Of a stretch of 64,000 nucleotides of DNA, positions 1 to 64,000 are shown piece after piece (position 1 is the first letter of the stretch; each line of letters begins with the position of its first letter). The position numbers and the translations under genes were made by a program. The DNA comes from Neoechinorhynchus agilis. Lineage: Eukaryota > Animalia > Acanthocephala. The notes under the pieces were generated by a model. The model saw nothing but the letters and a program-made list of their open reading frames with translations. It searched no databases and was not told the DNA's origin. The stretch lies in assembly GCA_051530055.1 (NCBI GenBank), contig CM121342.1, positions 7,944,691-8,008,690 on the forward strand, read 5' to 3'.

Positions 1-3000
1 GCGGTGGATCCGCTCGCGACGGAGAGAGACGATAGTCTTGAACGTTCTTTTTTAAAGGAGGAGAGTGGAGAAATAAGGAGATCCGTGGCGGTAGTGGTGG
101 CGGCGGCGGTGCGGATCGATCCACTCGCGACGGAGGCATATGGAATACAGTCTTGAACGTTCTTTTTTTAAAGGAGGAAAGATTGGAGAAATAAGGAGAT
201 CCGTGGCGGTGGATCCACTCGCGACGGAGAGAGACGATAGTCTTGAATCTTTTTTAAAGGAGGAAAGATTGGAGAAATAAGGAAATCCGTGGCGGTGGAT
301 CCGCTCGCGACGGAGAGAGACGATAGTCTTGAACGTTCTTTTTTAAAGGAGGAGAGATTGGAGAAATAAGGAGATCCGTGGCGGTGGATCCGCTCGCGAC
401 GGAGAGAGACGATAGTCTTGAACGTTCTTTTTTAAAGGAGGAGAGTGGAGAAATAAGGAGATCCGTGGCGGTAGTGGTGGCGGCGGCGGTGCGGATCGAT
501 CCACTCGCGACGGAGGATATGATAGTCTTGAACGTTCTTTTTTAAAGGAGGAAAGATTGGAGAAATAAGGAGATCCGTGGCGGTGGATCCACTCGCGACG
601 GAGAGAGACGATAGTCTTGAACGTTCTTTTTTAAAGGAGGAGAGTGGAGAAATAAGGAGATCCGTGGCGGTGGATCCGCTCGCGACGGAGAGAGACGATA
701 GTCTTGAACGTTCTTTTTTAAAGGAGGAGAAATTGGAGAAATAAGGAGATCCGTGGCGGTGGATCCACTCGCGACGGAGAGAGACGATAGTCTTGAACGT
801 TCTTTTTTAAAGGAGGAGAGTGGAGAAATAAGGAGATCCGTGGCGGTGGATCCGCTCGCGACGGAGAGAGACGATAGTCTTGAACGTTCTTTTTTAAAGG
901 AGGAAAGATTGGAGAAATAAGGAGATCCGTGGCGGTGGATCCTGCGACGGAGAGGACGATAGTCTTGAACGTTCTTTTTTAAAGGAGGAGAGTGGAGAAA
1001 TAAGGAGATCCGTGGCGGTGGATCCGCTCGCGACGGAGAGAGACGATAGTCTTGAACGTTCTTTTTTAAAGGAGGAGAGATCCACTGGACGGAGAAGATA
1101 GTCTTGAACGTTCTTTTTTAAAGGAGGAAGATTGGAGAAATAAGGAGATCCGTGGCGGTGGATCCGCTCGCGACGGAGAGAGACGATAGTCTTGAATCTT
1201 CTTTTTTAAAGGAGGAGAGATTGGAGAAATAAGGAGATCCGTGGCGGTGGATCCGCTCGCGACGGAGAGAGACGATAGTCTTGACGTTCTTTTTTAAAGG
1301 AGGAGAATTGGAGAAATAAGGAGATCCGTGGCGGTGGATCCCTGGACGGAAGACGATAGTCTTGAACGTTCTTTTTTAAAGGAGGAGAGTGGAGAAATAA
1401 GGAGATCCGTGGCGGTGGATCCCTCGCGACGGAGAAGATAGTCTTGAACGTTCTTTTTTAAAGGAGGAAAGATTGGAGAAATAAGGAGATCCGTGGCGGT
1501 GGATCCACTTGTGACGGAGAGAGACGATAGTCTTGAACGTTCTTTTTTAAAGGAGGAGAGTGGAGAAATAAGGAGATCCGTGGCGGTGGATCCGCTCGCG
1601 ACGGAGAGAGACGATAGTCTTGACCGTTCTTTTTTAAAGGAGGAGAAATTGGAGAAATAAGGAGATCCGTGGCGGTGGATCCACTTGTGACGGAGAGAGA
1701 CGATAGTCTTGAATCTTCTTTTTTTAAAGGAGGAGAGATTGGAGAAATAAGGAGATCCGTGGCGGTGGATCCGCTCGCGACGGAGAGAGACGATAGTCTT
1801 GAACGTTCTTTTTTAAAGGAGGAAAGATTGGAGAAATAAGGGGATCCGTGGCGGTGGATCCACTTGTGACGGAGAGAGACGATAGTCTTGAACGTTCTTT
1901 TTTAAAGGAGGAGAGTGGAGAAATAAGGAGATCCGTGGCGGTGGATCCGCTCGCGACGGAGAGAGACGATAGTCTTGACCGTTCTTTTTTAAAGGAGGAG
2001 AAATTGGAGAAATAAGGAGATCCGTGGCGGTGGATCCACTTGTGACGGAGAGAGACGATAGTCTTGAATCTTCTTTTTTTAAAGGAGGAGAGATTGGAGA
2101 AATAAGGAGATCCGTGGCGGTGGATCCGCTCGCGACGGAGACGATAGTCTTGAACGTTCTTTTTTAAAGGAAGAGTGGAGAAATAAGGAGATCCATGGCG
2201 GTTGATCCACTTGTGACGGAGAGAGACGATAGTCTTGAACGTTCTTTTTTAAAGGAGGAGAGTGGAGAAATAAGGAGATCCGTGGCGGTGGATCCGCTCG
2301 CGACGGAGAGAGATAGAATATAGTCTTGAACGTTCTTTTTTTAAGAAGGAGGAAAGATTGGAGAAATAAGGAAATCCGTGGCGGTAGTGGTGGCGGCGGG
2401 GTGGGATCGATCCACTCGCGACGGAGAGAGACGATAGTCTTGACCGTTCTTTTTTAAAGGAGGAGAAATTGGAGAAATAAGGAGATCCGTGGCGGTGGAT
2501 CCGCTCGCGACGGAGAGAGACGATAGTCTTGACCGTTCTTTTTTAAAGGAGGAGAAATTGGAGAAATAAGGAGATCCGTGGCGGTGGATCCACTTGTGAC
2601 GGAGAGAGACGATAGTCTTGAATCTTCTTTTTTAAAGGAGGAGAGTGGAGAAATAAGGAGATCCGTGGCGGTGGATCCGCTCGCGACCTTTTTTAAAGGA
2701 GGAAAGATTGGAGAAATAAGGGGATCCGTGGCGGTGGATCCACTTGTGACGGAGAGAGACGATAGTCTTGAACGTTCTTTTTTAAAGGAGGAGAGTGGAG
2801 AAATAAGGAGATCCGTGGCGGTGGATCCGCTCGCGACGGAGAGAGATAGAATATAGTCTTGAACGTTCTTTTTTAAGAAGGGGGTAATAGGAGATCGGTG
2901 GCGGCGTGTATCGATCCATGCGCTTAGAAGCGAGACGATTCTCTTGAACCTTCTTTTTTTAAAGGAGGTGAGATTGGAGAAAATAGGAGATTGGCAGTTG

Positions 3001-3055
3001 TGGATCCACTCGCGACGGAGACACATGGAATACAGTCTTGAACGTTCTTTTTTTG
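1..3055. repeat. Tandem satellite array, 87-89 bp monomer with dimer (~171-179 bp) and tetramer (~355 bp) higher-order structure; continues past the left window edge
   Basis: Unit GCGGTGGATCCGCTCGCGACGGAGAGAGACGATAGTCTTGAACGTTCTTTTTTAAAGGAGG(AGAGT/AAAGATT)GGAGAAATAAGGAGATCCGTG is repeated more than 30 times. The CCACTTGTGA variant recurs at 1505, 1681, 1860, 2036 and 2207. Terminal monomers at ~2860-3055 are degenerate. Confidence 0.97.
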
Positions 3056-4078
3056 CGACAAGCGGGAGGGAGATGATTTTGGGGGGCATGCGACTAGAAA
3101 CTAAGAAATCTCCATGCTGATTAGTCTCCGAAGACGTGGTGATCGTATTACTTTCCCGGGGAAAAAGACGAATCCCGCTTCTTGTTTGAATCAAAATACC
3201 TGTAGAGCGGTCGAAAAAGCGTTAAAAGACACTCCCACAAGACCAAACGAGCAAAACAAACGCCGTTTTGTGAGCATTTCTAAAGTTTGTCGTTTAAATG
3301 ACGAAGTCCATTCTCGAGGGGGCAACGCGTGATGCCCTTTCGGTCTCATTTGTTTTCGTCGAATTTTCTCTTTTGTTGTAAAGAGTTCAAGATCAGTCTG
3401 AATTACAAAATACTTTGGCGTCATGAATTCTGTGGCAACTTCAGTTGAGAAGCTCTCAATGAACGTATTCAGTGAGTGGTTATAACACGACGTTCATAGT
3501 ACGACACTCATGTTGTCGTATCTAATCAAAAGATTCAATGAGTTGTATTTTTAAGCAATTTGCTCTTTTTGCTTAACTGGTCGGTTTTAAGCCAGCGTTT
3601 TTCGGTCTTCCTGTAAATTTTTTTGTATCCTTTAAATTTGAATCGATGGGTTTTACGATTACGTCCATCATCTGTACACGTCATCGTTTCTTTGGAATTT
3701 CATTATCCTCATATCTTTGAGAAAATTTGGCCTCAAATGCCAATTTCTTTTATAAGTCGATTCGGTCAACATTTGGAATTCAAATCACCACTGCCGTTAA
3801 AATCGATTGTCCTCTGATTTTATACTCTCCCTGATGGTTATCGGGCAACATCTTATAAAATGTCTATGAATGATGACTCTTTTAAAGTGTAAAACGAATC
3901 AGCGACTTGATAAAATTTGCGCTTGGCGTAGCTATAAACGCCATAGAAATGCAATTATAAACTTTTAGCACTTGTAGAGTGCGCGTCTTGGAAGTTTATT
4001 CAAAGTGTTCAAAAAGATTCGATTGAACACACGAAAATCAACCATTGCGAATTTCACCTCAAACGGAGTCTATGAGTG

Positions 4079-4921
4079 TTTTCAAAATCAAGCTTCTAAG
4101 TCCCATCGCAATAACTCTCCATACTTTCTCCGTTTACAAAAAGCACTAACTAGCAAAATACTTGTCGCCCGCAAAAACGTTCTTTTCTCCAAAATTCATT
4201 TAGGTGGCAATTCAACGTGGTGGCGGGCCTACCGAATCATTCCGTCAAATATCCATTCTACCCACTCTTTCAAAAATCATCGGAAAATGTTTTTAATCTC
4301 GCCTTTATTCACTTCTCATCGAAAAGTTATCGCCTCTACCATTTGGCTTCCGGCTGAAATTTTTTGCAACCGATACCCTACTTTGCATTTATGACACGCT
4401 CCTACGTAACCTCGACAATAATCCCTCCTACGTCACCCGTCTCATTCCGCTGGATTTATCGAAAGCATTCGATTCCGTGGACCATTCGCTCCTTCTCCGG
4501 GGCTGCTCCGATTATGGTCTCAATTTATGGCAGATCCGCTGGCTCGAATCTTATCTTCACAATCGCAAACAATACCGTTCTACCTCTTCTATCAGCCTAT
4601 CCCTCGCCAAAGGCGTACCTCAAGATGCTGTGCTGTCACCACTTCTCTTTGATATTTTTCTAAACAACCTCAAACCTCTCTCCTCTCATTCTAAACTCTT
4701 CTTATGCGCCGACGATATCACCCTCATCACCCATTCACCACCTCTCCTTAACCCCTAACGAAATAAAGCGCATAAAAGATTTCTGCACCAATCACGAACT
4801 CCATCTCAATTTCTCTAAATGCTTCGAAATGATCCCTTCATTCTCAAACAACCCCAAATCTTCCCCCGAGATTCTAAATGACATCCTACGATTCGCCTCC
4901 CTAAGAATTCTGAGTCTCCAA
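4079..4921 (+). mobile_element. Decayed, internally deleted L2/CR1-group LINE fragment (RT region)
   Basis: Frameshifted RT motifs LDLSKAFDSVDH, GVPQDAVLSPLLF and CADD; highly similar to 61020-62240. Confidence 0.85.
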
Positions 4922-5489
4922 TTTTGTGTTCCGTGTATAAAAGAGGAACTGTGACTAACAAGAGAATGGATACTATAGTAGGATCCATCTTTGGGTGAGA
5001 TGCGATTCTTGGATACATTATAGCAACGCCATCTCGGTACAAAAGGATTCGTCCCGGCAAACATTTGTTTCGCTCTCGATACTTTCCCAGTATCCTTCGC
5101 ATTATTGTTTCTAAGTTATAAACGATTTCTATACTTGACTTTGAAGGTTGAGGATTTTTCTGAAGGGAAATCATGGAAACTTAGGAATGAGGAACAAAGT
5201 CAACCGAAGCTACAACGGCGGCTATCGATACTCGGCAAAGGTGTCCTTGACTATTCAGAACCCGATGGGTAACATCGAGACCGACAAACATGGTCCTTCC
5301 GTAATTTCCAATTTGTGGATTAAACTTAAATGGCACTGGATTTCGTGTTAGACTCACGTTAACACCGCCGAGCTTTGCACAAAGTTTGTTACAAATATTT
5401 ACGCTCCTATCTCGTCTTTTTATCGCTTTGTCAGTGATGAACTGAGTAATCGATCCGCTGACTAGTTCCGCGGCAGCCTTAACTGCTGG
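4922..5489 (-). pseudogene. Argonaute MID-PIWI domain pseudogene fragment
   Basis: My translation from 5489: PAVKAAAELVSGSITQFIT...NICNKLCAKLGGVN...TMFVGLDVTH...SIAAVVASVD...(TAA at 5181-5183)...SIEIVYNLETIMRRILGKYRERNKCLPGRILLYRDGVA. After a deletion and frameshift it continues ISPKDGSYY...VSH...HGT. These match the Argonaute motifs KINAKLGGxN, GxDVTH, SIAAVVGS, RIIFYRDGV and THPxxxDFYLxSHxxxQGT. No introns are evident. Confidence 0.88.
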
Positions 5490-5669
5490 GGTTGAATTTT
5501 AAGCAAATCCACGAAGATCGACTGATTTGGCCGTTTTTAAATATGTAGAAGGCAATCAATTAGTTTATTATACTTTAAAGAAGATGGATTACCGTCAAGA
5601 AGTGCAAAAACCATTAAAAAACGCGAAAAAGCTTTAAAGCAATCGTCCATCTTAAATAATATCGATCAT
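5489..5669 (+). repeat. ~180-bp templated copy of palindrome-arm sequence (6585-6763, mirrored at ~15810-15990) sitting at the outer junction of the left arm
   Basis: GGGTTGAATTTTAAGCAAATCC...AATATCGATCAT matches 6585-6763. It joins the arm start through a 2-nt AT microhomology. Confidence 0.9.
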
Positions 5670-6305
5670 GATACGCTCCTACGCAACCTCCACAATAATC
5701 GCTCCCACGTCACCCGTATCATTCCCCTTTCCTGAACCTCTAAAGAAATCACACACATAAAAGATTTCTGCACCAATCACAAACTCCATCTCAATTTCTC
5801 TAAATGCTTCGAAATGATCCCTTCATTCTCACACAACTCCAAATCTTCCCCCGAGATTCTAAATGACATCCTACGATTCGCCTCCCTAAGAATTCTGAGT
5901 CTCCAATTTCAATCAAATCTGAAATGGGACTTGCGCCAAATGAGTTAAGCAGCTTCCGTGTTTAATTTCGACCATCGAAGTAATCTCGTTGGAAGAAGTA
6001 AGCGCTAGATTTGAAAGGCCGACAGTCGTGACATCGGATAAGAACCGTGTGTTTCTTGAGTTGCCGTTTATTGACGATTCCTCCTATCATAGTTTATCCA
6101 GAGTGGAAGACGAAATTAGATAAAATGCGATGTTGAAGCAAGCACCTCGCACCTTCCTGTACCTACGCTCCTTGATTCCTACCCGAATAGGAATCCCTCC
6201 GACCAGATATTACCTCCCGAACGAACCGTCCCTCGGCTGCATATATCCATATTAACGGAAAAGGACCCAAAGGTACATGGGTCCTCCTAAACCTTTCGTT
6301 GTATT
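5668..6305 (+). mobile_element. Heavily deleted L2/CR1-group LINE 3' relic inside the left arm
   Basis: Segments match 61725-62970 of the most complete copy; it ends in the GGACCC-AAAGGTACAT-GGGTCC stem-loop (6263-6284). Confidence 0.8.
5935..6140 (+). mobile_element. Probable Penelope-like element relic (RT-to-GIY-YIG linker) embedded in the LINE relic; mirrored at ~16430-16635
   Basis: Translation ...LISTIEVISLEEVSARFERPTVVTSDKNRVFLELPFIDDSSYHSLSRVEDEIR* resembles the PLE linker motif VxLxLP(Y/F)xxxxSxxL. The segment is absent from the other LINE copies. Confidence 0.4.
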
Positions 6306-7183
6306 AACAGTATTCTCCTTTGCGACAACTTCACGATTGAAGTACGCCTCAAAGTAACACAATGATTCCTGACAGTAGGCCGAAAAGTGTATTTCATAAA
6401 TTAAAATACAGACCGAATGATTGAATAGAATTATCCTAGATATCCGGCATCTCAGGCAAGTAAATCGGACGCTTTAATTACGATACAGAATGTTTGATTT
6501 CTATCAATAATCAGATTAAACGGATGTCGAAATAGCACACTTTGTTCAAAATGGCGCTTAGCGATTGAAGAAATATCGTTTGTAGGGTTGAATTTTAAGC
6601 AAATCCACGAAGATCGACTGATTTGGCCGTTTTTAAATATGTAGAAGGCAATCAATTTGGTTATTATACTTTAAAAATGGATTACCGCCAAGAAGTGCAA
6701 AAACCATTAAAAAACGCGAAAAAGCTTTAAAGCAATCGTCCATCTTAAATAATATCGATCATTAGCTCCGAACTTTTTAGCGATTATTTCGATAAGCGGA
6801 TACGATCGACGAAATAATCATTTTAAAGAAGTTGTAGATTTATGTGACGGCGGGGAAAAATTACATATCAAAGACTGACTTTAATTGAAATATTTCGTCC
6901 AATCACACTGGACTTCTTCAGTCAATTATTGTTTGCAAGTATTTACGACTCCATTTTATGTTTAACATGATTTTTGTGTTCTTCTTTTGATGATTAAGAA
7001 AATCGACACTGATTTATTAATTCGATTGCTTCGTTGGACTTCTAAAAACAGGTAGATTAAATTTGTGACAGAGAACCATCAGTTTCTACTATTCTTTTCA
7101 CGAAAAAACACAGAATTATTATAGAAGCCGATGATGAATGTTTATTGAAATCAACAAATCCGATTTTTAATACACAGACACAT

Positions 7184-7633
7184 TCAATTTTTATTGACAA
7201 AGTTGTCATAGATTGATTTGTAAAGAGCCAGGTCCCTGAGCATGAACGTTTTTCGTCTTGCATGACAAATAAGGAGACGGCTGAGTTCCATCATACCGAC
7301 CAATTCATTCTCCGCAGCCAATTGAAAAATATCCAGCGCTGCGCTTGTGACTCGGAAACGCTTCGAGGTCACTGACATAAAAATCGAACGGAACGTCTTT
7401 ACAAAAGATAATTTCGGGATACTGTATTGTCTTCGGCATCTTCTCCGTGAACTATTATTTACAATAGGATTCCACTGATCACGTTGAACACGCCTCTTAA
7501 ATTCCACCATAACAGTATCCAAATTATCCAGAATCTCCTTATTCTTTTCGTCTAACTCCTTCTGCTCCAATTCTTCACTTATAACCAGCTTGCGTTTTCT
7601 TCTCTCAGTCCTAGCGGTATTTGGTCGCACCAT
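7184..7633 (-). CDS. Divergent histone H3 variant, CenH3/CENP-A-like (copy 1), 149 aa
   Basis: The C-terminal ~80 aa align with the H3 fold: IPKLSFVKTFRSIFMSVTSKRFRVTSAALDIFQLAAENELVGMMELSRLLICHARRKTFMLRDLAL vs [65 protein letters not shown]. Long unrelated N-terminal tail; ATG start; downstream AATAAA. Confidence 0.85.
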   Translation of the reverse strand: MVRPNTARTERRKRKLVISEELEQKELDEKNKEILDNLDTVMVEFKRRVQRDQWNPIVNNSSRRRCRRQYSIPKLSFVKTFRSIFMSVTSKRFRVTSAALDIFQLAAENELVGMMELSRLLICHARRKTFMLRDLALYKSIYDNFVNKN

Positions 7634-8725
7634 TTTTATGAAAACAAAAAAACTTGATCACAGAGCTTTGATAATCGATTCTGTCGTGTCTTGGATTTTC
7701 TCGACGCAGCTTTTCTGTCATAAATGCGTTTTAGGCTTGGAACGCGTGGTAATCACGTACGTGGAGTGCCTTTATCGCCGCAGCAAAGTCATTAGTTATG
7801 ACAGGTTTAATGATGTGCGTTTGATGCTTTAAGAAATAGTTATTTGTTGTTGTTTTTATGTGCTGGTTTGCCTCTTCAGTCTCTATTGCTTGTAAGAAGA
7901 AATCGATCTTTCCTATAGATTTTATAAAAAGGACACAATTTCGACTAATGCAAAAATAAAGGAAACGTCGATATGGAACCATTGCCGAATAGGAGTCGAT
8001 TCGCGGATGTTGCGACCTGTTTGTGTCTCCCCACATCACACATTTTAGATTACTTCCCTGTTGAAGTCACGGAGAAAGCTAGGCAAATAAATCAACAATG
8101 TATGTGGGTCGTACAAATGTCAAATTAAATTACAATTCAATTACGCTGAATAGAAAAAGTTTCATAGACACGACTTGAGCGCTTCATAATTAATTTCTCG
8201 ATTGAAAAGATGTCTTTCAATTCTTATTTAAAAAATCCAGTTTGATCAGAACTAAAAACGAAGATTTAATGTCTTGAGGCTTCGGAAAACATAACCTAAA
8301 AAATCATGTCAAAGTTGTTTAAATTAAAAACTCCACGAGCAATCGCCATGATTTAGTTACTTAGGGTTTGAAACGACTCTAAAGTCCGCAGAGCAAATCC
8401 AAAAATCGTGCCAAATGATTATTCATCGAAAACTCGGAGAAATTCAGCTACTTTTGATTTGGAATTTAAATCGCCCTTTTATATAAATGATTGAGCATCA
8501 ACATTTTAGATACCTATAAATCCGAATCAAAAAATTATGTCAAATAATTGCGAATTATAATCTTCGATTACAAATCATTAGAAATTCGGCTCATTCAAAA
8601 TAACTTTTTGTCCTCTGTTCAAAGGACGAAGATGGGTCGACATTTCAGAAGCTTATAAATCAAACAATTATGTCAAATAGCCGTAAACACTTGCAAACAA
8701 TGAAATTTCACTCATTTCATACATT

Positions 8726-11630
8726 ATGAGTAACGATCAAGTAATCGATGAGAGATTTTTGATGAAGGATCTACTTAGTGGATTACCAAACTTCATAAAC
8801 ATTTGCAAACAACCAAAAACGAATATGAGGAAATCAGACGATGGATATTGCGACGGATCAGATTCACCTCCCAGCCTTATACCTCCAACAAGGCTCAGGA
8901 CGATCTCAGCATCGGATAGGTTTTGCCGAAATTCCAAATTACATCACAATGTGTTCAAATCGCCTACAATCGACGCTGGTGACGCAGATAATTTGAACGC
9001 GCCACTTATAGATCACGTTCAACCTGAGAAGACCAACGCTGCCGGGCTCCCACGCGTCTCTACTGGTTTGTGTCCGGTTTGCGGTAAGTTTTTTAAATTA
9101 ACAAATATGGGGGTTTTGTTTGTCCATGGTCCCCGGGATCTCCGCTGTAGTGGGTCTGGTTCTCCACCACAATTAACCGAACCTTTCGTGCATGAGACCC
9201 CTCAGATCACCACGGACTCTATTTCGATACCTGATATCGTGCGGGTTCTGCCCAGAAACGTCCTGAAACGGATCCCTAAAGGCGCGCGATATCTGGTCGC
9301 CAAAGCATTTACGTGATTGCTCAACGATTGCCTGCAAACGAACTGTGCGCCTTCATGGGCACGGCTCTTCGCTTTCCCGCGCTTAGTCCTCTGCACCAGC
9401 GGTGATTCTGGGGTGTCTTTGACATCAACAATCAAGGAAAGGTTAGCCTCCTTTGAACAAATATTTAACAATTTTGAAAGGAATCTCGGCGAGGTTCGTA
9501 AGGGACGCACGAAGAAAGTTTCGCTGCCGTTTTTTAAAACGATCACTGACTGAGCGTGTCTCTTCGAAGCTTGCGGACGGGGATGTTCGGGGGGCTGTTC
9601 GGTTATTGTCATCCAACGACAGTTTCGCAAATCGGTCAAAACACCCATGGAGTAGTGGCAGTTTTGAAATTCTATCTCCTCCTATACAAAACAGGACACC
9701 CACTCAAATTTTAGAGTTAAAAAAAGCCATAGAATCTTTTGCAAATGGTTCGGGTCACGGGCTTGACGAGCTAAGGCCTCAGCACCTAAAGGACATGATG
9801 TCCTTTTCAACTGGCGAAGCAGCTCTCTCTCTCTAGGAAGTGCGCTTTTTCGAACAGTCGACCGCTTGACTGGAGAGGACCTGAACCCCGTTGCAAAGGA
9901 CCTATTTTTCGGAGCATCATTATGTGCTCTCACAAAAAAAGAAGGTGGGATCCGTCCCATCGCTGTATCTTCGACGATACGCCGACTTGCAGGAAAAATT
10001 CTCTGCAAACGTATTACAGAGAAAACCGGGCAGCAATTTCGTCCAGTCCAACTGGGCTGCTGCACATCCTGCGGGGCGGAAGCTATCGTCCACTCGCTCC
10101 GAAACTTTGCTACGAGTAGCTCAGCGCCGTGCGTGATTCTTAAGTGCGATTTTCGGAACGCCTTTAACTCTCTTAATAGAGAAAGCATGTTCCGCGCAAT
10201 TAGGGATCACGCACCAGAAGCCTTCCAGTATTTTCTCAATGCCTACGGGACGGCGACTCCTTTGCTTTTTGAAGACCACCTCATTTGGTCCGAAAGAGGA
10301 GTGCCGCAAGGAGATAATCTCGGTCCAATCGCATTCTCCCTACAGTAAATACAATAGCGCATTCTCTTCATTCCAGCTTCAACGCTTGGTACTTGGATGA
10401 CGCTACGCTCGGAGGTGATCCCTCCGTTGTACTGCACGATTTGGAGACGCTGATTAGGGAGACCTCGAAGATGGGCATTGAGCTCAATGCTGGAAAATGT
10501 GAGCTCCTTGTATTGAATATTCAAGACGCCGCCAGTCCAAAAACTAATGACTGGGTTCGAGGCCGTAGCTCCAGGTCTGAAACTCGTGACTCGGGCGCAA
10601 CTCAGCCTCCTGGGCACTTGCGTCTTCGATTCAAATGTGGAAGATGAGATCGGCCATATCATACCGAAACTTTCGCTGCTGTGCGATAGGGTGTGCGCTT
10701 TCTCGGCCCATGAAGCCTTGTTTCTGATAAAGAACGCGCTCTTCATCCCCAAATTATTGTACAAGGTTCGCACAGTAACATTTTTCAAACATTAGGAAGG
10801 ATTGGCTAAGCTGTACGATAAGGTGAGGGCTCGTCTCGAGCGTATTTCAAATGTCCAGCTCTCAGATGAGGCGTTGCGACAAGCTTCTTTGCCTGTGTCA
10901 TCTGAGGGATTGGGAATTCGGGCACTAGTGGACCTCGCTTTGCCGGCCTTTCTTCGATCGTTTGAGGGGAGCCCACCAGTACTGGGAAAATTTTGAAGGA
11001 ACGATGATCGCAGTGTCCTAAAGACTTGGTCTTCCGATATGCACGCCCGATCGCTGTCGATGTGGGTCTTTGGTTGATGCTTTCGAGCGAAACGGTCTCG
11101 TTTGCCGAAAGCCAGGAGGAAGGTTCTCACGCCATTCTGTGATCAATAGCGTAATTTCTCGGGCGTTTAAAACCGGGAACTTCCCCAACATCTTGGAACC
11201 CGCCCATCTTTGTCGACTAGACGGCCGTCGACCTGACGGAATTACGGTCTTTCCGTTGCGGGAGGGCAAATGCCTACCCTGGGACGCCGCGTGTGTTGAC
11301 ACCCTCGCAGTAAGCAACATCCCCCACTTCCTCGAAATCGCCGGTGCTGCCGTCAGTGCAGCGGAAGGGAGAAAGGTACGAAAATATAGAGAATTAGCAA
11401 GGGCCCACTATTTTGTCCCCTTTGGGGTAGAGACGTATGGAGCGCTCGGCAGCTTGGCACTCACTCTGCTCCAGGATCTCTCGAAGAAATTGATAGAGGC
11501 AACCGGAGACTCAAGAGCAGGCGTATTCCTTCGACAAAATATCTCGATGACAGTACAACGAGGCAATGCTGCCAGCGTGATGGCGACGGTCGAGGAAGGA
11601 CAAAAGCTGGAATTTGACGGAAGGTGGTGA
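8726..11630 (+). mobile_element. CRE-clade (R2 group) non-LTR retrotransposon, near full length, inactivated by stops and frameshifts
   Basis: N-terminal zinc-finger-like CPVCGK...H..C and LKRIPKGAR motif; RT motifs CDFRNAFNSL, GVPQGD and YLDD; C-terminal RH...RPDG...WD restriction-like endonuclease. About 90% similar by eye to 50611-53012. Confidence 0.9.
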
Positions 11631-11650
11631 GTGTGCTTCAAACAGATTGT

Positions 11651-12791
11651 GTTCAAAATCGAGTATGTCCATTATCTATGCAAAACAAATCTAAATTGTA
11701 GAAGCCAACATGTAACTGATCAGAAACACGTTTATTTTCTCTCTAAAAATTCACTAATCTATATTCCCTCCCCTCCGATATTCCACACATCGATCGTTTA
11801 ATTCCGACATTTCCTCAAGGTTTGCCACATCTAAAACACGAACATTATAGCGTTATCCCACGGACTGATTATCATCGGGGAACAATCAAACAGCCTGTTC
11901 TTGGACTCATTGTCCACTAAATTCTGCCATGAACTAGATGGTAATTTCAAACTGAGCTCAAATCAATAATTTCGCAGAAAAAAGGCACTCGATCACATTT
12001 GAGTACTTCTAGATTCTTAAAAATAACTTGGACCAAGTTGTCATTTGACCTTCATCGCTAAAGTTAAATGTCTCTCACCAAAACAATCAAACTTCCACTA
12101 ATTAGAACATGAAAAAAGGTTTTATACGTTCGATTAATTAAGAATATATAAGTATAAACCTTGTTTCCACCCTAAAAGCATTTCTAATACGATATCTGTC
12201 TGTAGAAATACAATCTAGTAGCTTTGGAACACAACCTTTTGCTCCTCGATAATATGCGAGATTTTCATTCGAAACAAAATCGCAAGAGCACATCGAGAAA
12301 TGGGTGACCATTTACGAAGTTTTCGAATACACAAACGATGCTGAAAAGCACACTCGTAGATCTCTCTTTAATTTGGACTTGATTGACATAGGGTCAAATG
12401 ACGAGTTGGTCCAAGTTATTTTTAAGAATCTAGAAGTACTCAAATGTGATCGAGTGCCTTTTTTCTGCGAAATTATTGATTTGAGCTCAGTTTGAAATTA
12501 CCATCTAGTTCATGGCAGAATTTAGTGGACAATGAGTCCAAGAACAGGCTGTTTGATTGTTCCCCGATGATAATCAGTCCGTGGGATAACGCTATAATGT
12601 TCGTGTTTTAGATGTGGCAAATCTTGAGGAAATGTCGGAATTAAACGATCGATGTGTGGAATATCGGAGGGGAGGGAATATAGATTAGTGAATTTTTAAA
12701 GAGAAAATAAACGTGTTTCTGATCAGTTGCATGTTGGCTTCTACAATTTAGATTTGTTTCGCATAGATAATGGACATACTCGATTTGGAAC
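11651..12791. repeat. Nested inverted repeat: 400-bp arms (11651-12050 and 12392-12791) around a 341-bp loop
   Basis: GTTCAAAATCGAGTATGTCC...GTCATTTGACC is the reverse complement of GGTCAAATGAC...GGACATACTCGATTTGGAAC, with only a few mismatches. Confidence 0.95.
12253..12700 (+). pseudogene. Decayed coding-like segment (possibly LRR-type) running from the loop into the right arm of the nested inverted repeat
   Basis: Protein-like reading in three frames (YARFSFETKSQEHIEKWVTIYEVFEY...VIFKNLEVLKCDRVPFF; LSLKLPSSSWQNLVDNE...; RYNVRVLDVANLEEMSEL...), followed by AATAAA near 12706. Confidence 0.35.
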
Positions 12792-13182
12792 GCTTTTTGG
12801 CGAGGTTTTTTAGATCAGATTAAAAAAGATAAAAAAATAGCGAATTTTATAAAGCCTGTGGATTTGAAGGTTGCGTTGTGCCAGTACAATTGAACGAATT
12901 AGCAGTGAAAGAAAAACGAGTTGATACTATGAATTGCCCCGCAGTGAGTATAAAATCATGGTTTAATCCTTTCGTAAATCGATTTCTCTTAAATAAGAGA
13001 GCAAAGTGGAAATCAATGAAACCAAAAGCTAAGCCGCAGATAAGCTATTTGCTATTTTGAAGTTATGCCCGAATTTATTCCTTAAATGGAGGCAATTGTT
13101 TTTAAATATTTTATTTATAAAACGAAAAATCCCGAAATCATATAAATCTTTTGGTCGTTTAGAAGAATTGCATTTCAGAATA

Positions 13183-13543
13183 ATGTCATCGACCGACGAT
13201 GAACCTGAGAAATTCTCCGTGAATGTTCAGACGAACAATAGGAAATACCAATTTTTGCTGGGTAATCTCATTCCGGACGCTGACGATTTTGTACGCTACA
13301 TGTGCCTTAGAGGTGATTGAATCGTAGATTTAAAGATTTTAAACGAAATATCGGTCTTTAACAGGTTCCGCTGGAGTTTATGAAGAACCTGGTGTCGCTG
13401 AAATCGCTTCAATCGTAGATGGAGCAGTCTACAACCGAACTAAGCAATCGACTTTGTCGTACATGCCATCAATCCACAGAAGCTTCAATGAGTTTCATAT
13501 AACAAAGAAAGATGACGAAGATGGATCTGATTCATGTCTTTAG
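13183..13543 (+). CDS. Two-exon orphan gene, 102 aa (exons 13183-13312 and 13365-13543)
   Basis: Removing a 52-nt GT..AG intron (13313-13364) keeps the frame open: MSSTDDEPEKFSVNVQTNNRKYQFLLGNLIPDADDFVRYMCLRG|SAGVYEEPGVAEIASIVDGAVYNRTKQSTLSYMPSIHRSFNEFHITKKDDEDGSDSCL*. The intron size matches the PSMA2 introns. Confidence 0.55.
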
Positions 13544-13699
13544 ACCATTTATATTGCAATTAATTTCATCTTTGGCCCTCTAGCCATATCGATTTTGCAA
13601 TATTTGTAGTAGTAAGGTTCGAATCTGAGATATAATTCGTCTTATTAAATTGCGATCAACTCTAAAAATATTGCTTGATTTCAACGTTTGATCTCACAT

Positions 13700-14090
13700 T
13701 CTAAAATGTCGATTTGTCGACGTCCTTCCAACTGATAGCGACCTTTTTATAAATTTAAAAAACAGCTAAATTTCTAATCGGAGCTTATAATTGGAAATTT
13801 TTGAGCTTCTGAAATGTCGATCCTTCGTCGTCCTTTAAACTGACGACGAAAAATTTTAAATTAAAATAAATTTGCAATCGAACATTATAATTCGCAATTA
13901 TTTGACATAATTGTTTGATTTATAAGCTTCTGAAATGTCGACCCATCTTCGTCCTTTGAACAGAGGACAAAAAGTTATTTTGAATGAGCCGAATTTCTAA
14001 TGATTTGTAATCGAAGATTATAATTCGCAATTATTTGACATAATTTTTTGATTCGGATTTATAGGTATCTAAAATGTTGATGCTCAATCA
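13700..14090. repeat. Degenerate tandem repeat, ~107-138 bp units, spanning the inner end of the right arm
   Basis: AAATGT(C/T)GA-anchored units at ~13705, 13812, 13933 and 14071; TTATAATTCGCAATTATTTGACATAATT occurs twice. Confidence 0.6.
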
Positions 14091-16903
14091 TTTATATAAA
14101 AGGGCGATTTAAATTCCAAATCAAAAGTAGCTGAATTTCTCCGAGTTTTCGATGAATAATCATTTGGCACGATTTTTGGATTTGCTCTGCGGACTTTAGA
14201 GTCGTTTCAAACCCTAAGTAACCCAAATCATGGCGATTGCTCGTGGAGTTTTTAATTTAAACAACTTTGACATGATTTTTTAGGTTATGTTTTCCGAAGC
14301 CTCAAGACATTAAATCTTCGTTTTTAGTTCTGATCAAACTGGATTTTTTTAAATAAGAATTGAAAGACATCTTTTCAATCGAGAAATTAATTATGAAGCG
14401 CTCAAGTCGTGTCTATGAAACTTTTTCTATTCAGCGTAATTGAATTGTAATTTAATTTGACATTTGTACGACCCACATACATTGTTGATTTATTTGCCTA
14501 GCTTTCTCCGTGACTTCAACAGGGAAGTAATCTAAAATGTGTGATGTGGGGAGACACAAACAGGTCGCAACATCCGCGAATCGACTCCTATTCGGCAATG
14601 GTTCCATATCGACGTTTCCTTTATTTTTGCATTAGTCGAAATTGTGTCCTTTTTATAAAATCTATAGGAAAGATCGATTTCTTCTTACAAGCAATAGAGA
14701 CTGAAGAGGCAAACCAGCACATAAAAACAACAACAAATAAATCATTTCTTAAAGCATCAAACGCACATCATTAAACCTGTCATAACTAATGACTTTGCTG
14801 CGGCGATAACCCACGTGATTACCACGCGTTCCAAGCCTAAAACGCATTTATGACAGAAAAGCTGCGTCGAGAAAATCCAAGACACGACAGAATCGATTAT
14901 CAAAGCTCTGTGATCAAGTTTTTTTGTTTTCATAAAAATGGTGCGACCAAATACCGCTAGGACTGAGAGAAGAAAACGCAAGCTGGTTATAAGTGAAGAA
15001 TTGGAGCAGAAGGAGTTAGACGAAAAGAATAAGGAGATTCTGGATAATTTGGATACTGTTATGGTGGAATTTAAAAGGCGTGTTCAACGTGATCAGTGGA
15101 ATGCTATTGTAAATAATAGTTCACGGAGAAGATGCCGAAGACAATACAGCATCCCGAAATTATCTTTTGTAAAGACGTTCCGTTCGATTTTTATGTCAGT
15201 GACCTCGAAGCGTTTCCGAGTCACAAGCGCAGCGCTGGATATTTTTCAATTGGCTGCGGAGAATGAATTGGTCGGTATGATGGAACTCAGCCGTCTCCTT
15301 ATTTGTCATGCAAGACGAAAAACGTTCATGCTCAGGGACCTGGCTCTTTACAAATCAATCTATGACAACTTTGTCAATAAAAATTGAATGTGTCTGTGTA
15401 TGAAAAATCGGATTTGTTGATTTCAATAAACATTCATCATCGGCTTCTATAATAATTCTGTGTTTTTTCGTGAAAAGAATAGTAGAAACTGATGGTTCTC
15501 TGTCACAAATTTAATCTACCTGTTTTTAGAAGTCCAACGAAGCAATCGAATTAATAAATCAGTGTCGATTTTATTAATCATCAAAAGAAGAACACAAAAA
15601 TCATGTTAAACATAAAATGGAGTCGTAAATACTTGCAAACAATAATTGACTGAAGAAGTCCAGTGTGATTGGACGAAATATTTCAATTAAAGTCAGTCTT
15701 TGATATGTAATTTTTCCCCGCCGTCACATAAATCTACAACTTCTTTAAAATGATTATTTCGTCGATCGTATCCGCTTATCGAAATAATCGCTAAAAAGTT
15801 CGGAGCTAATGATCGATATTATTTAAGATGGACGATTGCTTTAAAGCTTTTTCGCGTTTTTTAATGGTTTTTGCACTTCTTGGCGGTAATCCATTTTCTT
15901 TAAAGTATAATAAACTAATTGATTGCCTTCTACATATTTAAAAACGGCCAAATCAGTCGATCTTCGTGGATTTGCTTAAAATTCAACCCTACAAACGATA
16001 TTTCAATCGCTAAGCGCCATTTTGAACAAAGTGTGCTATTTCGACATCCGTTTAATCTGATTATTGATAGAAATCAAACATTCTGTATCGTAATTAAAGC
16101 GTCCGATTTACTTGCCTGAGATGCCGGATATCTAGGATAATTCTATTCAATCATTCGGTCTGTATTTTAATTTATGAAATACACTTTTCGGCCTACTGTC
16201 AGGAATCATTGTGTTACTTTGAGGCGTACTTCAATCGTGAAGTTGTCGCAAAGGAGAATACTGTTAATACAAAGAAAGGTTTAGGAGGACCCATGTACCT
16301 TTGGGTCCTTTTCCGTTAATATGGATATATGCAGCCGAGGGACGGTTCGTTCGGGAGGTAATATCTGGTCGGAGGGATTCCTATTCGGGTAGGAACTAAG
16401 GAGCGTAGGTACAGGGAGGTGCGAGGTGCTTGCTTCAACATCGCATTTTATCTAATTTCGTCTTCCACTCTGGATAAACTATGATAGGAGGAATCGTCAA
16501 TAAACGGCAACTCAAGAAACACACGGTTCTTATCCGATGTCACGACTGTCGGCCTTTCAAATCTAGCGCTTACTTCTTCCAACGAGATTACTTCGATGGT
16601 CGAAATTAAACACGGAAGCTGCTTAACTCATTTGGCGCAAGTCCCATTTCAGATTTGATTGAAATTGGAGACTCAGAATTCTTAGGGAGGTTACTCGTAG
16701 GATGTCATTTAGAATCTCGGGGGAAGATTTGGGGTTGTGTGAGAATGAAGGGATCATTTCGAAGCATTTAGAGAAATTGAGATGGAGTTTGTGATTGGTG
16801 CAGAAATCTTTTATGTGTGTGATTTCGTTATAGGTTCAGGAAAGGGGAATGATACGGGTGACGTGGGAGCGATTATTGTGTAGGTTGCGTAGGAGCGTAT
16901 CAT
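13899..16903. repeat. Right arm of the ~3.0-kb inverted duplication
   Basis: Reverse complement of 5668-8679 with scattered substitutions and small indels. Confidence 0.97.
14938..15387 (+). CDS. Divergent histone H3 variant, CenH3/CENP-A-like (copy 2), 149 aa
   Basis: Differs from copy 1 by 3 nt (2 synonymous; one P/A change in QWN(P/A)IV, N-terminal of the fold). AATAAA at 15425-15430; no histone stem-loop seen. Confidence 0.85.
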   Translation: MVRPNTARTERRKRKLVISEELEQKELDEKNKEILDNLDTVMVEFKRRVQRDQWNAIVNNSSRRRCRRQYSIPKLSFVKTFRSIFMSVTSKRFRVTSAALDIFQLAAENELVGMMELSRLLICHARRKTFMLRDLALYKSIYDNFVNKN

Positions 16904-17339
16904 AAATGCAAAGTAGGGCATCGTTGCAGAAAATTTGGATCGGAAGCCGAATTGAATAAGTGTAATTTTTAGAATGAAGATTGATAGAAGGTGTGCTTTA
17001 AAGCATCTCTCTAAGATTTTAGAGAAGGAAGGTAAGAAAGAGATGGGTCGAAAACTTGGAGCAGGTTTACCCGATCTGTTTTAAGCAATTAGGGAAGATT
17101 CCGGCCTTGAAACTTTGGTTGATTATATGGGTCAGTGGATCAATTAAATCAGGGGTGATAAAGCGTAGAGCCCAGTAGGGAATGGGAAAGTTAGTGGATG
17201 ATTTGCGTGGCGTTTTTTTGTATTTTTCCATCAGAAGTGACTGGGAGAGGAGGTTTGCCATCTTTTCGTGCAGAGGATGTCTTGTTTTCATCGAGTTCAA
17301 CGAATGAAAAATTGAAGCTTTACTGTAATCAAAGCACAA
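16265..17339 (-). mobile_element. L2/CR1-group LINE relic; extends beyond the right arm, so it marks the probable donor side
   Basis: Mirror of 5668-6305 plus the upstream RT-proximal segment IPYWALRFITPDLIDPLTHIINQSFKAGIFPNCLK. Confidence 0.8.
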
Positions 17340-18750
17340 TTTTCATGCTGTCCATTTACCGCTGAACAGTAAATCTATCGCCGAACAAAAAAAGAGAAAT
17401 AAGAGTCGTGAATATTTCATAACGATGAAATCAAAGTTCAGATCGAACAATACTATAATTCGCATGTAAACTCATTTTGAAATATTTCAGATATTCGACG
17501 TTTTCCTCGTTCGAAATATCTAAATTCAAAATATGCTTTGTGATCGCTTTCGCGACCTTTTTGAGGATTTATGGTCGTTTACGTCTTCACTTATTTCCTT
17601 TTGGAGCTCATTCGATATTTTTAAATAAAACAATTGACCGGAAACTAGACAATTGTTAACCAATTCATTTTAGTGCTACAAAAACAACAAAATTAATTTG
17701 AAACAATTAAAAATTCATGGTGAAATATTGCTTGCATTTATACGAAAATAAAAATTACGAGGCAAAGGTTAGTTATCAAGCATAGACAAAACTGAATTTC
17801 GGTTTATTCTTCTTTTGAGCGATTTTTGCACATTTTACGCCGATTTATTGATAAAAATGATTTTGGATATATTATGAAGACAGATTATCAAAAACGTATT
17901 TTGCAAATAATCTTATAAATTAGACTTTCCGTATAGTTGAAACTTCCTAAAAGATTGACTATTCAATTTTGGTTGTTTGTCACTTTTTTGCACCTTTCGA
18001 TGGTTTGGTTACCAGATCTAAAGTCTCTTAAACAATTAGGCAATGGAGATCAAAAGATTAAGGGAGATTGTTTTGTTTATGATTCTTAGAAGACACCATG
18101 CGCCATCTTTTTTATATTTTTGGTGCTTCAAAAGGTTTCTGTATTTTTTTAAATCTTAATCCAACCGTTTTTAAAAATAATGCGAGAAATCAGTTAAAGA
18201 CTGAGTGCAGAATAAGAAGCTACTTTGCCGAATCGTTTCGCTTTTGACCAATTTAATCTCACCAATTTATCCTTAATTTTAATTCTTAACACTATTTTGA
18301 GCAGTGTTCAAAAGTACAACATGTTCACTTTACTCCGTTCATAATAATAAAATTTTAGCTTTATTAAAGAACATAGTTCCATTAGTATGACAATGGATAC
18401 TAGAAGTCGTCGATGCAGATTATCTTTATGGAACTTTTTTAATTTCAGGCATCGTCCTAATAAAAGATATTTTGTTATTGTAATGACAATGCAGTCGCAC
18501 AAAAAAACTGAATTAAAGTCAAATTGGAATAAGGTGATAAGAAATGTAACTACCTTCAAGTGTTAATACAGGTTTGCGAGGAAAATAACGCAGAATTATA
18601 GAAATAAAAATATTCAGCTTCAATATACGCGCAGATCTTTAAAAATGACTATAAAGTCGCTATTCAAATGATCCACAAAAACAAATTTACTAATTTTTAA
18701 AAGTTGAAGGTAAAAGCTTTTAAAATTACAAAAATTGAGTATCCCACAAA

Positions 18751-19757
18751 ACACTAAGCGATTTTTTAGCTTGGAAAACATTTACCATGAATTTTGTGTG
18801 TGGATTTTATTAATTATCAATACAGTAATAAGTAATTTTCCTTCTTTTCTAGGGGTAACGCGAATAATTGTTTGTTGGAAAACATTGCTGATATCCATAC
18901 CACAGACAAAAGCAAAACCTAATAACAAATCCATTTCTGTGAACTACCCAACGAGTTCTACCAAATCGGATTAATGGCCGCAAATGTTTATCGATTTTCA
19001 GAAAATCTATTCTACAGGTTTGTATCGAACTGCATTTAAAAAGTAAGTTATAATCAAGAGAATTTCGGCCAGAATTTCTTTTTTAAAAACCAGTAATAGT
19101 TGACGTGAATCATTACTTAGAAAAAAAGAAAATTAATAAATTAGTGGAAATGTTCGATTTTTGTTACTGATGTGATAATTGGAACAAAAATCTGCTTCAA
19201 GTCTAAATTTTTTGCATTAAAACTTCACATTTGTGCGCCTCATTCAATGAATCCACTTTAGAGTCTACAAAGTAAAAAAATAAGAAAAACGTAAAAAAGT
19301 GATGTTCTTTAAAAATCTCGCAAAGATTTTATTTTTATACACTAAGCAATTTTTTAGCTTGGAAAACATTTACCATGAATTTTGTGTGTGGATTTTATTA
19401 ATTATCAATACAGTAATAAGTAATTTTCCTTCTTTTCTAGGGGTAACGCGAATAATTGTTTGTTGGAAAACATTGCTGATATCCATACCACAGACAAAAG
19501 CAAAACCTAATAACAAATCCATTTCTGTGAACTACCCAACGAGTTCTACCAAATCGGATTAATGGCCGCAAATGTTTATCGATTTTCAGAAAATCTATTC
19601 TACAGGTTTGTATCGAACTGCATTTAAAAAGTAAGTTATAATCAAAATTTCGGCCAGAATTTTTTTTTAAAAACCAGTAATAGTTGACGTGAATCTGTTC
19701 GATTTTTGTTACTGATGTGATAATTGGAACAAAAATCTGCTTCAAGTCTAATTTTTT
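18751..19757. repeat. Direct duplication of ~420-460 bp (18751-19213 and 19339-19757), offset 588 bp
   Basis: ACACTAAGC..TTTTTTAGCTTGGAAAACATTTACCATG...GCTTCAAGTCTA is present twice; the second copy has a ~40-bp deletion. Confidence 0.9.
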
Positions 19758-20064
19758 AATAAAATGAAAATGATTGATTTTTGACTTGTTAATTATTTCG
19801 GAAAAAACGGAATATTGTTTAACCTTTGAAAACCCAGTATAAAAGTGTACCTTTTTACTTGGAATAAAGGAAAAAGTTCGAATAAATGACAAGTAAGCCC
19901 GTATTCTATTCAGAGACCTTTGTCGATAATGAAAATCACTGACTTCGAAAAGAGATTTCGCTACTTGATAATTATGATTGGAGGTCACTTTTAACCCTTT
20001 GGATTCGGATTTACATTAATTTACTTGTATTATTTTTGATGTTATATTTTGTGTTTGCCTATGG

Positions 20065-20323
20065 CGGAAACAATTGAATGAATGCTATTAAATCCGATAT
20101 TTCGCCACAATCTTTTGCCTCTTTATCAAGGTTTCTACGAGCTCTCATATTTAAAAACTTACAAGAAACCTTTATCAAAACACCTACAAGATTGTGCCTA
20201 CGAAATATTCGAATTAATAAATTCGTTTAATTTTTACGCCGGAAACAATTGAATGAATGTTATTAAATCCGATATTTCGCCACAATCTTTTGCCTCTTTA
20301 TCAAGGTTTCTACTAGCTCTCAT
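20065..20323. repeat. 84-bp direct repeat (20065-20148 and 20240-20323) in the PSMA2 upstream region
   Basis: CGGAAACAATTGAATGAATG.TATTAAATCCGATATTTCGCCACAATC...AGCTCTCAT occurs twice with ~2 mismatches. Confidence 0.9.
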
Positions 20324-20453
20324 CTCCTTTGGCCCTTTAGGCGTACGATAAAGGTGAATATAGCGACAAATCACACGTTTTTGATTCTTCCGTGTTTTGA
20401 GAAATGGCAATCGCGCGAATTTCTGGTTTACTTTGCATCGACACTTTTTTAAA

Positions 20454-21257
20454 ATGACTGAACGTTATGGATTTTCGTTGACGACATTTAGGTTTGGTTT
20501 TTTGTTTAGAGATTGTTTATCATCTCGAATTTTTATAGTCCAACGGGTAAACTCGTTCAGATTGAGTACGCATTGAACGCGGTGACTTCAGCTCCTCCTT
20601 CAGTTGCCATAAAAGGTAATTTTGTATCTTTTCCTTCGTTTTGTTAGTGTTATTTAATAAAAAGCCAAAAACGGGGTTGTTTTGGCTACTGAAAAGAAAG
20701 TTGCGTCCAGTCTTCATGATCATGAGAGTATAAAGAAGATAAACAAAATCTGCCACAATATTGGAATGGTCTACAGCGGTCTTGGACCGGACTACCGTCT
20801 TCTTCTCACCTACTCACGTCAACTCGCTCAACAATACATTTTCAAGTACGAACCGAATGTTCCGCCAATTCAATTGGTAAAAAGCGTTGCTGATGTGATG
20901 CAGGAGTATACCCAGTCCGGCGGAGTTAGACCATTCGGAGTGTCTCTCCTTATCGGTGGATACGATTATGACAAAGACGAACCATACGTGTTCCAATGCG
21001 ATCCATCCGGCTCGTATTTCGCTTGGAAGGCGACTGTTCTCGGTCGGAACTATATGACCGGTCGTGCTTTCCTTGAGAAAAGATATAATGAAAATCTTAT
21101 GCTTGAAGATGCCGTACATACGGCCGTCGTCACACTCAAAGAACTCTTCGAAGGTCAAATGAACGAAGACAATATCGAAATTGGTATCTGCGACAAAGAA
21201 AATGGATTCCGGGTTCTTAGTGCGAACGAAGTTAAAGATTATCTGAGTGGGATTTAA
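20454..21257 (+). CDS. PSMA2: 20S proteasome subunit alpha type-2, 235 aa; exons 20454-20491, 20539-20615, 20665-21257
   Basis: The spliced product starts [28 protein letters not shown]...[13 protein letters not shown] and contains [17 protein letters not shown] and [16 protein letters not shown] introns of 47 and 49 nt. Confidence 0.96.
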
Positions 21258-21845
21258 TGCGGTTCTCCTTTTTTGTCCCAACAACACAATTTTACCTTCG
21301 TTTTTCAGATATGAAAAAATTGACGCAAATTGCGTTGGGGAAAATTGGCAGCATGGACGCCCGATACTTCAATAATCTGCTAGAAAGACAATCTCCTTTT
21401 TTTCAGGAAAAGTTCTTGGATACCGTCAGTCTTAGTACTATTCTTATAAGTCAGTGTTTGTGTAGATACAGGGAAGGTCTTTTCTCCATAGTTTCGTAGA
21501 TTGTTAAACGAATTTTTCGATTAGCCGATCGTAGAAGGAAAATTCGATGATTTACAAATCGCGAAGAACGAAAAACATTACTCGATGCTTTTCCGTTGAA
21601 ACATTTACTTCAGAATAGGGCACTCTTATGGATAACTCAAAAAGTTAATCGAATTAAAATATTCGAAGTTTTTCAAGTTGATACTTTTAAAATCAAAAAA
21701 TATCCGTTTAGTTTATTTATATTCTAAAATATCTGTTTGAGAAAATTTTACTTGTACTCACGAGTCAAAACTCGCGTCGTTCGAATTTAACAATTTTTTT
21801 GTAAAATCAGAATTAAAAGTTTTTTGTCTCAGTGTTTGTTTATTT

Positions 21846-23620
21846 TTGACATTGGAGCTACACAAACACTACGATACCCTTGGAATAGAAATCCCCATAA
21901 GCTACGTTCATCGATGGCAAATCGTCCTCTCCATTTTATTGAGCCAAAGTGATATGAACTCCGATGACATTATGCTGACAACAACGAAATTACTGAGGAA
22001 TCGATCTCTTCGAGAAGTGTTCATTGACGTGTATATGTGTGAGTTTGTGATGGTTGGCGACGTGTTGATTTACCGCGATCCGGGTGGAATGGAAATGCCT
22101 GCGGTTCTACTACCTCTAAAGCACCTGATCTCTGAACCCAATCGAGTTGAGCGCATATCGCATTCACAATCGATGGCAATGACTGCCATTTACGCTTCCT
22201 TTCTAGAGTCGCTTAATAATGAAGAATTTACTTTCATAGCCCACGGAGGCATTCGTCTTAATTTTGAGAAGTTTTTGTATTACACTCGAAAGCCATTCCT
22301 GAAGCGAATAATCGGTGTTCATTTTGACGGTCAGCAGTTGGAGTACAAGAAGGCCAGTAAGATTACCGATTTCTTCACTGAACTCCTTACTGAAAACCGC
22401 GTCAAATTCGTGAACCTGATTGACCTCAGGTCTCATTGCTTTCGTAATATTGCTCTTCGGTGCACTGTGCTTAGTTCAATCGATCAATGTTGGGACCGGG
22501 TATTGGCCCATTTTAGCGAAGATTTCATCAAGGAAGTCATGGATGGATCCAAACCTCTGATTGAATCCCCGATTGATGAAAACGACAAGGATGCGATGAT
22601 TCGTGGCGAAGTGGGTTCTATGCAGCGAAGACGACTAATGTTCGAACAAGTTCATATCGATAATATCGCAGCTGATCGGCCTCTAAGACAATCCGTCGTC
22701 AATGAACTGAAGCATCTTTTATTGGGATGCCAGAAATACCTCATTGAGCTTAGATTAGAAAGGCTAAGTATTTGTTTTCAAACGTGGAAAATCCTTGGGG
22801 ATTTGGGACAAATCCAAAGACTATTGCTGGTTGACGTTTATACCGAGGGTGATCCCATCTGCAATCTTAGTATCATTTGTCATACTCTCCACGAGCGATT
22901 CGGTAGGAAAAATGGGCTCTCTGTAACGCTTTCAAGTGTTTATCCGCATGTCGCTAAGCTGTCAAACACCAAAGCTTGCCATAAATGCATTGATGGTTCT
23001 GGCAACAATGAATGCGGGCACGCTCCTTCGATATGTAAACTGCCCAAGACTCTATGGTCCCCGTTGGAACGGCTCGTCGTTGCTTCGACTCTCATCACTG
23101 AATGCGGTGTGATTTCGTTAGCTGGACTCATTGAAGCCTCGGAGAATCTAAAGGAGCTCCAACTTACTAATATCCTCGTATGGTTATCGTCTGTTGATGA
23201 ACTATTGTGCTTTTGGATCGGTTCATCAACAGATTTTTAAACGAAACTCCAAAGCTCTGTGACGAACATGCAACGATCGGCCGACTGTGGGAGCGACTGA
23301 TACAACAAATCAGGAATCGGTACAAAACTCTGTCAAGACTGTTCCTCCGTCGTCTTAATTTCGATATTCGTTGCTGGAAAGGACTAAGTGAATATATGGA
23401 TTTGCGTGAACGAGATTGGAAGATGGGTTGTTTACCTGAACCGCTGGAAAGTACCGAGATTAGAATACAAGAAATGCAGGTACCACTCGATTTTATTTCC
23501 CATTTGAAAAGTATAATCAACGGTTGCAAATCAATTAGGCATGTTCAAGTGGTTAATTGTAATATAGAAGATACTGTGTATACACCCGATGTAGAAGACT
23601 TTACTCCAGATAATCCATAA
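21846..23620 (+). CDS. Uncharacterised protein with RNI-like leucine-rich repeats; the two ORFs are probably joined by a 44-nt intron (23189-23232); true start uncertain
   Basis: 464-aa open frame containing LERLVVASTLITECGVISLAGLIEASENLKELQLTN (RI-type LRR). Removing GTCTG...AACAG links it in frame to ORF 23207-23620. Confidence 0.6.
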
Positions 23621-23759
23621 TAAAGAATTCGTAAGCGCGTGTGGCTGAAGATTTCGATGAGGTGAATGTTTCTCGCTATTTGAGTTTTATGATATTTTTC
23701 CAATACAATCGATATTACTAAAACAATAATAGCACTGCACCTCTGGGTCCGCATGAACA

Positions 23760-25100
23760 CTAAAACCAAATGATAGATTCCTTGAATCTGGAAGAGGACA
23801 AGTTTAAGAAGGGATCAAGTTGGGTAGACCACCAGAGTCTTTGACGGCCTGCCACCATTTGGATTTGCAACTTGAACGAATTTTTGCGGGCCGCTATTAT
23901 TTTGAAAGATAGTACTTTTTGTAAACGGGGAAAGTCAAGATATTGATTGAGATGGGTCTTAGATGCATGATTTCGAAGGAGTTTCAAGATGGGGATTATC
24001 CATGGTGGGTCACGGTTGCATATTCGAATGAATTTCTTGGGTATTGTTAAATTCAGAGAATATTTTATGATTGAGGTAAGGGAGGACATGGCCAAGGAAG
24101 GGTCATTTGTGTTGATGGAGTGAATAACAGAATTGAATAATTTGATAAAATTGTAGAAGTTTTGATCCCGTTTACCCCAGACGGGTAGGCGAGTTGATTT
24201 TTCAAGCTGAGTTGGAGTAGAGGGAGCGATAAGGGCAGAAGAGTTATAAGATTTAGCGTGGGAAAGAGTTTAGAGGCGGATGAGTAGACGTCCATAAGTG
24301 GTGAAAACTTTGTCGAGGTGGACGTCAAGAAGTGCTGGGAAGTCAATTCGTTGACGCAACTCGGAGAAGGGCAGAAGAGGAAATAGTTTACTGAAATCCC
24401 CTGCAATTAAGAAATGGTGTGAATTTGTGGAGTTTATGAGCTCCGTTATAAGATCAATTTGGAGCAAAGAGGACGAAAGGCAGGAGGGCGATAGACGCCA
24501 GCAATAGTGAATTCTCTAATGCCGTTGAGCTCGCGGGCTGTATGGAAGCTCTGTGCTCGGGAAGGATGACTTAATTTTTGTTTAAGGGATAAGCCACGCT
24601 TCAGCTAAGGTGATTGCGTTGGCTTTTTAAGTGAATGAAATGAGTAATATTTCATCTACTTTAAGGAGGGGACTTTGAGTGTTGGAGCAGATTACGATGG
24701 GGAAAGCAATTTTGGATTTAGGCACAATGGTACAAGGAAATGAGGGAGATTGCGGATGTTTTGGTTGTCGTGAATGATAGATTAAAGGAGGAATCGTTAC
24801 AAGTTGTCGATCCCAAAGCACTGATTATCCAGCAGGGCGAAAGTCGGGGAACAAATCGAAAATTTGTGTTGGGATGAGTGATTTGCATAAATAGAAGCGC
24901 GCGTTGAGTTGAGAATTCGTGTAGATCAGCAACAATTTGATGAACCGATTTATGGATTATTTGTGTAGGGGATAAGTGATAATTTTTAAGTTGTTTTAGG
25001 AGGGTAATCATGTTTAATGTGGAAATTTGCGTCATTGTGGTTTATAAGTTTTCGGGCACCGTCAAAGAAATTAGGAAGTCGGTAACTGGTGGAGCATTTA
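23760..25100 (-). mobile_element. Older, more diverged L2/CR1-group LINE relic (ORF1 end and APE region) abutting the 300-bp satellite
   Basis: INSTNSHHFLIAGDF and HLDKVFT motifs; homologous to ~59760-61170. Confidence 0.8.
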
Positions 25101-25139
25101 GAATGTTACAAGCTTTTTAGGCTCAAGCGATCGATTTCC

Positions 25140-28100
25140 ACAATAGCGACCGACTTACATTTATAGACTTCCTTTCTTGCGCACTTCATGGATTCCCGTG
25201 CTTTTTCAGTCGCTTCTCCCTTCTTAGTTTTCCATTAATTGGTTTTCTGAATCAACTTCCAACCCAACATTAAAAGTGCTCACCAATATAACAAGTGCCC
25301 GCGCGTTAATTTTTTACAGTAACGTCATTGTCGGATGAAGAAATCTGCGTTGTGTGCGTGGAATGTCCCTATGTTTTCTCGCGGGTTTCATCTCGTTTTT
25401 CGGATAGTTTCCTAAATTGGTGATCGTAAATATTGATGGTGACCGAGCGGAAACGATCGATTTACATTTATTGACCATGCCTTTCTTGCGCACTTCATGG
25501 ATCTCTGTTGAGTTTATAACTCCCTTCTCAGTTCTTAGTTTTCCATAAATTGGTTTTCTGAATTATATTCGAAACGAACGTTCAGCGTAGGCAGCAATAT
25601 AACAAGTGTCCGCGCGTTAATTTTTAAGTGACGTCATTGTCGGATGAAGAAATCGGCGTTGTGTGCGTTGAATTTCCCTAAGTTTTCTCGCGGGTTTCAT
25701 ATCGGGTTTCGGCTGATTTGGCGATCGTAAATATTGATGGTTATCGAGCGGCAACGATCGATTTGAATTTATTGACCATTCTTTCCTTGCGCACTTCATG
25801 GATCTCTGTTCAATTTGTAACTCCCTTCTCAGTTCTTAGTTTTCCATAAATTGGTTTTCTGAATTATATTCGAAACGAACGTTCAGCGTAGGCAGCAATA
25901 TAACAAGTGCCCGCGCGTTAATTTTTAAGTGACGTCATTGACGGGTGAAGAAATCGGCGTTGTGTTCTCAGAATGTCCCTAAGTTTTCTCGCGGGTTTCA
26001 TCTCGGTTTTCGGCTAATTTGGTGATCGTAAATATCGATGGCGACCGTGCGGAAAGGATCGATTTACATTTATTGACCATGCCTTCCTTGCGCACTTCAT
26101 GGATCTCTGTTGAGTTTATAACTCCCTTCTCAGTTTTTAATTTTCCAAAAATTGGTTTTCTTAATTATATTCGAAACGAACGTTCAGCGTAGGCAGCAAT
26201 ATAACAAGTGTCCGCGCGTTAATTTTTTACAGTGACGTCATTGTCGAACGAAGAAATCGGCGTTGTGTGCGTTGAATGTCCCTAAGTTTTCTCGCGGGTT
26301 TCATCTCGGTTTTCGGCTACTTTCCTTATTTGGCGATCGTAAATATTGATGGTTATCGAGCGGAAACGATCGATTTGAATTTATTGACCATTCCTTCCTT
26401 GCGCACTTCATGGATCTCTGTTCAATTTGTAACTCCCTTCTCAGTTCTTAGTTTTCCATAAATTGGTTTTCTGAATTATATTCGAAACGAACGTTCAGCG
26501 TAGGCAGCAATATAACAAGTGCCCGCGCGTTAATTTTTAAGTGACGTCATTGTCGGATGAAGAAATCGGCGTTGTGTGCGTTGAATGTCCCTAAGTTTTC
26601 TCGCGGGTTTCATATCGGGTTTCGGCTGTTTCCTAATTTTGTGATCGTAAATATTGATGGCGATCGAGCGGAAACGATCGATTTACATTTATTGACCATT
26701 CCTTCCTTGCGCACTTCATGGATCCCTGTTCAATTTATAACTCGCTTTTCAGTTCTTAGTTTTCTATAAATTGGTTTTCTGAATTATATTTTAAAAGAAC
26801 GTTCAGCGTAGGCAGCAATATAACAAGTGCCCGCGCGTTAATTTTTAAGTGACGTCATTGTCGGGTGAAGAAATCGGCGTTGTGTTCTCAGAATGTCCCT
26901 AAGTTTTCTCGCGGGTTTCATCTCGGTTTTCGGCTAATTTCCAATTTGGTGATCGTAAATATTGATGGCGACCGAGCGGAAACGATCGATTTACATTTAT
27001 TGACCATTCCTTCCTTGCGCACTTCATGGATCCCTGTTCAATTTATAACTCCCTTCTCAGTTCTTAGTTTTCCATAAATTGGTTTTCTGAATTATATTCG
27101 AAACGAACGTTCAGCGTAGGCAGCAATATAACAAGTGCCCGCGCGTTAATTTTTAAAGTGACGTCATTGTCGGATGAAGAAATCGGCGTTGTGTGCGTTG
27201 AATGTCCCTAAGTTTTCTCGCGGGTTTCATATCGGGTTTCGGCTGATTTCCTGATTTTGTGATCGTAAATATTGATGGCGACCGAGCGGAAACGATCGAT
27301 TTAAATTTATTGACCATTCCTTCCTTGCGCACTTCATGGATCTCTGTTCAATTTATAACTCGCTTCTCAGTTCTTAGTTTTCCATAAATTGGTTTTCTGA
27401 ATTATATTCGAAACGAACGTTCAGCGTAGGCAGCAATATAACAAGTGCCCGCGCGTTAATTTTTAAAGTGACGTCATTGTCGGATGAAGAAATCGGCGTT
27501 GTGTGCGTTGAATGTCCCTAAGTTTTCTCGCGGGTTTCATATCGGGTTTCGGCTAATTTTGTGATCGTAAATATTGATGGCGATCGAGCGGAAACGATCG
27601 ATTTACATTTATTGACCATTCCTTCCTTGCGCACTTCATGGATCCCTGTTCAATTTATAACTCGCTTCTCAGTTCTTAGTTTTCTATAAATTGGTTTTCT
27701 GAATTATATTCGAAACGAACGTTCAGCGTAGGCAGCAATATAACAAGTGCCCGCGCGTTAATTTTTAAGTGACGTCATTGTCGGGTGAAGAAATCGGCGT
27801 TGTGTTCTCAGAATGTCCCTAAGTTTTCTCGCGGGTTTCATCTCGGGTTTCGGCTAATTTCCAATTTGGTGATCGTAAATATTGATGGCGACCGAGCGGA
27901 AACGATCGATTTACATTTATTGACCATTCCTTCCTTGCGCACTTCATGGATCCCTGTTCAATTTATAACTCGCTTCTCAGTTCTTAGTTTTCCATAAATT
28001 GGTTTTCTGAATTATATTCGAAACGAACGTTCAGCGTAGGCAGCAATATAACAAGTGCCCGCGCGTTAATTTTTAAGTGACGTCATTGTCGGATGAAGAA

Positions 28101-31100
28101 ATCGGCGTTGTGTGCGTTGAATGTCCCTAAGTTTTCTCGCGGGTTTCATCTCGGGTTTCGGCTAATTTGGTGATCGTAAATATTGATGGCGACCGAGCGG
28201 AAACGATCGATTTACATTTATTGACCATTCCTTCCTTGCGCACTTCATGGATCTCTGTTCAATTTATAACTCCCTCTCAGTTCTTAGTTTTCCATAAATT
28301 GGTTTTCTGAATTATATTCGAACGAACGTTCAGCGTAGGCAGCAATATAACAAGTGCCCGCGCGTTAATTTTTAAAGTGACGTCATTGTCGGATGAAGAA
28401 ATCGGCGTTGTGTGCGTTGAATGTCCCTAAGTTTTCTCGCGGGTTTCATATCGGGTTTCGGCTGATTTGGCGATCGTAAATATTGATGGCAATCGAGCGG
28501 TAACGATCGATTTGAATTTATTGACCATTCCTTCCTTGCGCACTTCATGGATCTCTGTTCAATTTATAACTCCCTTCTCAGTTCTTAGTTTTCCATAAAT
28601 TGGTTTTCTGAATTATATTCGAAACGAACGTTCAGCGTAGGCAGCAATATAACAAGTGCCCGCGCGTTAATTTTTAAGTGACGTCATTGTCGGATGAAGA
28701 AATCGGCGTTGTGTGCGTTGAATGTCCCTAAGTTTTCTCGCGGGTTTCATCTCGGTTTTCGGCTAATTTGGTGATCGTAAATATTGATGGCGACCGAGCG
28801 GAAACGATCGATTTACATTTATTGACCATTCCTTCCTTGCGCACTTCATGGATCCCTGTTCAATTTATAACTCCCTTCTCAGTTCTTAGTTTTCCATAAA
28901 TTGGTTTTCTGAATTATATTCGAAACGAACGTTCAGCGTAGGCAGCAATATAACAAGTGCCCGCGCGTTAATTTTTAAAGTGACGTCATTGTCGGATGAA
29001 GAAATCGGCGTTGTGTGCGTTGAATGTCCCTAAGTTTTCTCGCGGGTTTCATCTCGGTTTTCGGCTAATTTGGTGATCGTAAATATTGATGGCGACCGTG
29101 CGGAAAGGATCGATTTACATTTATTGACCATTCCTTCCTTGCGCACTTCATGGATCCCTGTTCAATTTATAACTCCCTTCTCAGTTCTTAGTTTTCCATA
29201 AATTGGTTTTCTGAATTATATTCGAAACGAACGTTCAGCGTAGGCAGCAATATAACAAGTGCCCGCGCGTTAATTTTTAAGAGTGACGTCATTGTCGGAT
29301 GAAGAAATCGGCGTTGTGTGCGTTGAATGTCCCTAAGTTTTCTCGCGGGTTTCATCTCGGTTTTCGGCTAATTTGGTGATCGTAAATATTGATGGCGACC
29401 GTGCGGAAAGGATCGATTTGAATTTATTGACCATTCCTTCCTTGCGCACTTCATGGATCTCTGTTCAATTTATAACTCCCTGTCAGTTCTTAGTTTTCCA
29501 TAAATTGGTTTTCTGAATTATATTCGAAACGAACGTTCAGCGTAGGCAGCAATATAACAAGTGCCCGCGCGTTAATTTTTAAGAGTGACGTCATTGTCGG
29601 ATGAAGAAATCGGCGTTGTGTGCGTTGAATGTCCCTAAGTTTTCTCGCGGGTTTCATCTCGGTTTTCGGCTAATTTTGTGATCGTAAATATTGATAGCGA
29701 TCGAGCGGAAACGATCGATTTACATTTATTGACCATTCCTTCCTTGCGCACTTCATGGATCCCTGTTCAACTTATAACTCGCTTTTCAGTTCTTAGTTTT
29801 CTATTAATTGGTTTTCCGAATTATATTTTAAAAGAACGTTCAGCGTAGGCAGCAATATAACAAGTGCCCGCGCGTTAATTTTTAAGTGACGTCATTGTCG
29901 GGTGAAGAAATCGGCGTTGTGTTCTCAGAATGTCCCTAAGTTTTCTCGCGGGTTTCATCTCGGGTTTCGGCTAATTTCCCAATTTGGTGATCGTAAATAT
30001 TGATGGCGACCGAGCGGAAACGATCGCTTTACATTTATTGACCATTCCTTCCTTGCGCACTTCATGGATCCCTGTTCAATTTATAACTCCCTTCTCAGTT
30101 CTTAGTTTTCCATAAATTGGTTTTCTGAATTATATTCCAAAAGAACGTTCAGCGTAGGCAGCAATATTACAAGTACCCGCGAGTTAATTTTTAAGAGTGA
30201 TGTCATTGTCGGATGAAGAAATCGGCGTTGTGTGCGTTGAATGTCCCTAAGTTTTCTCGCGGGTTTCATATCGGGTTTCGGCTGATTTCCTAATTTTGTG
30301 ATCGTAAATATTGATGGCGACCGAGCGAAAACGATCGATCTACATTTATTGACCATTCCTTCCTTGCGCACTTCATGGATCCCTGTTCAATTTATAACTC
30401 GCTTCTCAGTTCTTAGTTTTCCATAAATTGGTTTTCTGAATTATATTCGAAACGAACGTTCAGCGTAGGCAGCAATATAACAAGTGCCCGCGCGTTAATT
30501 TTTAAGTGACGTCATTGTCGGATGAAGAAATCGGCGTTGTGTGCGTTGAATGTCCCTAAGTTTTCTCGCGGGTTTCATATCGGGTTTCGGCTGATTTGGC
30601 GATCGTAAATATTGATGGCAATCGAGCGGTAACGATCGATTTGAATTTATTGACCATTCCTTCCTTGCGCACTTCATGGATCTCTGTTCAATTTATAACT
30701 CCCTGTCAGTTCTTAGTTTTCCATAAATTGGTTTTCTGAATTATATTCGAAACGAACGTTCAGCGTAGGCAGCAATATAACAAGTGCCCGCGCGTTAATT
30801 TTTAAAGTGACGTCATTGTCGGATGAAGAAATCGGCGTTGTGTGCGTTGAATGTCCCTAAGTTTTCTCGCGGGTTTCATCGGGTTTCGGCTGATTTGGCG
30901 ATCGTAAATATTGATGGCAATCGAGCGGTAACGATCGATTTGAATTTATTGACCATTCCTTCCTTGCGCACTTCATGGATCTCTGTTCAATTTATAACTC
31001 CCTTCTCAGTTCTTAGTTTTCCATAAATTGGTTTTCTGAATTATATTCGAAACGAACGTTCAGCGTAGGCAGCAATATAACAAGTGCCCGCGCGTTAATT

Positions 31101-33085
31101 TTTAAGTGACGTCATTGTCGGATGAAGAAATCGGCGTTGTGTGCGTTGAATTTCCCTAAGTTTTCTCGCGGGTTTCATATCGGGTTTCGGCTGATTTCCT
31201 AATTTTGTGATCGTAAATATTGATGGCGACCGAGCGAAAACGATCGATCTACATTTATTGACCATTCCTTCCTTGCGCACTTCATGGATCCCTGTTCAAT
31301 TTGTAACTCGCTTCTCAGTTCTTAGTTTTCTATAAATTGGTTTTCTGAATTATATTCGAAACGAACGTTCAGCGTAGGCAGCAATATAACAAGTGCCCGC
31401 GCGTTAATTTTTAAGAGTGATGTCATTGTCGGATAAAGAAATCTGCGTTCTGTGCGTTGAATGTTCCTAAGTTTTCTCGCGGGTTTCATCTCGGGTTTCA
31501 GTTGATTTCCTAATTTTGTGATCGTAAATATTGATGGCGACCGAGCGAAAACGATCGATCTACATTTATTGACCATTCCTTCCTTGCGCACTTCATGGAT
31601 CCCTGTTCAATTTATAACTCGCTTCTTAGTTCTTAGTTTTCCATAAATTGGTTTTCTTAATTATATTCGAAACGAACGTTCAGCGTAGGCAGCAATATAA
31701 CAAGTGTCCGCGCGTTAATTTTTTACAGTGACGTCATTGTCGAACGAAGAAATCGGCGTTGTGTGCGTTGAATGTCCCTAAGTTTTCTCGCGGGTTTCAT
31801 ATCGGGTTTCGGCTGATTTGGCGATCGTAAATATTGATGGCAATCGAGCGGTAACGATCGATTTGAATTTATTGACCATTCTTTCCTTGCGCACTTCATG
31901 GATCTCTGTTCAATTTGTAACTCCCTTCTCAGTTCTTAGTTTTCCATAAATTGGTTTTCTGAATTATATTCGAAACGAACGTTCAGCGTAGGCAGCAATA
32001 TAACAAGTGCCCGCGCGTTAATTTTTAAGTGACGTCATTGACGGGTGAAGAAATCGGCGTTGTGTGCGTTGAATGTCCCTAAGTTTTCTCGCGGGTTTCA
32101 TCTCGGTTTTCGGCTAATTTGGTGATCGTAAATATTGATGGCGACCGTGCGGAAAGGATCGATTTACATTTATTGACCATTCCTTCCTTGCGCACTTCAT
32201 GGATCTCTGTTCAATTTATAACTCCCTTCTCAGTTCTTAGTTTTCCATAAATTGGTTTTCTGAATTATATTCGAAACGAACGTTCAGCGTAGGCAGCAAT
32301 ATAACAACTGCCCGCGCGTTAATTTTTAAGAGTGACGTCATTGTCGGATGAAGAAATCGGCGTTGTGTGCGTTGAATGTCCCTAAGTTTTCTCGCGGGTT
32401 TCATCTCGGTTTTCGGCTAATTTGGTGATCGTAAATATTGATGGCGACCGTGCGGAAAGGATCGATTTGAATTTATTGACCATTCCTTCCTTGCGCACTT
32501 CATGGATCTCTGTTCAATTTATAACTCCCTCTCAGTTCTTAGTTTTCCATAAATTGGTTTTCTGAATTATATTCGAAACGAACGTTCAGCGTAGGCAGCA
32601 ATATAACAAGTGCCCGCGCGTTAATTTTTTAAGTGACGTCATTGTCGGATGAAGAAATCGGCGTTGTGTTCTTAGAATGTCCCTAAGTTTTCTCGCGGGT
32701 TTCATCTCGGTTTTCGGCTAATTTGGTGATCGTAAATATTGATGGCGACCGTGCGGAAAGGATCGATTTACATTTATTGACCATTCCTTCCTTGCGCACT
32801 TCATGGATCCCTGTTCAATTTATAACTCCCTTCTCAGTTCTTAGTTTTCCATAAATTGGTTTTCTGAATTATATTCGAAACGAACGTTCAGCGTAGGCAG
32901 CAATATAACAAGTGCCCGCGCGTTAATTTTTAAGAGTGACGTCATTGTCGGATGAAGAAATCGGCGTTGTGTGCGTTGAATGTCCCTAAGTTTTCTCGCG
33001 GGTTTCATATCGGTTTTCGGCTAATTTGGTGATCGTAAATATTGATGGCGACCGTGCGGAAAGGATCGATTTACATTTATTGACC
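25140..33085. repeat. Tandem satellite array, about 26 copies of a 300-310 bp monomer
   Basis: The GTCATTG anchor recurs from ~25324 to ~32940 at 298-312 bp spacing. Two length classes differ by a ~9-nt indel after CGGCT. Left edge degenerate, right edge sharp at ~33085. Confidence 0.98.
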
Positions 33086-33351
33086 TGTTATTTAGGTGAG
33101 GATGTTTTTGGGGATGTTCAATTTCCCAATCTCCATCTTAATTTCTATCGCGGGTTGTGCGGTCTGATGGTCCCAGCTAAATCTTTTTGAACCACCTGTT
33201 TAGAAACTATAAGAAGCGAAGCACATTTTTATCACAACATTTTGTTTCTACTTGTGTCCGTGGTGGTGTGTAAGAACATTCGCGGCTTTGCAGTATGCAA
33301 GGGCCTCTATGATTTGAGACATGGTTTTGTCTGAAATAGAACTGAATCTCG

Positions 33352-33822
33352 TTATGAAAGTTTCGTAGTCGAAAACGTTAATCGCCTCTGATTCAATTGA
33401 TTCATGGGCCAAACTGGAGCCGGGGATGAATTATCAGGCAATGCCATACGATCGGCTAAACGACACAACTCTTTGATGCTATTTTGAAGGGTGGACATAA
33501 AGTCTTCTCCTCCCTTTAAAATATCTTCAGCAACCTGTTTAATTAGTGAATAAGCTTCTGAGTAACTCTCTTCTTTGGATAACATAGTTGTCCTTGTGGG
33601 GAATGAACTGGTTGTGAAAGTGTAGTGTGGGGGATAGTCAGTAGGAGCTTCAGTCGTAGGGGTCCGGTCCATGTCATCCGGCTGCTCTAAATACTCAATG
33701 CCCTTGGCCAATTGGTTTATGCTGAGGCGAAATTCCTGCTTACTACTATCACTCACTTCTTGATTGAAAACATTCATTAGTGGGAATTGATTCTTGGGCC
33801 CCGCCAGGATTTTGTTTTGCAA
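33352..33822 (-). CDS. Unassigned 156-aa open frame next to the satellite; possibly a retroelement ORF1 relic or an orphan exon
   Basis: ORF length and composition only; no family motif recognised. Confidence 0.25.
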   Translation of the reverse strand: MQNKILAGPKNQFPLMNVFNQEVSDSSKQEFRLSINQLAKGIEYLEQPDDMDRTPTTEAPTDYPPHYTFTTSSFPTRTTMLSKEESYSEAYSLIKQVAEDILKGGEDFMSTLQNSIKELCRLADRMALPDNSSPAPVWPMNQLNQRRLTFSTTKLS

Positions 33823-34889
33823 GCTTGCCGCGGATCGTCAGTCATTCTTCTCGGTCTATATGACAATTGTTTCACTATGTCCTGCGCCGTGATACCGAAG
33901 GAGCTCGAATTTATTTTGATATAAACTTAGTAATCTTAATAATCCGTAAAAAAATTTAATTACAGTAAAATTTGTAATCTATGAACGAATCATAATCCGA
34001 GGTTGTTCAGTTTTGCGAACTTTAGACGGAAGATCTGAAAGTCCCGCGTTATCGTTCGTGCAAAAAAATAAGTTTCTTTTATCCTGATTGCTAAGATCAA
34101 ACACGATAATTTGTTGCTCTTTATGCGAGAAAAATTTACGAGCGATAAATTGGGCGCAAATGGTTGTTTGTCAAGGGAACTGTTATTTCGAGTTTTTTTA
34201 AACAATTATTGTTAAGTTAATTGATCCTCGATTGAAGTTCAAAGTTGTATGCTTGTATTTTAGACTAAATCAGAACTTTATGAAAATGTTTAAAATATTT
34301 CTTATTTCGCGAAAAAGTTTGTCTTCAAAGTAAAGGACCCTGTTTTCAGTACGCTGCAATTGATCTTGGATTTCGAAAATTGTAACAAATACCTCGATTG
34401 TCTGCCGTTCAATAGTAAAGTTATCACTCAATGGTAGTTTTAAGAAGTTCGCTTAACCTTTACATATTGTCAGCGGTATTTTTAAATTTTAAGAATATCT
34501 TCAAGGAACTAACGTCCTAATTATTGCTGAGTTAACGAGGGTACTAGAAACAATCAACAAATATCGAGAGTTGAGATTTGCGTGGTGCATTCGCGATTTG
34601 ATTATTGATTTGGAATTGCGTCTTTTACTGGAGAATGTGGAACAAAATGCCTATTGAAATTCTTGCTCCTCGCACTCTTTTTGCATAGTCGCATTAAGTC
34701 GCAGGATCTCTTGAACAATGTCCCAGAATTTGTCCTACTCTATCAGCACTGTCTTGGCTCTATGCGAAATATCAATCTTTTTTCCGGAATCACGAGTACA
34801 GCTCTCGTCTAAAAGTTATCTCGCAGATCAAGAAAGGTTTTTACAAGAAAAACTCGATCGTCTCACGGCCCGAGTTCCCCAGGTATTAA

Positions 34890-35255
34890 TGGCAACGATC
34901 GGTCGACTGTTGACTGATTCAACAAATTACGAATCGGTGCAAAACCATGTACAGAATGTTCCTCCGTTGTTTTAATTTCGATATTCGTTGATGGATTTGC
35001 GTGAACGAGATTGGAAGATGGGTTGTTTACCTGAACCGCTGGAAAGTACCGAGATTAGAATACAAGAAATGCAGGTACCACTCGATTTTATTTCCCATTT
35101 GAAAAGTATAATCAACGGTTGCAAATCAATTAGGCATGTTCAAGTGGTTAATTGTAATATAGAACCCGATGTAGAAGACTTTGCTCCAGATAATCCATAA
35201 TAAAGAATTTTCGATGAAGTGAACGTTTCTCACAATTGGAGTTTTATGATATTAC
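34890..35255 (+). pseudogene. Partial duplicate of the 3' end of the LRR gene (23270-23700)
   Basis: MDLRERDWKMGCLPEPLESTEIRIQEMQVPLDFISHLKSIINGCKSIRHVQVVNCNIE is identical between the copies; 15-bp deletion near the C-terminus; upstream part frameshifted. Confidence 0.85.
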
Positions 35256-35583
35256 CATACATTGAAGCGCAAAAACAGGCACAATTACAAATATCATTTT
35301 GTCTTTTTAAATTTCAGGTAGATAATCACTTTTGGCTCAATGGCTTCACAATATTTGTTAAATACAGTGGAACGTTCATTATCCGGATATATTTTTTGTC
35401 AATTTCATGAACCTCATAAAGGTACATTTTCCAACCGCAAAATGCTTATAGGTAGTTTCGCTTGTCAAAGGTGCGATACTCTCCAAGTAAAAGGAAATTA
35501 TTGATTCGGTAAACAAAAGCGTGGAATATTAGGTTTGTTTATTGTATATAATTTAGTATAATAATTATTATTTTTAAATTGTT

Positions 35584-35763
35584 ATGGTTTCAAATTCGAA
35601 AAAGAATCGCAACGTCTTGAACCTAGAAACAAAAGTTGAAATATTGAATCGTCTTGAGAGTGCAATGGTACAGAAAAAAGTGATTATTTTCGACAATAAA
35701 GCTAAAATTATGCAATTATCCTCCGATTTTGCTTCTTTTTTGGACCTAAGAAACGAAATTTAA
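35584..35763 (+). mobile_element. pogo/Tigger (CENP-B-family) transposase N-terminal helix-turn-helix relic, 59 aa, below the ORF-track cutoff
   Basis: MVSNSKKNRNVLNLETKVEILNRLES resembles the psq-type HTH start of Tigger/Jerky/CENP-B proteins (KRKxxVLTLxEKxxIxxRLE). Similarity is lost after ~30 aa. Confidence 0.55.
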
Positions 35764-35869
35764 TGCCTATCGTGAATTGTTTTCCTTTCCTCATTGCCTC
35801 GTATGAATCTGCTGACAAGACGCGCTTCTTACCGCACGCCTTCTCTTAGGATACTTCTGAACGCAACCT

Positions 35870-37081
35870 TCATGAAATCGGACGAGTCCGTGTAAGGCTT
35901 AAAACAAGGACAAAGCAATTCGGTAGGTTTTCACGTGCCATGAAATTATCGCTCCAATGAATGACATTATTAGCTATGATTTGTTGATCATCTCCTGTTA
36001 TCAAAAATAAGCCGATATTTCTTATTATTACCAGTACTGAATGTGTAACAATTCCACGTCCAAACTCCATTCTGCTTCCGAAGACGCATCGAATCTATAT
36101 AATTCGGAGCATTGTTATATTGATGCAAAGGAAGACGATCGTAGACCAGGATGAACGGAAAAGTCTAAATATTTTGCCGGTTTATGTAATTGCTTGAAAT
36201 CGGAACTGAACAGTTCGCTAATATCTTCTTAAACGATGTCATCATCGACAGAACTTGCAACATCCAGTATTTGAGCTGGAGTTTTCTAAAGGCATTAAAC
36301 GATGAGAATGTACTCGATTCTTCAGCTGAAGATTCATGGTTGAGCTCGGATTGATCATAATTCGTGTTTTTATGCTGATTTATCAATGATTTTGGATTTA
36401 GAATTCACTGCAGGTTTTCGCCTTTGTTTCGTTTGAATTAGCCTGATGTGTTTTGTTGTGATCCGGTTTATTGCGTTTTATCGACTTAAGTTTCTCGCCG
36501 ATTCGTTTCTCTTGTCCGTAATAGGCTGATACGTTACCGTTCGATTTATGAACCTCCTCGGAGATTGAATTTTCGTGTCACATGATATTTGATAAACTCT
36601 ACAGGAATTATCGCTAAATTGCTCACATGGTAACGATTTTGCATCACGTTCAGTCAAATGAACGTAGATAAGAATTTTATGAACTTTTTTTGAACATTGA
36701 AAAGGACAACAATAAACTCTGCAAAAAACCCCCTAAAAACAATTTTAGGAACGCAAAGGGCGAGCCATTTTTTTGTTGGCTGCTATGGCTGAGAATGTGG
36801 TATTGTGGTTCGGTACGAATAATTTGGTGGATTAGTTCATTCAACTGTTTGTATGTTGCTAAAATGGAAAGATTAGTCAGTGCACTATCGATTCTCGGAT
36901 CTACTGTAATTAATTGCATTGCTCGCTGATTCGAGGCCCAACGGAAACGCATATCACTCAATAGAAACGTTATTTGAAGAACTGAAGTTGTGAACGACGA
37001 CATGGAGTCTCTAATCTGATTGCCTAGTACGTCCATAAATTGGTCGAGTTTATAGTTGTTCTCGTCCATGAAGTGAGTCAT
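35870..37081 (-). pseudogene. Fragmented coding-like region of unknown family
   Basis: Several same-strand protein-like ORFs (134, 73 and 66 aa) separated by stops; no motif recognised. Confidence 0.25.
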
Positions 37082-37289
37082 CGATCGGTTTGTACTCGTA
37101 TGGTAAGTTTCAAAATAATCATTTTGCAGTATGGCTATTTAGTTTCAGCTTCTTGACCCCAACAATAAGTATTGTGTTGATCCAATGCCATTGTTGTTAA
37201 AAGACGCTTAAGGCACTTAATTCGAATAAACGACGTTGTACTGCAACTATGTTATGAAATCAACTTATATATAACACGTTTATTTTATA

Positions 37290-40200
37290 CAAAGAAAGGT
37301 TTAGGAAGACCCATGTACCTTTAGGTCCTCGTCCGTTAATATGGGAATATTTAAAGATAAAATCCATGAGTATGTGGAAGTGGGGAAAATTTTGTATCAA
37401 AGAATGACTTTAATTGAAATATTTCGTCCAATCACACTGGACTTCTTCAGTCAATTATTTAAAAATTAATTTGGCAACCTCAACGTCTTATCCGGAGGTA
37501 TCCTCAACTTTAGGGAATAATCTATCTTGTTTTCCTCGAAAGTATTGGTTCCCTGAATGAGCATGGCCTCGATAATAACACGCTCAACCAGTGGGAAACC
37601 ACATCGGAGTTCGTGTCCTGTTTCTTCAGTGAATAACGATGTTTCCTCATCCTCCCCCAAAGTTATTTGCCTGGCCAATACAACAGCGATCACAATCCAA
37701 GCAAGGTATTCTATATACTGCTTGGGCCTTCACGAATGCTCGGGCAGATCAGACCATGAAGATTATTTCTTCGTTTGGAAGCCTGCCAGTCGAGGGATGT
37801 CCTTTCCGGAGGTAATATCTGGTCGGAGCGATGTCTATTCGGGTAGGAACTATCCAGTCGGTGGGACGTTCGTTCGGGTGATGATGTGTCCGTTCAGGTT
37901 GGTCTTTCCTCGGCTTCATTTCAAGTTCTGATATCCTAGAAGATTGGGTAGCATGGAAAAAGGAGCGTAGGTACAGGGAGGTGCGAGGTCGAGGGATGAT
38001 GTTACGAATTAGGATTATGAGTGTTTTGCTCATGTGAAAAGGGGAAGATGTGTTGTAGAAATTGAGGTGGTATGGTTGAGAGGCGTTTTGATTGTTTTAT
38101 GAAAATAGCATCGAGGCATTCGGTGAGTGGGGGAAAAAGTTGTGCAACTTTTAGATACTCTTTTATGAAACATTTCAAGATGACGGATTTAAGATTTGGA
38201 TAGGTTGCAAAATACGGGGTAACCGTGAGATAGGGGTGGTAAAATAAAGCAGAAGTAAAATTTGTGGAGATCGGGTGAAGGGATTCCTAAATGTTGATGG
38301 CATTTGAGGAGATAAATTTTAAAGCTTGCGAGTACCATTTCAAATTTGATTGAAATTGAATACCCAGAATTCTCAGGTAGGTTACTCGTAGGATGTCATT
38401 TAGAAGCTCGGAGGAGGTTGTGGGGTTGTGAGAGAGAGGATCATTTCGAAGCATTTAGAGAAATTGAGATGGAGTTTGTGATTGGTGCAGAAGTCTTTTA
38501 TGCGCTTTATTTCGTTAGGGGTTAAGGAGAGGGAGAGGTGGTGAATGGGTGATGAGGGTGATATCGTGGGCGCATAAGAAGAGTTTAGAATGAGAGGAGA
38601 GAGGTTTGAGGTTGTTTAGAAAAATATCAAAGAGAAGTGGTGACAGCACAGCATCTTGAGGTACGCCTTTGGCGAGGGATAGGCTGATAGAAGAGGTAGA
38701 ACGGTATTGTTTGCGATTGTGAAGATAAAATTCGAGCCAGCGGATCTGCCATAAATTGAGACCATAATCGGAGCAGGCCTGGAGAAGGAGTGAATGGTTA
38801 ACGGAGTCGAATGCTTTCGATAAATCCAGCGGAATGAGACGGGTGACGTAGGAGGTATTATTGTCGAGGTTACGTAGGAGCGTGTCATAAATGCAAAGTA
38901 GGGCATCGGTTGCAAAAAATTTCAGCCGGAAGCCAAATAGTATGGGGCGATAATTTTTCGATGAGAAGTGAATAAAGGCGAGATTAAAAACATTTTCCGA
39001 TGATTTTTGAAAGAGTGGGTAGAATGGATATTTGACGGAATGATTCGGTAGAAATAGGATGTTCTTTTTTGGAAGAAGGATAACTTTAGCAGTTTTCAGG
39101 CATTAGGGGTAGATGCCATATAAAAAGCTGAGGTTTATAATGGGGGTAAGATGGTCGATGCGTTCGGGATGATGTAGCGAAGAGCCCAATTTGGGATTTC
39201 TGATTGAGAGAACGAACTTCGTTGTAATTTCTTGAGATGCTGTGGTACTTTCGTATGACGAAACTAAAGAAAGTGGAAGTGTCAGTTGAGGAAGGGATAG
39301 TTTGTGTGGAGTCAAAGTATGAGCAATGGTTGTAATTTGAGTAAGGGCAGAGGTTCTGATTGATGGAATCTAGAACCTGTTTTAATTCAGTGGAGGTGAC
39401 TGCATAGACCAACAGAGTTCTTGACGTCCCGCCACCACGTTGAATTGCCACCTAAATGAATTTTGGAGAAAACGTTTTTGCGGGCGACAAGTATTTTGCT
39501 AGTTAGTGCTTTTTGTAAACGGAGAAAGTATGGAGAGTTATTGCGATGGGACTTAGAAGCTTGATTTTGAAGAAGTTTCAAGATGGCGATTATCCATGGT
39601 GGGTCACGGTTTTTAGATCCTAATGAATTTTTTTGGAATTGCCGAAGTAAGGAAATTTTTATGATTGAAGTTTAGGAGGACATGCCCAAGGAAGGGTCAT
39701 TTGTCTTGTCAGAGTGGAATGTGCGAATATTAGAGGTGAACAGTTTTATAAAATTTCGGACGTGATGATCACGTTTATCCCAGACGGGTAAACCGGGAGA
39801 TTTTATACGCTGAGGTGGTGTGGTGGGAGTAATAAAGGCAGAAGAGTGGCCATAGTTCGCTTGGGGAGGGAGTTTAGAGGCGGATGAGTAGGCGTCGATA
39901 TTTGTGAACACTTTGTCGAGGTGAGCGTCAAGACGAGCTGGGAAGTCAATAAGTTGAAGCAACTCGGAGAAGGGTAGAAGAGGAAATAGTTTATTGAAGT
40001 CCCCTGCAATTAAGAAATGGTGTGAATTTGTGGAGTTTATGAGCTCCATCATAGAGTCAATTTGGAGCAAGGAGGACTCCGGACGAGAGGCTGGAGGGCG
40101 ATAGACGCTAGCAATGGTGAATTCTCGAAGACTATTTCTTAGAGGACCTGAGAAATAGAAGCTTGTGCCCTTGGTGGTTGATGTTCTTTTTTGGAAGAAG

Positions 40201-40350
40201 GATAACTTTAGCAGTTTTGAGCCCTGAGGGTTAGATGCCATATAAAAAGCTGTGATTTATAATGTGGGTGAGAGGGTTGAGAAGTTCGGGGATGATGTAG
40301 CGAAGAGCCCAGTTTGGGATTTCTGATTGAGAGGACGTACTTCGATGTAA
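37290..40350 (-). mobile_element. L2/CR1-group LINE copy (APE + RT, decayed) with a rearranged 5' end and foreign inserts near the 3' end
   Basis: Very similar to 60440-62970, including shared frameshifts; 3' stem-loop at 37307-37328 followed by AATAAACGTGTT. Confidence 0.9.
37530..37745 (-). mobile_element. Penelope-like element GIY-YIG endonuclease relic inside the LINE 3' region
   Basis: AVYRIPCLDCDRCCIGQ (PLE consensus VYxIxCxxCxxxYIGQT), then after a frameshift EETGHE...RVIIEAMLIQGTNTF (PLE ...HxxxTGH...RxIxEAxxI). Confidence 0.75.
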
Positions 40351-40539
40351 TTTCATGAGAATATGTTCACAATTCGGATTTGACTTATTTTGCGAGATCT
40401 TAGAAATCTGGATGACATTATACTGACTTTCCGAATGCTCTGAAATGTTTTTTTGTCGTTCTTTTCTTTAATTTACTTTGTCATCATTTAACTCGAGGAT
40501 GTCGACGCTGAATTACGTCGATAACCGTAATAAATCATT

Positions 40540-41130
40540 GGGGAAGTCGATTTTGAATATAATTCTTTATAGGCGAAACAAAGCGGACAAGTTAAAAATT
40601 TAAAAAACGAAAAGTGGATTAATTTTAAAAAAGTCAAAACGCGCAATCATGCTTTGGCGGCTTCACTTTTCGCTTGAAAATCCATTTTGAATGGGATTAA
40701 TTTTTTATAAACGAAACAAAACGGACAAGTGAAGAATTAAAAAAAGTGGATTCACTTCTCGTTGGAAACTCCATTTTGGATGGGATTAATTTTTTATAAA
40801 CGAATTTTTAAAGGCGAAAAAAGCGTTGTAGGTATGAATTTAAATAAAAGAAAAGTTGGTTTACTTGAAAACAGTTAGAAAACACGCAATGAATCTTTGC
40901 GGGCTTCGCTTTTCGCTGGATAATCTATTTTTATAAAGATATAAATTTTTACAGGCGAAAAAAGCGGGCAAGCGAAGAATTAAAAAAACGTTGATTAAAT
41001 TTAAAAAGGGAAAAAAACACGGAACCAAGCTTTTACGAATCATTTCTCGCTGGAAAATCAATTTTGAATATAATTTTTTGTAGGCAAAAAAAGCATACTA
41101 GTTAAGAATTTTGAAATAGGAAGCTTGGAT
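40540..41130. repeat. Ancient degenerate tandem repeat, roughly four units of ~110-150 bp
   Basis: Recurring AGGC(G)AAAAAAGC(GG)ACAAG...AAGTGGATT and TTTCGC(T)GGAAA(A)TCCATTTTG motifs. Confidence 0.5.
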
Positions 41131-44100
41131 TAAAGACGTTCAGGACTAGGTACTTTCTGTGGGCGCGATTACGACAAACGAAAAAAGCGAAGGTAGGATC
41201 ATAAGAACATGGAAACAGATTTTTCACTATCCATTTTCAGAAGAAATTCTACATTGATTAGTATGTAGACGTTTAGCAGTCAATAAGACAAAAATATTTC
41301 GTTTAATTTTAAATTATAAAAATGCAAAATTATTTCCGGAACTGCTTCTAGAAAGTGACAAAAGACGGACCAGTTAAAATTACCATTTGTTGGATTATCG
41401 GCTGTCAAATCTTATGTTTTACATCAGAGAAGTGATATGACCACATAAACTCTGATGAAAAACGGTTAAGAGTTCGTACATCTCTCCGGATCCTCCGACA
41501 CCTCTAGGAGGCGGAGCCCATCAGTTAGTTAATTTATACCCTTTAATTAATTTTGTTAAATAAAAGAGATTTTCAAAATGTCGATATGTGAGAGATGATT
41601 ATTTCGATTAAAAACATTTCTGCTAGCCTCGTCGGGATCATCATCGCGTCTATTAATAACTAACAAACTAGTGATTATTATTTACGGGGCACAAAAACCT
41701 AAACAATAATTTTAAAAGAGATTTTAAACATTAAAGATAAACGCTTCTAAATACAAATGGTTTAAATTTCGACCATTGTGTAGAGTAATTGAGAAGGTGG
41801 ACGTTGTAGCCATCGGCGAAATATCCCGCTAATTAAAATCCGAATATCTTGTTTCCATATCAAGCTCCAAAATGCGTTCCTAGAGGGTTTGACCTGCTCT
41901 TACGCCTCTTTATCATGTCTAATGACTGCATTTCGACAACTGGAAACCTGAAGCTACCTGCTTTCTTAAATGGAGATAACTAATGTGACTATCCATAGTG
42001 CACTAAAAGCACCAAAGCTTCCGGGGAATTTGGATAAAATGTTAACTTTTCCATCGAACATTGATTATGAGCTAAATCCAAAGAATCCACAATCCTGGAT
42101 ATTTTGCACAAAAACGTCGCTTCATCAACGTCTCACGAAATATTTCAATCAAATATATTTTATCTTCGGGGGATAAAAAGTGTAAAATAAAGCAAAAAAT
42201 GATTTTACAGTTGGTTGTTTTGAGATCTAACTAAGTAAACACTGCCACGTGTTGTTGATCACAAACATTATCCGATCTCAATAGGCAAAAATCATTATTG
42301 ATTTTATGCCATCTACATAGGAACCACTTGAACCTACATTGGACTAAACATCAAAAGAAGCGACCGTTTTCATTCAAGTCGAAGTGAGTATCACGTAGCG
42401 TAATAATTGATCGTCTACATTACTGAATGACAGGCTTCACACTTTGATCCCAGTCTTAAACCGCCATAAATATCTAATTTCAATAGAAGAAATTTTATCC
42501 CACTCGAAATGGCGCTTTTTTTACTATGAAATCATCCGATTGGCTGGAATGCGGATTTTAATTAATAATAATAATAAACGGCGCAAATACTTTGAAGTAC
42601 GTTTTTAATAAAATTGGCAAGTGATTTATTAGTAAACTGATAGATACTCAATCAATTTATTGCATAAAGCCAATTCCAAAAATCTCATGAGAATTTATCA
42701 CCGTAACGAACCATTGCGAACCGCTTTGAACGTAATGATCTCAACGACAAGAAATTATCTCAAACCTTCATCTGCGCTGATATTGAAGATTATCGGTAAA
42801 TCACCGTTGGGATTGCTACTTTCCCAATAATTATCCTCGCATGGATCTAATACTTTTCGAAAATACCTTAAATGCTCGCGTATGTCACCTTTATACCTAC
42901 TCATTACAGCTGTGATTAATGCCTTCCAAGTTTTATAATATTTTCTAAAGGTGTTATTGGTTCTCATTTTTATAAATTAGCCACCGTTTAGACGATCACC
43001 ATTAATCATGTCTCGGTCTGAGGCGAACTGTCTGCTTCTAAAGAAGTTTTCCTACCTTTTGGGTATGCATGCTTGTTCTTATCAATGAATAGGATGTTGC
43101 TATTCTGTTCTAAAACCATCTTATCCTGCAGAAAGTAGCTATCTTCACTTCTGGCATTAATGGTCGAAAACGGAAACAAACCTCTTCAATTTTATAAAAA
43201 TATTCTATCACAATAACTTAAAAATTCGATCAATCCGAATATTGGGAAGTTTTAAACAGATTTTACGTTTTTTAAATTTCCCTTCCCCCTTAGCATGTAA
43301 CATGTTCATTGGCCACATTTTAACAACCTTCGCTTTCTAATTCACGATGATATTGTGGAAAACTCGCTTTTTTAGCCCAAAACATTTATACATAAAGAAA
43401 CACGCGAACTTTGGGCGTCTTTAATTGAATTAAAAATTCTTGACGAGAAAGCCTATGGAAAATTTAAAAGCTTTCTTATTTTAAAATGAAATTGGGGTTA
43501 CGATTCCTAAAACCAATAATTCTTTGCACGAATCAACATACAAGATAATTATCCTAAATTCAAGCAGAATAAATGCAGGTTTTAAAAAGGCTTTTTGCCA
43601 GCGGCGAAAATCAAAGTTCATCTCCCATTAGTTTCTCCGCATCCTATAATTTTTTCAAAAGTACACGAAACTCCGTAGATGTTTATTAGCACCTGAAATA
43701 GATTATTCATTCATCAAAACTGACTGAAATCATAATTGGGAACATATGAGACTATTTGTACCACTTTCGATAACACATACCCAATAAATCCTTGCACACT
43801 TCTGCTTACCATCATCGTTCGGTTATAATTGAACGCAAATTGCGCCACATGACGAATATATTCGCTTGTTGATTATAACTTATTTTCTTGTCGTTTATAG
43901 CTCGTGCTTTACACTCACGTCCTTATTCCCGGCGAATATTTTCTATTAAAAGTCAAACTTTAGGAACAGAAAATCATTCGAATCTATGGAGACAAAGCAG
44001 TCACGTATGACAGGTCGTGACCGTTCTCCAAAGACATCTTTGGCATTCTATTCTCATAAAGGACATTGATCGCCGACTGATGATTTTCACTTTCTCCTTT

Positions 44101-44248
44101 GTTACAAACCCCACACCCGAGAGAAGATTTCTGTTATCCTAGACGTCTCGAGAGATTCAACCATAACCGACAAAGCGAATATACCACCTAAGAATCCCTT
44201 GCTCAACTAACCTGTCTTCTCCGTCTTTAATTTTAGAAAAACTCCAGC

Positions 44249-46348
44249 ATGACTCTTAAACATCTAGTACTAATCATTAGCTTCATCATAATGATAGTCA
44301 CCGCCGGTCCAATTAGTCAATTCCGATTTTGTCAAGATAAACATGAAGCGACTATTTTCGAGAACAGCAAACCCGGCGACTATATTTTGACATTATCTGT
44401 ATGCGGATCTTTAACATCTGCATTTTCTAAAAATGTCCGTTATGAGCTTCTTTCAACGGCATCAACATTGAACGGATCTTCTTCACTGTTCGCCTTGAAC
44501 GCAACTACTGGGATTTTGACCGTGAGTGAGAATGCGGTGTTCGATTACGAATCCAGGTCATCTTATGAACTCTCAGTGAGTGCCCGTTTGACCCAGAGGA
44601 AAGGAGCTTATGTAAGGACTAGATATCCAACTATCGCATTCACCGATCTAATAATCAGGGTGTTAGACATTAACGATTGCACACCAGTAATTAAACTTCT
44701 TCAATGGAATAATGGAAGGGACGATCCCATTGAAATGGATTCGAATTTAACTATACTTGAAAATCAGCAAATTGAAGATCTAGCCGTTGTGAACGTTTTT
44801 GACGGCGATAAAGGCATTAATTCAGAAATCGATCTTTACGCAAATGACACTAGATTCCGGACGGAATTAATCCATTTATCAGGTCATCGTTCAACTTTCT
44901 CACTCAAACTCACGACCCCGATCGACCGAGAAATTGAAAGCGAAATTTCGCTCACTCTTATCGCAGTAGACCGTGGAGTACCGCCTCTGAATCAAACTCA
45001 GTTGATAAAAATAAGCATTCTGGACGAAAACGATTCGGCACCGCAGTTCAAAATGGCGGAAAAAGTTATTCAACTCAAAGAAAATAATAAACGAGGAATT
45101 CACTTAACTACAGTCATATCTGAAGATCTTGATCTCAGTACAATGCCTAACCAAACGAGGTACACGATCTTACATGGAGATGAAGAACTTCCATTTATGA
45201 TTGACGCGGTCACCGGAGAAATCACAGTAACGGAAGTTCTTGATTATGAACAAACATCCAGTTATAAATTCGATATAAGGGCTACGGACTCGGGAAATGA
45301 CATGTTCTCGACGATGACGATTGTGGTCGAAATCATAGATGAAAATGATAACCCTCCGGTGTTTGCTACTCTGGATCCGTCTATGGGAGCAAAGATAAGT
45401 CCCTCCAGAAACGTAACGTTCTTCGTTAGTGAGGATGCGTTGATACAAAATGCGATTATTGGAAATTTGATTGTTGAAGACGATGACCAAGGCTTAAATG
45501 CGGAGAGTCTTTTAAGAGTAAGTGTTCAAGATTGTGTAGACATTATTTCAATCGACAGTCGAAGGAATTTTGTATATTTTACAGCGACCGAAGGAAACGA
45601 AACTGAATATTGTAAAAATCTCATGGCTTCTAAACGATTCATGGTATTAGCAGATAATGTTCAAGAACCGTATTGGTCCGCTAATGTAACTGTTCAAGTA
45701 ATTGCGTCTCCGTTCGACAATCAGCCGCTACCGATGCTTCTCAACGTCACCAATAAATCAAGCCTTCGTATTGATATTACAAAATGGAGCGATAGTTGGT
45801 GCAAACAACCGATAACCAGTAACCTCATCGGTTACCTGTTCGATTCCAACTGTGATAATTGCCAGTTTGATCAACAATTTGACGGTTTAAAGTCCTTTTT
45901 CACCAGTAGTCCATTTGTGATAACTCGAGATGGACGGTTCCAGATGAATGTTAACAAGCGCGAAATGTCGGACAGTGAGAAACACTGTTCGAGTAGAAGT
46001 CAAAAACTTGAAATTCAACGGCGTACAAAGAGTGGAGCACAAAATAACCTGGTGATTTATCTTGACGGAAATGAACAGGATAAAGTATTGGTTAAAATCG
46101 CTTCATTTATAGCTTTGATCGTCCTTATGATAGTCATCATTGTGATAACTATTGTTTGTATGGCTATATGCAACGGTTTTAGACAAATGCGAAAAAGAAG
46201 ACGGAAATCCAGATCTATCAAAGACTTGCGAATTTCCAGACCGATTTTTAAAGATCCTTCAAATATTTTCACACAATACTATCTGCCTATAAGCCAATCC
46301 AATACTTCAAGTCATCGATTATCCACGGGTAGTGAAATCGTTGTCTAG
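44249..46348 (+). CDS. Single-exon protocadherin-like cadherin, 699 aa
   Basis: Signal peptide MTLKHLVLIISFIIMIVTAG; Ca-binding motifs DYE, DINDCTP, IDRE, AVDRG, DENDSAPQF, LDYE and DENDNPPVF; transmembrane helix IASFIALIVLMIVIIVITIVCMAIC; basic stop-transfer RKRRRK; AATAAA at ~46430. Confidence 0.92.
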   Translation: MTLKHLVLIISFIIMIVTAGPISQFRFCQDKHEATIFENSKPGDYILTLSVCGSLTSAFSKNVRYELLSTASTLNGSSSLFALNATTGILTVSENAVFDYESRSSYELSVSARLTQRKGAYVRTRYPTIAFTDLIIRVLDINDCTPVIKLLQWNNGRDDPIEMDSNLTILENQQIEDLAVVNVFDGDKGINSEIDLYANDTRFRTELIHLSGHRSTFSLKLTTPIDREIESEISLTLIAVDRGVPPLNQTQLIKISILDENDSAPQFKMAEKVIQLKENNKRGIHLTTVISEDLDLSTMPNQTRYTILHGDEELPFMIDAVTGEITVTEVLDYEQTSSYKFDIRATDSGNDMFSTMTIVVEIIDENDNPPVFATLDPSMGAKISPSRNVTFFVSEDALIQNAIIGNLIVEDDDQGLNAESLLRVSVQDCVDIISIDSRRNFVYFTATEGNETEYCKNLMASKRFMVLADNVQEPYWSANVTVQVIASPFDNQPLPMLLNVTNKSSLRIDITKWSDSWCKQPITSNLIGYLFDSNCDNCQFDQQFDGLKSFFTSSPFVITRDGRFQMNVNKREMSDSEKHCSSRSQKLEIQRRTKSGAQNNLVIYLDGNEQDKVLVKIASFIALIVLMIVIIVITIVCMAICNGFRQMRKRRRKSRSIKDLRISRPIFKDPSNIFTQYYLPISQSNTSSHRLSTGSEIVV

Positions 46349-46572
46349 TGCATAACGCCGTAAAATCTTTGTAAGACTGTAAACTCCAAGAATATCCAAT
46401 TGTGTATTTTTGTTTAAAGAATGTGAACAATAAATATTTCTATACACTTGTTCGTCTGACAATTATCGAGTGTATTTAATCATTTTTTATTGCGGATTGC
46501 ATTCATATGGTTAGATATGTTGCTCGACAACACCCGAGAGGAATCGTTAAAGACGAATGAATATTTCGACTG

Positions 46573-46690
46573 ATTGTTTAGAAGTCTTCGCCCGATAAAG
46601 AGTTTAAAACGTTCTTCGATACCTCGTCAGGTTCATCAACCATAAACGTTTTTAAGAAAACTCTTTATTAGGTGAAGACTTCTAAACAAT
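46573..46690. mobile_element. Short MITE-like hairpin with ~40-bp terminal inverted repeats; related pieces at 46975-47100, 41575-41710 and 54620-54734
   Basis: ATTGTTTAGAAGTCTTC.CC..ATAAAGAGTTT pairs with AAACTCTTTATTAGGTGAAGACTTCTAAACAAT; shared core CTCGTC(A/G)GGTTCATCA. Confidence 0.6.
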
Positions 46691-47629
46691 AATTCTTCGA
46701 TACCTCGTCTTCACATATCGACAATGTTCGACTTACAATCAATCGAAATATATACATTCGTCTCTTTAACGCGATCTCTTTCTCGTTTATCGACAAACGA
46801 CCAAAATAACAAAATAAAAGAAAGATTAACACATATTTAGGGGAAAAGAGACTTATTCTTAGTTTTGCCACCACGAGGATTTAAATTCACTGATTTATTT
46901 TAACAAGGTTTGTCTGCATTCGGATGGTTAAATAAGTTTTTTTATTCGAGAGAGAGGGATCATTAAAGGCAAATGAATATTTCGACTGATTGTTTAGAAG
47001 TCTTCGCCCGATAAAGAGTTTAAAACGTTCTACGATACCTCGTCTTCACAAATAGACGACAAGCGACCTAAACAACAACAAAAAAGGAAGATTAATACTT
47101 CTTCGGCAACCATTATAGATTGAATTGCTTGAAATTTTTCTTACATTTTTGAGTCAGCTATAAACGGGCAAACGCTATCTCTCCGAATTTAAATAATCAT
47201 AAAATTTAATTGGTTGTTTTAGTATTTGGTTCTTTGTTTAGTCTAGATTTTGTTCAAATCCTTGCAAACAATGCGGTGCCGAACGTTTTGTTTTTAACAC
47301 TAAACTTATAATAACTTTTTTTAAACGAGCGATTTTTTACTTTTCCCATTTTAACAGCGTCTACGCTGCTGATTTCTTTTTGTACACAATCTCTGACCAG
47401 TATCATGTGGATTTGTGCCCAAGAAATCAGCCGTGTAGAGGATAATCACTTCAAAATACGCTCAAATGTAAACGGCTAGCCACACAAACGATAAATTAAA
47501 TAAATAACATACTACTTTTTTTTAGAATTTTTTATATGTAGTTCAGTTTTTTTAACTTTTTTTTAATTTTTTTTAACCTGTATAATTTTTGAAATTCAAT
47601 CAATCTTCATTTCTCGACAATTAACACAC

Positions 47630-47832
47630 TCACCACCTCCCGCCGAATTCCAGCTTTTGTCCTTCCTCGACCGTCGCCATCACGCTGGCAGCATTGCCCC
47701 GTTGTACTGCTAGCGAGATATTTTGTCGAAGAAATAAGCCTGCTCTCGAGTCTCCGGTTGCCTCTCTCAATTTCTTCGAGAGATCCTGGAGCAGAGAGAG
47801 TGCCGAGCTGCCGAGCGCTCCATACGTCTCTA
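47630..47832 (-). mobile_element. CRE-clade retroelement, extreme 3' fragment (5'-truncated)
   Basis: ETYGALGSSALSLLQDLSKKLREATGDSRAGLFLRQNISLAVQRGNAASVMATVEEGQKLEFGGRW*, near-identical to the end of 50611-53012. Confidence 0.95.
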
Positions 47833-47842
47833 TAGTCTTTTG

Positions 47843-48140
47843 ATAGATATTTTTTTCCATACACGGCCGAATGGACAGTCAGTCCCCCGTTTTTCGGTTT
47901 GGGAAGCGCTGGTCTGCGCTCAATGCTCCAAGACCGCACGGTAAATGATTTTGTAGGAATCCCTACGGATTCTCCGATATCTCCCGAGGAGGCGGGAATC
48001 ATCAGTGAATTTCCTCCCTTCAGCAAGGTATCTCGTCCCTTTTGATGTGCGTCTGGGGCATTGAGCGCAGACCAGCGCTTCCCAGACCAAAAATCGGGGG
48101 ACTGCCTGTCCATTCGGCCGTGTATGGAAAAAATATCTAT
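47843..48140. mobile_element. ~300-bp foldback/MITE-like element with ~95-bp GC-rich terminal inverted repeats
   Basis: ATAGATATTTTTTCCATACACGGCCGAATGGACAG...GCGCTGGTCTGCGCTCAATGC pairs with GCATTGAGCGCAGACCAGCGC...CTGTCCATTCGGCCGTGTATGGAAAAAATATCTAT. A one-armed relative lies at 58150-58322. Confidence 0.8.
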
Positions 48141-48411
48141 ACTATAAACTGTTATTTGTTGATAGGAGAGATAAATGAAATTAAGATTTTTATTGGATAT
48201 TTCGATCCACTATCTCGGATCTTCTTCGGCGATTGTAAATTAATCTAGTCCGTGCTAGACGAAAAAAAGATTTAATCCTAATACAAACCGTCAATAAAAA
48301 TAAGACGTTTCATTACCTCTTTTCAATTTTACAATTGAAAGCATATCAAAAACACAAAGACAAACTGGCGGAGTCATTCAAAAACCACAAAAACGTTTAA
48401 AGCACAATACT

Positions 48412-50150
48412 CTACATGCAGAAATCTTCGATTTCCACTGTTCCTTGAATATGAGTAGATTTAGCCAATTCTGTGAAGGCCTTTTCAGCATCACTAATTG
48501 TTTTTATCAAATGTTCCAAATAAGGTCGATTAACGAAGGGTTGAAGATTTAGTTTCAGTTGGATGGGATTCCAGAACCTCAGTTTTCGTTGAATGTATTC
48601 CAAATATTGCCTTGCATTTAAAATCAAATCATTTTCGGCTTCCCGTTTAAACTTAATCTTTTTGAATCCGCCACACATTGCTTCTAGTTGACGGAACTGC
48701 TGATCTGTCATTAGATCAGCAAACTTGGATTGATCCCAATGGAGCATTAACATACTAAGAGTTCGCACGTCGTGTATTCCATTTTTCACTAAATTATCTC
48801 GCAATTCTTCCAATTGACAAGCTACCAAAAGAGTCTCTAAAGCTATCATCCCAGGTGAATTAGCAGGAGGAACTTGGTCAGCTTGATCCCGCTGTGCTGC
48901 TCTTAACATAAATTTAAGTCGATAATCTTTTGTTTCAATCGGGTGTCCGTTCCGATCAAAAGCATATGAACCATTCTTTAGCAATAATTTACACATTTCC
49001 CGGTCAGTTGCGAATAGGACGGCACATTCTATCTTGAGTTCGTGCAGTCGAAAAAACCTATAGCTCACAGGTTTTATTCTAGAAAAAACACATTCATAAT
49101 GCATTTTAGAAAAAAATTATCAAAGAGCTTGAGCGAAAAAGAATTTCTTACCTAATCGCAAATCAAATCCCTTCACAACGTATTCACAATTTAAAAATTA
49201 TTAAAAATTACAATGCTCATGGAATGCTCACAGCTATGTTATTTTTGTGAGTGAAATCTTTTGGGCTTCAAAGTTAAATGTTTTGACGCATAAGTAAAAC
49301 AACTTGTCCGCCAATGAACAGTCAAAAGGAAACGGAAGTGATATAATTATTTATGTTTTGTTACGGCGGAAAATTGAAATGATTTATCGAATCCCATTGG
49401 GGTTTTAAGTGTCTTATTCGCACCAGATTCAATAAATCATATTAATTTTCCACCATAACAAAACACGAACAGTTCAATCTTAGAACAAAATTATTTATGA
49501 CTCAAGGGTTTTCGTAACTTCTTGTCCTTCAAACAATAAATCGGTAAAAAAGAATTCGATGCCCAAATCAAACGCAAGGCGGATATTCTCTGCACTGGCT
49601 CGTATTTTAAAGGTGTCTCTCCATTGGCAGTAGTTCCATTAATATCGAATTCCACTTCGCCATCTTTCCTTTTATCCAACATAAATTGGACAATTTTCGC
49701 ACTGTTTCTCGCAGTGCAAACCTTCTCAAATAATTCTTGCCCGTATTTTTGTTTGTCAGAATATAAAAACCACAATTTGAACATGTCAAGTCTCGATGCA
49801 CTTCGTTGAGAATACATTACACTATCGATGATTTTAGACATTAAGACATCATCTGAGTTTTTCATCTGATCGAGACAATAGCGGAATAACTCCACTCGTC
49901 CACTGTTCGATGCAATGAGCACGGGGATTAAATCGCCAGTGTCTTGATGTTGATTAAACAAATCCTCTTCATGACAATAATCTATGAGGTCCTTGTCTGT
50001 GTAGCGATCATATTGGGTTGATCGATAATCCAACTCGCACATTGGAGTGCGTTTGTGGATACTGTTTGGTTTAGCTGAGGAACTGTAGCCGAAAGATGAT
50101 TCCGATGATATACACGAATCGTCGTAATCTGAGGACGAATCGTAGTACAT
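48412..50150 (-). CDS. Ankyrin-repeat protein with a SAM-like C-terminal region; two coding blocks (~50150-49600 and ~49040-48412); exon joins unresolved, possible frameshift
   Basis: Ankyrin-like DINGTTANGETPL and LFATDREMCKLLLKNG; SAM-like LETLLVACQLEELRDNLVKNGIHDVRTLSML. Confidence 0.55.
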
Positions 50151-50610
50151 TTTGAACACAGTATGTTTTTAAAGAAAAGACAATATTCAGCTATCTAAAA
50201 ATCGAATTAGTCTTTGATCATAAATCGAACTGACAAAAAGGTTCATTACGGAAATCGCAGTGGATCTAGAAATCGAAATTCTAAAAGGAACCCGGATAAA
50301 ATTTGATTTTTGAGAATAAGTTATTTCGAAGTTGTTTACATCAAGTAGTCGAAGAAAATGAATCGATAAATCTAAAAGCAATTATAATGTTGCTCCAAAG
50401 TTTTAACATTGTGAAAATACTGCGTAATTTAACAGTTAATTTTTTTTTAAGTTTTAATTTTTTTCTCAATAAGTTTTACAATAATAAAGCACAAAACGTG
50501 CAATCACCACCGTCCGCAAAATCTAATTCATATGCAAATCATTACGAACGATTAAGAATAAAATATAAAGTTCCATTGAAGCAATGAAAAAAGAAGGTTA
50601 CAAAGATTGT

Positions 50611-53012
50611 ATCGCTGCCGTTTTTCAAAGCGATCACTGACTGAGCGTGTCTCTTCGAAGCTTGCGGACGGGGATGTTCGGGGGGCTGTTCGGTTATTGT
50701 CATCCTCCGACAGTTTCGCAAAAGGAGACAGCGAGACGCTACAAATACTCCGGTCGAAGCACCCATGTAGTAGCGGAAGCTTTGAAATTCCGTCTCTTCC
50801 CGTACAAGACAGGACGCCCACTCAAATTTTAGAGTTACAAAAGGCCATCTCATCTTTTGCAAATGGTTCGGGTCACGGGCTTGACGGGCTAAGGCCTCAG
50901 CACCTAAAGGACATGATGTCCTTTTCAACTGGTGAAGCAGCTCTCTCTCTAGAAAGTGCGCTTTCTCGAATAGTCGACCGCTTGACTGGAGAGGACCTGA
51001 ACCCCGTTGCAAAGGACCTATTTTTCGGAGCATCATTATGTGCTCTCACAAAAAAAGAAGGTGGGATCCGTCCCATCGCTGTATCTTCGACGATACGCCG
51101 ACTTGCAGGAAAAATTCTCTGCAAACGTATTACAGAGAAAACCGGGCAGCAACTTCGTCCAGTCCAACTGGGCTGCTGCACATCCTGCGGGGCGGAAGCT
51201 ATCGTCCACTCGCTCCGAAACTTTGCTACGAGTAGCTCAGCGCCGTGCGTGATTCTTAAGTGCGATTTTCGGAACGCCTTTAACTCTCTTAATAGAGAAA
51301 GCATGTTCCGCGCAATTAGGGATCACGCACCAGAAGCCTTCCAGTATTTTCTCAATGCCTACGGGACGGCGATTCCTTTGCTTTTCGAAGACCACCTCAT
51401 TTGGTCCGAAAGAGGAGTGCAGCAAGGAGATCCCCTCGGTCCAATCGGATTCTCCCTAACAGTAAACCCAATAGCGCATTCTCTCCATTCCAGCTTCAAC
51501 GCTTGGTACTTGGATGACGCTACGCTCGGAGGTGATCCCTCCGTTGTACTGCGCGATTTGGAGACGCTGATTAGGGAGACCTCGAAGATGGGCATTGAGC
51601 TTAATGCTGGAAAATGTGAGCTCCTTGTACTAAATATTGGAGACGCCGCTAAAGTCAAAGAACTAATGGCTGGGTTCGAGGCCGTAGCTCCAGGTCTGAA
51701 ACTCGTGACTCGGGAACAACTCAGCCTCTTGGGCAGTTGTGTCTTCGATTCAAATGTGGAAGATGAGATCGGCCATATCATACCGAAACTTTCGTTGCTG
51801 TGCGATAGGGTGTGCGCTCTCTCGGCTCATGAAGCCTTGTTTCTCATAAGGAACGCGCTCTTCATCCCCAAATTATTGTACAAGGTTCGCACAGCAACAT
51901 TTTTCAAACACAAAGAAGGATTGGCAAAGCTGGACAATAAGGTGAGGGCTTGCCTCGAGCGTATTTTAAATGTCCAGCTCTCAGATGAGGCGTGGCGACA
52001 AGCTTCTTTGCCTGTGTCATCTGGGGGATTGGGAATTCGGGCACTAGTCGACCTTGCTTTGCCGGCCTTTCTTGGATCGTTTGAGGGGAGCCTACCAGTC
52101 TCGAAGAACATTTTGAAAGAAAAGTTTTGTCTTGACCGGGATTTCGTGGTGGCGGTTGAGGAATGGTGCCAGCAGACAGGCGCTAACCAAGTTCCCGTGA
52201 ATGGCCTCAGACAGTCGATCTGGGACGGACCTCTTGTCGCGAGAGCTCACAGCTCTCTTCTTTCAGGTTCTCGCGATGGGGTCGTCCGAGCTAGACTGTT
52301 GGCAGTTTCAACACGAGAATCTGGGGCGTGGTTGGAGGCTGTTCCTCTGGCATCTGTGGGAACTCTTCTTACTGACGAGGTGACGAGGATCGCAGTATCC
52401 TTAAGACTCGGTCTCCCGATATGCACGCCCCATCGCTGTCGATGTGGGTCTTTGGTTGATGCTTTCGGGCGACACGGTCTCGTCTGCAGAAGGTCAGCAG
52501 GAAGGTTTTCACGCCATTCTGAAATCAATAACGTAATTTCTCGGGCGTTGAGAACGGCGAACTTCCCGAACATCCTGGAACCCGCCCACCTCTGCAGACT
52601 AGACGGCCGTAGGCCCGATGGAATTTCGGTCTTCCCGTGGCGGGAGGGCAAATGCCTTCTCTGGGACGCCACGTGTGTGGACACCCTCGCAGCCAGCAAC
52701 ATCCCCTACTCCCTCGAAATCGCCGGTGGTGCCGCCAGTGCAGCGGAAGGGAGGAAGGTACGAAAATATATGCAGCTATCGAGGGCTCACTATTTTGTCC
52801 CCTTTGGGGTAGAGACGTATGGAGCGCTCGGCAGCTCGGCACTCTCTCTGCTCAAGGATCTCTCGAAGAAATTGAGAGAGGCAACCGGAGACTCAAGAGC
52901 AGGCTTATTTCTTCGACAAAATATCTCGCTGGCAGTACAACGGGGCAATGCTGCCAGCGTGATGGCGACGGTCGAGGAAGGACAAAAGCTGGAATTTGGT
53001 GGGAGGTGGTGA
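50611..53012 (+). mobile_element. CRE-clade non-LTR retrotransposon, 5'-truncated, with an uninterrupted ~800-codon RT + zinc knuckle + restriction-like endonuclease frame
   Basis: KKEGGIRPIAV, CDFRNAFNSLNR, GVQQGDPLGP and AWYLDD; CRCGSLVDAFGRHGLVC (CCHC); RHSEIN, RPDG and WDATCVD. The ORF-track start (TTG 50607) lies in flanking DNA. Confidence 0.95.
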
Positions 53013-53389
53013 ATGTAAAGAAAAGTAAACTTCAAAAAATAAACAATAATGTTACAAAAAAAAAAGTTTGAAAAATCTTTAAATGTATTTTCTAAAAAAG
53101 AAGGTTTTAAATAACTCCAGTTTGTTATGCACACAATTTAAATGTTCGAAATCATCATTTATGAAAATAGGAACGGTGAAACAACTTTATCCTTCATTGC
53201 CTCGAGAATCTAGTATTCCTTTAAAAAGTAGATATGCTTTTCGATTCCTGGTCAATGCAGAAGTCGATCGATCCGAAATCCGTCGTAAGAGAAACCACCC
53301 TTTTTGATCGATTTTTTCTCTTTTTAAAACGAAAATGCAATAAAATTCGAGCAGGTTTTTTATACCCAAGCGTTAAAAGTTGCGATTGG

Positions 53390-53550
53390 AACGGAGGTAG
53401 TCGTTGTTGAAGCAACCAATCATTTTCCACGCTTGGTTAAAAAATTTTGCGGCGTTTTGTCCGACGGCACCAATTGTTTCAAGAGCGACGGATCGAGGCA
53501 TTTGAACTTCTCCCATTTTCGGTCTTCCACCCTTTTTGCCACTAAGCTTT
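53390..53550 (-). mobile_element. Relic of a second, divergent RLE-type (CRE-like) element 3' end, tail-to-tail with the intact copy
   Basis: Three frames give VAKRVEDRKWEKFKCL / SVALETIGAVGQNAAKFF / WLLQQRL, which parallel ASAAEGRKVRKYMQL / PFGVETYGALGSSALSLL / FLRQNISL of the neighbouring element. Confidence 0.55.
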
Positions 53551-53634
53551 TCGATTTGATTTAAGCAGATATTTAGCTCGACCAATTTCATTTTGAATTA
53601 GGTGTAAGCTCAGAAAGTAAGGGAAATCACTAAC

Positions 53635-54510
53635 ACGTTTTATTGCTCAAAGCAGAGAAACTATGTACCCCTGGGTATTAGTGGGCACTCAAGTTCTCAT
53701 TTGTTAAATGAACGCGGTTGTTGATCTTGGAGTAGATTACGAGTCTGGATGTTTCCGTTTGTGTTTGCAGGAGAGTTTGTGAGGTTGGGTCTTTCCTCGG
53801 TTTCCTTGGACAGTATGGAAAAGGTGCGGGGGTAGAGGGAGGTGCAAGGCATAAAAGGATGAAAGTAATTCGGATTACAAGTGTTGGGCTCATGTGAAAA
53901 GGGGAAGATGTGTTGTAAAAATTGTGGTGGTAGGGTTGAGAGGCGTTTTGATTGTTTGATAAAAATCTTATTAAGGCGATCGATGTACGGGGAAAAATTA
54001 ACTACGCAAATTTTAAAGGCTCTCCTATGGAAAGGTTGCAAAAGAAGGGATAGAAGTAGGTGAGCGAGGGTCAAATAAAGTTGTAGAAAAATTTAAAGAG
54101 ATCGGACAAAGGACTTCTAAATGGCAAAGACGTTTAAGGAGGGAAATTTTAAAAGGTATTGGGATTGACGGAAAGTATAACGTGCGAGTTACATTTCAGA
54201 TTTGATTGAAATTGGAGGCTCAGAATTCTTAGGGAGGTGACTCGTAGGATGTCATTTAGAATCTCGAGGGAGGTTGTGGGGTTGTGTGAGAATGAAGGGA
54301 TCATTTCGAAGCATTTAGAGAAATTGAGATGGAGTTTGTGATTGGTGCAGAAATCTTTTATGTGTGTTATTTCGTTAGAGGTTCAGGAGAGGGAGAGGTG
54401 GTGAATGGGTGATGAGGGTGATCGCCGTATAAGAAGAGCTTAGAGTGAGAGGGGTTTGAGGTCGTTTAGGAAAATATTAAAGAGAAGTGGTGACAGCACA
54501 GCACCTTACT
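53635..54510 (-). mobile_element. L2/CR1-group LINE 3' fragment
   Basis: Homologous to ~61950-62990 (LSPLL, IFIKQSKRLSTLPPQFLQHIFPFSHE); ends ...AATAAAACGTGTT. Confidence 0.85.
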
Positions 54511-54619
54511 TTGGTTAGGGAGCAAATTTCCGTAAGAGTTCGAAAGGAAGAAACAAATTGTTCTTTTGGAAATCACTTTCCGTAAAAATGTCGATATGTG
54601 AGGTACCGGAGAATGTGAT

Positions 54620-54734
54620 TGGAATTATTGTTTAAAGGTCTACACCCGGTAAATGATTATTTATTAAAGACGTTTCGAACCTCGTCGGGTTCATCATCAG
54701 TTTGTTTGTTGTGTAGACCTAAACAATAATTCCA
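54620..54734. mobile_element. MITE-like hairpin of the same family as 46573-46690
   Basis: TGGAATTATTGTTTAAAGGTCTACAC pairs with GTGTAGACCTAAACAATAATTCCA. Confidence 0.6.
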
Positions 54735-55296
54735 CTTTTCGTAAAATTCTTCTGAAGAATCTGAAAATAAGATACTTTGTGGTTGGCAATAAAATGAACA
54801 AGTGAAGATGAAATCATTCTAAGTTTGCTAAGAAATTCAAAAATCTCAAGTTTTTAGTGGATCTCCTGAAGGAAGAACTTTAAAGCTAATAAACAATTAA
54901 ATTTATTCACATTTGAACCCGCCTTCTCTTCACGCACTCCAGAATCAATGATCACGATTCAAATGATTATAAAAAATTATTTCAAATTAATTTTCTTTAA
55001 TTGTGAATGGAATTGCAAAGAAATGGATTTTCAAAAGTAAAAATTCTAGCGATTCTAGTAGGTAAATAAAAAATCATCGTTTAAGTGGCGTTCTAGAAAA
55101 AAAGGTACTAGCTTATCAGTTTTTTAAAATGATGGATGCATCGGTGATTATAAATAGAAAAAAATGTAGGAAAAGAATTTCGGATTTGTAAAAGTTAAAC
55201 CAAAATCCATCCTGGCGATTACAATAACGAAATTTTATTGCTTAGAACATCCCAGCCACACCTAAAAAGGGATATATTTACAATCTATAGCTCGAC

Positions 55297-56343
55297 CTAT
55301 TCATCTTTATTGATGAGGCTATCTATATTTGCATAATCGGTTTTTCGCTTCTTCGATCCTTTCACTTGTAGAGCAACGGTCTTGACTATCTGTTGCTTTG
55401 CAACTTCATCATCATCTTGCCATCGTCGTTTTCTAAATCCCCGAGCAAATGGATTTAGTCTGATTTTCAAATCGGTGATCATTTCATTCTGGTAAGCCGT
55501 CACAGCGACAAATTCCGTTTCTGCGAAAGAGAAATGTTGTATCGTATGAGCTGGACCAGCGGAAGTTTGCCTAAATCCAACAAGTGTAACTCTTGGAACG
55601 TATTTATGCATTGATGTAAGGATTAACTAAAAAGTAGATAAAAGAATGACTTTAGAAAGTTAGTAGTTTTCAACAGAGGACTATTAAAAGAAATCAACAA
55701 AAGGCGACATTTTAGCTTGCATGAATGTCATTTGAAACTCTAAAACGCTCACAATGTACAATTTTACAGAAGACGAAAACGATGATTGAGGAGTATTCTT
55801 TACTATCACCAAAGATTTACGTCTCAATTTGTTGTTTAACTTTATTTTACAAAACACTATGTCATAAAACCAAATTCTACGCTAGATATTCGTAGAAAAG
55901 TCAATATTGTTCATTTGGCGAATACGAGAACACAAAGCCATTTCGACTGCCCTAATGTGATTTTTCATACTTACATTTCCGGTCGAGTCTTCGGAATTGT
56001 TGGTAAGTTTCACTTTAGCAAAAGACACAATACTCTCCATCCACCTAGTTCCAAAATTGGGTGAATCTGGATGCACATAGACTCGATGACTAGGAATGTG
56101 ATAGTCGTTAGCGTTAGCGATTCTCCATGCTCCATTTGAGTAAGTATACCGATGAAGATCGACGGGGACCATATCAAGAAACACGAGATAGCACGCATTC
56201 GGCTCTAGGTTTTCCATTTGTACTCTAAATCCGGGGAACATTCTTCGACCGAGTTTAGTGATGATCATTTCAGTCGACAAACAATGGAACTGTTTCCATA
56301 GATCACAATCGACCAGTTTAACGTCTTCTTTTGAGTTGTTCAT
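55297..56343 (-). CDS. T-box transcription factor, 232 aa; exons 56343-55975 and 55626-55297; subfamily unresolved
   Basis: LWKQF, EMIITKLGRRMFP, HPDSPNFG, KVKLTNN | LILTSMHKYVPR, ETEFVAVTAYQNEMITDLKIRLNPFARGFR; 348-nt GTAAGT..TTTTAG intron in phase 0. Confidence 0.95.
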
Positions 56344-56572
56344 GAGCACACCAAAGAGCACAAGTTTTAGAACAAATGCGCAGCAGCAGCGGCACCCTTT
56401 GTGCGGTGTGAGAGTGAGAGAGTGGAGGTCACGGATTTGGTGACAGAGTAACGAGATTTATAGTGTCAAACTGCCGCTACTTCCACTCCTGACTCACCCC
56501 CTGAGAGAAGGTTTGAACCTTCATCGAGTCAACGAAAGTGCGCGTGCAAAGGTCACAGCCACACTCACTTTA

Positions 56573-57989
56573 TTAATCTCGTCGCCCACTCAGACGTCTT
56601 ATTGGACTTCTCGATCGTCTTGGAGTTCGACGCCTTCTATCGTGCCGTGATCTTGAACGACGACGATACGGAGCATCTCGTCTAAATCGGTCATCACGGG
56701 GCGATCGACTACGTCGTCGGTATGGACGTCGAGATGGCCGTGACCTGTCCAAAGATGGAGTATCAATACGTCGCGTGTTTGGGTTCTCCCAACGATCAAC
56801 CGGTGATTGAGGACGGTCTTCTTGTTCTTCTTTTTGACCAAAAGTAGACGTCTGCGGAGGAGCAGGATGAGGAGGAGGAGGTGGTGGCGCTAATGGCATC
56901 GTAACGATCGGTGGAGCCGGTCGCACTGCTTGAAGAAGAGCTGCTGCAGCTGCAGCTGCCGCAGGACTGATTGTCGATTGAAGGGGTTGCTGGGATCGAC
57001 GGGATGTCTCATCGGTTGAACCAATTACGTTTATCGTCCCGGCTTGTTTTGTCCTGTACATCTGACTGAGGAGACTCTGTGGGCGATTATAGGGCCCATT
57101 CTCAGTTCGAAGAGTGCGTTGCCTTATGCAGTACAAATGAACGCGAGCAACTGAAGAGTCCCATCCACCCCCCAAAAAAAGAGAGAGAGGATAAAGTGAA
57201 CATACGTAGAAAAAGATCCTTGAGTTAGTCTTTAACATAAATCGTCAATGGTTCAACGTCTCGAGAGGGAATACTAATGAAAGTAAAGCGATTCGCCAAT
57301 TTTACTCCATCTTCCAATGGGAACGGCGACATTCTTCTAAAAAAAACCAATAATTTAGACAAAAAATAAAGCAGGAAAATGAAGAGGCACGCATCCGTTT
57401 GCCTGATTCTTAAAAAAATCGGTTACTAAAAAGTGTTTTTTGTGACTTTCTCGGATAGAGCATTTAACTTTTAAGCAATGAAAAATGAATATTTTCAAAG
57501 TGCTAAAGGACTCAAATGAGAAGAAAAGTTTTGAGTTCAAAATGAGAAATATTAAAAGAACTTGCGTCGCTCACGCATCGAATAAACAGTCCAAGTTTCT
57601 TCGTTGAAGCCATAATTAAAATAGTCAGTAATATCGGCTCCGGGTTTTAACCATGGCTTTTCTTCATCCTTCAACTGATTTAAGTCCAGGTCGAAAATCG
57701 GAGTTCCATTTATGGTGGCACACGATGGGTTCTCAATAAGATTTGCGGTCAATCCTGGGGCAGACGATACAACCGGCTTGATCGGAGGATTCAGTCGAAT
57801 CAATGAAACTATCGGTGCTCGTTTGGTCGACGCGACCACTGATTTGGATTGATTTGGTGATTCTGGATCAACGTGAATGGATACTTCGGACGATGACGAC
57901 GAAGCACGCCGTTTCCTTTCAACTGGAAGATTCTCCTGAACACTTGATACCAGCACATTTGTTTCAGCTTCAATCGCGTTAGGATCCAT
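56573..57989 (-). CDS. FIP1: Pre-mRNA 3'-end processing factor FIP1, ~330 aa; exons 57989-57575 and 57150-56573
   Basis: Fip1 motif EKPWLKPGADITDYFNYGFNEETW; Pro-rich region and RD/RS-rich C-terminus; a 424-nt GTGAGC..TTCAG intron keeps the frame. Confidence 0.92.
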
Positions 57990-58149
57990 TGCATACGACC
58001 GAAGAGCGGAAGGGAGAATCTAGAGAATTTAAGACAGAATTCTTTCGTAGCGACAAATGAGATGACGTCATTTTGATTGTTTTCATACGTGGATTTTGTA
58101 AAAAAACAGATGATTTCCGTGCAAGGAGTGGAGACATTTCCATTGACTT

Positions 58150-58322
58150 TAGACGAAATACTGCTGAAGGGAGGAAACTCACTGATGAGTCCCGCCTCCT
58201 CGGGGGATATCTGAGAATCCGGAGGGATGTACAAACTTATAACCGTGCGGTCTTGGAGCATTGAGCGCAGACCAGCGCTTCCCAAACCGAAAAACGGACG
58301 TGTATGGAAAAATTATCTATCA
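58150..58322. mobile_element. One-armed partial copy of the 47843-48140 foldback element, ~160 bp upstream of the FIP1 ATG
   Basis: Reverse complement of the left TIR and core of 47843-48040 (GCATTGAGCGCAGACCAGCGCTTCCCAAACCGAAAAACGG). Confidence 0.8.
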
Positions 58323-59119
58323 ACAGACTACCAACTGAACCACATATAAAAAATGTTATGAATTGATAATGATTTATTTAATCAGTTGACAAACATACGC
58401 ACATATATATTCGACTTTAACAATAAAATTAATCGCATTCCGAAAAATCAAGCAGTTTCATGAAAAACTCACTTTTGAAACCGATTTCTTCAATTTTTAT
58501 TCGACGAAATGCTAAAACTTTCCAAAAATACAACCTTTTTCTTTTACATTTAGTAATCTTGTTAAATACTAGCTGATTTTCAAGCCGTATGATTGATCAA
58601 GTTTTTATTTTAAAATTTAACACTTTGGCTGTTGTAAAGAAGAATGTCTTGGATTAGTGTCTTCGAGATAAAAGATACTTTCTTTTTCTTAGTTATACCA
58701 TCGCTAGCGTTTAAATTCGGATAATATCGACATCATAACCTTGATGTCGGAATTATCTAAAAAATCAATGAATAAAAATTTTGGGAGGGTGGTATAACTA
58801 AGAAAAAAGAAAAATCTTTTTCGGAGCTTTCGCCAAAAGTAGCGACATTGAAGTATGGAAAGTTCGTGTTTTGCCTATTGAGCAGTTCTCTGGCTTTGTC
58901 GAGTTGATTCCAACCGCCTGGGATACAAGTAGTGCCTCGGCGAGATCCTTGGCCTCCGATCAAACTTAAGTTATCGTGGCTCAAATTACCAAAAGTCGAT
59001 GCAAACCTAAGTTCTCGCAACTTCCTCTCTCACAACGTCCTCTCGCCCGTAAACGACCTATCTCTCGTGAACTTCCTCTTTTTCGTTGACTTTCTCTCTC
59101 GTCAAAGGCACTCTAATCA

Positions 59120-62100
59120 ATGAACAGAGAACGAGAATCGGTCAAGTATTCCACTTTTATTGATTTTGCATTAAAATGTAACGATAGGAAAAGCGTAAGC
59201 GATTCACCTTCAGTAACTACTAAGAAAAGTACGGTCGAACAAAAGGTCGAAGAAACATCTGAACGAGTAGAAGCAAGAGCAAAAGGAAAACCTAAATCAC
59301 AACCCTCCGATCCATTTCGGTAATAATACACCTACTCCACCCTGGCCATCATCCCTCGTTACTCTGAATTTGACCCATCGTGTCATGCACTCCTCCCTCG
59401 AGGATATAAATCGCACGTTTTTTATTTCTGGTATGCCGGAAGCCTCTTCTACAGATCCTGTCGCCACTGATGCACACAATCGCCACCAAATCCTTCGTAT
59501 CGGTCAACTCCTTTTCCCCGGCATTCACTCTACTATTCCTTCCTCCGTCAACTGTTATGGGCATTCCCTCCAGAAATCCCTTGAAATCGAGACCACGTCT
59601 CCTCAAAGTAACTTTTATTTCACAACTCGTAGCCTCCTTCTTACTTAACAAGAGATACAGACTCCTCACTTCGCAACCTTCTGTTCGTATTTATCCACAT
59701 AAGAACTCATTACAAAATCTTTCCACCGCCTTTCCAAACTCAAAACAGACCTCATCTTCCCAATATAATCCTTCACTTTTAGCGAACACCCTCGAACATC
59801 TTCCTCATCCCAAAAACTCGAAGAATAAGCGACTTTCCAGTTTCTTTGATTATGTGCAACTCCACCAGCGCCCGAAAAAACACAACGGTCAATCTCCTAG
59901 CCTTTCCACTTTAAACGCTCTCCTTTTCCCGAATCAAGTAAATAATAATCGCTGTACCCTACAAAAAACAACATAAATTGGCAAGTCCAACCGTAGCTGA
60001 TTTATACAAAGTCCCAACCCTAAACTCATTTCTATCATTACCATTCACTCATCCCAACTCAAATTGTCGAGTCGCCCTGGACTTCTCTTTGGGATAATCA
60101 ATCGTTCTTTGTCGGCATCCCGTAACGATTCCTCCCTTAATCCACCACCCGCAACGAAGAATGCAACCCCAATCTCCCATACCTCCGACCCCGATTTCCC
60201 GAAATCCAAAATTCCCTTCCCCACTGTTTTCTACTCCAATATTCGCAGCCTCCTTCCTAAACTAGATGAAATTTCACTCATTTCATCTACCTCAAAAGCC
60301 GACGTAGTCATCTTAACAGAAACGTGGCATACCCCTTCAACAGCGATTCAGCCGCTTCTCAATTTACGTACGGCAATCGCTACTTTACTCTTTATCTCTC
60401 ACAGGCTCTCTTCAAAAACCCGATCTAGAATTCACCGCATTCCATTTCATAGCTCCTCTGAGAAATGGTCGTAGAGAATTATCAATTGCTAGCGTCTATC
60501 GCCCTCCAGCCTCTCGTCCGGGGTCCTCCTTGCTCCAAATTGACTCTAGTATGGAGCTCATAAACTCCACAAATTCACACCATTTCTTAATTGCAGGGGA
60601 CTTCAATAAACTATTTCCTCTTCTACCCTTCTCCGAGTTGCTTCAACTTATTGACTTCCCAGCTCGTCTTGACGCTCACCTCGACAAAGTGTTCACAAAT
60701 ATCGACACCTACTCATCCGCCTCTAAACCCCTCCCCAAGCGAACTAATGCCACTCTTCTGTTTTTATTACTCCCACCACCCCACCTCAGCGTATAAAATC
60801 TCCCGGTTTACCCGTCTGGGATAAACGTGATCATCACGTCCGAAATTTTATAAAACTGTTCACCTCTAATATTCGCACATTCCACTCTGACAAGACAAAT
60901 GACCCTTCCTTGGGCATGTCCTCCTAAACTTCAATCATAAAAATTTCCTTACTTCGGCAATTCCAAAAAAATTCATTAGGATCTAAAAACCGTGACCCAT
61001 TATGGATAATCGCCATCTTGAAACTTCTTCAAAATCAAGCTTCTAAGTCCCATCGCAATAACTCTCCATACTTTCTCCGTTTACAAAAAGCACTAACTAG
61101 CAAAATACTTGTCGCCCGCAAAAACGTTCTTTTCTCCAAAATTCATTTAGGTGGCAATTCAACGTGGTGGCGGGACGTCAAGAACTCTGTTGGTCTATGC
61201 AGTCACCTCCACTGAATTAAAACAGGTTCTAGATTCCATCAATCAGAACCTCTGCCCTTACTCAAATTACAACCATTGCTCATACTTTGACTCCACACAA
61301 ACTATCCCTTCCTCAACTGACACTTCCACTTTCTTTAGTTTCGTCATACGAAAGTACCACAGCATCTCAAGAAATTACAACGAAGTTCGTCCTCTCAATC
61401 AGAAATCCCAAATTGGGCTCTTCGCTACATCATCCCGAACGCATCGACCATCTTACCAGCATTATAAACCTCAGCTTTTTATATGGCATCTACCCCTAAT
61501 GCCTGAAAACTGCTAAAGTTATCCTTCTTCCAAAAAAGAACATCCTATTTCTACCGAATCATTCCATCAAATATCCATTCTACCCACTCTTTCAAAAATC
61601 ATCGAAAAATGTTTTAAATCTGCCTTTCTTTCACTTCTCAACGAAAAGTTATCGCCTCTACCATTTGGCTTCCGGCCCAAATTTTTTGCAACCGATGCCC
61701 TACTTTGCATTTTTGACACGCTCCTACGTAACCTCGACAATAATCCCTCCTACGTCACCCGTCTCATTCCGCTGGATTTATCGAAAGCATTCGATTCCGT
61801 GGACCATTCACTCCTTCTCCGGGGCTGCTCCGATTGTGGTCTCAATTTATGGCAGATCCGCTGGCTCGAATCTTATCTTCACAATCGCAAACAATACCGT
61901 TCTACCTCTTCTATCAGCCTATCCCTCGCCAAAGGCGTACCTCAAGATGCTGTGCTGTCACCACTTCTCTTAAATATTTTCCTAAACGACCTCAAACCTC
62001 TTTCCTCTCACACTAAACTCCTCTTTTACACCGACGAAATCACCCTCATCACCCATTCACCACCTCTCCCTCTCCTTAACATCTAACGAAATCACAAACA

Positions 62101-62990
62101 TAAAAGATTTCTGTACCAATCACAAGCTCCACCTGAATTTCTCTGAATGCTTCGAAATGATCCCCTCTCTCCCGCAACCCCACATCCTCCCCAGACCTAC
62201 CAAATGAACGAGTAACCTCCCTAAGAATTATGGGTCTCCAATTTCAATCAAACTTGAAATGGGACTCGCATTTCACTCTCTCCCTCAAGCTCAATACCTT
62301 TAAAATTTATCTCCTCAAATGCCATCAACATTTAGGAATCCCTTCACCCGATCTCCACAAATTTTACTTCTGCTTTATTTTACCACCCCTATCTCACGGT
62401 TACCCCGTATTTTGCAACCTATCCAAATCTTAAATCCGTCATCTTGAAATGTTTCATAAAAGAGTATCTAAAAGTTGCACAACTTTTTCCCCCACTCACC
62501 GAATGCCTTGATGCTATTTTCATAAAACAATCAAAACGCCTCTCAACCATACCACCTCAATTTCTACAACACATCTTCCCCTTTTCACATGAGCACAACA
62601 CTTGTAATCCTAATTCGTTTCATTATCCCTGTACCTACGCTCCTTTTTCCATGCTACCCAATCTTCTCGGATATCAGTACTTGAAATGATTCTGAAGAAA
62701 GACCAACCTTACAAGCGCTCACTGCAAGAAATAAACACCAATTCCCACCAGAACGGACCTTCCAACCTAACCGGATATTCTCAAACGAACGGACACATTC
62801 TCACCCGAACGAACCTCCCCCGACTGGATAGTTCCCATCCGAATAGGAATCCCTCTGACCACCTCCAGAACGGGCATCCCTCGATTGGATATTCCCATCC
62901 TAACGGGTACGTTTTTTGGAACAACTGTGAACTCGAGTGCTTATGAGGACCCAAAGTTACATGGGTACTATTCTGTATTTTTTAGCGATA
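59120..62990 (+). mobile_element. Most complete L2/CR1-group LINE copy: ORF1 relic, APE, RT and 3' tail; all frames disrupted
   Basis: ORF1-like RTFFISGMPE; APE motifs YSNIRSLLPKLDEI, ILTETW, IAGDFN and LDKVFTN; RT motifs LDLSKAFDSV, GVPQD and YTDE; tail GGACCC..GGGTAC followed by ATAAACGTG. Confidence 0.9.
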
Positions 62991-63207
62991 AACGTGCTAT
63001 TATTATAAATTTATAACAACGTTGTCTACTGGGATTATTTAAGGTTTACGTTCATCGGTATAACCTTCATCAATATTCTAAAACCTTCTCTTCGACAACA
63101 AAAAGGGAACAAACATTTAAGCTAAAAATCCACTTACCTTTTTAACTAATTCACCACGAGTTCGTCCTTACAACCTTTAGCGTTCATGCTCATTTATTTA
63201 AAGCATT

Positions 63208-63724
63208 TTAAGATATGTTTAACTTGTATCTAGCGAGCTTGGCAAGATTTAGCATTTCCGCTTGATTAACTTGGCCTTTATTTGTATCTACTCGTGTTGC
63301 ACTTCTGGACCGTTGTTTTGATCCGCCGCCTCCGCCAGCACTACCAGAAGGACTTTGAGTTCGAATGGTTTGGGGTGAAGGTGGCCGGTCGCCGGATTGT
63401 TTTAGCAACCAGTTTTGAATACTAGCCAAGTAGTTCTGTTGCATTCCAATAACCGATCCAGGTCTGCAAATTCGACACCATGCAATCGCCTGAGGAGCTG
63501 TAATCTTGTATTTCCATATCAGATACGCACATATCAGAGTTCCAGTTCGTCCTAAACCGGCCTTACAATGGATTGCTAATGCTCCTTTCTCTTCGTGGCA
63601 AATCTTTAGGAATTTGCATACGATATCGTTAGTAGGCGCTGATCCATCTCTGAATAGCATGTCGTAGTGCTTAATGCCATTCTCGGTAAACACTGATTTC
63701 GAATAAGTCTTGGGACTGTTTAGT
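63208..63724 (-). CDS. CDC14: Dual-specificity phosphatase CDC14, 3' exon; upstream exons unresolved or beyond the window
   Basis: RLN..K.Y....F, DMLFRDGSAP, catalytic HCKAGLGRTG, AIAWCRICRPGSVIG.QQ; AG acceptor at 63725-63726. Confidence 0.93.
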
Positions 63725-64000
63725 CTATCGAAATCGTAACTAAGTCAAAGACCGAAAAAAGGTTCTGAAGAAATTTAACAAATATATCCCAAAGCTATAA
63801 AGAAGTTTCCTAGTGTTGTAGTGATCATAATTCCGGATAGAAAAAAATTTCGTTTTCCCAGTTCATTTCCAAAGCCAAAGATCTTTTTTCTGGTGTATTT
63901 CGCGAGGGAAACCTTCCTCTTTCGATATGTCTCAATTCAAAATATACTTTATCCGCGAGGAAATGATAATCACCACGCATTTCCAGCCTTTTTAAAGTTT

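Follow-up and report, generated by a model that had tools for sequence, protein, structure and literature searches.

A divergent H3-type histone gene in a young three-copy duplication of the acanthocephalan Neoechinorhynchus agilis is a candidate CenH3

Two arms of about 3 kb face each other in inverted orientation, as assembled, within the window, the 64-kb stretch of Neoechinorhynchus agilis DNA that was analysed. The left arm (copy c1 of duplicated unit A, minus strand, 5668–8679) aligns with the right arm (copy c2 of unit A, plus strand, 13899–16903, read as 16903–13899) at 98.7% identity over 3018 columns, with 20 mismatches and 8 gap openings. Each arm carries an intact, outward-facing ORF for a 149-amino-acid protein with an H3 fold, at 7184–7633 on the minus strand in c1 and at 14938–15387 on the plus strand in c2. 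The coding sequences differ at three nucleotides, of which two are synonymous (codon 46, AAG/AAA; codon 71, AGT/AGC) and one exchanges Pro56 of c1 for Ala56 of c2 (CCT/GCT). Arms, genes and codon differences are thus as the original prediction had them.

A 5.2-kb spacer (8680–13898) separates the arms and is single copy, with an X1 k-mer depth of 130 against 324–389 in the arm. It contains frameshifted reverse-transcriptase ORFs of a degenerate non-LTR-type retroelement (8726–11630, plus strand; RVT_1 46.9 bits on 9866–10348), an inner foldback of 400-nt inverted arms that are 98% identical around a 341-nt loop (11651–12791), and a spliced poly-A orphan gene of 102 amino acids (13183–13543, plus strand), which has no Pfam match. 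Exon 1 of this orphan gene ends at 13312 and exon 2 begins at 13365, after a 52-nt GT..AG intron. Block B adjoins c1 (4922–5669, minus strand) and combines a 181-bp copy of 15809–15989, located at 5489–5669, with an Argonaute/Piwi-domain fragment. Distal to c2 lies block C (16844–18220, plus strand), which is at two-copy depth and contains multi-copy retroelement pieces, with very high depth at 16240–17100. As predicted, the whole arrangement sits between two satellite arrays, one of 89 bp to the left (149–3053) and one of 301 bp in 26 copies to the right (25147–33085).

The palindrome pair makes up two members of a segmental duplication in three copies. The remaining copy, c0, is on the same chromosome about 19 kb ahead of the window, adjoining NUBPL (L002:8965–11966; gene at L002:10001–10450), and is a direct copy about 26–34 kb from the palindrome arms. 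It encodes the same protein as c1, hereafter P0001, and P56A is the sole amino-acid change among the copies, private to c2. The right arm is 99.73% identical to L002:8965–11966, and its homology to c0 restarts at 16844 and continues beyond the arm to 18220; the left arm is 99.15% identical to L002:8965–12609 over 3658 nt, with homology extending outward past the arm as far as 5025. All three copies have one sharp proximal boundary in common, flanked by sequences entirely unlike one another, and about 1 kb of upstream sequence is part of every copy. Distally the copies end differently, against retroelement pieces and the Piwi fragment: block B recurs in c0, where a 60-bp duplication flanks it and its ORF matches Piwi at 87 bits, and is missing from c2, while block C is common to c2 and c0 only (97.3% identical).

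Within the unique 1.7 kb, 10 substitutions separate c1 from c2, and 5 separate each of them from c0. In the three-way comparison no site sets c0 apart from the other two, the private changes being 5 in c1 and 5 in c2, so that c0 looks like the source copy. By these alignments, the amplification was very recent (about 0.3% divergence) and led from a source-like c0 to three local copies. The proposal of a recently duplicated twin pair therefore stands as regards recency and gives way as regards the twins, since the copies number three and the one that appears to be the source lies outside the palindrome. Gene conversion, which had been suggested as an alternative way of maintaining the pair, is unsupported between the arms because they are the most divergent pair, and the identities of 98.7% between arms against 99.73% for c0–c2 and 99.15% for c0–c1 speak against a gene-conversion palindrome. 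The layout resembles the ampliconic genes of primate X/Y palindromes in its inverted arms, its intact, outward-facing multi-copy gene and its repeat-rich region. It departs from them in its small 3-kb arms, in a spacer longer than the arm, and in arms that are less alike than either is to the direct copy (99.2–99.7%), which leaves no sign of arm-to-arm homogenisation. The arm divergence profile suggested earlier gives equal values, 0.67% in the coding sequence and 0.66% mismatches across the whole arm; in copies of such recent origin, intactness of the ORF is uninformative on selection.

The assembly was built from about 50 pooled worms with MaSuRCA and instaGRAAL and scaffolded by Hi-C, which lends something to the view that the palindrome is not real and that uncollapsed haplotypes or mis-scaffolded pieces produced it. 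The inverted orientation is known from the assembly only, and among the contigs listed none crosses a boundary with at least 31 nt on each side. We nevertheless regard such an artefact as very improbable. The X1 k-mer depths of 130 : 324–389 : 230 (1 : 2.8 : 1.8) match the assembly's 1 : 3 : 2 copies, and with the three-copy value at about 360 they fit real one-, three- and two-copy sequence; the spacer flank reaches full single-copy depth in the same run. Read depth in the WGS run X8, about 20 : 48 : 30, agrees with X1, in which the c1-private G (15075) and the c2-private G (15103) each make up about one third. The wholly dissimilar proximal flanks at c0, c1 and c2 also argue against an artefact, as does a window without Ns. 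In X8, perhaps a pooled library, c2-private alleles reach just 1–22% and so appear polymorphic.

Transcription was assessed in two poly-A captured libraries from single worms, X2 and X3. The 52-nt splice of the spacer orphan gene is joined in these two libraries only and is missing from the DNA runs, and both libraries show zero depth across several intergenic stretches. RNA contigs, which carry no strand, lie over the c2 gene at 14568–15671 in X3 and at 14684–15074 and 15104–15665 in X2, and span the whole ORF. AATAAA poly(A) signals occur on the plus strand at 15376–15381, overlapping the last codons, at 15425–15430 and at 15553–15558, and no Rfam match to the histone 3′ stem–loop was found in the window or in L001/L002. 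The gene thus carries a poly(A) signal instead of a stem–loop, as foreseen, and yields polyadenylated mRNA in the manner of replication-independent histone variant genes.

At least one worm transcribes the derived variants, since X2 RNA contains both the G private to c1 (15075, about 39%) and the G private to c2 (15103, about 52%); the RNA of the X3 worm shows the c0 haplotype only. The latter result favours a reading in which only c0 matters and the inverted pair arose incidentally, from local segmental duplication or from copying tied to retroelements, in a region rich in repeats. That c0 has no private change against 5 each in c1 and c2, that the single amino-acid change is private to c2, that c2-private alleles look polymorphic in X8, and that a shared sharp proximal boundary is combined with differing distal ends at retroelement and Piwi pieces all point the same way. 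So does the public annotation, in which c0 alone is called as a gene and c2 is uncalled. Against it, c1- and c2-private variants are present in the X2 RNA, and every copy retains its upstream sequence. We consider this reading, with c1 and c2 redundant and drifting in a functionless palindromic layout, improbable; it can hold alongside the best explanation and does not exclude it.

P0001 matches the Pfam Histone model (PF00125) at 36–37 bits, with a cutoff of 26.4. Among the best 60 of 174 PDB sequence matches, all are H3 or Cse4; scored alike, Cse4 reaches 29.7 bits and H3.3 28.2 bits, and the Cse4 alignments alone among the matches listed extend through the C-terminal F. The AF2 model has a mean pLDDT of 87, rising to 93–97 over the fold (residues 74–148), and H3 clusters of the ESM Atlas superpose at 1.8 Å. 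The Foldseek top 50 consists entirely of nucleosome or histone-core entries with ordinary H3 and no CENP-A titles, and the best match is the testis variant H3T, but the scores are nearly equal throughout. By this modelling, P0001 is confidently assigned as an H3-type histone with a predicted α1–L1–α2–L2–α3 fold. Its identity to H3 over the fold is 34–36%.

A 34%-identical paralogue, P0003, is encoded on another chromosome with the same layout and with N-terminal motifs in common. Both proteins keep the DNA-contact residues R72, R83, R116 and T118 of H3 and the H3:H3′ four-helix bundle residues H113 and D123, in H3 numbering assigned by hand from the alignment. No similarity to the canonical H3 N-terminal tail (ARTK..., K4/K9/K27/K36) was found in the P0001 sequence. 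The place of the tail and αN is taken by a long predicted helix, an IVNNS motif that is conserved, and a linker rich in arginine; at the position of αN a short helix is predicted with low confidence in P0001 (residues 56–64) and none in P0003. An exhaustive HMMER search of 1.84 billion representatives returned 79 weak matches and P0003 only, and a profile search retrieved P0001 and P0003 only, so that neither search found orthologues outside N. agilis. In a histone-fold tree of 64 sequences and 81 columns, the two form a sister pair (support 96/87) that joins an unresolved polytomy on a very long stem, and the labelled CenH3s are non-monophyletic. Both ORFs are open and fold-compatible at 34% identity, which argues for long-term constraint. 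The gene encodes a lineage-restricted, extremely divergent H3-type histone that is transcribed in N. agilis, and we hold this structural and genomic description of gene and protein with high confidence.

Several of these features are those of CenH3. The loss of H3 residues Q68, F84 and T107 reportedly serves as a CenH3 criterion (Malik and Henikoff). At these positions P0001 has V, V and S, and P0003 has V, F and S, two of the three being lost; loop 1 is one residue longer than that of H3 in both, equal to that of labelled CenH3s from Cryptotermes (termite) and Xylariaceae (fungal). Together with an N-terminal part unrelated to H3, these features had been proposed for P0001 beforehand, and the alignment bears them out. 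Sequence comparison thus places among the apparent CenH3 traits of P0001 a tail unalignable to H3, a longer loop 1 and the loss of all three residues. CenH3 folds usually have a longer loop 1 and are about 50% conserved with H3 (PMC8015243), against which the 34–36% seen here falls short, although this is not a strict rule. In common with CenH3, CENP-A, Cse4 and Cid systems, P0001 also shows fast evolution, a polyadenylated mRNA and short N-terminal motifs shared between paralogues, and its hydrophobic C-terminal tail recalls that of Cse4. It differs in its fold divergence, in an αN that is unrecognisable by sequence, in an N-terminal part predicted as a long helix rather than disordered, and in a grouping with CenH3s that gets no tree support. 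CenH3 tails do not typically contain a long N-terminal helix such as is confidently predicted here. Multiple CenH3 paralogues are found in Drosophila (Cid) and Caenorhabditis (HCP-3/CPAR-1). Cereals likewise have α and β CENH3 paralogues (PMC8603533).

Other roles must be weighed against a centromeric one. P0001 might be a specialised, non-centromeric H3 replacement variant of the germline, sperm, oocyte or embryo that destabilises or marks nucleosomes in particular cells, in which case the real CenH3 would be elsewhere, would be P0003 or would have been lost; this chief alternative we think doubtful but worth serious consideration. Genes expressed in the germline typically show young multi-copy amplification, which fits the three copies, and H3T is the top Foldseek match, again with nearly equal scores. 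Since gonad and embryos make up most of an adult, a germline or embryo transcript would be expected in poly-A RNA from whole worms. Known germline variants stay very near H3 in sequence, whereas P0001 is about 35% identical and its whole tail is gone. Like H3T/H3.4, H3.5, H3.Y and plant H3.10, P0001 has replication-independent expression and is lineage-restricted, as well as duplicated, as these often are, and H3T is its nominal best structural match. In these variants the H3 tail is intact and the differences from H3 amount to a few residues; P0001, by contrast, shares with H3 roughly a third of its fold residues and nothing of the tail. H3 variants specific to particular tissues, often to spermatogenesis, are common in animals (PMC8015243). 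Less probable still, and in our view a poor explanation, is that P0001 is an orphan H3-derived fold that is no longer nucleosomal, either a partner in another histone-fold complex or a functionless captured or decaying gene. Extreme divergence, the lost tail and sequence-unrecognisable αN, the failure of the searches to find homologues outside the species and the match of P0003 to the CBFD_NFYB_HMF model (27 bits) would suit it. It is countered by the DNA-contact and four-helix-bundle residues kept in both paralogues, by the basic linker ahead of α1 conserved between them, by ORFs that are both intact despite divergence to 34% identity, and by nucleosomal H3 being always the best match, in sequence and in structure.

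A candidate CenH3 is the single most likely role of P0001, plausible and unproven, and falls somewhat short of an even chance. Acanthocephalan chromosomes are monocentric (PMC12239011), so a CenH3 is expected in the group; in our literature searches we met no published account of a centromeric histone from Acanthocephala, nor from rotifers at large. P0001 would pair with H4 and substitute for H3 in a specialised subset of nucleosomes, and its deposition would be independent of replication. If it is a CenH3, the long N-terminal helix could be the handle for recruitment or for a chaperone, and CENP-C may be contacted by the hydrophobic D-x-F tail at the C-terminus. The fuller scenario, which we advance only tentatively, is that P0001 and P0003 are the acanthocephalan CenH3 in the form of two ancient paralogues, comparable to the Cid lineages of Drosophila, with a structured helical N-terminal domain in place of the H3 tail and αN, and that P0001 has been freshly amplified threefold at the satellite- and retroelement-rich midpoint (48%) of its chromosome.

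Independently of its role, P0001 illustrates the extent to which an H3-derived histone can drift with its nucleosome-building residues retained. The three-copy structure is a very young, apparently polymorphic amplification that could be tracked across worms. It also illustrates that an apparent palindrome in one sequence window can represent two thirds of a larger duplication, with the source beyond that window. Acanthocephala have few chromosomes, and nearly half of the gene set conserved among metazoans is lost in them; with a concrete candidate and its paralogue, the centromere of the group becomes directly testable against the neighbouring satellites. Were this fuller scenario true, the locus would offer a snapshot of CenH3 gene amplification beside what may be a centromere, in a lineage of parasites whose gene loss has been massive.

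Two inverted arms in the window (left arm c1, 5668-8679; right arm c2, 13899-16903) align by blastn over 3018 columns at 98.7% identity with 20 mismatches and 8 gap openings, and each carries a 149-aa ORF directed outward from the palindrome centre (7184-7633 on the minus strand in c1, 14938-15387 on the plus strand in c2). The coding sequences differ at three positions, synonymous in codons 46 and 71 and Pro/Ala in codon 56, and satellites with an 89-bp unit (149-3053) and a 301-bp unit (25147-33085) lie on either side. This layout, laid out in the original prediction, is confirmed throughout; the description of the genes as twins does not hold, since the exact Pro56 protein of c1, P0001, is also encoded by a third copy, c0, on the same chromosome (locus L002, gene 10001-10450; CM121342.1 of GCA_051530055.1). 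The c2 protein with Ala56 is absent from the called genes on record. The locus lies 48% along the 16.4-Mb chromosome, and the gene order at L002 is an ordinary one: TM9SF, EMC3, NUBPL, the H3-variant gene, a Piwi-domain fragment and CAMSAP.

The right arm matches L002:8965-11966 at 99.73% identity and the left arm matches L002:8965-12609 at 99.15%, so the left copy truly extends to window 5025, past the arm end at 5668; in addition, L002:12910-14316 aligns with window 16844-18220. Aligning the three copies never singles out c0: all within-arm differences are private to c1 or c2, and the unique part (13900 to ~15640) holds five private substitutions in c1, five in c2 and none in c0. The most divergent of the three pairs is that of the palindrome arms, c1 and c2, which argues against their homogenisation by gene conversion, one of the two histories initially proposed, and, taken with the lack of private changes in c0, points to c0 as the putative source or a constrained copy. 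Beyond the unique part, c1-private differences fall mostly in or near 15642-15706 and 16240-17100. These intervals are multi-copy retroelement or mini-satellite pieces with a WGS depth 5-20x that of the remaining arm, and many internal joints that go back 36-60 occur around 16340-16398.

The shared start base is identical in all three copies (ATTTGACATAATTG...), and the sequence outside it is unrelated. Block B, which comprises a 181-bp local copy and the Piwi fragment, is present in c0 and c1, and in c0 a 60-bp duplication flanks it; in c2 the corresponding site is empty. The single sharp common end and the variable other ends beside a LINE led us to consider retro-transduction as a possible origin; at the copy boundaries we saw no poly(A) or T run and no target-site duplication. 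Helitron-type ends are absent there too. The spacer between the arms (8680-13898) contains a foldback with 400-nt inverted arms (11651-12050 and 12392-12791; 98% complementary, 341-nt loop) that adjoins degenerate reverse-transcriptase ORFs.

As the assembly derives from ~50 pooled worms (Illumina and ONT reads, MaSuRCA, purge_dups and Hi-C scaffolding by instaGRAAL; PMC12690905), an artefact needed consideration, and reads from DNA and RNA runs were compared over window 12900-17900. K-mer depth in the DNA run X1 is 130 in the spacer flank, 324-389 in the arm and 230 in the distal block common to c0 and c2, a ratio of 1 : 2.8 : 1.8 against the 1:3:2 predicted by the assembly, and raw WGS depth in a further DNA run, X8, is ~20 : 48 : 30 for the same segments. 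Two private alleles, G at 15075 for c1 and G at 15103 for c2, each account for about one third in X1, and the junction of the duplicated segment with block B in c0 and c1 (16901 to 15809) is spanned by 15 X8 reads and one X1 contig. The c2-private alleles reach only 1-22% in X8, which may be the pooled library, so these differences look polymorphic. We regard an assembly artefact as very improbable on these depths; the runs are probably part of the assembly project, and they are not independent of it. The inverted orientation is as assembled.

The encoded protein is a histone fold of H3 type. Pfam assigns it to Histone at 36-37 bits, the best 60 of 174 PDB sequence matches are all H3 or Cse4, and the two score alike (29.7 bits for Cse4, 28.2 bits for H3.3). 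An AlphaFold2 model (mean pLDDT 87; 93-97 in the fold) predicts a long helix (6-53) followed by a short, weak one (56-64), then alpha1 at 74-88, alpha2 at 97-124 and alpha3 at 132-148, with loop 1 between alpha1 and alpha2. The top 50 PDB matches in Foldseek are all nucleosome or histone-core entries, headed by an H3T nucleosome and with no CENP-A entry among them. Feature-based and shape-based ESM Atlas queries yielded nothing beyond generic histone and H3 clusters, and the H3 clusters superpose at 1.8 A. The H3 tail is missing, and the fold is 34-36% identical to canonical H3, with R72, R83, R116, T118, H113 and D123 retained. Alignment to H3 bears out what had been reported: Q68, F84 and T107 are replaced by V, V and S, and loop 1 has one extra residue. 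The same additional loop-1 residue occurs in labelled CenH3s from a termite and a fungal source.

Searched exhaustively with HMMER, 1.84 billion representatives gave only 79 matches at E <= 0.001. Besides P0001, the single near-full-length match among them is P0003, a protein of 137 aa that NCBI labels as hypothetical in N. agilis (ACOME3_002266, chromosome CM121341.1). Word-index homology searches, whether run with the protein or with a two-paralogue profile, recovered this family alone. P0003 is 34% identical to P0001 and has the same predicted architecture; outside the fold the two have in common the motifs LD..MV.F and IVNNS, a basic linker and a C-terminal D.F. That both ORFs are open and fold-compatible at this identity argues for long-term purifying selection on both paralogues, and their conservation is the main evidence for a functional gene. 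At the start codon of P0003 (L001:5985-6003) a pyrimidine run and CAG directly precede the ATG (ttttttattacag), a sequence resembling an acceptor for 3′ splicing or trans-splicing, so the annotated 5′ end or N-terminus may not be the true one.

In a histone-fold tree P0001 and P0003 form a sister pair (96/87) whose very long stem joins an unresolved polytomy, and the labelled CenH3s in the same tree are not monophyletic. The names of 30 HMMER matches, which mix fungal and termite CenH3s with long-branched mite, nematode, microsporidian and fly 'H3.3-like' proteins, carry no subtype signal. The closest fold outside the family, P0019, was discarded as an anchor, since it comes from an ENA metagenome contig, has exclusively environmental relatives and offers no taxonomic or functional information. 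It is the first of two neighbouring divergent H3-fold genes of an environmental eukaryote (L003:8001-8552 and 9225-9857), begins MARTKH and has QYSIPK.SF and R-K-T in common with the worm family.

CDS divergence between the arms (0.67%) equals the arm-wide mismatch rate (0.66%), and in copies so young the intact ORFs are uninformative about selection. A selection test on the three copies is likewise powerless: the CDS contributes 3 substitutions, the unique part of the arm outside it (1.29 kb, non-coding) 7.

The runs X2 and X3 are genuine RNA, with a 52-nt GT..AG splice at 13310/13363 that is found in none of the DNA runs and a depth of zero across several intergenic stretches. The whole ORF at the c2 position is covered by one 1150-nt X3 contig (over 14568-15671), and X2 contigs lie over it at 14684-15074 and 15104-15665; these contigs carry no information on strand, transcript ends or expression level, and the study used directional, poly-A captured libraries, each of one whole worm. 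Downstream of the stop codon lie AATAAA motifs, and Rfam reports no histone stem-loop for the window, for c0 or for P0003, so that, with the poly-A RNA contigs, the predicted use of a poly(A) signal rather than a stem-loop stands. The haplotype of the X3 contig is that of c0; alleles private to c1 and to c2 are present in X2 as well, so the transcripts come from more than one sequence variant. We find it improbable that the inverted pair is functionless.

Several further features accompany these transcripts. X3 has G for A at 15426, inside the second AATAAA (15425-15430), a natural variant of the poly(A) signal. Near 14684-14687 the X3 contig has ~42 extra letters and X1 DNA and X2 RNA contigs break, probably reflecting an insertion/deletion polymorphism ~250 nt upstream of the start codon. 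On the minus strand at 14315-14533, a place present in all three copies, an X2 contig of depth 166, above that of the histone ORF, departs from the genome at 14531 into 24 letters that match neither the window nor the other loci compared, with an AG acceptor before the junction. A possible reading is that a spliced leader is trans-spliced to a short transcript on the minus strand, immediately upstream of the histone gene; trans-splicing of a 23-nt leader is known in bdelloid rotifers (PMC1925144). The spacer also holds a spliced and polyadenylated orphan gene (13183-13543, plus strand) of two exons with a 52-nt GT..AG intron at about 13313-13364, whose 102-aa ORF has no Pfam match.

What the protein does is a matter of graded likelihood. 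Among animals, H3-derived proteins that have diverged this far and whose N-terminal part is unrelated are usually CenH3s. A CenH3 is to be expected in acanthocephalans, whose chromosomes are monocentric (PMC12239011). Against this, the N-terminal part is predicted to be helical, and the fold, at 34-36% identity to H3, falls well below the ~50% given for cenH3 folds (PMC8015243). Neither structure nor phylogeny provides a signal that sets the protein apart from other H3 variants. Histones, centromeres and CENP go unmentioned in the N. agilis genome/transcriptome paper and in the syndermatan gene-loss paper. We hold the CenH3 role as a tentative assignment, somewhat short of even. A germline or embryonic H3 variant is the main rival reading and somewhat less likely. 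That the protein is non-nucleosomal or functionless is much less probable. Whichever role applies, N. agilis very probably possesses a lineage-restricted, H3-derived histone variant gene with replication-independent expression that has recently been triplicated.
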